Assembly: GCA_030704615.1 (NCBI GenBank)
Contig: CM060732.1
Location: 44,082,001 to 44,146,000, forward strand
Length of the DNA stretch: 64,000 bases
Reading direction: 5' to 3'
Source of the DNA: Takakia lepidozioides
Lineage: Eukaryota; Plantae; Bryophyta
Part shown: piece by piece, positions 1-64,000 of the stretch
Layout of the letters: every line of letters starts with the position of its first letter
Position numbering within the stretch: position 1 is the stretch's first letter
Program-made: the position numbers and the translations under genes
The notes under the pieces: model-generated
The model's database searches: none
Seen by the model: the letters and a program-made list of their open reading frames with translations, nothing else
What the model was told of the DNA's origin: nothing

Positions 1-1850
1 TTTCTATGCTGACTTGCGTTTGCTTCCAACAGACATTCACCTTTTTGCCTCGATTGTTCCACCATTGATTGGGGTCGTTCATTCCAGAGCTTCTCCTCAT
101 CTCCGTTATATGTTTTTCGATACTTTACTGTTGCCACATTGCCAGTAACATGTCAAAATCACTCCAAAACCACCATAGAGACGAGCTAACTTGCATAATT
201 CAGTATGAAAATTTAGGGACGACTTTGATAATAGGGAAAAACAAGGTGAAATGTGTTGAAGAAGGTGCCTTCATTATACTCAATTGTGCTGTTGCCGCTG
301 CTGTTTCCAGCTGACCATCTACCCACACAGATTTCTTGTAGCTATTGATCCACAGGGAATCAGAAGTAATCTTGTGTTTGAAATCCAACCCCCTTGGATG
401 AATCTGGACCTCTATCCCTGGTCCTTCAGCCAGCTAACTGGCAGATTTCAACATGGAAATTTAGAGCCAATTCAGATAAGAGGGAAAAACAGGGTGAAAT
501 GTTTTGAAGAAGGTGCCTTCATTAGCAGTACCTGATTTTATCCATTGTGCCGCTGCTGCTGCGGCTTCCAGTTGACCATATGCCTTCCATAGGGAATCAT
601 AGGTAATCTGGAGCTTGAAATCCGGCCCTCTTGGATGAATCTGGGCCTACATTCTATCCTTGCTAGCAGCTGACATTGATGGCATGAAGTTCTTCCAGCA
701 AACACCCCAACCCTACCTATAGTAACATGTCAAAATCACTCCAAAACCACCATAGATCCACCAGTGAGCTTCTCCTCATCTATGTTATCTGTTTTTTGAT
801 ACTTTCTTGCTGCCACATCGGCAGTAACTTGTCAAAGTCACCCCTAACCATCACATATCCACCCAACGAGCTAACTGACAGAAATCAATATGCATCTCAA
901 GGCCGAATCTGATGAGAGGGTAAAACAGACAGAAATAGGTTGAAAAAGAAGGTGCCCTCACCACATTGTCCTTGACCTTATGTCATGACCCATGGAGGAT
1001 TTCACCGAACATCAACCCTAAAGGACCTTGTGTGTGTGTGCAGCTTGTGTCTGAAGCCTTCAGAATGACATCTGGTAATGTGCAGGCATTCACCTTTTTG
1101 CCTCGTTTGTCCCACCATTGGCTGGGGTCAGAAAAGTATTCATCCCACAACTTCTCCTCATCTTTGTTTACCTATTTTTGGATACTTTCCTGTGTCACAT
1201 TGACAGTATCATGTCAAAGTCACTCCAAACTACCAAAGGCTCACTCAATCAGCTAACTTGCAGAATTCAACATGGAAATGTAGGGCAGATTCTGATAAGC
1301 GGGAACAGGGTGAAATGTGTTGAAGAAGGTGCTTCTCCTACCCTATGTTATCTGTTTTTGGATACTTTCCTGCTGCCACATCAGCAGTAACTTGTCAAAG
1401 TCACTCCTAACCACCACGGATCCATCCAACGAGCTAACTTACAGAGTTCAATACGCATCTCAAGGCCGAGTCTGATGAGAGGGTAAAACAGGCAGAAATA
1501 GGTTGAAGAAGAAGAACCACATTGTCCTTGACCTTGTGTCATGACCCATGGAGGATTTCACCGAACATCAACCCTAAAGAACCTCTTGTGTATGCAGCTT
1601 GTGTCTGCAACCTTCAGAATGACATCTGGTAATCTGCAGGCATTCACATTTTTGCCTCGTTTGTCCCACCATTGGCTGGGGTCAGAAAAGTATTCATCCC
1701 ACAGCTTCTCCTCATCTTTGTTTACCTGTTTTTGGATACTTTCCTGTGTCACATTGGCAGTATCATGTCAATAAGATGGGAAAACAGGGTGAAATGTGTT
1801 GAAGAAGGTGCTTCTCCTACCCTATGTGATCTGTTTTTGGATACTTTCCT
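1..1850 (-). pseudogene. Tandem, rearranged fragments of an OSB-family (organellar ssDNA-binding) gene: repeated PDF-motif exons with intron-like spacers
   Basis: Minus strand repeatedly encodes DEEKLWDEYFSDPSQWWDKRGK and HPRG[P/L]DFKHKIT.DSLWINSYKK..WVDGQL, the two halves of the PDF motif of OSB proteins. Segment ~830-1370 is duplicated at ~1390-1850. Stops and frameshifts throughout. Confidence 0.7.
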
Positions 1851-3270
1851 GGTTCAATTGGCATTTTGTTGATGAACTCTTCTACCTCATCTCATCGGCC
1901 TACACGGCCAAGAAGGTCCACAATGCAGCAAAAATGCTCCACTGTAGGAGTGAGGCCATGATCTCTACTCATGGAACCAAACAAGTGGTGGCCTTCATCC
2001 ACCAGGCCTACATGCCTACAAGTAGAGAGAAGAGAAACGAAGGTGATACCATTTGGCTTCAAGCCTTCCTGCTGCATCTGTTCAAATAGTTGGAAGGCCT
2101 CTGTACTACACCCATGTCCGTGGTGGCTCATACATAATTCGAAATATGGCAGTCCCAGTGGACCTGATGTTATCCTGCAATTATGGCATTCCATGCTTGC
2201 TGAACCATATTTTCAAACACTTGACGTGCATCGTGAACACTCCCACATTTGGCATACATGTTAACAAGGGCATTGTCCAAGTTAAGATATGACACAACCC
2301 CAGCTTTGTTAATATCAGCATGGACCCGCGTGCCCTTTTCCAGGGCCCCTAGACTGGCACATGCATTGACAACAGAAACGAACGTGACCCTGTTCGGTGT
2401 CATCGCGTCCAGTTCCATTTGCTTGTACTTGAAAGCCTCTTCAGCATAGCCATGCTCAGCATATCATGTAATCATGGCATTCCATGAGACCACATCTCGT
2501 TCAGGCATTTTGTTGCATCTTTTCCGCTCCCACATTTGGCGTCAAGAAGGCTGTTCTCCACTTTAATATCCTGCAATCATTGCACTCCATGAGGGCTTCA
2601 CCACTTCCCCCATCATTTGTTCATAGGTCTCCAAAGCCTCCATCCCGTGCCCCTGCTCTGCATACCCTGCAAGCATAGCGTTCCACGACACCACATTTCT
2701 TTCAACCACAGTGTTGAAAACTCCCTTCGCATCCTCGATCCACCCACATTTGGCATATGTCCATCAGGGCAGTGTTCAGGATGAATCTGGTGCAATTCCA
2801 GCTTTGACGATGTCACCACGGACCTCTTTCCCATTTTCCAAGGCTCCCAGGTTTGCACACGCATTGCAACCTTGGTACAATTCCAGCTTTGATGATGTCA
2901 CCATGGACCTCTTTCCCCTTTTCCAGAGCTCCCCGGCTTGCACACGCATTGCAAAACACAAATGAACGTGATGTGGTTGGGCTTCACCCCTTGATGCATC
3001 ATTTGCTCAAAGGTCTCCAAAGCATTCCTACCATACCCGTGCTTGGTAAATCCTGCCAACATTATGTTCGACATGATCAAACATCGTTGAGGCATTATGT
3101 TGAACATTTGGTCAGCATCACCACATCTCATTCCGCCATATTGTCTAACACTCCCTTTGCATGCTCGACACTCCCACATTTGGCATACATGTCCACCAGG
3201 GTATTGTTTAGGATCACATCTGGTACGATTCCAGCTCTGACGATGTCGCCATGCACCTCTTTGCCCAGAA
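1851..3270 (-). pseudogene. PLS-class PPR gene fragment (P-L-S motifs through L2/S2), frameshifted
   Basis: Motifs PNRVTFVSVVNACASLGALEKG, NALVNMYAKCGS, WNAIIAG and GHHLFGSMSRDHGLTPTVEHFCCIVDLLGRVG, ending at NKMPIEP. Several frameshifts and internal motif duplications. Confidence 0.9.
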
Positions 3271-3319
3271 ATGCCAGAAGAGGTATTGTGGACTCCCTCT
3301 CTTGATCCTCTTCCAGAGG

Positions 3320-3806
3320 TTGTGGTCATGGTTGAAGTGCCTGATTTTATCAACTGTGCCGCTGTAGCTGTTGCCTTTAGTTGACCATCTACCCATGCAG
3401 GTTTCTTGTAGCTATTGATCCACAGGGAATCATATGTAATCTTGTGCTTGAAATCTGGCCCTCTTGGATGCACACTCTACCCCTGCTCCTTCAGCTATCC
3501 ATGCCTCTGCACAAATCATGCATTCATCCTTGCCTTGCTGCTAACAATAACAGCCTAGATTTGTTCTAGGAAACACCCAACTCAGCTTATCACACTAGTT
3601 CCTATGCTCATTGCGTCTGCTACTCACTGTAATCCAACATGCATCCACCTTTTTGCCTCGATTGTCCCACCATTGACTGGGGTCAGAAAAGTATTCTTTC
3701 CACAGCTTCTCCTCGTCTCTCTTACCTGTTTCTGGATACTTTGGCAGTATCATGTCAAAGTCACTCCAACTATCAAAGGTTCGCTCAACCAGCTAACTTG
3801 CAGAAT
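3320..3806 (-). pseudogene. OSB-type PDF-motif fragment (two exons plus intron)
   Basis: DEEKLWKEYFSDPSQWWDNRGKK followed by a GT donor at ~3648, then HPRGPDFKHKITYDSLWINSYKKPAWVDGQL at 3473-3380. Confidence 0.75.
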
Positions 3807-4129
3807 TCCCCGGGGGGTGCACCAAGGGTTAATGTACCTATCACATGCGTGAACAGAAGGGGGTTAATTAAATACCCCCACATACAGACTATGTATATTG
3901 AAAGGGTCTGAAAAAATCCTTATATATATATATATATATATATTTGAGCATAAGTTACATATTTGGGTGTATAGCATACTGGTAAGGTCTCTAATTACGT
4001 GTCGCGACATCGCGTGCTCAAGCACCTTCTGCGTCTTTTTTTGTGCGTCGTTTCTCTTTTCCGCCTCACTCGCTAAGCCCTATCTTCCGCTGGGCTGCGC
4101 GCTCTCACCTTGCTGTGCGCTTCTTCCTC

Positions 4130-4478
4130 ATGTTTACCAGGTTCTTGGGAGGTCTTAGCAGGCCGTGTGTCAATCAGCGTCTGCTTAGCTGCACCGTGGT
4201 GGAGGCATGTTGGTTCTCACAGAGCCATCCGATAGTACCTGACTATAGACACAAGCAGCACACACAAGAGGTCCTTTTGGATTGATGGTCGATCAAATCC
4301 TCCATGGGTCATGACACAAGGTCAAGGACAATGTGGTGAGTGCATCTTCTTCTTCAACCTATTTCTGCCTGTTTTACCCTCTCATCAGATTCGGCCTTGA
4401 GATGCGTATTGAAGTCTGTAAATTAGCTTGCTGGGTGGATCCGTGGTGGTTAGGAGTGACTTTGACAAGTTACTGCTG
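4130..4478 (+). pseudogene. Captured 5' piece of an OSB-like gene: putative organellar presequence, half PDF motif and intron
   Basis: ATG at 4130 gives MFTRFLGGLSRPCVNQRLLS...PDYRHKQHTQEVL, then after a frameshift WIDGRSNPPWV. 4290-4478 is an inverted copy of ~1383-1560. Confidence 0.55.
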
Positions 4479-5645
4479 CCAGATGCTCTGGTTTGGGGGA
4501 CCTTGCTTGCTGCTGCCAGAATTCATGGGGATGTGGAGGTAGCAGAATATGCAGCAAAATCTCTTCTCAAGTGCGATCCCAACCACCATGCAACTTATGT
4601 GCTGTTATCCAACATCTACGACGCATCTGGCAGGTGACAATATGACACAACATGATGTGGTTTCATGGAGGACCATGATTGCAGCATATGCTCCGTATGA
4701 GTATGGCACGGAGGCTGTTGAGATGTATGAACAAATGCAAAATAAAGGGCTAACGCCCAACAATGTTACATTCACTTGTGTTCTCAATGCATGGCCAGCC
4801 TAGGAGCCTTGGAGAAAGGCAAAGATGTCCATGCTGACATCATTAAATCTGGAATTGCATGCTACATAAGGAGACTACGCTTGTGGACACGTATGCAAAA
4901 TGTGGGAGCATAAATGATGCGCGTCCAGCTTTTGACAATTGGCTAAACGAGAGATAGTATCATGGAACACCATGATCGCAGGGTGTGCTCAACATGGATG
5001 TGGCAAGGAGGCTTTCGAGATATACGAGAGATTGCAGCAAGACAGGATGGAGGCTTTGGAGACCTATGAGCAAATGATGGGGGAAGTGGTGAAGCCCGAC
5101 CACATCACGTTTGTGTGCGTTTGCAGTGCATATGCAAGCCTGGCAGCCCTGGAAAAGGGCATGGGTGCATCGCCAAAGCTGGAATTGTACCAGATGTGGT
5201 TCTGAACAATACCCTCGTGGACATGTATGCCAGATGTGGAATGCGATGATCGCAGGATATGCCCAGCAACAGGGTGCACACCTTCGTTGTAGATGACAAG
5301 TTGCATTCCAGAATTAAGGAATCCATGCTAAGCTGAGAAGATTGTATGGGAAGATGAGGAGGCGGGGTATGTGCCTGACAGGTGCTTTGTATTGCATGAT
5401 GTGGGGAGAAGGAAAATGAATTTTCTCTTTGCCACCACAGTGAGAAGCTGGCCATTGGTTTTGGGCTGATCAGCATTACCCCTAGGACGCCTCTCCGTCT
5501 CATCAAGAATCTTGGAGTGTGTGGTGACTGCCACACCTCCACCAAATTCATCTCAAAGATTGTTGGCCGAGCAATTGTTGTACGGGACGCTAACCGCTTT
5601 CACCACTTTGAAGATGAGATTTGTTCTTGTGGTGATTATTGGTGA
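4479..5645 (+). pseudogene. PPR-DYW RNA editing factor fragments (E motif, PLS motifs, DYW deaminase domain)
   Basis: PDALVWGTLLAAARIHGDVEVAEYAA...YVLLSNIY (E), then PPR motifs, then [11 protein letters not shown]...[10 protein letters not shown]...[20 protein letters not shown] with the stop at 5643-5645. Frameshifts are present, the PG box is missing and the module order is scrambled. Confidence 0.92.
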
Positions 5646-6600
5646 AAGGATGTCTTCTTGCCAACATGCGAGTGTCTTGCTTCATTCATTGATCTATGAG
5701 CTACTCACACCATCCACCATTTCCCGAAAGTATTGACCATGATGTACTGTTGAGTGCATTTCCTGTGCCATAAATCCACAGGAAATGATAGTGGGTCTAT
5801 CCGACACAGGTGGGAAGTCAGCCCATAATTGCACTTGACTGAAGGGGTGATTTTTTACTGATTGTGGTGACGGTGGATGGAAATCAGAGTGTTGTCCTAA
5901 TTTTTGGTTTGGGTGGTGGAGCTTCTCCAAAGCTTCAAGATGGAAGTGAATACGAATTTTAATGAGCTTGATGAGAGGGGCAGCCCTGTGCACAAGTTTG
6001 TTTAGCATCTTAAATTTGGATGTGTTTGTTTCTCGTGGTGTGGCTTTGGATGGAGCCCTCGATGAACTTGCATGAATATTGTCAAAAGCTAGCCTTAACG
6101 CACCAAACATGGTGGATGCTTGAAAGTTCATACAGTGAATGTAAGGGTATTTGAGTATGTTGTTATTGATTGATGCGGCTTGTGTTAATTGAACATTGAA
6201 ATGCAGATCCGCCATTTTTCTTCCAGAAAAAAACAAAAGAGGGGATCTCTTCATGTACCACCGAGGGGATGACCCAGCCTTTTTTTTGTGAAAAATTGAA
6301 CATAGTTCTCAGAATTCGTCGCTAGTAGTGCGGAGCAACGCGAAGCCCTAGTGTATATATATACTTGGACTGCTTTTGTGATACGTAGATGTATTGTAGA
6401 TTTGTTGGTTAGTGTGCAGTGTCTTAGAAATGTTATAATGTGGAGGTCCTAGGTTCAAATATGCATTGCCTAATATATGTAGAACAATGCATGAACTGCC
6501 ATTGGACAAAATCGGAGTCAATGGTCAACTAGTTTTTGAAATTCAAAATTTAAATTTAAATTCAAATTCCAAAATTTCCCACCTAAATTCAAATGAACCC

Positions 6601-6804
6601 CTCTACTGTGACGTTTGGGGGTCGCATTTACGACCCCCGGACGTCCCTAATAGCGACGTCGCTGCACTTCCCGACGTCGCAAAATGCCCTTGGCGCGCCC
6701 CGAGCCCCGTAGAGTATTTCCCGTCGCTAATCGCGGCGGTTGGGGTCGTTGGTGGCATCGCTAACCCCCCCCCCCCCCCCCCCCCCCCACAAACGTTATT
6801 AGTG
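6601..6804 (-). mobile_element. CACTA (EnSpm) right terminus with GCGACG-type subterminal repeats and a poly(C) run
   Basis: Ends ...AAACGTTATTAGTG (reverse complement CACTAATAACGTTT) and resembles the CACTA terminus at 62061. C24 run at 6765-6788. Confidence 0.65.
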
Positions 6805-8222
6805 TTTATAGGGGGCACCAACATTGATGTAATCCTTACAGCTGGACCCTGTACAATGAAACTTGGCCTTTGGCAATAACATCCACCGATTCTTCTTCTA
6901 ACACACCAAAAGGTTATAGGGCTCTGTTTGATTCCAAAACCACTTGACGCAAAATGGAATGACAAATGGGGGCACGAGGGCTTTAGAGATGAAAACTGGA
7001 AAGATATCTGGTCATTGGTCACTCATTGGTATGGGAAAATCAGTGCATTTCTCTGGCAGCTAGTTGCCAATAGAGTTCTAAAGGTTGGCCAATTCTGAAC
7101 TTCAGGGAAGCCTTCTTGTGTCAATGTTGCTCGATTAGCACAATTGAATCCTTGGAACACTGTTTCCTTCATTGTTTGGCCCCTCGAGCGAACTAGCTCA
7201 AAGTTTCTACAGCACCTGGGATGCTATGTCATTCTCCTCTGTGGCTATTCTCCTCAACTATAACCAGAGGAGTAAAACAAAAGCCTCTGACTGCCTTTGA
7301 GACTCTTAGGAGTTTCATTCTGTGGAACATATGGAAGAGCCGAAGTGCTTGGGCCATCAACAACGAGAATACGCCCTGCCTTTGAGACTCTAGGAGCTCT
7401 GGGCCATCATACAACGAGAATCTCATTTGGTTTTTTCCGATCTTACTATTACCGCTAAGAAGGCTTGGGCATTTTTGTGTGCAGAGGTCGCCAGGAAGCC
7501 AAAGCGCCGACCTACCCTCCTCTCTGCCTTCTAAGCCACATGGGGGAAGCATGGGGTAGCTGCTTTTATGATCTCACATGTGTTTGGGCGGACAAAATCC
7601 CCTCTTGTTGGCAGGGACACAGGGCCAACCTCTTCAGGGTCCCCTGAGTTTGATCGCTCATATATCAACTAGAGGCACATCAGGCCTCACTTGGCAACTA
7701 GGCTGCACTTCCACATATAGTCTTCCTCTTCTTCTTTCTGTGCTTTAATTCTTGCAATCATGCTACCTCTCCCATGCTTCCTTGCTCTGACTCTGCTCTC
7801 CCATTCACAAGTCGCTTCTGTAGGATCTCAGTTCCTCTGTTTTGTCCGCTTGGTTCTCCTGCCCCATTGGGGGTTCATCCTGGGATGCTAGGCCATTGAG
7901 ATCTTTCGCCTCTCAAGGGTTTTTTCGTCGTCCAGGCCTGCCTCAACAGAACAATTATTGCTCTCTCTCGTGGTGCTACTCTCTGTAGCACCCCTGTCCA
8001 GCAGCGCAAGTATTGCTAAAGTCTTCGGGCCTCTTGATGTTCAAATGGTCGTGGCACCATTGTTACTGTTCCAGAGTTAATCAGCATGGTCTACCATGAG
8101 ACAAGCCTTATGGCCGCCTACGGGCACTCAAGGGTTTTAATTTTTTCCCTTATTAATGCGAATAAAGTTTCAAGGGCTTCTTCCCCTTTTCTCAAAAAAA
8201 AAAAAAAAAAAAAAAAAAAAAA
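6805..8222 (+). mobile_element. 5'-truncated, decayed L1-type LINE (zf-RVT region, 3' UTR, poly(A))
   Basis: Remnants FLWQLVANRVL, ESLEHCFLHC and LWNIWKSR; AATAAA at 8161; A-tract 8194-8222. Confidence 0.65.
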
Positions 8223-11200
8223 CGATGTAAGTTTCAATGTGGTGAACTTTGGTGGGACTTTGGTGTGGCAATGGTGTTGACGCGCTTTGCATGAATCTGT
8301 GCCAGTACATGCTTTGTCATGACAGTGACAAAAAAATAATTGAAATTCAGTATCCCCCACACCATAGATCCAAAAATCATGAAACCACCTTGATGTGCCC
8401 CCACTCATTGACAGCTTTCAAGAACACCGGCGCAAGCATTGCGTTTTGGGAAAATCTCAACATAACAAACAAAACAAAACGAAACAAACAAACTACCTTG
8501 CTCAAAATGTTGATATTACTAAATGATCTCTTCATTTATCACATTCATTAGATATGAAAGGTTGTTGTTGAATGTTGATGGATAAAATAATAATATTGAT
8601 CTACTACTTCGTACTCACTATATATGTACACTATAATTTACTTTTCCTCCCGAAGGAATCCCTTTTTTTCATTGCAATGGATCAAGTGTTTGTTGGAACC
8701 AATGTTCAATGAGTGCCAAGAAATAATTAGCTATAATAGTAATTACAGGTGTGAGATTGTCTTTAAGAAGAATATATTGGAGAAGATTAAATTCTTAGCT
8801 TTTAACCTCACCAGAGAAAGTCAACAAATCACAGTCTTTCATTCAAACCTCTTGAGCAAAATAACTTTCCACTTATATAAAACAACTAATGGCATCGAGC
8901 TGATAATTTTCTAGTTACATCCACATTGGATTCAAGCTAGGTTAGCCCCAGCTATGTTAGCTGTTAAACATAGTTGCTGGCTCCATTCCTCTCACCTATA
9001 TTGCGGACAGGCACATAGCCAATAAACTAGGTGAAGGTTAAAGCCATGCTCTATTTGGCCCTACTCTTGGGGCGGAGTTAGTTTCTAGTCTCTACGACTC
9101 TGTACTCCATTTAGGTTAATGGAGGAGATACAATGTGTTCATTGTAAATACAGTCTACTGTCTACTCTCTATATATATGTGTTACTTCTCTGGAAAATGT
9201 AACACATATAGATATACAAAAAATTCATAACAGATATCAAATAAGAATCTTCCAAAAATCACACTTCAAAAAGGAACACTTGGAGAGAGCTTGAGAACCA
9301 GAATTTAACACAAGTTTAAAGAGTTTTAATGATCCCCATGTTATATAAAATTACAGAGCTGAAGGTTTAATTGATATGTGTCAGGACCTCAGACCAAGTT
9401 GGTCTTATTATTGCACAACTATACATATATGCATTTGAACACTTATTAAGGGTGAGAAAACACACTCTGTAAACAAGCCTCAAACCGCAATAGGCTCTTT
9501 TGCTTTGGCAAAACATAAGAGGAAGATAAGACTAGGGAGCATGACTCAGCACAACACACCAATCGGAGCCTTGACACAGTGTAAGGTCCTTTTGACCAAA
9601 TTTTCTCCATTGACTTCAATATGATGCAAAGTCTCTCTCTACAAGAGAGCCAACAAACTTTAAGCAAATAAACTTCATGTAAAATCTTCAGGAGTAAGAA
9701 AAAAAGATAACAGATGAAAGAGGGTTTAACACATATGGTGGAGAGAACATTTATGGAGGGGAGAGTGTAGAAGGTGCTATTTCAGATTGTCACGAGGTCC
9801 ATATCAACGGGACGTCTAATTTTGTAGAGACACGGGAAGCATGTCAGAAATGTCAGAAATATCTCCCTTACTCTCAACGGAACGGGCACCGTTGGGGGTG
9901 TCTGTCTGGTGGGCAACACATGAAAGGAGAGGCAAACAAACATACGGTACACACGTACTACCTCTATACCTTGGCAAATGTACTGTGTGCAGTACTATTC
10001 CATTTTCCAACAGGCTGAGCTAGAATCGTTCTCATTCTATCTACCACACAAACCCACTTTTGGCAGGCCCCATCTCATCAATTAATACCTCGTGATCTTT
10101 CGTGACCAAGATGGTGATGGGACCCAAGATCCGTATGGACCTTGGAACTCGTTATGACAGGAACAGTACTTTGGACCAGTTGAAGGATTCGATCAAACTT
10201 GTATAGTCGAGGAGAGGAGTGTCAGGTTTCACTGGATTTGCAAGGCTGCACAAGATGTTGAGGGCAGAGGTGATCAGCAGGCCCATATGGAGGGCGTCCT
10301 GCAACACAATCTAGACACCCACCCGCGGATACGGGCTGCACGCGTGCTCCAACTCATTGCCCAGAGTAGGTGTCAGGCCCAACAGTGTTCATGCTTCCGT
10401 TTCGTATTAAGTACTATGCCTAGGCCTTTCTATGCAGTTTGGGACAGTAGGAAGCACAGTTGTTTCAACACTGTTGGGCTGGTGAAGGCAGGCTGGAAAG
10501 TGTGAAAATGAATGCTGTCATTAAAAACGAGAGCAGACACAGGTGTGCACGTGGGGCCATGTGAGGCTGGCCCCACCCTACTGTTGCGTACCAGCTCTGC
10601 GGCCGGCCGCCCCCACCTCTCTCTTCTTTTTTTCTCCTATCAGTTTGCTAGACTGTTCCCGTAGCTTTGCTTGCAGCTGCAGATTAGATTAGGGCAGTGT
10701 CGAAGGTTACTCCCTCGCGAACGGGCCATTGTCTTGTAAGCATCTACTGCCCCTTTTAGAAATAATAGAGTATCTAGCTACCCTGTCAAACATTAGTTGC
10801 TGCCTTAGAGCAACCCCTGCAGTCTTTGAGAAATACCTGACTCAGTAACTAATTAACCCTGACACACATACATTAGATGCTGGATCTTCTAATAAGAAGA
10901 GCTGACCGTGACATCCTAATGGCCGAAGGCATGCGGAAGTTAGTGGAGGCATGCGGAAGTTAGTCAGACGCATTCATTCAAATCTCCTTTGCAGCTTTGA
11001 GCACTAACTTGGCTTTCGGTTAGTTCTCGACAAGATCATCCTTGAGGATTCAATACACGGTCACATCGGGTTCCTTCTATAGGACAGACAAATACATCTC
11101 TGGGATGTGTCCACAGTCTTAGAGCGATTTGCTTTAGCAACATCGGTTACGGAAATCCTAAACAGGGTCGACATTTCTGTTGTACAGTTAGTAGACCCGT

Positions 11201-14200
11201 TTATTGGCGCTTCCGCGTTGGGTTCGTGGTTTGGACAACACAGAGGCATGTATGTAAAAGACAAGATGAAAAAAGGAATATAATAGAAAGAGTCTGAGGA
11301 GGTAGCACGTGAGCAGGTGGGGTCAGGAGCATCTTAGCAGCCATGGTGTGTGGGCGTTGCTTTCATATGTTTGACTCTGGCGTACCAAGGACGCCTGCCA
11401 GCATCATGGCATACACGAGTCCCGCCTGATGGATCCACTCTCCACATGTCTGCTGCACCTTCCCCTCCCATTCCACGTCCCTGGCTACTACACTTCAACC
11501 TCAAAAAACGAAACAAGCTTGAAAACCAGAAGTCCTCCCACCCACTACCTCAGTGGGAGTGGAATATGCCAGACACGAGAACGGAAAGGGTGCGCAAGGT
11601 TCACAACTAGAAAAGGGAACAAGATAGGAAATATTATGTTTCTACCAAATTCTGAAAACAATGGAGACAAATTATAAGCTGTCAAGAGAGCCATGCCCAA
11701 GTCTGAAAGACAGGGATTTCTTCTCGAGTCTCACTGCAATGGCTTTAGAGACAAGTGCTTACATCAGTCAAGGATGAGTTCATCAGGCGCAGGTGTCATC
11801 TGGCATACGTAGATGGACATAGAGCTTTATGCAGAACTGAAGTCCACTAGACCTCTAACAAAGGACAGGGAAACGTAGATAAAGATTTGCAGCTATCGCT
11901 GCCTCATGGTCGACACAGATTTGTCGCTGATATCATCCCACCCATCAGCCTAGATCTATACTAATCGATATATCTGGATGTGGCTTTTCGGTACATCAAG
12001 ATGCCCGCTACTCGATCCATTTCCTACTAGACTCTAATGCTGGAAATTTGGTTTCCTCAAAACAGGCAGGCTACCTGGGCAGCCTTCTGCGCTTCTAATT
12101 AGCAAAATCTCAAATCGCCATGAAGCAGGCGCTGCACCTCTACTTGATTAAAATGAACTCCTAAAGATTAAGATGAAGCTAACCGTTGTGGGATAAATAC
12201 AACTATGACATCAAAATAGCTTGCCCGTCAGATAAACCTAGGTGTTCACTCAGATACAACAACCCACGCCTGAAGGTGATCCCGTCCAACTTAAGCGCTG
12301 GGCGACATAAAAAGCACCTGCCCCTGGCATCTCACTGACCAACACTGAAATCAGTGTCTGCAGCAGAACTGCAACACAACGATCACGCGAGACAGCTACA
12401 TTACCTCAGAACCCATCTATCATAGATCTACAGACCACAACAAACTCACAAGTGGCTTGTTAAGTTTGTTCAGTAAGTACACAGCATTGCTTTTTCAGGC
12501 ACTCCAGCATCTATTCTACCGTTCTGAACATCTGGAAACTTCAGTTACCATACTGTTGCATATAGGTCTATCAGTCTTTCCAAATGATGGCTTGCTAGTG
12601 TAGCTGCAAGAAAGGAGGAACAACGGTCAAGGTGAGAACAGCGTAAAGTATATCAAGTATACAAGAGTGTGTAGGGATGGATCATAGTCACGGGAAAGTA
12701 GACAATCGGCAGGCACAGACGGACCCGCCTGGGTATATAGAGGCAGAAGGCCATGTTAGTGACATATGATGGTCCACTTAATACTACATAGTTAATCCCA
12801 AACTTGGGATCCCTGAAACCTGGACTAGATATAAGTAACAACATATCCAGTAGCAGGCAATGTACGCGCTAGATGGCGGATAAAAACGCAGGCATCTCGT
12901 GGTGAAGTTCTTAGCCATTTGTTGGAATGCTCAATGCTGTGCACAATCAAATGAATGGACACCAAGGAGCTGAACCATGCATGATTATCAAATTACTAGG
13001 TTATTTTAATCTCAAAACGCTCCAGGCCAGAGGTGGGGAGTACACAAGCACACCAGGACGACCAGCGTTGGCTTCGGAACTCGGTGTTAATCAACTACAC
13101 AGCTGCTTTTTCTGCAGCTGGGGTAGAAGAATGGGAATTGAACCTCATTACCTTCACTCTGACGAGAGAGCAGAAGCAGATGTACCCTCTGTCGTTCCAG
13201 GAGTGACATAATTGCAGGAGCATGTCACCCAACTTTCAAACGTGTACTACATATACATGTACATCATGATCAAACCTAAAACTACATGTACCAAACCACA
13301 CTATTATAAACGTACCTGATGGAACTTCGATGATTCCTCATCGATCTTCATAAACTTGATGTGTCAAGTCTCCTGCTTACATGCAAGAAAGTAACACTAC
13401 AAAATATTTACTTCTCAACTGACTCTTGAAATAATAGCTCGGATGGAGTAGAACACACAGCTTTGCTCAGAGCGATGGCTGGGCAGTGGTTAACATGCAC
13501 ATCAAAGTTTCAGAGCATCCAAAGGCAGCTTCTGCCCTAGAGCTCGTTCTCAACAATGGCCAGGTTCATGGATGTTTTGTCCAGGAAACGAGAAGGTAGA
13601 TTTCGCACATTAAATTTCACATCAATCGAAACCTGCTCAGAACCTAAGCAGACAAGTCCGGACAGTCCCAGGTAATGGCTTTGTGTGTGATAGTTAACAA
13701 TTAATATTGGTCACAGACCCTATATAGTACATAGAAATACAGGTTCAAACAAGGTTCCAGGATTGACCAGCAGCAAGACAGACTTCAGATGGCATGGAAC
13801 TTTGTATGTTACCAGCTATCATCATCTGTTAGCCCCCAGAAAACCGGTTTGACCTCACTAGATGAAGACATTGACTATGTGAAAGGTGGCAGAGACAACT
13901 GATACAAGCACTAAGCTTGAAGATTTTCTGTACGTACCTACTCCATGTTAAGCAGAGACAGGTGCGGTGGGGACAAAAATCTATTGAACCTGATCACATG
14001 AAGCTGGCCAGTTGATCCTTTCAATGTGCAAAGATTGAAATGGTTGACTTGGCTGTTTCTAAACGTGCTGGAGATATAAACCTGTTCTCTGGATGTTCAC
14101 AAATGACGATGGTCAATATCATAAGTACTTCCCAAGACTTCGACTCTAACAGAGCAAAGACATCATCGCATTTCTGATCACGACACTGATTGACAGCGTT

Positions 14201-15814
14201 CACAGACAGGTATGTTTTGAACAGACTTCGAAGGAGTGGTCTCCAAAACTCACCAGCAAAAAGAATCCACTTGCCACGTCCAATTGATGAATTCAGAAGT
14301 TGTTGAGCTGGCACCGGCCAAGCACCCACTCCTTTTCACAGCTGAGCTAAAACAACTACCGGTTCCACAATCTTAGCTGCGTGCAGATTCATGATATGTG
14401 AGAGGGTTACTGCTTTATGTGCATGCCACAACTAAAGTCATAGAGGTCACCATGGTCTAGAGCCCCACAGAAACAGGATTTTAAGATTGTCAACATGTTC
14501 AGACCGATCGACCGTTATTCAGAAGGAAGGCAAGACTCAAAACATATTAGTCTATCTACACACTGGGACTAGACGCTCGTGGCCCATGTGACTCCTGGAC
14601 CGACTTGTTGAACCACATGAATCATATCAAAACCCATACCCATATATAGGCTGGTATCGTGGTCACAGACAATCAGGAAGATCCATAAACATCTTCCAGA
14701 TGTGTATCATAGTCATCTGCACAATTGAAGAGCGCACATTCCCGAGCCTTCTGAAGCATATCACAAGTGCGTATCAGACTTAACGCATACTATTACTGGT
14801 TGCATGTGCATATATGTATGTACATACAAATATATAAGTGCACAGCTTCTCTTGCACAGCATTCAAACATTCACCGCACTACATATGCATGCCACAGAAA
14901 CTCTGGACAAATGTCGACTTTCAGTTTCTCATTGAAAAATCTTTGAGTGTAGGCAAACGCCTCCTTCATGTTTACAACTGGACCCGTTCACCTTCGCCTA
15001 GGTAAGTAGCAGTGGATCTTCACTGTCGACGTGGGTGGTTGTATAAATCATACCTCTTCTCCCATGACTGAATTGGAGGTGACATCTTAATTTCGGACGT
15101 CTGATATTTTCCCTTTACTGCACATGAAAGGTCAACTGGACAACGGCTCCTACACATACTAACAAAAATTTCTTCTGTGAAGATGACCTAGAAAGTCGTG
15201 AACTCTAAAGTAGGCTACGTCTGCATCTAGACAAATCCACATGGACAGCCCACCTTCACAGGACTCTACTGACATGCAAAAAGATTCTAGCTGACATGTC
15301 TTATTTCAACCGAGCGATCTGTGTGTCATCACAGAGCCATACTCGCAATTGATCTGCTCTGGAAGGGAAAAGGGAAGATCCAACAGTTGCGAGCGCCGTT
15401 GATGAACCTCGGGGGAGCCATGTTGCATATTGATCCCGACCACTGCAAGCTTCTGGTTGACTCTATATTCACACATGAACATCTGAGACAGAAAGAAGCG
15501 AGAGAGGCCACGGGTTGTCGCGAATGAAGTCCAGCTCGAGATCCAAGATTAGTTACAACTGGCTTACACTTGTAAGCAGGAATCAACAACAGATCATTAT
15601 GCAAGGTTTCGTGAATGGCATTTGCACTGATCTCAAGAATGATCCCAGGCGAGAGAATAGCAAGGGGCAGTGCGGCCAGTATGCAATGTATGAGCTAAGC
15701 TGAGTGCCCCAAGTGAGGTAAACTCCTGCAGACTTACAGTAGAGTCGAACGGCATCACCAGTACTGCCCATTGAACATCCATGTAGGCTGAAAATAGGAA
15801 AGCTTTGGTATTTT

Positions 15815-16633
15815 CTAGTGGTATGGGGGCCGTTGGCTGTGACTACTCCCAGCCGCCCATTGACTCAACACATCTTGGGTAGTCAATTGACCCTGATTGT
15901 TTAGGTTGGGGTTCTGAGGCACAATGTTGTACAGGGACTGCATGGTGGCAGGGTAGGAGAGCTCAGGCGCCTGCATCGCCACTGCCGGTGATGCCGAAGC
16001 CGCCATGGTTGCCAGGCCTTCCTCATCATCCAGCGGGAGGCGGTCGTAGGTCGCACCCAGAAAGGACGCTGCGATCACTAATACTGGGCCTGCTGCCATG
16101 AGCACACCCACAACACTCCCACCCAGAACTTGACCCGCTGCACCCGCGAGCGAGACGGTCAGGCCTGTGGAGGGTGCGGGGGAAGGCGGGGGCAGGAAGG
16201 CACCTGAGAGAGAGATGAGCTCAAACCTTCCATGGAAGGTAACAGTAGCACCTGGAGAGGTCGGCTGCCGCAGCGTAACATTACACACAGTCCCACTCCC
16301 TCCAATCACACACACCCCCCGCTGCCTCCGCCTCGCAAACGACGCCACACTCTCCCCCACATCGCACCCCCCTGCAACCTCCAGCACATGGGGCCGCATC
16401 GCATTGCCATTGTCCCGAGTTATGATGATGGGCGGCTTCGGCTTGTTCTTCGATCCCGGTGGCCTCCCCCTCGGCTTGCGACTCCCCTCCCCTGGCGGAA
16501 CGTTGCCACCAGGCCCTCTTCCCTTCCCCCGCTTCCTCCCTGATCTTCCCTGCCCACTGCTCCCACTCTGCTCCTCGTCTGAAGTGGCGCCCGTATGCGA
16601 GGGCCGCTCTGTGCCAGCCTCCACCCCGGCCAT
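15815..16633 (-). CDS. AHL: AT-hook motif nuclear-localized protein (single AT-hook + PPC/DUF296), 272 aa, intronless clade-A type
   Basis: [24 protein letters not shown]-hook and a PPC domain with [10 protein letters not shown] and [10 protein letters not shown]. First in-frame ATG at 16633 (MAGVEAG); the longer track ORF starts at a non-ATG codon. Confidence 0.93.
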
Positions 16634-19600
16634 GCAATCATACCCAACCTCCTCCCCTCGCTTCTCTTTGCAAGCTCGGAGAGGAGGTCTCTCCACTCCA
16701 CTCCAGTCCTCACCAAAGCCTCTCGCTTCACAAGTGCAGGTCAAGCAGGCATCGGGGAGAGAGATGGCCCGCACGTGTGCCAGCCCAGGGCAGCGGGTGC
16801 CGGCGGCCCGGCCGGAACTCAGGCTGTGTGTCTTCGCGCGTGCGTAGATTAGCGTGCGATGCGGGTCGGAGCGCGCTCTGCCAGCCGGCGGCCCGTCCCG
16901 CACCTCCGCTCTGACACCCTCATCTCCTCCCCTATCATTGCAACAGTGCTCTCTGTTGTCTTGAAGCTTCGCTCCTCAGCTCCTTTTGTCACCTTCAAAC
17001 CGGTACCACAGCCACCTCCCTTTGTCTTACTCGACATTGACTCATCACTCCCTCACATCTATTCCTACAGTTGGACTTTTGGCCTTTTGCCATGGTTCGT
17101 TCGCATTCTTGGATAATCCCCAACTTGTGTTGACCACGTGACGACCGCCACGGCTTGATCAAAGTTCCATCAAGCAGACGGAACTACTGTAGTGTTCCTG
17201 CCTTCTTCTTCGCCATCCGCACTTTGCTTGCTATACTTACAATGGCGTGCGTAGCAAGCAGAAGCTGTCTCGTCGCTTAGGTTGGGAAAATTGGTATACA
17301 TATAGTGTGTGGAGTGTGAACTACCAGCAGCTACGTCCCCACAGATCAGGCGGAGTTGCAGGCATGAAAGACGGTGGACGTTTGCCTCGCAGCAGTACTT
17401 ACTTACCCCCAGACACTGCCCCAGGACACATCCATTAACCTGCTCACAATCTTCGCACCTACCTGAAAACCCCAATTTATGACGCAATCCTCTTCACGCA
17501 CCAGTTGAGCCAAGCTTGCCAAAACCGTGGACGGATGCTGATCATTTCACACTCCCCCACTAATAACCCGCCTAATAACTCTGCTCACTACTCACTAGCT
17601 TACAAGAAGTCTGCATTGGGGGTAGTACCGAGGTACCCAGTACCCGTCCCAAGCATGGGCGTGAGGGTAAGATCAGCTGCAGCCCAGGCCCCAGCTACAG
17701 CACAGCACGAAGATCATGGATCGTCAACTGTGTACGTGTTTATGTTTTGGTGTTCCACGATCATCGTTTTCGGGGTTGGCGCCCAAGGTTTTTCCTCCAT
17801 TGACGGTTATCCGTCAGGATCAACGTGGAAGCACGATTACCACAGTACAAATCCAGACCCCCCATCGCGGAGAGGAAGAGGAAGACGATTCGACGAAGAA
17901 GAAGAAGAGGACGGTGATGGAGACGAGGACGAAGGAGCAAGCGCGTCAGCGCGGGGCCTGCCATCTCCGACAGCGTGTTCCCCAAGCGCCCGACACGCCC
18001 CTCCATCTTTCCATCTTTCCCTCGCCCCGCACTAATTACCTCCATTAAGGTTCTGCGCTTTCGCCTAATTAACCCTAGTTAATGTGCGCGGCGGCCGAGA
18101 CCGCCTTGACTTTCCACAATAATTAATTACCGCAACTAAGTAGCTATTAATCACTGCCCGACTTTTCACTGCTGCCCGCCGGGCGCCCCCCGTACGAAAA
18201 TATGTTCGGGATGCTCACAGAAACCATCCATCATGTTGCACGTGGTTTTCCTCGGTGCATTTGTTTTTTGCGGGAACTCGGCGGCGCCTACAAGGATTCG
18301 AGCCCGGGATCAGTCGGGCGAGGTGTAGAGTGGAGCGCTGGGGATTCGAGCCGGGGACCTGCCCGGGCAGTAGAGCTTTCCTGGCTATGGCGGGCCCAGT
18401 AGAGGAGAGAGACGAAGTGGCAGGCAAGTGCGGCGCGTGGGCAGCGAGCGGCGTGAGCATCGTGCAGTAGTGCGCTGGATTGCTGCCCCAGAAGAGCCCG
18501 CGCGGGAGCAGAGCGATGGCATTTGAAGGGAGGGGCATCTTTGCGCGTACAGAAACTGTCTTGAATTTGGGGCATCTTTGGTGGCTCACGGCAGAAGTGT
18601 GCGATTTCAACTGGGGGGCATGATGGAGCTGCAAAGGCAGCATCTTTGCTCGCACATACAAGAGTCAGGTCTGGGATCATCTTAGTGAGATGGAATATAA
18701 AATTGGGTGGAATGTGCAATTTGACTTTTTCAGCGGCCGTTGCATTTGATCCTGGCCCGGCTATACATAAATCGGCTCTGCAATGTTTGCTGTTTATGGC
18801 ATGGGGGTGAGCCGGCTTTGGCCCAATATGTCGTGTGAAGCGTGGGATAGAATCATTCAGCTGTTACGCATGCTGTCCCGGGAGGTTGTTCCCTGCAAAA
18901 AACCCTGTCTTACCTCGATAGATCAATGTTCTGTCGGTAAACTCTCCATGCCACTGTAGAGCCCATTGCAGCGGTTTGATGATGGGCATCTTCGCACTGA
19001 AGCATCTTTTTTTCAAGGTGAGACTTCACACGAACTTTGTGCAGCACTGCAGCGGTTTGAATTGTGAGCATCTTTTGGGACGCATCACACGAGAGAGTGC
19101 AGCTGGGAGTGAATGATGTGCATTCAGCAGCGCCTATCTTATTGCGGCTCACCTTGTCGCAGCTTGTGGATCGCTCGCCATCGCTGCAGTTGAACTGTGG
19201 CCTCACACAACAACAACACCAGCACTGTAGCTCCCCAGACTTGACATGCGGCCGCCAATAGACCCTAAATTAAGTGCTTAATACAATTTTTTTAATCCAC
19301 CCAGTTGGTCTTTTTCTGATAGTAGCAAAACCGACACACTTCCTCCTTCAAGTATGGCTCCATATAAAGTCCAAGCCCGTTTACAAAAGGTTGACTCCTC
19401 TCCGTTGAAAGAAAAAGAGCCTCCTCACTCCAAACCTTGTCGATATTACCTGTGTTTTAACTAGGTCTCATGCTCAATGTAAAGTCTGAGCCGGAAGAAC
19501 TAGTTCTTCTCCCCCATGTTTACATCGTCAGGACTATGGGAGTTCGTTCGGTTTCTTCATAAACTGCATCCCGGAGAGGACCTGCTTACCACAAGAGACA

Positions 19601-22425
19601 GGTCTCCACCATCTTCGGTGACTCTTAATTCTTCTTCTCCGTATGAGTTTATGGGTTACTGATCTTTCGGGGACTAAGGCACGTTTCCGATCAAAAGCGA
19701 GAAAATAGATGCAATGATTCGGAGTCGTGATTCATAAATAAAGGCAATGCGGCGCGACGACTATGGTGTGCTTTCAAGAAGCCCCTTGCAACTTTCTTTA
19801 GTTTGTCAGCAGCAGTGTGTTTACATTAAGGCTCTCCACTAAGAAATGATGGTCCCTATTTATACACCTCCAACTGTAGTGGAGACTGCACTACCTAGTT
19901 TACTGTTTATTCATTCATGAAACTCCAGCCGGACAAACAGCTCATTTGCCAATCTGACTCCCCCTCTATAAAAGATAGTATCAACTTCATTCAAGTTGCC
20001 TGAAGACAAGTGCTATCCCTATTTTTGAGTGCAAACAGTTTGTATGATGACAGACTGCTGATTTCAGCAAGTATTATTGTATTGGTGCTCAGATTTGCCA
20101 TGCTTCTTTCTTGAGTCCAGTCACCACCTTACCTGTCTCCGTTTTTATATGGCAAGTGAGTGATGTAAGCGGGAGTTTATATCAAGAAAAAGCTTATTTT
20201 GGCTCTTGATGCCATGAGTTATGGACTGAAGAAATGAGAGGGCTATTATAATCTTTGTATGGGGAGCTGCGGTCATATCCTAACCAGGCAAGTAAATAAT
20301 TGGGTATACTTATTATAATCTTTGTATGGGGTGCAGGGGCCAAATCCATGCCAGTCAATATATTTGATATTAGGCCCAACATTTATACACTGGGGACTTA
20401 ACAAATACTTCTCTCCAACTGTTGTGGAGTAGTCCCATTGTTTATAAGTCAAAACATGTAGGGTTGGGCAACTCTGCTAAATGACAAACAGTGTTGCCTG
20501 TGCCCTGTCACAAGAGTATCATGTCCATGCTCTGTTGGTTTGTGAGGTCATCTTACATGCGGTATGGCTTGTGCTGCAGGCTAGAGCAAATGTGAATCCC
20601 CCTTTTTCAGACATATGCTGGGACAGTTGGACTTCACACATGAGCCCCAAAACCACCCACCCACCAACCAAGAGTTTCAAGTTTCAACCATAGCTAGTTT
20701 TGGTATCGGCAAATCTGGACTAAAATGATGTCCCGAGTCTGACCTCCATAGCCAAAGACCACTGTGAAAATACTTTTTGACTGCAGCACCTAAGTACAGA
20801 GCAGTCAAAAGAAGTGGGTGGTGCCAGGACTTGAGACCCATAACTCTGGCATTGGAATTCTGTAACCTGGACAGATGTGCGTAGCGGCCTGATTCCATTG
20901 GGGCGTCAGTTTATATGGAGCAGTGGTCCACCCATGACTTGTAACAGATGCTGAGTTGTGATTCAGGATCTACATCAGTAGAGAAAATTTTCATTGTCTT
21001 CAGTGACTCCGTGGTTCTGGTGTTTGCTACAAGCACAAAGATCATATGCGTCAATGATAACAGCACAATCCACGCTCAACTCCGTAACAGGCATCACTGA
21101 ACAACAAGTACAAAAACAAGATTTCTAGGTGGCATCAAACTGTCATGGCATGGGGTTATAAGAAAAGACCCCCGGATTGTACAGGTTTGGATTTAAGTCG
21201 TAAAGGACACCATTGCAAATGTGGTAGTAATTCCATTGTCCTCCACAGTTTTGAAGCTTGCATTGCCGCATCCAGTGAACCTGCATTCGTTTGCTCTCAG
21301 TCTTCGCCCTGAAATAGCCTCCATTGTCAGGATTTGAATGCTGAGGGTGGGAGGAGAGAGAGAAGGAGAGAGAATGTGGCCCCGTGGCCCAGTTTGGGAG
21401 AATAGAAGGGGACAGACACTACCTTTGTGAGGGGCTTCTCCCTCCAGTGGTGGGACTTAACTTGGTATATAGACAGTTAGTTCAGGCTTTACAGATGTCC
21501 ACTAGAAATTGGGAGCATTTCTACACTGAAATGCTCCCAATTCAGCAAAAGATGAGCTACATTCAAAAAACACCCTGACAGCCCAGGAATCAGCATGTGA
21601 CTGCCGCTTCCAGTCACATCTAATCTGAGCCTTCATCATTTCAATCACAAGGTGTTAACTGCCTTCAACTGCAATTATCAGGCTACAACTCAACAAACAA
21701 AATCACTGCTTCACACAGTGACTTCGCGGAGGCACATACATCAACCCAGCTAGCTCACTTTTCCAAACACCCCATTAGAGGCCTCTACTGAAACTGCTGT
21801 TCAGCAAATTTTCAATGCACAACGTGATTGTTAGTTCTTGCACTTGAAGAGAGAAGGCAACAAAACCTAATTTTGGTCACCTGTAATAACCACAAAGTTC
21901 AATGTGGACTTGGCAAGGGTGTGGCCACACTATGAATCCTTTCAACAAAGCACGTCCCTTAACCAAGTTCCCAGAGCAGACTCCAGACAGACATACCCCA
22001 GCTGTAACCTGACGACACAATGTTCTTCCTTAACCTTACCAAAACACCAAATGGTACACTACTGCAACGTTCACCCATGACCAAATTTGCACTCTTGATG
22101 AGCAACAGTCCTGGAGAACTGAGGACCGTATAAGTGATGCTACAGTCCGTTCAAAAGAAAAGCTTTCAACTGACAGCTAAACGACGTGGTCGTTGGGTTC
22201 GCAACACACCTCTACAAGCCTTTGATGATTTCTGTCACTCTAATCAGTACTCATTCAAGTCTTACCCTTTTTTTCCACACATTTGTTTTCCCTCCAGCAA
22301 ACAGAACTTGGCCCAAACCCTCAAGGGACATAACTGTTAATGGAAAGCATATTCATTTCGCATGGTAAGATCCTAAAAAATAGAGACCCTGGACATCGTT
22401 CGACAACCACCGCAAGATAAGGATG

Positions 22426-24981
22426 TCATGCAAGAGTGGGAAGGTCATTCCCTCGAATAAGCTTCTTCAAATACCGCTTTCTCTCATTAATCCGGCCTTT
22501 CAGACGAATTCTGGGCTTTATCTTCTCTTTCTCATCTAGCATCCATTGCAAAATCTCTCTTTGCTGCTCATAAGAACCCACCAACTTGGTCTGTGCTGGT
22601 ACCCAACTTTCAGAGGGTTTCTCAGGGATCACAGGGATCCCAGGGGCTGCAGGGATCGCATGAGTTCCAGGGTTTGCAGGGGCAACAACTGACAATGCTT
22701 CATGCTTGGCACTTTCCTCTTGTTGCGGTGCCTGAGCCTCCGATTGCTTATCAAGTGCTTTCTCTGATGCCTTGGGCTTTGCCTTTGTTCTGAACAACAC
22801 ATAACCTGACCACCAGATGAAATCAACAGTGTCATTGAAGAATTGGAGGCTAATCTTTTGAGGGTTGTGTCCCTCAAATGAACTTTTGCACAGTTTGTAA
22901 GAATCCTCTTTTGTACGTAACACGGACAAGAGATAGAAACCTAAGGAGAGACCCAAAAAACAACAAACCAGCCATGAAGGCAAAGCCATACCACAAACAC
23001 ATCGAAACAATAGGGATAGGATACAGACAATAATCAGGAAACATATGAGTAGACCAAAGCATGTGCTTGCACTTCAACAAGGGGTTCAACAAGGAGCCGG
23101 TCACACAGTTCGTCGTGCTTTTTGGCTGCGAGACATCATGCCTTACGCACTGATTCTTTTTTAGTCTACGGCAAAAAAAGTCTTATGAGTGCATTCTTCT
23201 CTAGTCTACCTTACCTTGGCACTAGACTGAAATTTAAACTCAGGGCAGGGAGCCTACCTTTGAACAATAAACAGATGCAGAGAGGAGGAAAGGAGAGGAT
23301 TTATTGCCCAATGTGTGGGCAACCTGCAGGTAGTATCCATTTTCTGATCCATTGTCCAGGGTAGTAACATTGTTCCTGCACCTCTGTTCACCAACTTTCA
23401 AAATCTGGATGCTCAGCCTAGCCCTGGCCCTGTTGGGGTCTAACTTCTGGGCAGCTCACACACAGCAGATTGATGCTTGTGTGAACGGCTTTCTAGAGGA
23501 TATCTGGAAGCCCCAAAGCAATTGTTTATATCACAGTAAGTCACACTACTGGAGTTCGCCCCTCATAAAGTCAGTGTCTGTTCCCTACGTTTCCGTCCAC
23601 AGTGGGTGCGGAGTCTATAGCCACAAGGCTACAGCAAAAAAATTCTTATGAGTAGATTCTTTTCTAGTCTTCAAAAGAACCTCTCTCATCCACAGCAGCA
23701 CCCTACGGTTCCTACAGTGCCATGGCAGCACAAATATGAATACAAACTGGTGCCAGCCAGAGGACTGCATGCTGCTTGTTTTCTCTCCAAAGTGTGACTC
23801 AAAGCACAACCAAGGCCCCTCTGTCATCTATGTTTTTGGTAAAGTGCTGGGATCGCCATCATGCTGTCTATCATGCAGTCAGTGTCAGCTGTTACTTCAA
23901 CACCAGCTGCCATGTTGACAAATTCTTCTTCCATATGCACAGGATCAGCAATCATCACGCTGAAATTCTCCTGATTGGTTAAGACTCCACCGCAAGTTCT
24001 CACGAATTTATTATCATTGGAGGTTTATAACTTTAGTTGTTCATCCTAGGCCAAAGTCACAAGCACGAGGAACGCATGGGACATATAGGTTCTGAGACTA
24101 CAAACTTTAAATCAATAGAACCTGTCTGTGAAAGAATTGCTTCCAGCAAGTCAATTAACCCTATGCAACTGTTTGCAACTGTTTTCAGCAGTCATAATAG
24201 ATTGAGATCCAGTGTTTAGGCTCTTATATTAGAAGCTCTTGGCAAAGCCCCTTTATAAATAGAGAAACAAGGTGCGACCATGCATTGTAAGGTTACATGG
24301 GGGCAGGGCCGTAGTGGAAAAATTGCTTGGGCGTTGTGGGTGTTATTAGGCATTGAAAGGATAAGCAATATCAGAGTTTCCAAAACTTCCCTCGTAATTG
24401 TTCTCCTGACTTGAACTCAAAGGGTATGTCTTATAGCTAAGTTTGAAAGGGCAAGTACTGCTCTTGCCATAACTGGCAGACTTACATTTGAACTCTGGAG
24501 GCTACTTTCAAGGGAATACTCCGCACAAGTAGGTCACTGCCTCGGCAAAAAAGATTATGTAGAACTCAGATGGGATCAGATCACATTCTTGCAACCTGAA
24601 ACCTAGCTGCCAGCACTTTTCATCTCCTGCTGGGCAGACCTAGACAGGTAGGTGAGATGTTTTTCAGCAGAAAACCGGTCAATGAAAGTATCAGTTGGAC
24701 GAAAACACTTTAACAAAACAAAGACCAAACAGAAAGAAAACACCAGCAACAATGCTATATCTTTCCAGCTGCAAAGCAACTAAGCATTTTGTGTACAAAG
24801 ACAACCAGTCCTGAGAAATCTTACCACCGATTGCAAGATTGACAAGTAGTAGAGCCCCAAATGCTGTCCGGAACCGATACCAAAAAGGGTTTTTCTTGGC
24901 AAGGGGTGCTTCTGGCTGTTGCCGTGGAACTTCTGGAATGGGTCGCCTTTCCACAGCCGCTGCCACACCTGCCAGTCCCAT
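22426..24981 (-). CDS. Two-exon conserved plant single-TM protein (~178 aa), similar to the uncharacterised At1g55160-like family
   Basis: Exon 1 24981-24825 (…FRTAFGALLLVNLAIG, G|GTAAG donor) joins exon 2 22805-22426 (CAG|GT TAT) in phase 1. C-terminus EQQREILQWMLDEKEKIKP...INERKRYLKKLIR matches the family motif as I recall it. Confidence 0.72.
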
Positions 24982-27049
24982 TTGTATCATTCATCACCAT
25001 CTATCCAGACACAAAAATCATCAGACAAAATAACAACTCCTCAAGACAATCGTCAGACAATCTTGCCGAATCCATACACGGAATTGAACTTCTCGACAAC
25101 TTCTCTTCCATACTCCACACAACACGGACAGCTACAGAGGAAGAAAAGAACTTTTACCCGCAGGTTGAAGGCCTTTCTTGGGCTTGCTCATAAACCGCCT
25201 GGGAGGCTTCCCTCCCTCACTCATGCTTGCCACAAACAAACCCCGGCCAAATTCCACTACTCCAACAGCTCACCCAAATCGATTGACCTGCCACTACGAG
25301 ATATGCAATCATCCAGGCCACGAAATTTCGGTGCCACACTCCGGAGCCTTGCAGGCTCTTGAATGCATCAATGCATGCTTGTTGTTAGGGTGCACCAGCA
25401 TGATTCTTCTTCAATCTCTCCCTCAAAACTCCATTGTGGGTTTGTGCCGTGTTATGTATCTCTACCACAGTAAGGTTCTGCAACCACATTCATCACGTCT
25501 AAAATGTCTAGAGCATCAATTGTTTTCATCCAGAATGAGGAATCCTACCTTGGACCCATTTTGCGTCCATGGCTTCACTGTTACCCTTTTCCCCTTCGCA
25601 AAGCACTGCTGGTATTTTCCCTTCGTATCTTCGGTCAGGTTTTCGCATTTGTATTTTAAGTTAGGGACAGTTCTCATGTCCCTTTTGGCCTTGCATGAGG
25701 TGCCAGCACACGCTGACATGGGATGATCTTTAAGTAGGGGAAGGGCCTCAGGGTTGGCCTTTCCACTTACAGGTAAGATATCCGCCCAGCCTGGCCAGAA
25801 CCCTTACCCCGCGCAAGGAATCCACGCTAATATTCTGTATAGGGGAAGGGCAGCTGATGAGGCCATTTTCGTTGTTTACAAATGCGTGAACCAGGGCGTA
25901 GCCATGCTGGAATACGGCAGAAGGGCCAAGTCAGCCTCCCTTCACCAGTGTAAAAAAAACCAGGGCTCAAAAGTTAATATTGGGGCCTTGGAGATTTATC
26001 TTCACAGCACATGTGGTGAGGCTCAGATTTCTCAAGTTGAGCCTCCCGCGTCTGGCTATGGCGTTATAGTGTGGATTCCCCATAGCATGGGGTGCCCTAG
26101 GCTTCACAATATATAAGTGGTAGTTTGAGTTTTCTGGTATGATTTCATGTGTGAGTTTGTGAGCTTGTTAGGTCTCTGTCACTCGATAAAACTCGCTTGT
26201 GTCTTTTAGTGCGAGATAGGTGTCTTACTTAGCACTAGTGTTTTGTTTTTGTGTTTAAAGCTTCCTTGAGAGATGATGCTCGGATGAGTGGTGATATTGC
26301 TTCGGTGGAATGTGCAACAATATCTTTTCAAAGGGGATAGTACTTACTTGTAGCAAACAACGCAGTTGAATAGAAATGGAAAAACCTGTCTGAATGTAAT
26401 TTTTTGTTGGAATATATTGAGTTGGCAGCATGAACTAGCACCAAGCCGCGTCAAGCTGAACAACGTATTTCAGGGGGGTGAGGAAACGGCCGTGGGGCAG
26501 ATTTGCTGCCGAGATTCGTGATTCATGGAAGAAGACCTCGCTAGGCACTTTATAAGACATAGCAGAGGAGGCCGCAAGGGCTTATGCTTCGGCCGCACGT
26601 GCCTTGAGAGGAGCTAAGGCCATCAATGATAAAGCCGGTGGGAGCCTAGTTAGATGATCATTAAGTTGAGGAGAGGCAGGAGCCCCTGAAGGTTGGGGGT
26701 GTAACTGACAAAACAAATTCAGAAGTGTTCGAAATAGCAGTTGTTGGCTGATAACGAGAGACAATAAACGAGCCAAAGTTGGATATTCAAGTGTTGATTG
26801 CAAGGAAGGTATTTATGCTCTCTCCTGGTGGTCGCTAACCAACATGCCCCCGTGAAGTTTGTTATAGGAATGCATAAACCATGTCAATACGAAGCTGGCC
26901 AGATTATAAATGCATCACAAACCATGAACAGATTGGCTTTGGGATCTGTTATGAGGTCATCAATTGCTTGGTTTTATTTTCGTGTGTATTACCATAGTGA
27001 ACATCTGCTCACCGTTGTTGGGTTAAGATCGTCACAACAAGAACCAACA

Positions 27050-27726
27050 CAGCTACGGTTCGTGAGCCTCGCCCTGTGAGCCTGTGAGCTAAGCTCACGC
27101 TTCGCCCACGAAGCATGATGAGCCCAGGCTCATGCTTCCCCACTAGAGCGCTTTGTAAGCGTGAGCGCAAGGTGGTGTTGCAAAAAAAAATGACCTATAC
27201 CCGAGTTCAGGCGGAAGAAGATCTAATACTACAGAAAATCAAATAATTATCTGTTCTTTCTTGCACCAACGATAAGGGGCAAAACCACGATCGTTGACAA
27301 TCGTTTTGCTCTTTCTTGCCAAATGATGAGGGGCAAAACCACAATTGTTTAGGATCGTTATTTTCTCTCTCTCTTTATTTGTTTGCTTTTTCTTGCAATC
27401 ACTGAGTGGTCAGCGTTGTCATTATGGTTCTTTTAGGTCAATTCATGGAGGGGGGACACTCCTTAGTACCATCCACATTCTAGAGCAGGACTTCAGTCCC
27501 GCAAAATATCCGTTGTAAACATTGTATGTTGATTCCCAGGGTGGGACCAGATATCAAGAAATCAAGAATGGCACTTATGACTATTTCTCATAATATGCAC
27601 ATGTCCATGGGAATAGATGTCTGTTCGCGGGAAAATGTGGGCCCGAGAACATCACGTGCAGGAACGTGATCCAGCTGCCTAGGCTCATAGGCTCACGGGG
27701 CCAAGCTAACGTTCTAGCATTCCCCC
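27050..27726. mobile_element. Degenerate MITE-like element with TGAGCC-rich terminal inverted repeats
   Basis: 27052-27092 and the reverse complement of 27678-27720 align imperfectly. The right end (rc GGGGGAATGCTAGA) recurs at 63870. Confidence 0.5.
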
Positions 27727-28989
27727 AACAAGAACGGACAAGGGGTGCTATTAGTGGCGGTGGTTGTCACTTCATTCGATTTAATCTACGAGATGGCTGG
27801 GCTAGGACTGCCCGTATGATCAAATGACGATCAGCTTTACTGATTAATGGGACATAACGGGGTTGTTGTTCTAAGCAGCTAGTGAAAGGCAGTGAACAAC
27901 TCGTCAACTAAAAAACGGCATGACATGTTGGATTTTTACTTTGCGTGCTTAATGAGACGAAGAGAAGTGGACAGCCGGTCTCCACACACGCATGTTAAAC
28001 GTTGTGACAGCCCGTGTGCCTCATACGTACGGAATGTCTTTGTTGGTCTCTAATTGAAGTGCTAAAATTTGATGTGAAGTACTAGCCCTCGCTTCAATTT
28101 GATAAATGTCATCATAAGTTGTGTTTGCTTCGACAAGCGTCTTTCTATTTTATATACATGAATCTATTATAAAGTTCATTGATATGTACTTCTAGCGTAT
28201 TAATAGATCTATATTATTAATTGCACAAAAATCGACCAAAAAATACAAATTAAATATTAGAAGGTTTTGCGTGATCATCAGCTAGTAGAAACATGCTCAC
28301 CACAAAATCAAAATAATCTTTAGAAATGTTGTAACGATTTATATTGAATATATAAAGAAACAATAAAACCAAAAATAACATTATTCTATCTACATATCAA
28401 TAAATAAAGTAGTTTTGAGTTTATTTTATTTTATTCTGGTTTAGGTGATTTGGGCAGCTTCAAAACAAAGATGACAATGCACGAGGAGGTTTCCCTACTG
28501 TAAGCCTTCGCAGCCTTATTGGTGGTTATTTTTTTCCCCTTCTGCAATGAATCTGTGAGCCTCCATCCTTACTTCACTATACATATATAGCGGCTGCTTA
28601 TGATTGAAAATATATATATATTGGAAGTGACTTGGGTTTTGTATATTTTTCTTTGTTTGCCATTCGGATAGCTTAAGGAAAATGATGATGATGTGACATT
28701 ATGGCACCTTATTCTAGCTCTACACTAAAACTAATCTCCGACTTTTCGGTCGTCACTAGAATTATCTCAACATGATTTCGTGAACATTTTAAAAATAGTA
28801 CTAATGATACTATGGTGGAAAATCACCTAAAAACTTATCCAAGTATTTCATGTAGATTTTTTGAACATTATCTCCAAGTCAAGGCATTCATTAATTGTTC
28901 GTTAGGATGGAATTTTTCTCTTTTTTTGGGATCAAATAATGAGTATTTATAGATGTCAGAGGCACAGTATCAATATAAAATATGATGAT

Positions 28990-31925
28990 TGCGTTGGGCC
29001 GAGGAGCTCCGCGATGTCAGAGAGCTCCAAGCGGCCTCATGTGTGGCCCTAGCCTTGGCATTCCTTCATTCTCTCTCTCTCTCTCTAGCGTGATCTCTCT
29101 CCTCTCTGACTTGTTGTTGGCATCTTCCTTTTCTGGCTTGGCTGTTTTCCTTCCTTCCATGCTTTCTATGTGGAGTAGTTATCTTTTCTTCATCAACTTC
29201 TTTGAGACTTTGATGAACGGCAGCTGATGTGATTTCTTTCTTCATCTTTCCCTCAGATTCTCTGATGAGCAATTGCCTTTGGGTCTTCTCTTCATCTCCC
29301 ATTGCTCGTTCATTCGATCCCCCCCCATGTGTGATTAGAGCTCCGCTCTAGTGGCAACTCTTCAAGACTTTTTTTCCTATCGGCGCTCCCCGCTGGGAAT
29401 CCTTGATGCTCCTCTTCGATCATTGTGCTACTCGGTGGAAGTGTGTTTCTCTGCATTTTTTTATTCTGACATCTTGATGAGGTTGTCCCCTCCTTCTCCC
29501 GCCCAGGGTTTAATGATGCCCCCTCACCCTTCCCCTGCCTCCTGCTAATTATGTCAGGCTCCTCCTTCTTTCTCCCAGTTTGAAGAGCTCTCTAATTTTG
29601 TTTTTCCAGTCTTGGGTCTGATCCCTTGGCCTCCTTCGTCTCTGCTATACATCACAATAAAAGGGATAACAGGAGGGACCCACAATACAAGCATGGTGGC
29701 TCTTCTAGGAGAAATGTTCACGCTGGTCAGGGTCTTCTGAGTAATAGACCGTCGGCTTCCTCTGCACCACCGCTTGACTCAGTTCAGATGTGGATTGAGA
29801 ATGCGGGCATTGTTTGACGAGAACCAGCCGATTTTCACTCTCGACATGAACCTGATCAAGGAACACTCTCTACTACTCAAAGAAACGGGTATTTTGATCC
29901 ACTTCCCGGGATGAGCTCGGGATAGATATTGGGTTAGCCGCTGGACCCTTGAGCATCTGGGAGCTGGAGGTGGCCTAACGTAACATTTTTGCATCCCTCT
30001 GGGCCGTGGCTTTTACTCCATAATGTTCATTTTGGCTGAGCACGCTAAAAAGGCTCTCAACTTTAACACTTCAAAATCTCGCTACAGAGTTAACATCTTT
30101 CCCTGGTCCCCAGAATGGGGGCATAAGGGAGGTATTACTTGCAAGCCAAGGATTATTGTTTTTTTTTTTTTGTCGGATAACTATCTCAAGTCGCTCCCCA
30201 AAATTGCTGCCTACTTTGGTGCTTTTGTTGGCTCAATTCTTCTGAATGACCACGATTTCGCGGACCCTCAAAGTGTGGATGACGATGGGGGCCTTTCGAC
30301 GGATACATGGACAGTGGAATCCCTCGGATTGTGGTTCTCATGCCAGATGCAGCAACGATCCTTAAGACCATCAAGCTCCCATCCTTTGCCAGAACTGTCA
30401 CGAGATGGTCATGTTAAAGCTGATTGCCCTGACATTGCAGATAAGATTCCTGAGGTTCCCCTTTCAAGAATTCCTTCTAACGTTAATGCTCATGGTCGAT
30501 CAGATATGTAGGTGGCGGCCTCACCTTTGGTAAGGAAAAGAGTGTAGTCCTCCCCCTTTGAGCAACCCCCGGCCAAGAGATTTAGGGATGCCATACATTA
30601 CTGGATCCCCGTCGGTAAGCCCTCGAGTCTTTCTTCTTCCTACAAAATTTCCCATCACCACAGCTCAGAGTGCTTCTACACCAACGGCCTTTAGGTTGGG
30701 AGATGATGCTCCTGAAAGCCTGACGACTTTTTGTCTCTCCCATCTTAAATCCTATTTGAATCTTGTTCTCACTGAGAAGGTGCTGACAGCTGACTTTTTT
30801 TATGCTGAGATTTGCATTACTCCCATTATTTTTTGCTTCCCTGATGGTAAACCTTCTATTCTCCTAACTGGAAACACGTCATTTCTAAGTTCTTGGATCA
30901 TGGATCTTGATATGAGATTGCTTAAGCCCTCCCATGAGCTTAACCTGATCATCGTTTAAAGTGACCAAGATTTTCACATCTCACCTTCCTCTCTTCACTC
31001 TCTCTACGGAGACTGCCATGTATTTTGGTGCTTTTCTCTCTGCAGATTCCTCTGCTGCATCCTCCTTTGCCATTTAGGTGCTACCTGTTATGAGGCTCTC
31101 TGACTTTAGAATTATGCAAGATGTAGGCTTCGGGTCGATGAACTGGATTTCTGAAGAATTTTTTCCTGTGGGGATTGGCCTAGCTTCGAACTACAATTGG
31201 CTGTCATGGGTTTACTTCGTTGGGCGCAAGCTGGTTTTAGCAGCGGAAAAACGAAGTGTTATGCTTCTTCCTTGGAGCGTCATTATTCCAACGATGGCCT
31301 GATGGTGGTTAACATCCAGGAGGTGAAAAATGGGTGAAAAATGGGTGAAAATTGAATCAGTTAATCTGAATCCAATGGACCTCTCCACTCCAGCTCCCCG
31401 GGGTGCAGCCAAGGGAGGCGAGCTCAACTCCTCGCTGAATTTGATAGCTCATAGGGGAGGGGAGCTGCAATCCGCTCAAGACAATTAGACTCGAGGATTT
31501 CCTGGAACAACGACATCCCAGCTAGAAAAAGAAAATCCAAGATTCAACTCTCATTTGGCAATTCTAGCAAGCAATAGTTTTGCTCTTTCCCTCTTCCTCT
31601 CAGTCTTGTTGCTTCCATAATCTTGGTGCTTTGGTTGGACTGCTTTTCTTTCATGCTGCGATCTTTTCTTCTCTTCAGACTTAGCCTACTCCGGGTCTTT
31701 CTTGTCAGACCCCCGTTTGTTTGCTTTTCTCTCTGGTTACAATCTTTCTCAATGCAGACTTGGTTCTTGGTTCTTGGTTCTCGAAGCAGTGTCTTCCTGG
31801 GTTAGCCTCCACGGCACCCTCCAAAGGTTTTTTTTCCCTCTTTGTCTATATTTGGATATTTTTGTCCCCTTTAATTTATATACAAGGGCCTCGATACGTT
31901 ACCTTAAAAATAAGAATTAAAAAAT
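28990..31925 (+). mobile_element. Decayed LINE-like element with ORF1 remnant (DUF4283-like + zinc knuckle) and A-rich 3' end
   Basis: GILIHF..., LGRGFYSIMF...HAKKAL...IFPWSPEW and GHVKADCP; homologous to 45800-46040. No RT remnant seen. Confidence 0.5.
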
Positions 31926-32160
31926 CAATATATTAAGTAAGGTAGTTTGTTTTGGTTGGTTTTGTTTTGCCGTTGAGATCTCCAAGACCGGAAGGCCTCC
32001 GCCCGTGCTCTTAATATTGCTGGAATGCCCTCAATGAGTTGGGGTGCTGGTTTCATAAATTTTTGGACCTACAGTGGGGGAGATATTAAATTTTAAGTAT
32101 TTTTTGTTGCTGGAAATTCATGAAAAATAGCAAATTGTGTTTTTTCTGAAATATTGGGAG

Positions 32161-32860
32161 AAGCTTCTGAAGCAACTCGATTAGCTACTGCACCAGGTGC
32201 ATTCCCCCGAGGGTGTCCCGAAGTTCCTCCACCGAACTGTAATACAAAATCATCTCCAGAAATTTCGGTCGAAGCGGGCATATGCCGAACATGAATACCT
32301 CCCGAAGCTACAGGTAAAACACCTGGCGAAGAGACCCAGTCCTGAGTGAAATAAATACCATGACTTCGATATTTTTCGATGTAATCATCACGAAGTGGAT
32401 CAACGAACCCTGGAGTTACTTGACGTTCCCCTTCAAGTTTACCTACCACGGTACCAGAGTGGATATGATCTCCACCGGACAGACGTAATGCTTTGGCTAA
32501 TACACGGAAGTGCATACCATGATTTTTTTGTCGGTCGATAACTGCGTGCGTTGCGCGGTGAATGTGAAGGAGTGGACCATTGTCTCGGCGATAATGAGCT
32601 AAACTAGTATTTGTAGTAAAACCTCCTGTCGAATAGTCATGCGTGGCGATAGGCACTCCCAATTCTCTAGCAAATTCCGCCATTTTCATCGTGTCTTCAC
32701 ATGTACCTGCAGTAGCATTCGAGTAATGCCCCTTGATCTCGCCTGCTTCGGCTTGAGATTTATAAATAGCTTCTGCTACGAATAAGGAACGATCTCTCCA
32801 TCGCGTGAAAGGTTGGGAATTTACGTTTTCATCATCTTTAGTAAAATCAAGTCCACCACG
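32161..32860 (-). pseudogene. rbcL: Rubisco large subunit, internal fragment (NUPT, unedited)
   Basis: [18 protein letters not shown] through [15 protein letters not shown]; many S/P/R/T codons where L/F/W/C/M is conserved. Confidence 0.97.
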
Positions 32861-33976
<1,116 letters not shown>

Positions 33977-34517
33977 TTCTCCGACCCTTCCTGCCAACCG
34001 AAGTGGACAGCTAATGCGTTCCACTTCTCGAATCAGGTTCTATGGTCAGTCTGTGACCCCTGGGTGCCTTCGGCACCCCTGGGGCGATCTCGTAGTTCCT
34101 ACGGGGTGGAGACGATGGGGTCGGTCCATGGCTTTTCGTTCCTTTTGTCACATCGTGCTTGAAGGGTTGAAGAGAGATAGTGCATCGAGCTGTTCGCAAG
34201 GGCCAACTCGATCCTCTTTCCCAGGGATTCTAGATGAGGTAACCCTAGGAGAGCTGCCGACTCCAACTATCGCCCATGTACGATCCATACTAGATCTACT
34301 ACCCATCCTACCTCCTCTACGCTTTCGACAGCCCATCTTTGTCTCAGTAAAGTTTTTCAGTGGCATGTTCCAGTCCTCTTCCCCATTCCTGGGAGAAAGT
34401 TAGCCACCGGTTTAGGTAAAAGATACTATCATTACCGCCTAGACAATTAGGCATCCGACCCGTAAGTGCAACGACCCAATTGTAAGGGCGGCGCTCTACC
34501 AACTGAGCTATATCCCT
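33977..34517 (-). pseudogene. trnA-UGC: trnA-UGC 5' exon (34517-34480) and 5' part of its group II intron (NUPT)
   Basis: Reverse complement AGGGATATAGCTCAGTTGGTAGAGCGCCGCCCTTACAA followed by TTGGGTCGTTGC (intron start); the anticodon carries a G-to-A change. Confidence 0.88.
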
Positions 34518-34586
34518 GTACCCGAGCCAAGTGAAGCATGCATGAACAAATCAGATGTTTTTTTTTGGGATTTCCCTTGGTGCAGC

Positions 34587-34675
34587 TGGGCTATCCTGGA
34601 CTTGAACCAGAGACCTCGCCCGTGAAGTAAATTCTCGCACCTACGATATTATCGATATTATCCAATTGGAAGAGA
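34587..34675 (-). pseudogene. trnI-GAU: trnI-GAU 3' exon (34621-34587) with the end of its intron (NUPT)
   Basis: Reverse complement GGGCGAGGTCTCTGGTTCAAGTCCAGGATAGCCCA, positioned upstream of trnA as in the plastid rRNA spacer. Confidence 0.88.
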
Positions 34676-34682
34676 ATTCATT

Positions 34683-34754
34683 GCCCCTTTAACTCAGTGG
34701 TAGAGTAACGCCATGGTAAGGCGTAAGTCATCGGTTCAAATCCGATAAAGGGCT
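34683..34754 (+). tRNA. trnT-GGU: Plastid-derived tRNA-Thr(GGU) (NUPT copy)
   Basis: GCCCCTTTAACTCAGTGGTAGAGTAACGCCATGGTAAGGCGT...GGTTCAAATCCGATAAAGGGCT; cloverleaf with GGT anticodon. Confidence 0.95.
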
Positions 34755-36794
34755 TATCACGTTTTTCGGATAGATAGGGGAGAAATAAAAAAATAAGTAA
34801 AGAGCTATATTACCTAGTAATTTTATTTCATAAATGAAAATTAGTAATATACTTAGAATTTAATGAGAATTTTAGATTCATAATATTCTTAGAAATATTA
34901 TGAATTAAAAAGAAATCTATTATAATCTTTTTTGGATTAGATCTATTCGAAGTGCAAAGAGAAAAACAATTGAAATGTATAGATGTAATTTTTAGTAAAC
35001 TTGACTTATTTCTTTCCAGATAATTTGGCTACTCTTATAATGGATTTCACTAGAAAATTTGAGGTAATAAATAATCAAATTTTTCAATATATTCAATATT
35101 TATTATCAGTTATTAGACACTAGCTTTTTCACGACGTTTCTGAATGATTAGTATGAATAATTAGGATGTAGGTCCACTGAAAACGAATATTTCACGAAAA
35201 AGAAAAAGAAAAATATTGAAAAAAAAGTATAATAATGTAAGAATAAAAAAAATTCTAGAATCTATCTGTAGGAAGGAAATAAATAACAATATTTTTTTAT
35301 TTTTTTTAGTAAAAAATGTATTTACATTTAGATATATTCTTTATTTCGCGGAGAAAAAATGTATATGTACTATAAAAAAAATTCTATTTTGGTAGAATAG
35401 ACCTGAAAAATAAACTGAAAAGGTCGAGTGAGGAACATTGAGTCAGAGGGACATGAGAAGATATTGGGAAGGAAAGAAAAGCTTACCTACCTTCTGAAAC
35501 TAAAGGTTTTTGAATTATTCAAGTCTATTTTGAAACTAAATAACTAAATAAAATTTCTATATCGGATTATTTCAATTGAAACCAAGAACCGAGACATAAG
35601 ATGAAATGACGCATCTAGCTAATTGGTAATTGGTTCGGTCCGAGAAAAAATATCTACGTTAAAAAAAAAATCTTCAAAAAACAATAGAAGGGTTCCTCGT
35701 TCAAAATAATCTATAAATTATTCGAATTTCATATTTTTTAAGGTGCTTAGAAATGATTGAAGTAGTTGAATAGGAGAATTACACTACGACTATAGCCATT
35801 GGAAAGTCTTCCAAAGAACCAAAAGGTTTATTTGATAGTATGGATGACTGGCCAAGGAGAGACCGTTCTGTATTCGTGGATCAGTCTGGTCTATCGCTTT
35901 TCCCTCGTGCCCATTTCGCCCCAGGTGGATGGTTCACAGGTACAACCTTTGTCACTCCACGGTACACTCATGGGTCGGCTAGTTCTTATTCAGAAGGTCG
36001 TAACTCTTCAATCGCTGCAGTTTCTACTCCTGCTAATAGTTTGGCGCATTCTCCGTCGCTGTTATGGGGTCCTGAGGCACAGGGAGATTTTACCCGTTGG
36101 TGTCAATTAGGAGGTTTATGGACCTTTGTTGCTCTTCATGGTGCCTTTGGTTCAATAGGCTCTATGTTGCGCCAATTCGAACTTGCTCGATCTGTACAAT
36201 TGCGCCCCTACAACGCAATTGCATCCCCCGCTCCGATTGCTGTTTCCGTTTCCGTATCTCCGATCCATCCATTAGGTCAATCCGGTTGGTTCTTCGCACC
36301 TAGCTTCGGTGTAGCAGCTATTTCCCGATCTATTCCTTTTTCTCAAGGTTTTCACAACCGGACTTCGAACCCATTCCATATGATGGGAGTTGCTGGAGTA
36401 TCGGGAGCTGCTCCTTCACGTGCTATTCATGGTGCTACCGCGGAAAATACTCTGTTTGAGGACGGTGATGGTGCAAATACATTTCGTATTTTTAACCCAA
36501 CTCAATCTGAAGAAACTCATTCCATGGTCACAGCTAACCGCTCTCGGTCCCAAATTTCCGGTGTTGCTTTCCCCAACAAACGTCGGTCACATTCCTTTAC
36601 GTCATTTGTACTAGTAACTGGTTCGCGGATGAGTGCCATTGGAGTAGTTGGTCCAGCCTTGAACTTACGGGCATATGACTTCGTTTCTCAAGAGATTCGT
36701 GCAGCAGAAGACCCCGAATCCGAAACTTCCTACACTAAAAATATTCCTTCGAACGAGGGTATTCGTGCTCGGATGGCAGCTCAAGATCAGCCTC

Positions 36795-38240
<1,446 letters not shown>

Positions 38241-38297
38241 AATAACAAATAGAAGAAAAGTTTTCGTAGATTTTTCTTTTTCTCCTAAGTCTCTCAC

Positions 38298-38325
38298 AAT
38301 GGCTCGGCTATTTAGCCGAGCCATT
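38298..38325. terminator. Plastid 3' stem-loop between psbC and trnS (NUPT)
   Basis: AATGGCTCGGCTA-TT-TAGCCGAGCCATT perfect inverted repeat. Confidence 0.7.
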
Positions 38326-38378
38326 ACATCTCTAATACGAAAAAATAGATTGATTTCAGAAACGTTTTTTTTTTTTAA

Positions 38379-38467
38379 AGGAGAAAGATGGATTCGAACC
38401 CTCGATAGTTTTGATAAACTATGCCGGTTTTCAAGACCGGAGCCATCAACCACTCGGCCATCTCTCC
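38379..38467 (-). tRNA. trnS-UGA: Plastid-derived tRNA-Ser(UGA) (NUPT copy)
   Basis: Reverse complement GGAGAGATGGCCGAGTGG...CCGGTCTTGAAAACCGG, long variable arm, GGGTTCGAATCC. Confidence 0.94.
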
Positions 38468-38743
38468 AAAAAAAAACATCATTATATTTCGATTCTTTAG
38501 GTAGAGAAAAGGCCACTATTATAATTATAATATAACATCAAATTTTTATTCTGTAAAAGATTCATAGAGAAAATGAATATATCGATTCTTTGTAAAATCA
38601 ACTAAAAAAAGCTAAAGAACTTTCAGTGCATGTATATTCAAATTTTCTCTATAATGCTTCTGGCTCGGTAAGTAAATTATTGCCAGATAGGGATCAAATG
38701 GTATAACTTATTTCATTTCTTCGAAGCTTGGAGAATCACAACT

Positions 38744-38932
38744 ACGACTATTGCCTTCCAGTTGGCTGTGTTTGCATCAATTGCCATTTCATTTCTCCTA
38801 GTGATTGGTGTGCCTGTTGCGCCTGCCTCCCCCAACGGCTGGTCAAGTAGCAAAAATGTCGTATTTTCGGGTGCTTCGTTATGGATTGGATTATTTCTTC
38901 CGGTTGGTATCCTTAACTCTTTTATATCTCGA
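38744..38932 (+). pseudogene. psbZ: Photosystem II protein Z, unedited copy (ACG start, CGA in place of stop)
   Basis: ACG ACT ATT GCC TTC CAG TTG GCT (MTIAFQLA), 62 codons to GILNSFIS, then CGA. Confidence 0.93.
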
Positions 38933-39166
38933 ATTTCTGGAGAAAATCAAGTTGTCGTTTCCCCTCCCTCGGCGGACATTACATTATAAGTTCCAAAAGG
39001 TATTTTATACAAGTCCTGAGGTACGGAATAAACGTACTCGAGGGAGGGTTTCTTTTTAACTCCCCACGTTTTCACTCCTATAAATAATTCTAAAAAACTT
39101 AAGATATAATTGACTATGTAGAAAGAATTGTATTAATATATCGAGGGATAGGTTTGATAAGCAGTT

Positions 39167-39236
39167 GCGGGTATGGTTAATGGTAAAATTCCTCCTTGCC
39201 AAGGAGAAGATGCGGGTTCGATTCCCGCTACCCGCC
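39167..39236 (+). tRNA. trnG-GCC: Plastid-derived tRNA-Gly(GCC) (NUPT copy)
   Basis: GCGGGTATGGTTAATGGTAAAATTCCTCCTTGCCAAGGAGAAGATGCGGGTTCGATTCCCGCTACCCGCC. Confidence 0.94.
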
Positions 39237-39344
39237 TCTCCAAAAAAAAAGGGAATATACTTCCACATCTTGATATATTTATTTCTATATATTCTTTTTC
39301 TATTCAATTAATTTCTATTATTCAAAAACTTTATGTTGTGTATT

Positions 39345-39418
39345 TAGCGGAGACGGGATTTGAACCCGTGACCTCAAGGTTATGAGCCTTGCGAGCTACC
39401 AGGCTGCTCTACCCCGCG
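39345..39418 (-). tRNA. trnfM-CAU: Plastid-derived initiator tRNA-fMet(CAU) (NUPT copy)
   Basis: Reverse complement CGCGGGGTAGAGCAGCCTGGTAGCTCGCAAGGCTCATAACCTTGAGGTCACGGGTTCAAATCCCGTCTCCGCTA. Confidence 0.95.
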
Positions 39419-39541
39419 TTACGAGATAATAACATATTTTTAATTGACTGAACAAGTAATTTTTTAGTTTTTTATGAAGAATCCCCCAGGTTAGGGGGAT
39501 TTTTACTTATGTTCCCAGCTAAACTTGTTCGAATCTCCTTT

Positions 39542-39844
39542 TCACCAACTCGATTGGGTCACTCCGGGCGACGGACATGCATGGGCCATTTCACAAAGTA
39601 CATGTCTAGATAAACCAAAGTCTCGATAGTTGGCTCTGGGTCTTCCAGTTGAGGAACGGCGACGATGAAGACGCGTAGGTGCACTATTACATGGTAAAGA
39701 TTGCAATTGTTTCTGAAATTCCCATTTATCATCTAACGAAAAACCTTTACTCATCTTTCTTTTTATGGATCGACGAATAGAATGGTATTTTTGTTCCAAT
39801 TTTTGCTTTTTCTTCTCCCTCTGAATAAGACTTTTTTTCGCCAT
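39542..39844 (-). pseudogene. rps14: Plastid ribosomal protein S14, full-length unedited copy (NUPT)
   Basis: [12 protein letters not shown]...[24 protein letters not shown]...SSW, 100 aa. Confidence 0.95.
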
Positions 39845-40872
39845 AATTTCTTTAGTTATTGAGATATCATTTTTAGTTCAAAATGGGAATGAAATAAAAT
39901 TCTGTTCAATTCTTTCTTCTTTTTTCCTTTCATCTCTCACCCCTCCATTACATAAAACGAAACCTACCTTTGACTTCATCAAGAAGTTTTGTCTTTTGGT
40001 ACACATGACCATAATGTACTTTGCGTGCAACAAAGTTCAACTCATAGCATTGGAATGTTTAATTGACATATGTATATACTTAGTAAATCGAGGGTACAAT
40101 ATGCACACTAGGCCACACTAGTGAACTATCACATAAAGACTTGCATAATTTTGCAAAACATATATGGCTTAATATTTCTTTAAAGTGAATTCAATATTTA
40201 TTTCGTGGTGTTACAAAATAGATAACACATTTAATTAATATTGTGTATTCCATATTAGAGGGTGGAGATATTCCATTCATTATCAGTTCTATTCGTCTGG
40301 TTTTTGCACGGACTGTCTAAATTTTCATGTTGCGGATAGTTTGTTATAACTACTTTGTACCACTTTATTGCACTTCACACGTTTATAATGGACAAAACAC
40401 TATGAAATTACAATTCAAAAGTGTTTATGTGTGTTAATTTGAAAATGAGAGAAAACTCATATTCAATTTGCAACTTTCTTGGAATTCGGTCGGTCTGTAG
40501 AGTGATTGTCTACATGGTTTCTCCTACTATGCAAGCAAGGAAGAGCTTAATCCATAACAGTCGAAATGTCTTCTGGCGGGTATAAGACAGTGGTGTGGCT
40601 TTGCGGTGGATAACCTAGTGTTGGATGCTATAGACTTCTAGCAAGGAGAGATCATCTAGATTAGGGCTTCAAAAAATTAGTATGCATACCTTATGAGTCT
40701 AACTTCATCTCAAGTGAGAAATAAGAGTCTCATGTGATTTGACATTGCCATAGAACATATATTAGCCTTCTGATTTTGTTAATCTTCTCAAAATTTGCAT
40801 ATCACACCTTTGCACAAGTCTAATTTGATACAGTCAGGATTTTTCATAGTGATCTTGCGTTGGCAGTGGAGG

Positions 40873-43800
40873 ATGCCAATAACAACAGTCCAACAAGTGA
40901 TTGATCCAGAATGGGCGTTGTACGCACATCCAATACTTCAGCGAGGGGTGCCTTTTGTTCTTGTGGTACTCTCAGGATGGGGTGAGGGTAAGGAGGATGA
41001 CTATAATGCCATATACAAATCGAATTGTTTGAACATTAGGACGTTAAGAAATACATATCCCTTCCGGTGGCGCACTCTTAAGGCCCATGGAGACGCAGTG
41101 GGACTTCCAAGCGAGAGTGATATGGGCCATGGTGAGGTGGGCAACAATGCAATGGGTTGTGGTAAAGTCACTATACAGAGGTGGGTCTTTGTATTTTACT
41201 AAGACCAACATTCACAAGACCATGATCACAAGCAGTTTATGAGTGCAAAACTTGTCTCCACATATGTCTCAATTTAATAAAATATATGTATGACAAATTG
41301 GAATGTATTTTTCCCATTTTTTATGTGCATGATCATCAAATTTGCACGTCAGTAATCATAAGTGGTCTCCTTTTGTATTAGAACCTTATCTTTATCTATT
41401 TTTTCAGATGAAAAACAAAAACAATATACATATATATATTATTTTTGTTCATTCCATTGGCATTGGTATAGCATCCTTCAGCATTAAGAAGCCAATGATG
41501 GAATTTGAAATTTATACAGGGCAGCTTTAGTGGATGAGGCGATAGCTAATGGAGAGATTATTGAGAGCAAGGGATGGCTTTATGCAAGGGATGCATGGGT
41601 TCATGGTGGAACACTTCATTTCATCGGTCTCCTGAGTGATGGTGGAGTGCATTCAAAGTATGATCAACTCGCATATTTGTTGCGTACTGCTGCCGACCAC
41701 TGTTGTAAGAAGATCCGAGTCCATGTTATAACTGATGGAAGAGATGTTGCCGAGGGTTCAAGTTTCAAATTTATAGAACAATTAGAGAAGGATTTGGAAA
41801 ATCTTCGAAAGTATGGTTGCGATGCTAGAATTGCTTCTGGTGGTGGACGCATGTTTGTAACCATGGACCGTTACGAGGTATATGACACATTTTGTTATAC
41901 CCCATATCCAATGTTTATACAATAAATTCTATTTCCTATGTTGAGATGTATTGTCACATATTCAAGATGTACCATTTACATTTAATTTACAGAGCGCCCA
42001 ACTAAGATTAGGTATTGATTGTTCTTCAATCAAATGCCATGATCAGATACTAACTTCCCCAAATATATGAATGTCAACAATATACATAATGTTTATGACA
42101 GGCTGATTGGAGGATTGTGAGGCGTGGGTGGTATGCCCATGTATTGGGAGACTCACCTTACAAATTTCGGAGTGCTACAGAGGCTCTTACACAATTGAAA
42201 AAAGCTGACCCAAAAGTGAATGACCAATTTTATCCTCCCTTTGTCATCATAGATAAGGAAAGAAAGCCATGGGGGCCCATTGAAGATGAAGACATTGTGA
42301 TCAACTTCAACTTTCGTAGTGATCGTATGATCCAAATAAGCCAAGCATTTTTGGACGAAGATTTCAACAAGTTTGATCGTGTCAGATGGCCCAATATCCG
42401 ATATGTAGCTTTGATGCAATATGATCTTGACACAGAATTACCAGTGCATTACTTGGTTGCACCTCCTCTTATTGACAAACTTGCTGGAAAATATCTAGCT
42501 GCAAATGGTATCCGGACAATTGCTATTAGGTATGTGTTGGATTCAAATACCATGGGCTAAAAAATTGATTACTATATGATCCGGCTGTTGCGTTGTGTTT
42601 TTTTTTCCTTTTCTCACACAACTGTATAATATGTATTGTAAATAATATTAATGTTGAACTTTAAAAATTTCATGTTATAAATGGAATAGCAACAACGACT
42701 AATAATCAACTTTAATAGCTTCAACCAAATATGAAATAGTTACGCATAAAAGTATCGCAACAAGATGCTAGTAATGAGTGGTCGACTTGTGATGGTTATA
42801 CGTTAAAAATATTGGATCACACCCTATATTGTTATTTCGAATCTTATTTTTAAGGTGGCTTATACTATTACAGCTAGCGATCAATTGATCTTCATGAAAT
42901 GGATAGGCCTAGGCAACCACATTATAAATTTTGACTGTTAATGAGGGAAAAACTTGCAGTGAGTCGCAAAAAATGGGTCATATCACATTTTTTTGGAATG
43001 GGAACCGCTCAAACAAATTGAATTCGCGTTTGGAGACCTACCACGAGATTCAAAGTGAAAACATTAGATTCGACGAGGCCCCGGAGATGAGGACAGCTAC
43101 AATTGCACAAGTTGCCCATGATGCACTATTGTCTGGTTTGTATGATTTCGTGCTTGTCAATTTTGCCGGTGCTGATATGGTCGCACACACAGGAGACCTA
43201 GAAGCCACCAAGAGAGCATGTGAAGCCATTGATGAAGGAGTGAAGGTGAGCTAGTTGATCCAACTTGCATACCACTTTTATATTGCAATCTCATAGAGAT
43301 GACAAAGGGTCCATTGACAATATGATTTTTGTGAGGCTAGAACCTATTTTTCTGTAGGGCCCACCCCCCAAAGGAAGTAGTAGCCGCAAGGTGAAGTGGC
43401 TCTTAGTTACGCCAGCTTCGGCTGGAGTCTTCTCTCTCTCTCTAGAGGTGGACCAAGCGATCCCAAAAAAGGTCTTGCATGGGTAGCAACAACGTACCTA
43501 CCTACTAGATGGAATAAGATTTTTTGACATGCTACATTGTGGCCTCAATACACTCAACTTGATGTTTATACTGACACATGGGAGGGCAAAAGTGGTGAGG
43601 ATAATTACAAGTATATGTGTTTTTAAAAGGTAAATTGCTCATTTATGTAGGTCGGGCTTCCCAAGATAGATGCAAATCAAAGGGAAACAAAGTTTGTAAG
43701 TCTAATTGTCAGATAGCAATATGTTGCTTTGGTCGAGTTATTTCTTTATATTTTATAAGACATGAAGTTGGGTATTCACAGTTTATATTAGATGCTGTGG

Positions 43801-44410
43801 AATTGTGTGGGGGAATTTATTTGATCACATCGGACCATGGAAACGCCGATGACATGGCACAACGCCAAAAAGATGGAGAACCCGTGCTTGGTGAGAAAGG
43901 CAAAATTCTGACGAAAACAGCTAATTCGTTGGCGCCGGTACCATGTCACTTTAATTCTTTATCTTTGTATATATATATATTTTTCTCATCTCTCTCTCTA
44001 TATATTTCTCTTGTAGTTGTATGGATTTGTTTTGTTTTGGATCTTTGAAGTCTTATTTGCATATGACAAATTTCTTTTCCTTTCTTTGTGTTCCATAATA
44101 TTTTTCAAAAAAAAAGTTAAACACTCTAGTATTAAATAGCAGTATATATAAATTCCAACCACAATGTAATCAGGTTCCATGTGCAATCGGAGGACCAGGC
44201 GTGCCTCATTGCGTGAGGTTCCGTGATAATTTGCGCAATGCAGGTCTTGCCAATGTGACTGCTACCTATATGAATCTTCTGGGATTTGAAGCTCCTCCGT
44301 TCTACGAACCCTCTCTCCTCACATTCGACTGGGACGCATGGCGTTTTTCAGGAGTCCATGAAGAATTTGTCCCCCCTCAGGACATATTGAGAATTCTTAT
44401 AAAAAAATAA
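40873..44410 (+). CDS. iPGAM: 2,3-bisphosphoglycerate-independent phosphoglycerate mutase homologue, 6 exons, 590 aa, catalytic residues substituted
   Basis: Exons 40873-41180, 41520-41877, 42102-42529, 42960-43245, 43782-43937 and 44174-44410, all GT-AG and in phase (1773 nt). Motifs AHG.AVGLPS, GLLSDGGVHS, TDGRDV, ASGGGRM.VTMDRYE, NFRSDRM, DMVAHTG, DHGNA. Confidence 0.92.
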
Positions 44411-44999
44411 ATTTGACACATGAGTATGTGTATGTGTTATAAATTGAGTACAGTGAATATTACACATTAACACATTTTTCGTCCAATGGACTTTGTAACG
44501 ATCAAATGAAGGGTGTTTGTGGGATCAATTGCAGCTCAAACTGCAATGACACGTGTTGGACAAATGTATTTCATTGCATAATAATAATAACAGTATATGA
44601 CGCCTGCCGAAGAAAGCGTAAATTAGGTGAAGTTCCGATCAATGTTGCAAGAGCAACCGAGACGTGTAGATATGGCAATTGCTAAATTTGAACATGGGAA
44701 ACTAATTATTGACTTGATTTATAGAATATAATCATAACATGTGAAAACATCGAGGACAAATAATGATGCTTGGATGTAGCATTTAAACCCAGGTGGTTAC
44801 GAAGCATTGTCTTCCTTTATTAGCCTCTGTTGGTACTCTACTGAGGTTATTTTTTCCTCATATGTACTGCTGGGACAACTTGTCCCCCTTCTTTTATAGA
44901 TTTCAAGGGTGTCCATTCTTTTTTTCTATAAAAAATAAAAATAAAAATAAGAACCCCACAAATCATATCATCAAGTCAAAAATATTTCTCACATTAGAG

Positions 45000-46040
45000 T
45001 TCGTGCGAGAAATGGGTCAAGTTTTTTGGGTTGAGGATGTAAGCCACTCCGCGTCCTCCGCTGAGGGGTTTGGGACTTGACCAAATTGTGCTGGTCCCGA
45101 CTCACGAAGTACCCCGGATGCTCCTCCCCTATCATTCTCCTCTTCCTCCTGGTGGTGATTTTTCCTGTTCACTGTGTGAAGTCTGGCTTTCGTTCCTCTC
45201 ACCTACTGCATTTCATCTTCATCATGATTTCTGGAGGTTATTGATGTTCCGCCATCTCTAGCCCTTACGATTATGACCTTTCTCGCCACAACCTCTGGAC
45301 CTGGTTGAACGGTATTGGCAACGCTCCTGACAAATGCCTATTTGGCTTTCATTCTCCATTAAGCTTGCTGCCTCGGGTTTGATGTGACGGAAGGTGTCGG
45401 TGCGATTCCCATTTGCCCACCTATTTGATTCCTCGTGCCACATGCTTGTTTCCCATTTAGCAGTGCATTTGCTTCTTCCTCTTTGCTTGCTCCCCTCTCT
45501 TTCCTCATTGTCTACTTTCTTCTGGGTTGAAGTGTTCTGGATCTTATGGCCTTCTTTGTCTCCGCTGTTCCCTCAAGGGTTCAAAGGGACGAGCCCAGAA
45601 GGGTAGCCAAAGATCCCAGAGGTTTTAGGGGTTACATATGTCCCTGCTTGAGCCTTTCAAATAGAAGGGATCTCCGTGTGGGACCTGGCTTGCTGGGCAC
45701 TGGACCTTGCTTCTCTTTCTCCCCAACAGAGCCACGCAAGTCTGGAGTGAAGATGCGGGAGTTGTACTGGACGAATCTCAGCCCATCCTTAATCTGGATA
45801 GGGACATTATATATCTATTCTCAATCACACGCCGCTCTAGTGGAACAAGGTATCCTAGTACACTTCGAGTACGGGCTGCTCGAGATAGACTCTTTGCGCG
45901 CAAATGGGTGCTGGAGCACTTGGGTGCTGAGAGAGGACTTATAACCTCTCATTTTTGCCTTGCTCTTGGGCGCAACTTCTTTTGTATAATGTTCAACTCA
46001 GCCGAGAATGCTGCTAAGGCTCTGAAGTTCAAGGTAGGCT
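45000..46040 (+). mobile_element. Truncated LINE 5' region with ORF1 (DUF4283-like) remnant
   Basis: GILVHF..., RKWVLEHLGAERGL...LGRNFFCIMFNSAENAAKAL aligns with the remnant at 29880-30060. Confidence 0.5.
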
Positions 46041-46689
46041 TTCCCAATAAGAAATAAAGAAATAAAAATCCTGAATTTAAATACCTTAATTCCTATTTTC
46101 TGGCGATTTTCTAAGCATATAACTCCATCTAAACTAATTAACCAAGCTAGAAATTCACTAATTCTAGAAAAATAGGCATTAGGTAGGTATTGATCTAAGC
46201 TTTCCAATGACCTATGGCTCAGACTCTAGATAATTCCCTAACCCTTCATCTTGCCCAAAAACCATTCCTATGATTGCCCTACCCTACGTTGCTGTCAGAT
46301 TCGACACAAATTAAGTATATTTTGGGTTGTTGAAATTTAAGAATAACTCTATGTCTAAAAATCCAGAAATATTACATACTCAGTTTCTCCAAAAATAAGA
46401 AAATTTGGTGCTCGTGAACTGCTTGATCGTTGCATAGGGCGCGTGCAACCTCTAAAGATGAGGAGCTCGTATCGCAAGCTTGTATCGCAGGTGGCGAAAA
46501 ATTTCAATCCTAAACTGCCAAAACCCTGGAATATAAAATATGAGGTGCCGAATGGACTCAGCCTCCAAAAAATGATTATTTCGGCGCTGTGTTGTCGAAT
46601 CTGACACCAACGTACGATATACGTCAAAAAAACCCCCCTAGGCCCTTAATAAATAACACCCCCAGCCCCTAGGTCGAAGTTCAAACCCC

Positions 46690-46830
46690 TAGAGCTGGAC
46701 TGGTCATCCGCTGTTCATCCCTGCAATTGGATGAAAAAGTATATTTCTCATCCTATATTCATCCACCATTCATTCATCCCGTAGATGAAATATTGTTTAT
46801 TTCATCCGTCCATCATCCATCCAAAAAAGT
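46690..46830. repeat. Cluster of short CATCC/GGATG repeats, probably a DNA transposon subterminal region
   Basis: Repeated (T)CATCC motifs in both orientations within 140 bp. Confidence 0.4.
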
Positions 46831-48503
46831 CAACTCAACGACACATGCCGGTCACTCGGTCGTCTCTCTCCTTTGAAACCCCAATGATCCTTGGTTCAAA
46901 TTCCATGGACTTTCTTCCCTCTAATCTTCGCTGAGGTGTCTCGTGTTGCCCCGCAAAGCCGTGTCGGCCTCTATGAATTTCCTATGACTCTAAACGACGG
47001 CCCCGAGATGACCTTAGTAACCCCCTAAACTCAAGATCAGCCACTAAGATTTACCCTAAATGCACCATCTCCATATCCCATGCTATATTAATTCCCCTCA
47101 AGTAATTTAAAAGGTCACCCCCCATAATCTAGGAACCGTTGGGTAATACCAAGATGCCATTATCCAGAGGTCGCAGGGCCTGCCACACGCGCAGTGGCGC
47201 GGCACTACTGGCTCTGGCACGGGCCCTGCACCAAAATTGAGCAGTCCAAGCAAGCGGTCAAAGGCTGGGACCGGGGGTTCCGCCGGGATTTAGAAATCCC
47301 CACGTTTCTAAGCTGCTGCACAGCCCAATATCCGAGCGGACCTAGCGCCAGGCAACGCTCCCACTTCTCGTGGTCCGTGCTTAAGTACTTCACAATAGCC
47401 AAGGCTGGCTATAGCCTTGGGCATAATTGCCCATCATCATGGCTGACTTAATTTCCACCATGCCCGAACTCCCCCATAACATGCCAAAACTCTTTGGGGT
47501 TGTGCTAACACTTGTGGTTAGTCAAAAATTCACCTATTTCCCTAAGGAACAAGGTCCCCCAAGCTTCATATGAGCTATGGGGGCCTAAACTAAAGGCCCG
47601 TGTAGACCTATGGGTAGGGTTATGCTACTTAACACCCCGTCATCAGGCTCATTGGATAGCTATGAGTCCTCCTCTGAGGATGAGGATGAGGATGACTAGT
47701 CCTAGTCCATGTAGCGCGCATCAAGCAAGCAAGAATCAAAGATAATCTGTGCAATAATTGGGCCAGACACAATGATTGGGGACTTGGCAGTAGTATTTTG
47801 TAACCGTTTCATCTCCTCCACCAGACCATTGTACATCATCTCCGCCCAGGCTGCATCAAGACATGGACAAGACCCACTAGGGTCATTGTCAATTAAAGAC
47901 ATAAACAGCCCATGACAGGGCACCATCTAACGACAGGAGATTTGGTACTGTGGTTGCAGAAGAAGGGAAAGATTAAAGCTTCTAAGCTTCAGTCACCATG
48001 CCATTCACCAAAAGATAGGAATTGGTCATGGTTGAGGTGCCCGATTTTATCAACTGTGCCGCTGCAGCTGCGGCCTTTAGTTGACCATCTACCCATGGAG
48101 GTTTCTGGTAGCTATTGATCCACTAGTTCCTATGCTCAATTGCATCAGCTCAAAAGTTAATATTGGGGCCTTGGAGAGCTCGTCTTCAAGCGTAACACCC
48201 GCGTGACCTAACATCGACTGGTGAGCTAACAACGCCTCTACTCTTCACACCTGGTGGTTAGGGTTGTGATGTTACCACCTAATAGCACCTTAACACGAAC
48301 ATCATTCACACCTGGTGGTTATATATTATCTCTATTGTCTGTTATCTTTCTCAAGTGGTCCTCCTAAGTCACGACGTTGTATATGCTTCTGCATCGGTGC
48401 TTCGATCTGTGTATCTACGCTTTGATTTGTGTCAGCTGTGCTTCAACTTTGATCACCATGGATGTGAATGATGTAATGATGTGGTCTTTTTTTCTTATCC
48501 CTC

Positions 48504-49790
48504 ATGGAAGAAATGAGTCGGAATATGACAGAAATCCCTCACACTACAGCGCCAATCTTTTTTACCGATTCCAGTATTGAAGCGCAGACTCAAATAGTGC
48601 AATTTCTCCTTGCATCCTCAACACTACAAACCTACAGATTGTCTTGTAATCTTCTATCACTCCTCAATCCCGGATTGGGAGACTAGGTGGAACCACGGAG
48701 CACCACTTGGTTTTCCAGATTTCTGCTAACCGAATTTTACGAAGATCGTTGGATTCACAATTTTCGAATGTCGAAGTAGACTGTCTTCTACATTTGTGAT
48801 AAAGTAAGGCCTTTCATCAAGAAACAAGACACCAAGTACAGGGTTGCAATACCTGTGGAAATCAGAGTATGTTGTGCGCTTTTCAAGCTGGTTCAAGGAA
48901 CGAATCTTCTGTTGTGCAGCGAAATGTTTGAGATAGGGAGATCAATTGTATTTTTGGTCATACGAGAAGTGGTCTGTGCCATCAACGTGGTGTTTCAAAA
49001 TCAGATTGTATGGCCTACTGGAGCCTTACAAATGGTAATGGACGAGTTCAAAGAGTGGTGTGGACTGCCAAGTATCCATGGGGGCATAGATGGTACACAA
49101 ATTGCAATAGCGAAACCCTCAGGACCATTCTCGGAAGACTACTATTACCAAAAATCGGGTGGATACTCAATTGTAGCACAAGCTGTAGTGGATAGGAACA
49201 AAAGGTTCACAGACATCTGTATTGGATTACCAGTAAGTGTAAATGATGGTAGAGTCCTCAGAAAATCCAGTCTCTACCGCAAAGCTCAATATGATGAGTT
49301 ATTTCATAGCAACAGAGGATCTCAAGATGGCATTGAACCATATCTGCTTGGGGATAAATGCTACCCGAACATCAGCTGGATGATGACCCCTCACAAGGAG
49401 GTCGGAAACCTTATTATTCTTCAGCGATTATACAGCAAAAAACACAAACGAGGAAGATCTGTCGTGGAAAATTCTTTTGCATTGCTTAAACAGACATTCA
49501 GGGAAATTTTGCACAAACCAACCTGCATGTTACCTTGGTCCCCGACGTGTTCGTTTGTTGTTGTATCCTTCATAATCTCATCAGGGATAGAAGGTCTGAT
49601 GATTTGGAAAGACCGATGAGAATAATTGAGATGGAAGTTCGGCAATTACCACAACCGATGGATCAGCCAGAGAGAGAAGAAGCAGTCGATGACAATCTTC
49701 AAGTAGGAAACGGTGGTATATAGGGGAGAGAATTATCGGGTGCAGCAAAACGCCAGGAATTGGCAGTGTATCTTGATCATCAATGTAGTT
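48504..49790 (+). pseudogene. Harbinger/HARBI1-like DDE transposase
   Basis: FRMSK, GGIDGTQI, GYSIVAQAVVD, VNDGRVL, YLLGDKCYP, RSVVENSFALLK; stop near 48777 and frameshift near 49515. Confidence 0.9.
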
Positions 49791-49939
49791 TGTTTTAAGG
49801 TTCGTGATCCTCAAACTAAATTTGAAAATGCAAAAGAAATGTCATCTTTGCAAGCGTTACTGGAAACTTGAAAAGAACCGTAGCTACTATGGGAAATTTT
49901 CACCTATGCATGTTTGCATGTAAAGAGATTATACTAACT

Positions 49940-51335
49940 CTATGTACGAGAATCTTCATCTGAAGATGTTCTTTCAGCTACTGGGTTATCACCTCTTGCA
50001 CGCTGGTTGCCTTTCATGAATGCTTGTCCCATTATCTTGGTCAAGTCACTGATCGCATTCACCATGCTATTCTGAGTATGGTTCACTTCTTTGTCGTGCA
50101 TCTTGAAATACTCCAGTTGAGTCTGAAGCATGAACTCCTGTGCTTTGCTCCGTTTCTCTTCAATCATCAAGTTTGTCGTATGTATGCGATCAATTGAAAC
50201 TCAACAAGGAGTTTGGAGCCTTTCTCGGTCGCCTCTACCATGGAGGAGTGGACTGATGAAGATTTCCGTTTTCTGCCGTATTTCCTACAGGTGCAGGAGG
50301 TGGAGTGGTTATGTGAGGCAGCGTAGCAACATTGCAGAAGAGTACTGGCACCCTGTGGCAAATGAGCGTTGATACCCTGAAGCAAAGATGCACTAGTACC
50401 CTAAGGCAAATGAGCATTAGGATTGTGCTGGGAGAGAACAAAATTGCGTTTCATAGGACTAGGCCCCACAGAGTCGGTAATGACGTTGTTGTCAGATTCC
50501 ATTCCAGGTAAGGAATTCACATCTTGTGTATCCGGCTCTGTCGACCCAGAAAGCTGAATAGGAATGTAGACTGTGTCTCCATCGTCCATCAAGTCTCGGG
50601 CATGAGGAGGTCTGAAAATTGGTCTTGCTCCCATGAACGCGTTCATCATGTCATAGAATTCTCAACTAAAGACTCTCGGGAGGTTCAATGAAGCTTTGTC
50701 ATGTGGAGATAAGTCCCAATATTCTGTATTACTACCAGTCCCATTTTGGTAGTCATTGACTTGCTTGAAATCTCCATAGATAGCACCCCACTTGTCCTTG
50801 CAAGATGCCCCATTCTGGGATGCACAGTAGAATTTCCATCGTTGTTCACCGCTACAACAATCTTCCTCCATTTAGAAACAGCGGATTCAAACTTGTCTCA
50901 CAGATCAACCTTGTACATAGCTTCCATATGCTCATCCTTCTTTGCCTTGATGAGAGAGACTATTTCAACGTACTCCCAGTTTGCCTGCCGGGGTTTCCTG
51001 GTCTTGATCTCTAGGGTTAAATCAGAATCGACATGACTCTTGCCTCTACCAGATGGTTTTGAAGCTCTGCGGCCTTGTGCAGTTCCCGTAGATGAGAGGA
51101 CTTGAGCACTGGGTCCAGAAGGATATGTACAGAACATTGAACAATTTCCAAATATGAACCCCATATCAACATGAATTCAACTCTGAATTGAAATATTGAA
51201 CTGTAAGCTTTGAAAAAAAAATGCTCAGGTGAATCTCATACTTGGTTCAACGTTCTCCTTGTTCTGGCCGTCCTCAAATGATTCAAGACCAATGTCGTCC
51301 AAGCTACCTGCAGACATGTTGTGCAAGCTGCTCAT
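49940..51335 (-). pseudogene. Harbinger Myb/SANT (trihelix-like) DNA-binding protein
   Basis: RQANWEYVEIVSLIKAKK, SCKDKWGAIYGDFKQV and YWDLSPHDKASLNLP plus a C-terminal coiled coil; stops and frameshifts. Confidence 0.8.
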
Positions 51336-52542
51336 GATCAAATCAAGTGAAATCATTGCCTAAAATGAGAAAGAACTAGAATGTGCAGTAGTTGGAAGTG
51401 TCCATATATTGGGTTTTGTGCTCAGTTACAGCTTGAGAAAAGAGAGAGAGACGAAGATATGAGAGGCGGGGAGATCAGATGAGAAGCGGGGGCGGGGAGA
51501 GACGGAGGCGGGTGCTAAGTTAATCTTTCATTTGCAGCGTTTTTAAAGTTATCACCAGATTTTGAATTGAAATTTTGATTTTATCTGCCACCCTGGTGTT
51601 ACGTAGCAAAATAGATATCACCGCGGTAACACAATTGCCAAGTAGGATCCACATCAGATTTGGTGGTACCACACACCGTAGGTCTAAACAGTCACATGTT
51701 AAGTTCCTGCGTACCACTGAGATACTAGTGATGTATCTTAATAGATTTAAGATCTGAAAATTGGGTTGGGTTGGTTTTTATATTTCCAGCGACATGGAAG
51801 AAGAAAAAAAATACTTTGGAAAAAAGATTCTTCCTCCCTAGCCTCCCTTGTTTCCTCTCTCTCATGGGAGAAATGGGGCTTAGTTGAGTGGACAAATTAG
51901 TGCTCAACCTAGTCGCTCTAGGCTTCACCATTTCCAACTTTTAATGACAAAACTAATCACAAATATTGACTCAAAGCTTGAACCTAGGCTAGTTTAGTCT
52001 TTGAAGTCAAGTGTTAGTAGTTCACCACAAAAAACACAAGAAGACCTAGTGGCCAACAACACAAAGGACTTCCCACCTTGTTAGCAATCCTCTAACTAGC
52101 TTTGTTAGAGACCATACAAGGTTAGTATCCTTCAATCCTCTCAAAACAACACCAAACAAACCCTTGGGCCTCTTGGCCACTAAGGGGGTTAGTCATCTCC
52201 TTTCCCAAAAGTTCCACCACCCTTTTGGTTAGTAGCTCTAGACAAGGGTTAGTACAAGGACTTGCAACAAAACAAAGCACAAAAGGATAAAACAAACAAA
52301 ATGGACAAAAGAACATGTCATGGTTTTAGTCATGGTTAACTAGAATTACCTACTTCTAGTTAAGAGAGCTCTTGAGTTACAAGACTTTGCAGAGGTGGAG
52401 AGCTTAAGGAGAGAGCTCTTGTATCACAAAGCTTGCATGGTTTTGCAAGGTAAGTGCTTGTATGTGCACTAAGGGTTTGAGAGATGAAGAAGGTGTTTCT
52501 TACTATACTCTACAAACCCTAGTCTCCATACTCTTCAAGAAA

Positions 52543-52719
52543 CTGTGTATGGGCTCCCTCTGCCCATCATACACTTTTGTGAACAGTGTATGGAACCCCT
52601 CTGCCCAACATACACTTTTGTGAACAGAGTATGGGCCCCCTCTGCCCAACATACGTTTTTGTGAAAAATGTATGGGCTCCATCTGCCCCACCGTACACTT
52701 TTGTCAACAGTGTATGGAT
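52543..52719 (+). repeat. Tandem ~41-bp repeat, about 4.3 copies, in the retrotransposon leader
   Basis: Unit CAGTGTATGGGCYCCCTCTGCCCAACATACACTTTTGTGAA with internal GTGTATG/CATACAC dyad. Confidence 0.85.
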
Positions 52720-53727
52720 ACAAGTGGAGAGACTCATACGTTTTCATTGAAAATGTATGACATCTAGGGTGTATCTGGAGGAGTATTGCCTTTGGAGGAT
52801 CTTTGGGGGGTCCTTTGAGGAGCTTTTGTAAGACACTTGAAGAGCTCTTGAAGGGGTGTTTGGAGGACTGTTTGGAGGACTATTGGGGGTCTTTGAAGAC
52901 CAATATTTGGCAAACATTTGGAGCTTTGGAGGGCTATTTGGAGGACTTTTTTGGGGTCCTTGGAGGCTAATATTTGGCGAGCTTAAGGAGTCTTTGGCAA
53001 CTTGTCTGAAGGACTTTTTGGGGTCCTTGAGGGCCAAGATTTGGCAGGCTTTGGGGGCCTTAGTGAGATTGTTTGAGAGACATCTTGAGGGCTCTTGGAG
53101 AGTTATTTGAGAGACCCAGGAAGGTAGTTATGTCTGTTGGTCATGAGCAAGAGCATTTAGAGATAGGGGGAGACTAGTGGGATGAGAGCATTCTACGATT
53201 AGGAATTGCTTTAGTCTCTCTTCCTCGTAGTCTTCCACCCTCTATGTAGGCCAAAACCTTTCCGTAGGTGGAGGCAAGAGTCAGTCCAGGTTTGGGCTGG
53301 GGTGTCCTTGCAAGAGCGATACTGTGGAGTGTTTTTTTTTGTGTGGGGGAGTTACTGTCTTGATTTTCTTGTGTTTGGATCCCCCTCACACCTGCATGCT
53401 TGACTGTGCGCCATGTCAGTTTTGTGTGGGCGCTTATTTTCATAGGAGGTTGGTCCGGATTTGATCACCGGCCAATCCTAGAGCATGCTGTCAGTGGTGA
53501 GGCTGGAATGATGACCAGTCAGACCACCATTGTTTCTCTTATGGTGAGGCTAGGTTGATGACCAACAGACCATATGAGTGTTTGCGGTGGATGCAAGTGC
53601 AGGTTTATGTTACGAACCTAGTAGTCTAAGCCATAAGCCGCAACAGGTTCTCTACCCGGTTACCTTGTGGAAAGGGGGATTAGAGACATGTTTACAACAG
53701 GTGTGGTTGTGAGTTTTCATCACGGAG

Positions 53728-55000
53728 GTGCCACCAATTGCTGAGGAGAGTGCCGGTACGAGCATCAGCGATACTAGTGGGTATACAAGACGGGGTTTGC
53801 GGTTTAGGCCACCTTCACTTTCAGTGTCTTCTGAGGAAGGTTCAGACTCAGAGTTAGAAGGATTCTCGCCAAGGGTGCAAGCCATTTCCGTGCCATTGTT
53901 GTGGGATACGATGGAGGAAATGTATGGAGCTACCAAGGGGCCACGTTGGTACCCTGGAGCTGTGGGCACCATCGAGCTTGATGATTTCATACATAAGTTT
54001 GATAGTTGGTGTGATTTGCAGCAGATGCGCAATCCACAACTGTTTACGTCTTTTATGGCGTGGAAGGGGCTGTTTCAGCACCTTGAGGGGCCGCCCATGG
54101 ATGACTACCATGAGTTTAGGCGGAGACATGAGGTGGAGATTGAAGAATGGCGGGTGTATTGGTCACCTGACTATGTCTCCATCACTAGAGGCACAAGGGC
54201 AGTGGTGACACCGGCAGCTACACCGGCAGCTACTGCAAGCAACAGTGGGACGTCAAGTGGAACAGGAGCTGGGAAGTCCACCCAAGCTCCTGCTGCAGCA
54301 CCAACACCCGTGCTTGTCTTTTAACCCAGTTGTGGAGTTCTTCGAGGAGTTGAGGAGAAACTACCAAGGGATAAGGACAAAGAAGTTGCGGAGCTTGCAA
54401 GAGTTCCAACGAAGGTCTAGTGAGAGTTTGATGGAGGCTTACACTCACATGAGGCGTTTGGTAAATGTAACCCAAGGGGTTACAGAAGCTCAAGCAGTCC
54501 AGTTCTGGTATGGGATCCTGGACAAGGAATTGAGGAGAAGGGTGCGGGATGCAACTCTCCTACAAGTGGACCAACCCACCTTAGCAAATGTGTTTTTGCT
54601 GGCAGAGTGGATAGAGCTCGATATGGTGGAGGAGCGAGTGGTCATGGTGGGGTTTGGTAAGGAGACACAACGAAGTGGGGCTCCTGGCCAACAACAACCA
54701 CTACCCCAACATGCTCAAGGCAAGCAGGGGGCTCAGGTGAAGCCCAGGGAAGGGCCGAGAGGATCTCAATTGCAGAGGTCACTTCCTTCATTCTCAGGCC
54801 AACAATAGTCGGGTGTGACATGTTGGGATTGTGGAGGACCCCATGTTAAGAGAGATTTCCCGGAGAGAGGCAAAGGGCTGGCACAAGCACAGCCTACACA
54901 ACTACAATGTGGGCATTGTGGCAAGTATGGGCATGAAGAGGCCCATTGTTATGACTTGCATCCTGAGCTACGGCCAGGCCAGTTCCAACCAAGGCATGGT
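53728..55000 (+). pseudogene. Gag-like region with two zinc knuckles
   Basis: FFEELRRNYQG...LQEFQRRSSESLMEAYTHMRRL; CWDCGGPHVKRDFP and CGHCGKYGHEEAHC; frameshift and stop present. Confidence 0.8.
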
Positions 55001-55699
55001 AGATAGGTTTGCCCAGCTAGAGCAACGACTTGCTACCATGGCCACTACTCATGTTGCGCCAGCTCCAAGGCCTGAGGTTCAAGCCCCACCTGCACAACCT
55101 CATATGCCTAGGGAAGACCAGATTGGTATGGGCTTCATGTGTGGAGCCGCACTTGCAGGACCATTGCATGTGGACTCTGTAGCTGCAGTCACTCAAACAG
55201 CAACGGGTGCTCCTGAGCCAAGAGGAGCAGATGTGGATTTTGATCCACAAAGAGGGGAAGCAAGTCAACAGACAAGGCTTCCACAGTCTTTCACATTGGC
55301 TAAGACAGTGCCAACTACGCCATCGATGGTACCCGCTCGCCCAAGTGTGTCAGAGGTAGAGCCACGAGTGCCAGTGGGGAGAATTGGTGTAGCCCGGGAA
55401 ATGCCAGTGGGTGGTGCTGCAAAGAAGGGTGCAACCAGTACATTGTTGGGGGCGGCTACGGCAATTTGCCAAGCTCCATTGTTTTCTGTCATGACAATTG
55501 CAATGCCGGGGATGCGGCCAGCTGCAGTGTTTAGACTGGCAGCTGCACTCTATGAGAGTGGTGATGCATTGGCACTATCTGCGGGGATAGCGGATCAGGT
55601 GCATGGATGCCCTGGATTCAAGGGTGAAGACAACCACAGCTGCGCCATGGCAAACGGCAGCTGCAAGGTTGCAAGAGTTGCCAGCTAGACCAGCCATTG

Positions 55700-56160
55700 A
55701 GCGGAGTATGGTGACTCATGGGGTAGTCCTGGTGGACAATCAGGATGGTATGTTTCAGTTGGGTGGCCCGGCCAGGATGAGGTATAGGCCACTGCGGGTC
55801 TTGTTGGACTCGGGAGCACAACCATTGATGTTGGGGAGAGCAGCAATTGCAGGCTTGGGTCTTACAGAGGCGGATTTGGAGCCTTGCCCTTTCCAAATTC
55901 AAACATCTTTGGGTGGTTCAGAGAAGGCACGAGGGATTACACGCCATGAGCTCTTCATTCGATTGCAGCCAGATCATCCTACAAATGGTTTTGTCATGAG
56001 AGCTAAAGTCATTGTTACAGACGCGATGTCTTATGATGTACTTGTTGGTGTGGCTGTGTTATACCCGATGGGTTTTACTTTGGACTTTTGGGAGAAAACG
56101 ACATCCTACAGGGAATGGCAGTCAGGGGATGGTCGGCATGCACCGCTCCCAGTGCGGTTT
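55700..56160 (+). pseudogene. Retropepsin aspartic protease domain
   Basis: VLLDSGAQP at 55798 and downstream YDVLVG(V)AVL. Confidence 0.85.
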
Positions 56161-56514
56161 ATTGGGAATGTAGCGGTGGATCATAGGAACATGATGTCCA
56201 CATTGGCTGCATTCTCAGGGGTGGTGGCTTGGGGTGGTGAGCTCTTGGAGTGCAATAGCCATGCGGATGATAGGCCACCACCCGAAGAGGACAAACAATT
56301 GGCATACAAGGCTGATTTGCTTCCTCATGTGTCTGTTCATATTCCACTGTGGGGTACAGTTAGGAATTTGCATCGAGTAACAGGCGAGTGTGTGCACCAA
56401 GCATGGCAGGAGGCCTATCCATTGGTGAGTGAGGGGAGTTCAGTGACATCACCTGGACCTCCTCAGTTAGCTCCTTTGGATATAGTGCCCATTACCTGGC
56501 AACCACCTGACTCA

Positions 56515-57450
56515 GGGATTTGTTTGCTAGACCTGTTTGGAGGCATGAGCACTGGGCTTGCAGGAGTGTTGCAAGCTGGGATTAAAGTACGCAAGTACTT
56601 ATATGTGGAGAAGGATGAGATAGCTCGGCGTATTTCTATGCGTCACATCGCTTTGCTCACACATCGGTATCCTGAGTTGTTGCCTCTCTCAGCAATTCAA
56701 GGGTATCAAAAGGCCTTGCCAGCAGACATTACCTTGCTGGGGGCGGATGATTTGGACCGGCATGGTGCCATTGACTTGGTGATAGCTGGATGGCCTTGCC
56801 AATGACACTTCCCGTAGGTCATGGGAACGGCTTGCATGATGCACGATCGCATTTGTTTTGGGAGATGTTGAGAGTGTTGCGTGACTTGCAGACGAGGCAA
56901 GTGCAACCTCTAGCCTATATCTTGGAGAATGTTCTTCTTATGGGGGACTCTCGGGCCAGGGTTATGGCCAGTGTGCATCAGGTGCGGTCTTGGATTGGAT
57001 TCAGCGGTGGTATCACAAGCGCATCGACCTCGATTGTGGTGGACCAATCTTGCACCACCAGAGCTGCTCAAGAGAGCATACGATTCCATTCAACGGCCAC
57101 CCAATTTCATAGTTGAGGGCATTTTGGACCAAGGGAGGCAACCACAGAGGGTGCGACATGATGACCGTCCACCTCTAGCAGTGGTAAATCGAGTGGGGCA
57201 GCCATGTGCGGCCTTGCCTACGCTCATGAGCTTTCCCTCGTCACATGCTTTTCGAGACAATGGTCCTGGGTTGATTTGGGACAGTGTGCTACATCAATTG
57301 GTGGACCCCAATGCAGATGAGCGAGAGCGGGCAATGGGATTTGCCACGGGCACTACAGCTGTGCCAGCTCTGTCAGAGGCATCATGCCGACATGTGTTGG
57401 GTCAAGCAATGGATCTAAATTGCTTGACATGGGTCATTGGCTTGTGCATG
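56515..57450 (+). pseudogene. C5 cytosine DNA methyltransferase domain (DNMT3-like, canonical motif order) within the polyprotein
   Basis: I LLDLFGG, II YLYVEKD, III ADIT, IV DLVIAGWPCQ, V/VI RSHLFWEMLRVL...YILENV, VIII AHRPRLWWTNL, IX ERERAMGF..GTT, X RHVLGQAMD. Stop at 56803 and two frameshifts. Confidence 0.92.
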
Positions 57451-57899
57451 GCTGAGCAACGGAGGTTGCAGACAGTGGTGGCTACTTCTGCACTTCTATT
57501 TGGTATTGTATCCCCTCTGCCAACCGGGACGGTTGAGGCAGTGAGTGGGGGCGAGCACAGGATCATGGGGTGCAAACACCCATGGCAGATGTGGGATGAG
57601 ATGCGCAAAGAGAGAGTCATTGGATCTCTCAAGCAGCAGTATGAGGAGTGGGGAGAGCCATACACGGAGGATCAGTTGGAGGCCAAGATGGCCAATATTT
57701 TTGAAGAGGTTGAGAATGTTTTTTCCCCAGAGGATGTTCTCAAGGTGGCTATGGCGGAGCAAGTGGAGGCTACGCCACGGTTAGGGTGGGCGGATAAAGC
57801 CCAAGAGGTTGCTATCTAGCAACCAAAGGATGTGAATCCTACTTCCAAGCCTGGTGTACCCAAGGTTGCAGTCACTGAGGACAACTGGGAACCAGATGT

Positions 57900-59310
57900 T
57901 GGACCTACAGTCACCGGAGGAGAGAGACGGAGGATCCATCAATTTCTAAGGGCTTATAGAAATTGCTTTGCCTTCGGTTTGAAGGATTTGGGGAGTTTGA
58001 AGGGCCAGGAAATTTGTATTGATTTGGCAAGTGACACGCCAATCTTTCGGAGGCCCTACCGGTATAGTGACATGAAGAGGTCATTGATCCAGTCACAGAC
58101 TATGGAGTTGTTCGAAGCTGGATTGGTGGAGTTATCAGGCGGGGAGTATGCCTCGGCAATGGTGATACCAGCTAAGAAGGATATCTATGGCAATTGGACA
58201 GAAAGAAGGATGTGTGGGGACTATCGTCCTGTGAACCGTCAGACTAAGTCCGATAGATATGCCATGCCAACTCCAGATGAAAATCTTTGATACCATTGGG
58301 CATGCGAAGGTGTTTAGCACATTGGACTTGCAATCCAGTTACCACCAGTTGCCAATCAAAGAGGCTGACAAGCAAAAGACGACATTCTGGGGGATTGACC
58401 AACATGGGAAGGATTGTTTGTACCAATGGCGCTTCCTATCGTTTGGGTTGAAGAATGCTCCTGCAGAGTTTCAGAGGGTTATGGATAACATTCTCGCGGG
58501 GCTAGACTTTGCCCGGTGTTACATTGATGACATCATTGTCTTTAGTGCTACGGTTGAGGAGCATGAGAGACACCTTCAGGTGGTGTTTGAGCGCTTGAGA
58601 GCGCATGGGTTGAAATTGCACCCCTGGGAAGTGCAAGTTCTTCCAAAACCAGATTGAGTATCTGGGCCACATGATATACCCTGGAGGATTGGGTGTTCAA
58701 AAGACGAAGGTGGAGGCCATTGCACGCATTCCACGCCCCATAGATGTTAGCAGAGTTCGTGCTTTCATGGGGTTGGCAAACTACTATCGATGGTTTGTCA
58801 AGGGATTTAACAGCATTGCAAAGGCTCTTACTAAGTTGACCAAGGTGGGTCAGGAGTGGCAGTGGGAGGAGGAGCATGAGGAAGCCTTTGAGGAACTCAA
58901 GGCTCGATTGACTTCTGCACCTATTCTGAGGCGGCCTTTCCAGCTACATACGGATTGGAGTATGTTGGGGATTGGAGCAGTGCTCACACAGATGGATGAT
59001 GAGGGAAGAGAGTTCGTAGTGGCATATGCTAGCCGCTCAAACAATGATGCCGAGGCGAAGTATAGTTCCTATGAAGGGGAGTGTCTAGCTGCGGTATGGG
59101 CAATGACACATTTCAAATGCTACCTCTATGGCAATCTCTTCACCATTGTTACAGATCACCAACCATTGAAGTGGTTGATGGAGTCAGACAAGCTTACAGG
59201 GAAGCTTGCACGGTGGGCACTTATACTTCAAGAATACGACTTTTAGGTGGTGCATCGAGCCGGTATTGTCAATTGGGATGCAGATGGATTGAGTCGTAAT
59301 CCATGCACGA
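57900..59310 (+). pseudogene. Ty3/Gypsy reverse transcriptase and RNase H
   Basis: RMCGDYRPVN, FSTLDLQSSYHQ, FGLKNAPAEFQR, CYIDDII, LHTDWS, YSSYEGECLA, TDHQPLKWL, KLARWAL. Confidence 0.96.
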
Positions 59311-59359
59311 GCGAGCATGATGATACTGGAGCTCGGTGGCATGGTGAGACGGATGAGGA

Positions 59360-59626
59360 GAGGGTCAAGATGGCATGGTATGGAAGGACCATGTGTGCAC
59401 TTGTGCGCCATGTCACCTTCCATATGTGGATGGGAGGATAGATCCCAACCTTGCAGTGGTACCTGCAGGGTTGCGTTGCATGCTATGTGGGCATGCTGGT
59501 GGTGCCGCGACCATGTTGGTGTGTGACAAATGCTCAAGGGGGTGGCACATGGGATGCTTGATACCGCCACTTGAGGAGGTTCCTAGTGGAGAATGGTTGT
59601 GTCCACGATGCCTTGGACATAGGTAG
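59360..59626 (+). pseudogene. Polyprotein C-terminal tail with PHD finger
   Basis: C4HC3 pattern CMLC-x11-CDKCSRGWHMGCLIPPLEEVPSGEWLCPRC at 59477-59611. Confidence 0.92.
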
Positions 59627-59970
59627 TGGGCATGACAATGGTGGAATTGACAAGTGATCCAAGGTCTAGCTGATGGGAGCTCAACGTCGTGGATATTTAA
59701 TTGAAGATCGTGGATTGCAGGAAGGCGAGTAATGATGGGGCTACTTTTGCACCCGGCCTCTTGATCTATGGACTTTAGATATTGGAACATGTGCGATTGA
59801 AGACCAAGCGATGATTTTATTGAGATGGATACTTGTCAGCTATCCGGTGTTAGAGGGACCTAATCACCAGCTAGGGGGGCGATTGTGGCATAGCTTTCTA
59901 GGATTGTGTGCTTAGAATGTATGGTAGACAGCGATGTATGTTGTGGCACGATGCTTAGGTGCACGATAGT

Positions 59971-60420
59971 TGTCATGGTTTTAGTCATGGTTAACTAGAA
60001 TTACCTACTTCTAGTTAACTAGGACATTTTGGATATTTATATTTGTATTTTGTTTGTTGGGACTTCATTTGGTCTCACATGCCAAGTGAGGTGTCAAACC
60101 TCACTTGGGACATGGGGATGGGTTTTCCCCTTGTGAGTGTTGAGGAGGGCTCATCTTGTAGTTGAGCCTCCATGAGCCTCTCCCACCTCCATATCTCTAG
60201 GTATTGAGAGGAGTGTGGTGAGGGCTTTGTAGGGTGGATTCCTTTAGCAAAGGTGCCCTTGGCTTGACTTAGTTTATGTGATTGAGTGGATTCATGAGTG
60301 GAGTGTTTCCATTGTGTGTTCACTTTCATTATCATTGTGGCATAACTTTCTAGGATTGTATGCTTAGAATGTGTGATGGACAACGATGTATGTTGTGGCA
60401 TGATGCTTAGGTGCACGACA
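59971..60420 (+). repeat. LTR-like unit (450 bp), TGTCATG...CACGACA
   Basis: 6/7 terminal inverted match; a related copy lies at 62642-62905 on the minus strand. Confidence 0.7.
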
Positions 60421-60439
60421 GCTGTCATGGTTTTTGAGC

Positions 60440-61520
60440 TTCATTTTTGAATAATTTGAGACGAGCTCACAAAACGATTAGAAGTAGTAGGGGAAGTTCC
60501 GGCCCATAAGAAATTACGAACAAAAGTCTTGATCTGTTTGATTATTTACCAAGCCTAGATCATTGCCCCAAGGCTTACAGAGTCAGGAGCAGGAGAGTCA
60601 GGAGGCAAGGACATCCAAAGCATTGATAACATTGAGATGAGAGCTATTGTCAATTAAGTGAACATTATCATCAGCATAGAAAGAAGCCTTGATAGGCATG
60701 GATCTAGGAATAGCTAGACCTCTGACATTAGTGACAGAGTCTAACAGATGTCCAAGACCACCCGTAGCAATGATGAAGAGGAAAGGGGCAAGAGGACAGC
60801 CCTGTCTCACAGAGAGGTGGAGCGGAAAGGATGAAGACAGGGCACCGTATCACAATGACTCTAGTGCCCAGGGATGTAGAAACAAAAAAGAATTTTGACC
60901 CAGGCTAGAAACATACCATTAATACCCACTTTTTTCAAAGCACTAAGGAGAAAAGGCCAATCAACATTGTCAAAATCTTCTCAAAGTCCAACATAAGCAT
61001 CGAGCCATTGGTTGGTTTGCAACGAAGGCTTGGTGCAATACTTCATGAACTCCAGAATCAAACGATTCCTAAGGAAGCCAGATTGTTCAGGGTGAACAAT
61101 TTTATTAAGCAAGGGCTGAAGCCAAATGGCTAAGGCCTTAGCAATAATCTTATAAACACAATTGAACAAGGTTATGGGCCTATCATTAGAGATTTGGTCC
61201 CGATTCCCATTCTTATATATGAAAGTAATAACTCCTTGCGAAATTTTAGAGGGCAAAATACCCTTAAGAAGCACGTCATTGGCCATGGCCAGGAAGTCCT
61301 CCCCTACATCCTGCCATAAGGCCTTAAAGAACTCAATAGGCATGTCGTCCAAACCAAGAGCTTTCAGAGGACTAAGCCACTCCACAGTTTGGAGAAGTTC
61401 GAGAGAGGAGAAGGGAGTAGAAAAGATGCTCTGCTCCGCTGATGACAGAATAGAGGAATGGAGGCAAGAACTCTGGAGCGATTGACAATCTCCACAGAAC
61501 TGATAAATTGTTTGCCACAC
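60440..61520 (-). mobile_element. L1-type LINE reverse transcriptase remnant
   Basis: KALGLDDMPIEFFK, RPITLFNCVYKIIAKALA, HPEQSGF, RQGCPLAPFLF, FYADD. Confidence 0.9.
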
Positions 61521-62060
61521 TCAAGAAGCATTCAATGGGCCCGTACTCTACCCACTCCTCCCCCTCTGCCCTCACTATCCTCCTACTTACACAACAAAGA
61601 TCTCCTAACAATCCCCACCCCCTCCTTCAACTCCCTCCTGGCGTCACACTTCTGGCCACCATTGAACCAAACCAGCTACACCATTTACATAACCCGCCCT
61701 TCCCTAAATACCTCCGTCGCCTGGAACCCACCATGACGTCATTACTATAGGTCCAAAACATTTCCCCCACCTCCATTCCCATCTCCTCCCCTCCCACCCT
61801 ACACCATCTACTCGTACGTACATGGGGGATGAAAGTTTCCACCCAGCCCTCTCTACGCACCCTCACTCCATCCCCTTTGACCCATCACCCTCCTATTTCC
61901 CAAGGTCAACCCAAGCAAGGCCTGGATGAGGGCGCTGCCGCGCCCCCCTCCTGCCCCTCTCTTGACTTATACTGACCCACCGATTTCCCATCAACGTAAG
62001 CCGCTCAAATTCTCTCCATCTCACTCTCATTATACCGATGGCTCCCTATCCAGCTCTAAC

Positions 62061-62500
62061 CACTACTATGTTTAGGGGGGGTTAGCGACGTCGGGACCCC
62101 GGGCACACCGGACGTGACGACCCTCCTGCGATTGTAGCGCCGCGCAGGCGCCCGACCCGGAAATTGCGACGTCGGCCTGTCGCCGCCGCGCCGGTGACGC
62201 TTCGCCTGCTTGCCATTCCGCCACGTCGCTGCTGTTGGGGCATGACCCGCCAGCGAGCTGGGGGTTGCGACGCCCGGGCGTCGCACGTACCCTTTGCGAC
62301 GCTCCCGCAAGGCTGGACTACCGAAAATTGCAACAACATCCCCTCACACTTAGGCGCGTGGGGAGGGCCGAGCCAGCTCGCGCTGGGGTTTGCGACGTCC
62401 AGACGTCGCCGCAATGCCACAATGGCGAGGTTGCGATTCCTTAGCAGTGGCAGGCCTGTTGGGGCGTCACAAGTGCCCTCTTGCCTAGGGGTCTAGGATT
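62061..62500 (+). mobile_element. CACTA left terminus with GCGACG subterminal repeats
   Basis: CACTACTATGTTTAGGGGGGGTTAGCGACGTC followed by many GCGACG/CGTCGC copies. Confidence 0.7.
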
Positions 62501-62641
62501 GGGGATTGCTGCTACGTAATAAAAAAAAAATTGCCGTGTTTTGTTCGGTGAATTCGACCCTTGCACCACTACATCCGTGCAAAATATTAGTCCACTTAGC
62601 CAAGTGAAAACATTCTAGAGTGGAGAGAAGTGCCTCTTGTT

Positions 62642-62905
62642 TGTCGTGCACCTAAGCATCGTGCCACAACATACATCGTTGTCCACCATACATTCTAAGC
62701 ACACAATCCTAGAAAGCTATGCCACAAGATGAGCCCTCCTCAACCCTCACAAGGGGAAAACCCATCCCCATGTCCTAAGTGAGGCTTGACACCTCACTTG
62801 GCATATGAGACCAAATGAAGTCCCAACACACAAAATATAAATATAAATATCTAAAATGTCATAGTTAACTAGAAGTAGGTAATTCTAGTTAACCATGACT
62901 AAAAC
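62642..62905 (-). repeat. Internally deleted solo copy of the 59971-60420 LTR
   Basis: The reverse complement matches 59978-60157 joined to 60336-60420 through TTGT microhomology. Confidence 0.85.
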
Positions 62906-63865
62906 GGCCTTGGGGTTATTGATCCTAATGCACAAGTTCTGGCTTTGCTTGCGCAGCACATCTCCTCGCCATGGAGCTTACTTGTCAGACAACATATCAT
63001 CAACTTTGTTAATCCTTCGTCTTCTAATCTTTGGCCGCCATCTTTGAAATGGATAGTTCAAGGGACCCCCTAGCTCCGGGACAGTAAGGCATGGCTTTAG
63101 GGCTTGGCAATCCATTTGGGATGTCTGGCCTCGCATGAGGCCCCATCTCTCACAAAAATTTCCTTCTAATGCTGATGAAGCTCTGCGGCAACCCCTATAA
63201 TTCACTAACTGTACAACATTGATTCAGATCTGCTACTACAGTGTGCCAGATGTTGGAGTCAGCAGGAGAATGGTAGTATTTCTGATCATCTCTCCCACAT
63301 CTGGGAAAATGGCATCCCCCTCCCAAAGACTATTGCCACCACCGGTCTTTCCAACCGCGCAGCTGATGCTACTTGGAACTTGATTGTGGAGGAAATTCCC
63401 ATTTCCTGGATTTTGTTGACATCTCTGACTCCATGTCAACCAAATTGCACTTTATGCTTGGCTAGGTCATTTAAGTGATCACTCTTGCTTTGCTTTCTTA
63501 GCGCTTCACGGTAGACTGCATGAGTTCAATATCTTGCAAGGGAAATTCAAGGTCGATTAGATAGGATCTGTTCACTCTCCTTGCAGGAGCGAAATGTCTA
63601 TTTTGGACCTCCTCTTAATTAGAGTTATTTGCCTTTCATCGAGGCAAGTGGATCCCCTTCCGCCGATGTGCATTTTACAGTATACTGATATTTTTCGTTG
63701 GTTTCTGAGAGCTTCATTAAAATTGCTTCAATTTGATCCCGGGGAATGGCTTTGGATGATTAAAAAACATGACCCTTTTTTCGGGTATACTGTGAAACTT
63801 GGTTACTCTCTACTGATTCCTACTAACTCCATGGATAGGAAATGCTTTTATAAATGGAGATATCT
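62906..63865 (+). mobile_element. LINE ORF2 C-terminal remnant
   Basis: Starts GLGVIDPNAQVLALLA (GGLG-type motif downstream of RT); heavily decayed. Confidence 0.5.
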
Positions 63866-63868
63866 AGA

Positions 63869-64000
63869 GGGGGGAATGCTAGAGTGTGAGCCTAGCCACA
63901 TGAGCCTAGGAGTCTGTGAGCCCAAGAGCCTGACGTGAGCTCAGTCCACGTGGCACGAGAATGGGGGAAGATGCAGGGTGTATTTCCACGGATGAGCACC
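63869..64000 (+). mobile_element. Left end of a MITE-like element of the 27050-27726 family
   Basis: GGGGGAATGCTAGA followed by TGAGCC repeats. Confidence 0.45.

Follow-up and report, generated by a model that had tools for sequence, protein, structure and literature searches.

A Gypsy-type retrotransposon with split repeats and a DNMT3-like cytosine methyltransferase in a moss

Retrotransposon-borne DNMTs have been published for Klebsormidium, as the original prediction for this locus stated. KnitGypsy-Dnmt3 of K. nitens is a Gypsy-type element with an unpermuted DNMT3-like domain between protease and reverse transcriptase (RT) (PMC5890265). In the available parts of that paper, the DNMT lies in the RT/RNase H ORF and is under purifying selection (Ka/Ks < 0.2), and according to the Fig 4 legend the element combines DIRS-like repeats with Gypsy domains; these parts mention no target duplication, priming site, PHD finger or integration model (PMC5890265). 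The K. nitens sequence KFL_009030040 has the order protease, methyltransferase (MTase), RT, RNase H and integrase. Our searches found no land-plant report of an MTase-bearing Gypsy element and only PMC5890265 on elements of this kind; subscription papers, Repbase/Dfam and the supplements of genome papers and bioRxiv preprints may hold one. The accessible sections of PMC11982613, bioRxiv 10.1101/363937 and PMC6453930 do not mention such elements; bioRxiv 10.1101/363937 does report derepression of TEs in Marchantia met1 tissue.

The window, a 64,000-nucleotide stretch of Takakia lepidozioides DNA, contains a dead Gypsy-type element of a moss host at 52316–60434, composed of Gag, protease, DNMT3-like MTase, RT, RNase H and PHD finger in this order. 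Its assignment to the family described below is close to certain. The extent first proposed, 55603..59626, was too narrow, since the element begins at 52316 and reaches 60434 or beyond. It had also been called a dead copy, and both the TGA directly after PCQ and the frame changes are present; in addition, the integrase is deleted. The features are as follows.

52312..52315, plus strand: left copy of the 4-bp target-site duplication (AACA), partner at 62638–62641 on the minus strand
52316..52363, plus strand: A1, the left end, starting TGTCATG; 48/48 identical to 59971–60018
53911..54934, plus strand: Gag in several frames, with two CCHC-type knuckles at its end (54821, 54908); tblastn 57–70% to Marchantia ORF1
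55783..56112, plus strand: aspartic protease, LLDSGA at 55801; weak Pfam match (E 0.0097), 57% to Marchantia
56515..57462, plus strand: DNMT3-like C5 cytosine MTase; motifs I, II, IV, VI, VIII, IX and X, family fold match
57817..57825, plus strand: in-frame TAG directly before CAA CCA; ORF1 terminus and predicted readthrough site (motif UAG-CAR-YYA, PMC3159437, consulted in part)
58042..58688, plus strand: RT with two frame changes (Pfam, relatives, tree)
58935..59297, plus strand: RNase H with one stop (Pfam, relatives, tree)
59337..59402, plus strand: joint marking the missing integrase (some 440 codons long in intact relatives), from comparison with L066
59474..59626, plus strand: C-terminal PHD finger and stop (PF00628, E 1.1e-11)
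59869..59879, plus strand: polypurine-tract-like G run before repeat B1
59882..59968, plus strand: repeat B1, up to the inner joint CACGATA-GT-TGTCATG (relatives: CACGACA)
59971..60333, plus strand: repeat A2
60334..60420, plus strand: repeat B2, ending CACGACA; 79/87 identical to B1
60423..60434, plus strand: beginning of a third A, truncated at an inversion breakpoint
62642..62905, minus strand: remainder of the third A (internally deleted) and B3 (ending CACGACA); B3 83/87 identical to B1
62638..62641, minus strand: right copy of the target-site duplication (AACA), 4 bp

Of repeat A, A1 retains 48 nt from the start; other sequence, with no further match to A2, takes the place of the rest. 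As read from the sequence, the minus-strand segment 62642..62905 is the true right end of the element, moved by inversion. The RT (RVT_1, E 9.6e-24) has YIDD at 58520 and the RNase H matches RT_RNaseH (E 2.2e-37), whereas comparison with Marchantia ORFs and the intact relative L066 revealed no integrase; the PHD finger is encoded by the final ORF. Loose read ends at 59360 in one sequencing run fall within the integrase-deletion joint.

As originally described, the ORF 55591–56805 (ATG at 55603) is open from the protease motif LLDSGA into MTase motifs LDLFGG (56527), YVEKD (56602) and GWPCQ (56788–56802), followed by TGA (56803–56805). Motifs VI, VIII, IX and X were located before the RT in the canonical order expected: ENV lies in a second frame (within ILENV, 56919–56933), and AHRPRLWWTNL (57019), ERERAMGF (57319) and VLGQAMD (57394) in the first frame again. 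In the window, the MTase coding sequence is disrupted by the TGA next to PCQ and by two changes of frame. The proposed Pfam check (PF00145) gave E 1.8e-13 for an intact relative and E 0.0011, below the cut-off, for the broken window piece. DNMT3A/B was the best fold match to the model of the intact relative's MTase (E 9e-18, TMq ~0.7, 21–23% identity) and also the best match in a PDB sequence search with the family MTase. The MTase is an integral, unpermuted DNMT3-like domain. DRM identity was rejected, as the order is not permuted and DRM matches were weak and restricted to motifs I–IV. The domain shares canonical motif order, fold and catalytic residues with host DNMT3 of animals and non-flowering plants (PMC6453930, available in part), but differs in being intronless, in lying within a retroelement, in its low identity to human DNMT3A/B and in having no PWWP or ADD domain (Pfam, ORF1 of L066).

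Across 263 MTase domains with a median column conservation of 49%, the motif IV Cys is kept in 262, the motif VI Glu in all 263 and the two motif VIII Arg in 259 and 262, and the motif IV Pro is replaced by Glu in 86. The SAM-binding glycine is near-invariant in element MTases of chlorophytes, Klebsormidium and bryophytes. The suggested dN/dS test yielded 0.10–0.14 in four deep pairs, indicating purifying selection as in KnitGypsy-Dnmt3, and 0.23–0.70 in close dead copies. An ESM Atlas search with the family MTase returned generic DNA_methylase clusters only, host DNMT3s were absent among the best 150 of 530 matches (E <= 1e-30) in a representative sequence search, and viral contigs gave distant phage MTases only (30 loci).

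The view that the MTase is part of the polyprotein stands in that the domain is integral, and changes in that, in the clade of the window element, it closes ORF1 (Gag-protease-MTase) at a conserved stop, the TAG at 57817 in the window, before the RT; the MTase is therefore not simply a Pol domain. The context TAG/TAA-CAR-YY-[ACG] occurs at this stop in 30 of 34 clade-1 rows, window included (a 31st reads TAG-CAA-CCT), and in 0 of 26 clade-2 rows; all 36 clade-1 proteins tallied end 27–181 aa past the MTase. Because the rows are near-copies, this conservation rests on about three lineages. The tobamovirus-type readthrough motif UAG-CAR-YYA (PMC3159437, consulted in part) is matched exactly only in the window and four relatives (L061, L066, L067 and L090); most Sphagnum-like copies deviate in the last base (CAA-CCC), and TAA is found in nine rows. 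Unlike in tobamoviruses, readthrough here would set the MTase:RT ratio. We consider it very likely that the stop is read through and, given its conservation in a readthrough-type context, the MTase is likely made at the Gag level. KnitGypsy-Dnmt3 differs in its single ORF, as do clade 2 and P0221, in which MTase and RT share one ORF. A 3' RNA stem after the stop had z below -2 against shuffles in 3/5 and 3/8 folds and was absent in the window (z 0.68 and -0.10); its register differs between clades, and it is kept as a lead only.

Sister copies at dozens of loci and in named species carry the MTase, which makes it a family trait rather than a one-off capture. MTase-bearing relatives were identified in Marchantia (near-identical intact ORFs), Calypogeia, Sphagnum and Klebsormidium, and the lineage is common in mosses and liverworts. 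The MTase end is followed by the RT start in 59 of 80 loci examined; in chlorophyte relatives the MTase sits between RNase H and integrase. The intact relative L066 has two long ORFs only, of 1369 aa (ORF1) and 1047 aa (ORF2), separated by TAG CAG TTA, plus two short antisense frames within ORF1. ORF2 encodes RT, RNase H, H2C2, rve with D,D35E integrase motifs and PHD; Pfam identified no chromodomain or tyrosine recombinase, in contrast to the chromodomain after the integrase of chromoviruses (Chlamyvir, Tcn1). Of the solved structures, that of Ty3 is nearest to the family RT (E 3e-75). The Ty3/Gypsy order protease-RT-RNase H-integrase (in L066; the window lacks integrase), DDE integrase, TG...CA ends, a target duplication in the expected range of 4–6 bp and polypurine tract are all present, but two complete terminal direct LTRs are not, and we file the family as a Gypsy-derived variant.

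The MTase tree, built from element MTases with five phage MTases as outgroup and one DIRS-like row, agrees in its main groups with the RT-RNase H tree. Element MTases all group against the phage MTases and the DIRS-like row (99; long branches). KnitGypsy-Dnmt3 and the window family fall on the same side of the RT tree. The Klebsormidium MTase is only ~42% identical to that of Marchantia, so the algal and bryophyte elements are kin lineages rather than one family, with a land-plant host here. The moss host and an MTase shared with Klebsormidium elements are as proposed; abundant in mosses and liverworts and with a large chlorophyte branch, the lineage is no lone survivor.

The elements have the layout A1...PPT-B1-CA/nn/TG-A2-B2 (PPT, polypurine tract) with TG...CA ends. 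This agrees with the KnitGypsy-Dnmt3 description and resembles the split direct repeats A1...B1-A2-B2 of the DIRS order (PAT/Ngaro/VIPER), which differs in using a tyrosine recombinase; the present elements combine a DDE integrase with TG...CA ends and 4-bp duplications. All 15 left ends start with TGTCATG and have no B before them. Target duplications of 4 bp flank five of six loci with both ends, plus the window element; L081 has none. Eleven of 25 rows carry the junction pattern, and L061 and L066 a variant identified by eye; at the A2/B2 joint, the end of A is joined exactly to the base that follows the PPT. A 10-bp hairpin in A1 was dismissed as a recombinase site because it was not seen in the A repeats of the relatives compared, and because integrase and target duplications are present in the family. 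In four of five loci, the sequence after A1 is complementary over 15–17 nt to A position 164–165 (0/200 shuffles each), a predicted Tf1-like self-priming site; none was seen in the window, where A1 is broken. Tf1/Sushi and plant Tcn1 likewise combine Gypsy domain order with a predicted RNA 5' end complementary to a site after the left repeat, but have ordinary LTRs and no MTase in the available descriptions (PMC7175516, PMC6317226).

We propose a cycle in which RNA would start inside A1, ~30 nt after a TATA box, and prime its own reverse transcription as in Tf1. Most ribosomes would stop after the MTase, giving MTase one-to-one with Gag, and occasional readthrough would supply RT and integrase. 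The linear cDNA would read B-A...B-A without TG...CA ends; joining of its ends would give a two-LTR circle, which the DDE integrase would open at CA-nn-TG inside the LTR to yield A...B-A-B. The MTase would methylate the double-stranded cDNA, so that a new copy arrives already marked, and the integrase would use its PHD finger to tether insertion to unmodified histone H3 tails. A route in which a two-LTR circle is opened within the LTR and integrated fits the ends and is probable. The complete account, with a stop likely read through and an MTase likely acting on the element's own new cDNA, is favoured on balance, and own cDNA as the main MTase target slightly so. More tentative is the wider history: a Gypsy clade spanning the green lineage may have held a DNMT3-type enzyme since early green plants and moved it within the polyprotein, the bryophyte branch having the leaky stop, Gag-level MTase and integration of two-LTR circles that are cut within the LTR.

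Retroviral-type integrases normally act on linear ends, which speaks for a somewhat unlikely alternative in which reverse transcription itself produces the split ends, through an additional strand transfer that gives a linear A...B-A-B with ordinary TG...CA ends and no circle. Extra repeat units can form, since the window holds a third A-B unit, and A-B-A...B copies, opened at the other joint, number none among the 15 left ends, for which the circle model must invoke a preference. Against this route, the PPT before B and the priming site after A predict a B-A...B-A cDNA, whose two ends are exactly those fused at the A2/B2 joint, and foamy virus integrase is reported to cleave two-LTR junctions (PMC1180852, seen in part). 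As to history, horizontal transfer into bryophytes instead of survival from an algal ancestor is unlikely: the window element is sister to liverwort and Sphagnum elements (98/87), contrary to host relationships, and Marchantia and Sphagnum-like MTases are up to ~75% identical, but two deep lineages occur in moss-like DNA, so that old paralogy accounts equally for the host mismatch, and in the RT-RNase H tree the named chlorophyte elements stand apart from the named streptophyte ones (99). Capture of a host DNMT3 gene as a single event with neutral decay, or a nested insertion, has next to no chance and is refuted as a one-off by the shared MTase position in sister copies. The dead window copy, the higher dN/dS of close dead copies and the omission of host plant DNMT3s from the trees would suit it; the MTase part is nevertheless repeated in the window's organism like the rest of the element, the trees are congruent and deep-pair dN/dS is ~0.1.

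The same element might instead use its MTase mainly on chromatin, at the insertion site, on host DNA in trans or in silencing sister copies to limit host harm. Gag-level output would exceed the need of one cDNA, the PHD finger is most like those of CHD4, PHF21A, KDM5 and UHRF1 and could tie the complex to nucleosomes, and insertion-site effects and self-restraint are both raised in the consulted part of PMC5890265. We regard this as rather unlikely, as ORF1 lacks PWWP and ADD and the PHD finger is on ORF2. CpG depletion is uninformative and does not single out self-methylation: observed/expected values are 0.33–0.51 in the window element against 0.55 in the whole window, and 0.33–0.70 in four relatives. 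That the MTase fold is kept for DNA or RNA binding or as a spacer is very unlikely. The Pro-to-Glu change that a third of the family shows beside the catalytic Cys and the low identity to DNMT3A/B would agree with an inactive enzyme, as would the failure of KnitGypsy-Dnmt3 to methylate yeast DNA in its sole published assay; human DNMT3B failed in the same assay, which was called inconclusive (PMC5890265, available in part). The near-invariant Cys, Glu, both Arg and SAM-binding glycine from chlorophytes to bryophytes also argue against it.

If the wider history is true, land plants including Marchantia would harbour retroelements whose own cDNA is methylated by their enzyme and whose integration route is undescribed. 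What the ends suggest is a DDE integrase acting on a site inside circular cDNA, a route otherwise tied to tyrosine-recombinase elements; insertion of circular DNA is also linked with some bacterial insertion sequences. LTR finders expecting paired LTRs would likely overlook these elements, and hidden element DNMTs could confound bryophyte methyltransferase inventories and mutant methylomes. The puzzle of why a transposon retains the very class of enzyme by which it is silenced dates from 2018 and has persisted in part because its known hosts are difficult to study. The question becomes testable in a model plant, because Marchantia has several intact MTase ORFs, 98–99% identical and annotated as hypothetical genes.

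The methyltransferase-bearing retrotransposon of the original prediction is real. In the window copy (52316 to at least 60434), a single open frame runs from an ATG at 55603 to a TGA at 56803–56805 and encodes the protease motif at 55801 followed by DNMT3-like methyltransferase (MTase) motifs I, II and IV, as first proposed; a second frame holds motif VI, and the first resumes for motifs VIII, IX and X. RT follows the MTase and the copy is dead, in agreement with the same proposal, and we additionally identified RNase H and then a PHD finger after RT. The terminal structure, Gag (from 53911) and an in-frame TAG at 57817 had been overlooked, as had the absence of the integrase from this copy, with ~440 codons gone in comparison with the intact element L066. 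In sequencing run X1, summed depth, which is not a copy number, was 0.7–5.9 × 10^5 across 53.1–60.4 kb, with 1.2–1.5 × 10^5 over the MTase versus 124–143 over the flank. These values nonetheless reveal high repetition of the MTase part together with the remaining element.

The C-terminal MTase piece matched 30 longer proteins, including 11 from Marchantia and one each from Calypogeia fissa, Sphagnum fallax and Hariotina. Five Marchantia proteins of 1278–1281 aa are complete Gag-protease-MTase ORFs, with MTases 98–99% identical to that of protein P0001. Of 600 stretches matched in a metagenome scan, 316 were confirmed; the best 80 of these were retained and, to the extent that contigs allow, show the layout Gag-PR-MTase-RT-RNase H-integrase-PHD. 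Loci L074–L110 (e.g., L075, 6378–15692) form a second, distant lineage with the layout and ends of the window family and no stop between MTase and RT; motif IV of L075 reads ECQ instead of PCQ. In locus L061 (504–4660), Gag and protease-MTase occupy different, overlapping frames of an otherwise intact element, through assembly error, decay or programmed frameshift. A profile search returned 118 proteins, including Klebsormidium KFL_009030040 (PR-MTase-RT-RH-IN); many have the order RT-RH-MTase-IN-PHD, with Hariotina, Tetradesmus and Chromochloris as named hosts. The MTase lies between RNase H and integrase in chlorophyte elements (P0030, P0037, P0099, P0131 and about 70 further proteins), which amounts to a domain move inside the polyprotein.

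Element trees were built without host plant DNMT3s, and the window copy was entered with X at its breaks. The MTase tree (51 rows, with five phage, one DIRS-like and one long row excluded) grouped the window with Marchantia, Calypogeia and Sphagnum in a clade of 12 rows (100/99), nested in a 26-row clade (100/98), with the chlorophyte-type rows together on one side (100/99). A quick, midpoint-rooted RT-RNase H tree of 29 rows repeated this split and placed Klebsormidium among the streptophyte elements. The moss window element is sister to the liverwort and Sphagnum elements, a position that means either old paralogy or transfer. Klebsormidium element DNMTs were placed apart from the host gene in section 9 of PMC5890265.

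The stop between MTase and RT was surveyed in 60 rows having both the MTase end and the RT start, 34 of them in the window's own clade 1 (at least 44% identity to the Marchantia MTase) and 26 in clade 2. TAG/TAA-CAR-YY-[ACG] was found 69–76 codons upstream of the RT query start in 30/34 clade-1 rows and in 0/26 clade-2 rows (26/30 and 0/23 with near-identical loci merged); the remaining clade-1 rows have TAG-CAA-CCT (1/34) or lack the stop context (3/34). The window reads TAG CAA CCA and, like L061, L066, L067 and L090, fits UAG-CAR-YYA, the tobamovirus readthrough consensus (PMC3159437); Sphagnum-like copies have CAA CCC after the stop. The 36 clade-1 proteins tallied end 27–181 aa past the MTase, and the few NCBI models that continue into RT omit the MTase-RT linker, probably skipping it via false introns. 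Readthrough is therefore a prediction here; it would place the MTase at Gag level.

Self-comparison of L064, L069, L075, L081, L083 and L089 identified split terminal repeats in the layout A1 ... B1 A2 B2. A G-rich tract precedes B1, the B1/A2 joint is CA-nn-TG, and the beginning of B2 is joined directly to A2; this junction pattern was found in 11/25 rows with room downstream. All left ends found (15/15) begin TGTCATG, without B, and a 4-bp duplication flanks 5/6 loci having both ends. The 15–17 nt following A1 pair with A position 164–165 in 4/5 loci, ~30 nt past a TATA box in three of these four; in the fifth, pairing extends over 11 nt at another place. Pairing of this kind is the signature of Tf1 self-priming (PMC7175516). 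Repeat A also contains several TTAGGG-type motifs ahead of the TATA box (L064 1679–2017, L075 6378–6668). These resemble plant telo-box promoter elements.

Only 48 nt of A1 are left in the window. Most of it is replaced by 52364–53100, which contains 41-bp tandem repeats and has a summed depth in X1 10–40 times below that of the element body. An X1 contig spans the right end into the flank (60407–62090) with zero mismatches. The segment 60435–62905 contains a third A-B unit together with AACA, the right duplication. The breakpoints of this 2.5-kb inversion fall in the third A repeat and in a LINE, and the LINE frame, which continues across the breakpoint, shows that the segment was inverted later.

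Given priming after A and a polypurine tract before B, ordinary reverse transcription would be expected to yield B-A...B-A cDNA, with ends other than TG...CA. These ends could join into a circle, and its opening at the inner CA-nn-TG would give the exact integrated layout A...B-A-B. We infer this circle route, for which integrase cleavage of two-LTR junctions in foamy virus offers a precedent (PMC1180852). The MTase would most likely methylate the element's own cDNA, because it is fused to Gag and co-made with it; the same role is proposed in section 11 of PMC5890265.

In sequence searches, the top matches of the L066 MTase were DNMT3A/B/C (E 7e-8) versus DRM (0.007–0.06), and Foldseek with its model (pLDDT 89) returned DNMT3A/B in all rows listed except one DNMT3C. 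Among 263 MTase domains picked by HMM E < 1e-40, a set therefore biased to good matches, the catalytic residues are conserved (Cys 262/263, Glu 263/263, two Arg 259/263 and 262/263). Nei-Gojobori dN/dS of the MTase was 0.10–0.14 in four deep pairs, 0.23–0.70 in six pairs of closely similar copies, most of them dead, and 0.09–0.11 between the window and Sphagnum-like copies, where dS is near saturation; for RT it was 0.04 in the deepest intact pair. The PHD finger is nearest to those of CHD4, PHF21A, KAT6A, KDM5 and UHRF1, which read H3 tails unmethylated at K4.

The core idea, a retrotransposon-borne DNMT, is already published. PMC5890265 describes this kind of element in Klebsormidium, with a figure-legend line on DIRS-like repeats, and its survey table covers 13 green species with Physcomitrella as sole bryophyte. 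Our literature search, with TE databases, subscription papers and Supplementary Figures 13–14 of that paper outside it, returned no report of such elements in land plants or chlorophytes. MTase activity is a prediction and the window copy is dead; the finding gains weight from testability in Marchantia and from the stop and end structure.

Elsewhere in the window, degenerate PPR gene fragments, some inverted, cluster at 1–5600. The top named matches of an AT-hook gene (15815–16633) are mosses at 75–80% identity (Sphagnum 393–395 bits, Physcomitrium 387, Ceratodon 356), followed by a lycophyte (307 bits) and liverworts (at most 298); at this identity the gene probably belongs to neither of the two top-scoring genera. 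Remains of a Harbinger-like DNA transposon (48780–51200) include DDE_Tnp_4 at 48780–49619 and a Myb/SANT-like frame on the opposite strand. A plastid-derived insertion at 32000–38540 carries rbcL, chlB-like, psaB-like and psbD/psbC sequences and a tRNA-like stretch. In its psbD frame, codons for Ser, Pro, Arg and His stand at dozens of places in lieu of conserved Leu, Phe, Trp and Tyr, which makes psbD the unedited form from a very heavily C-to-U edited plastid.
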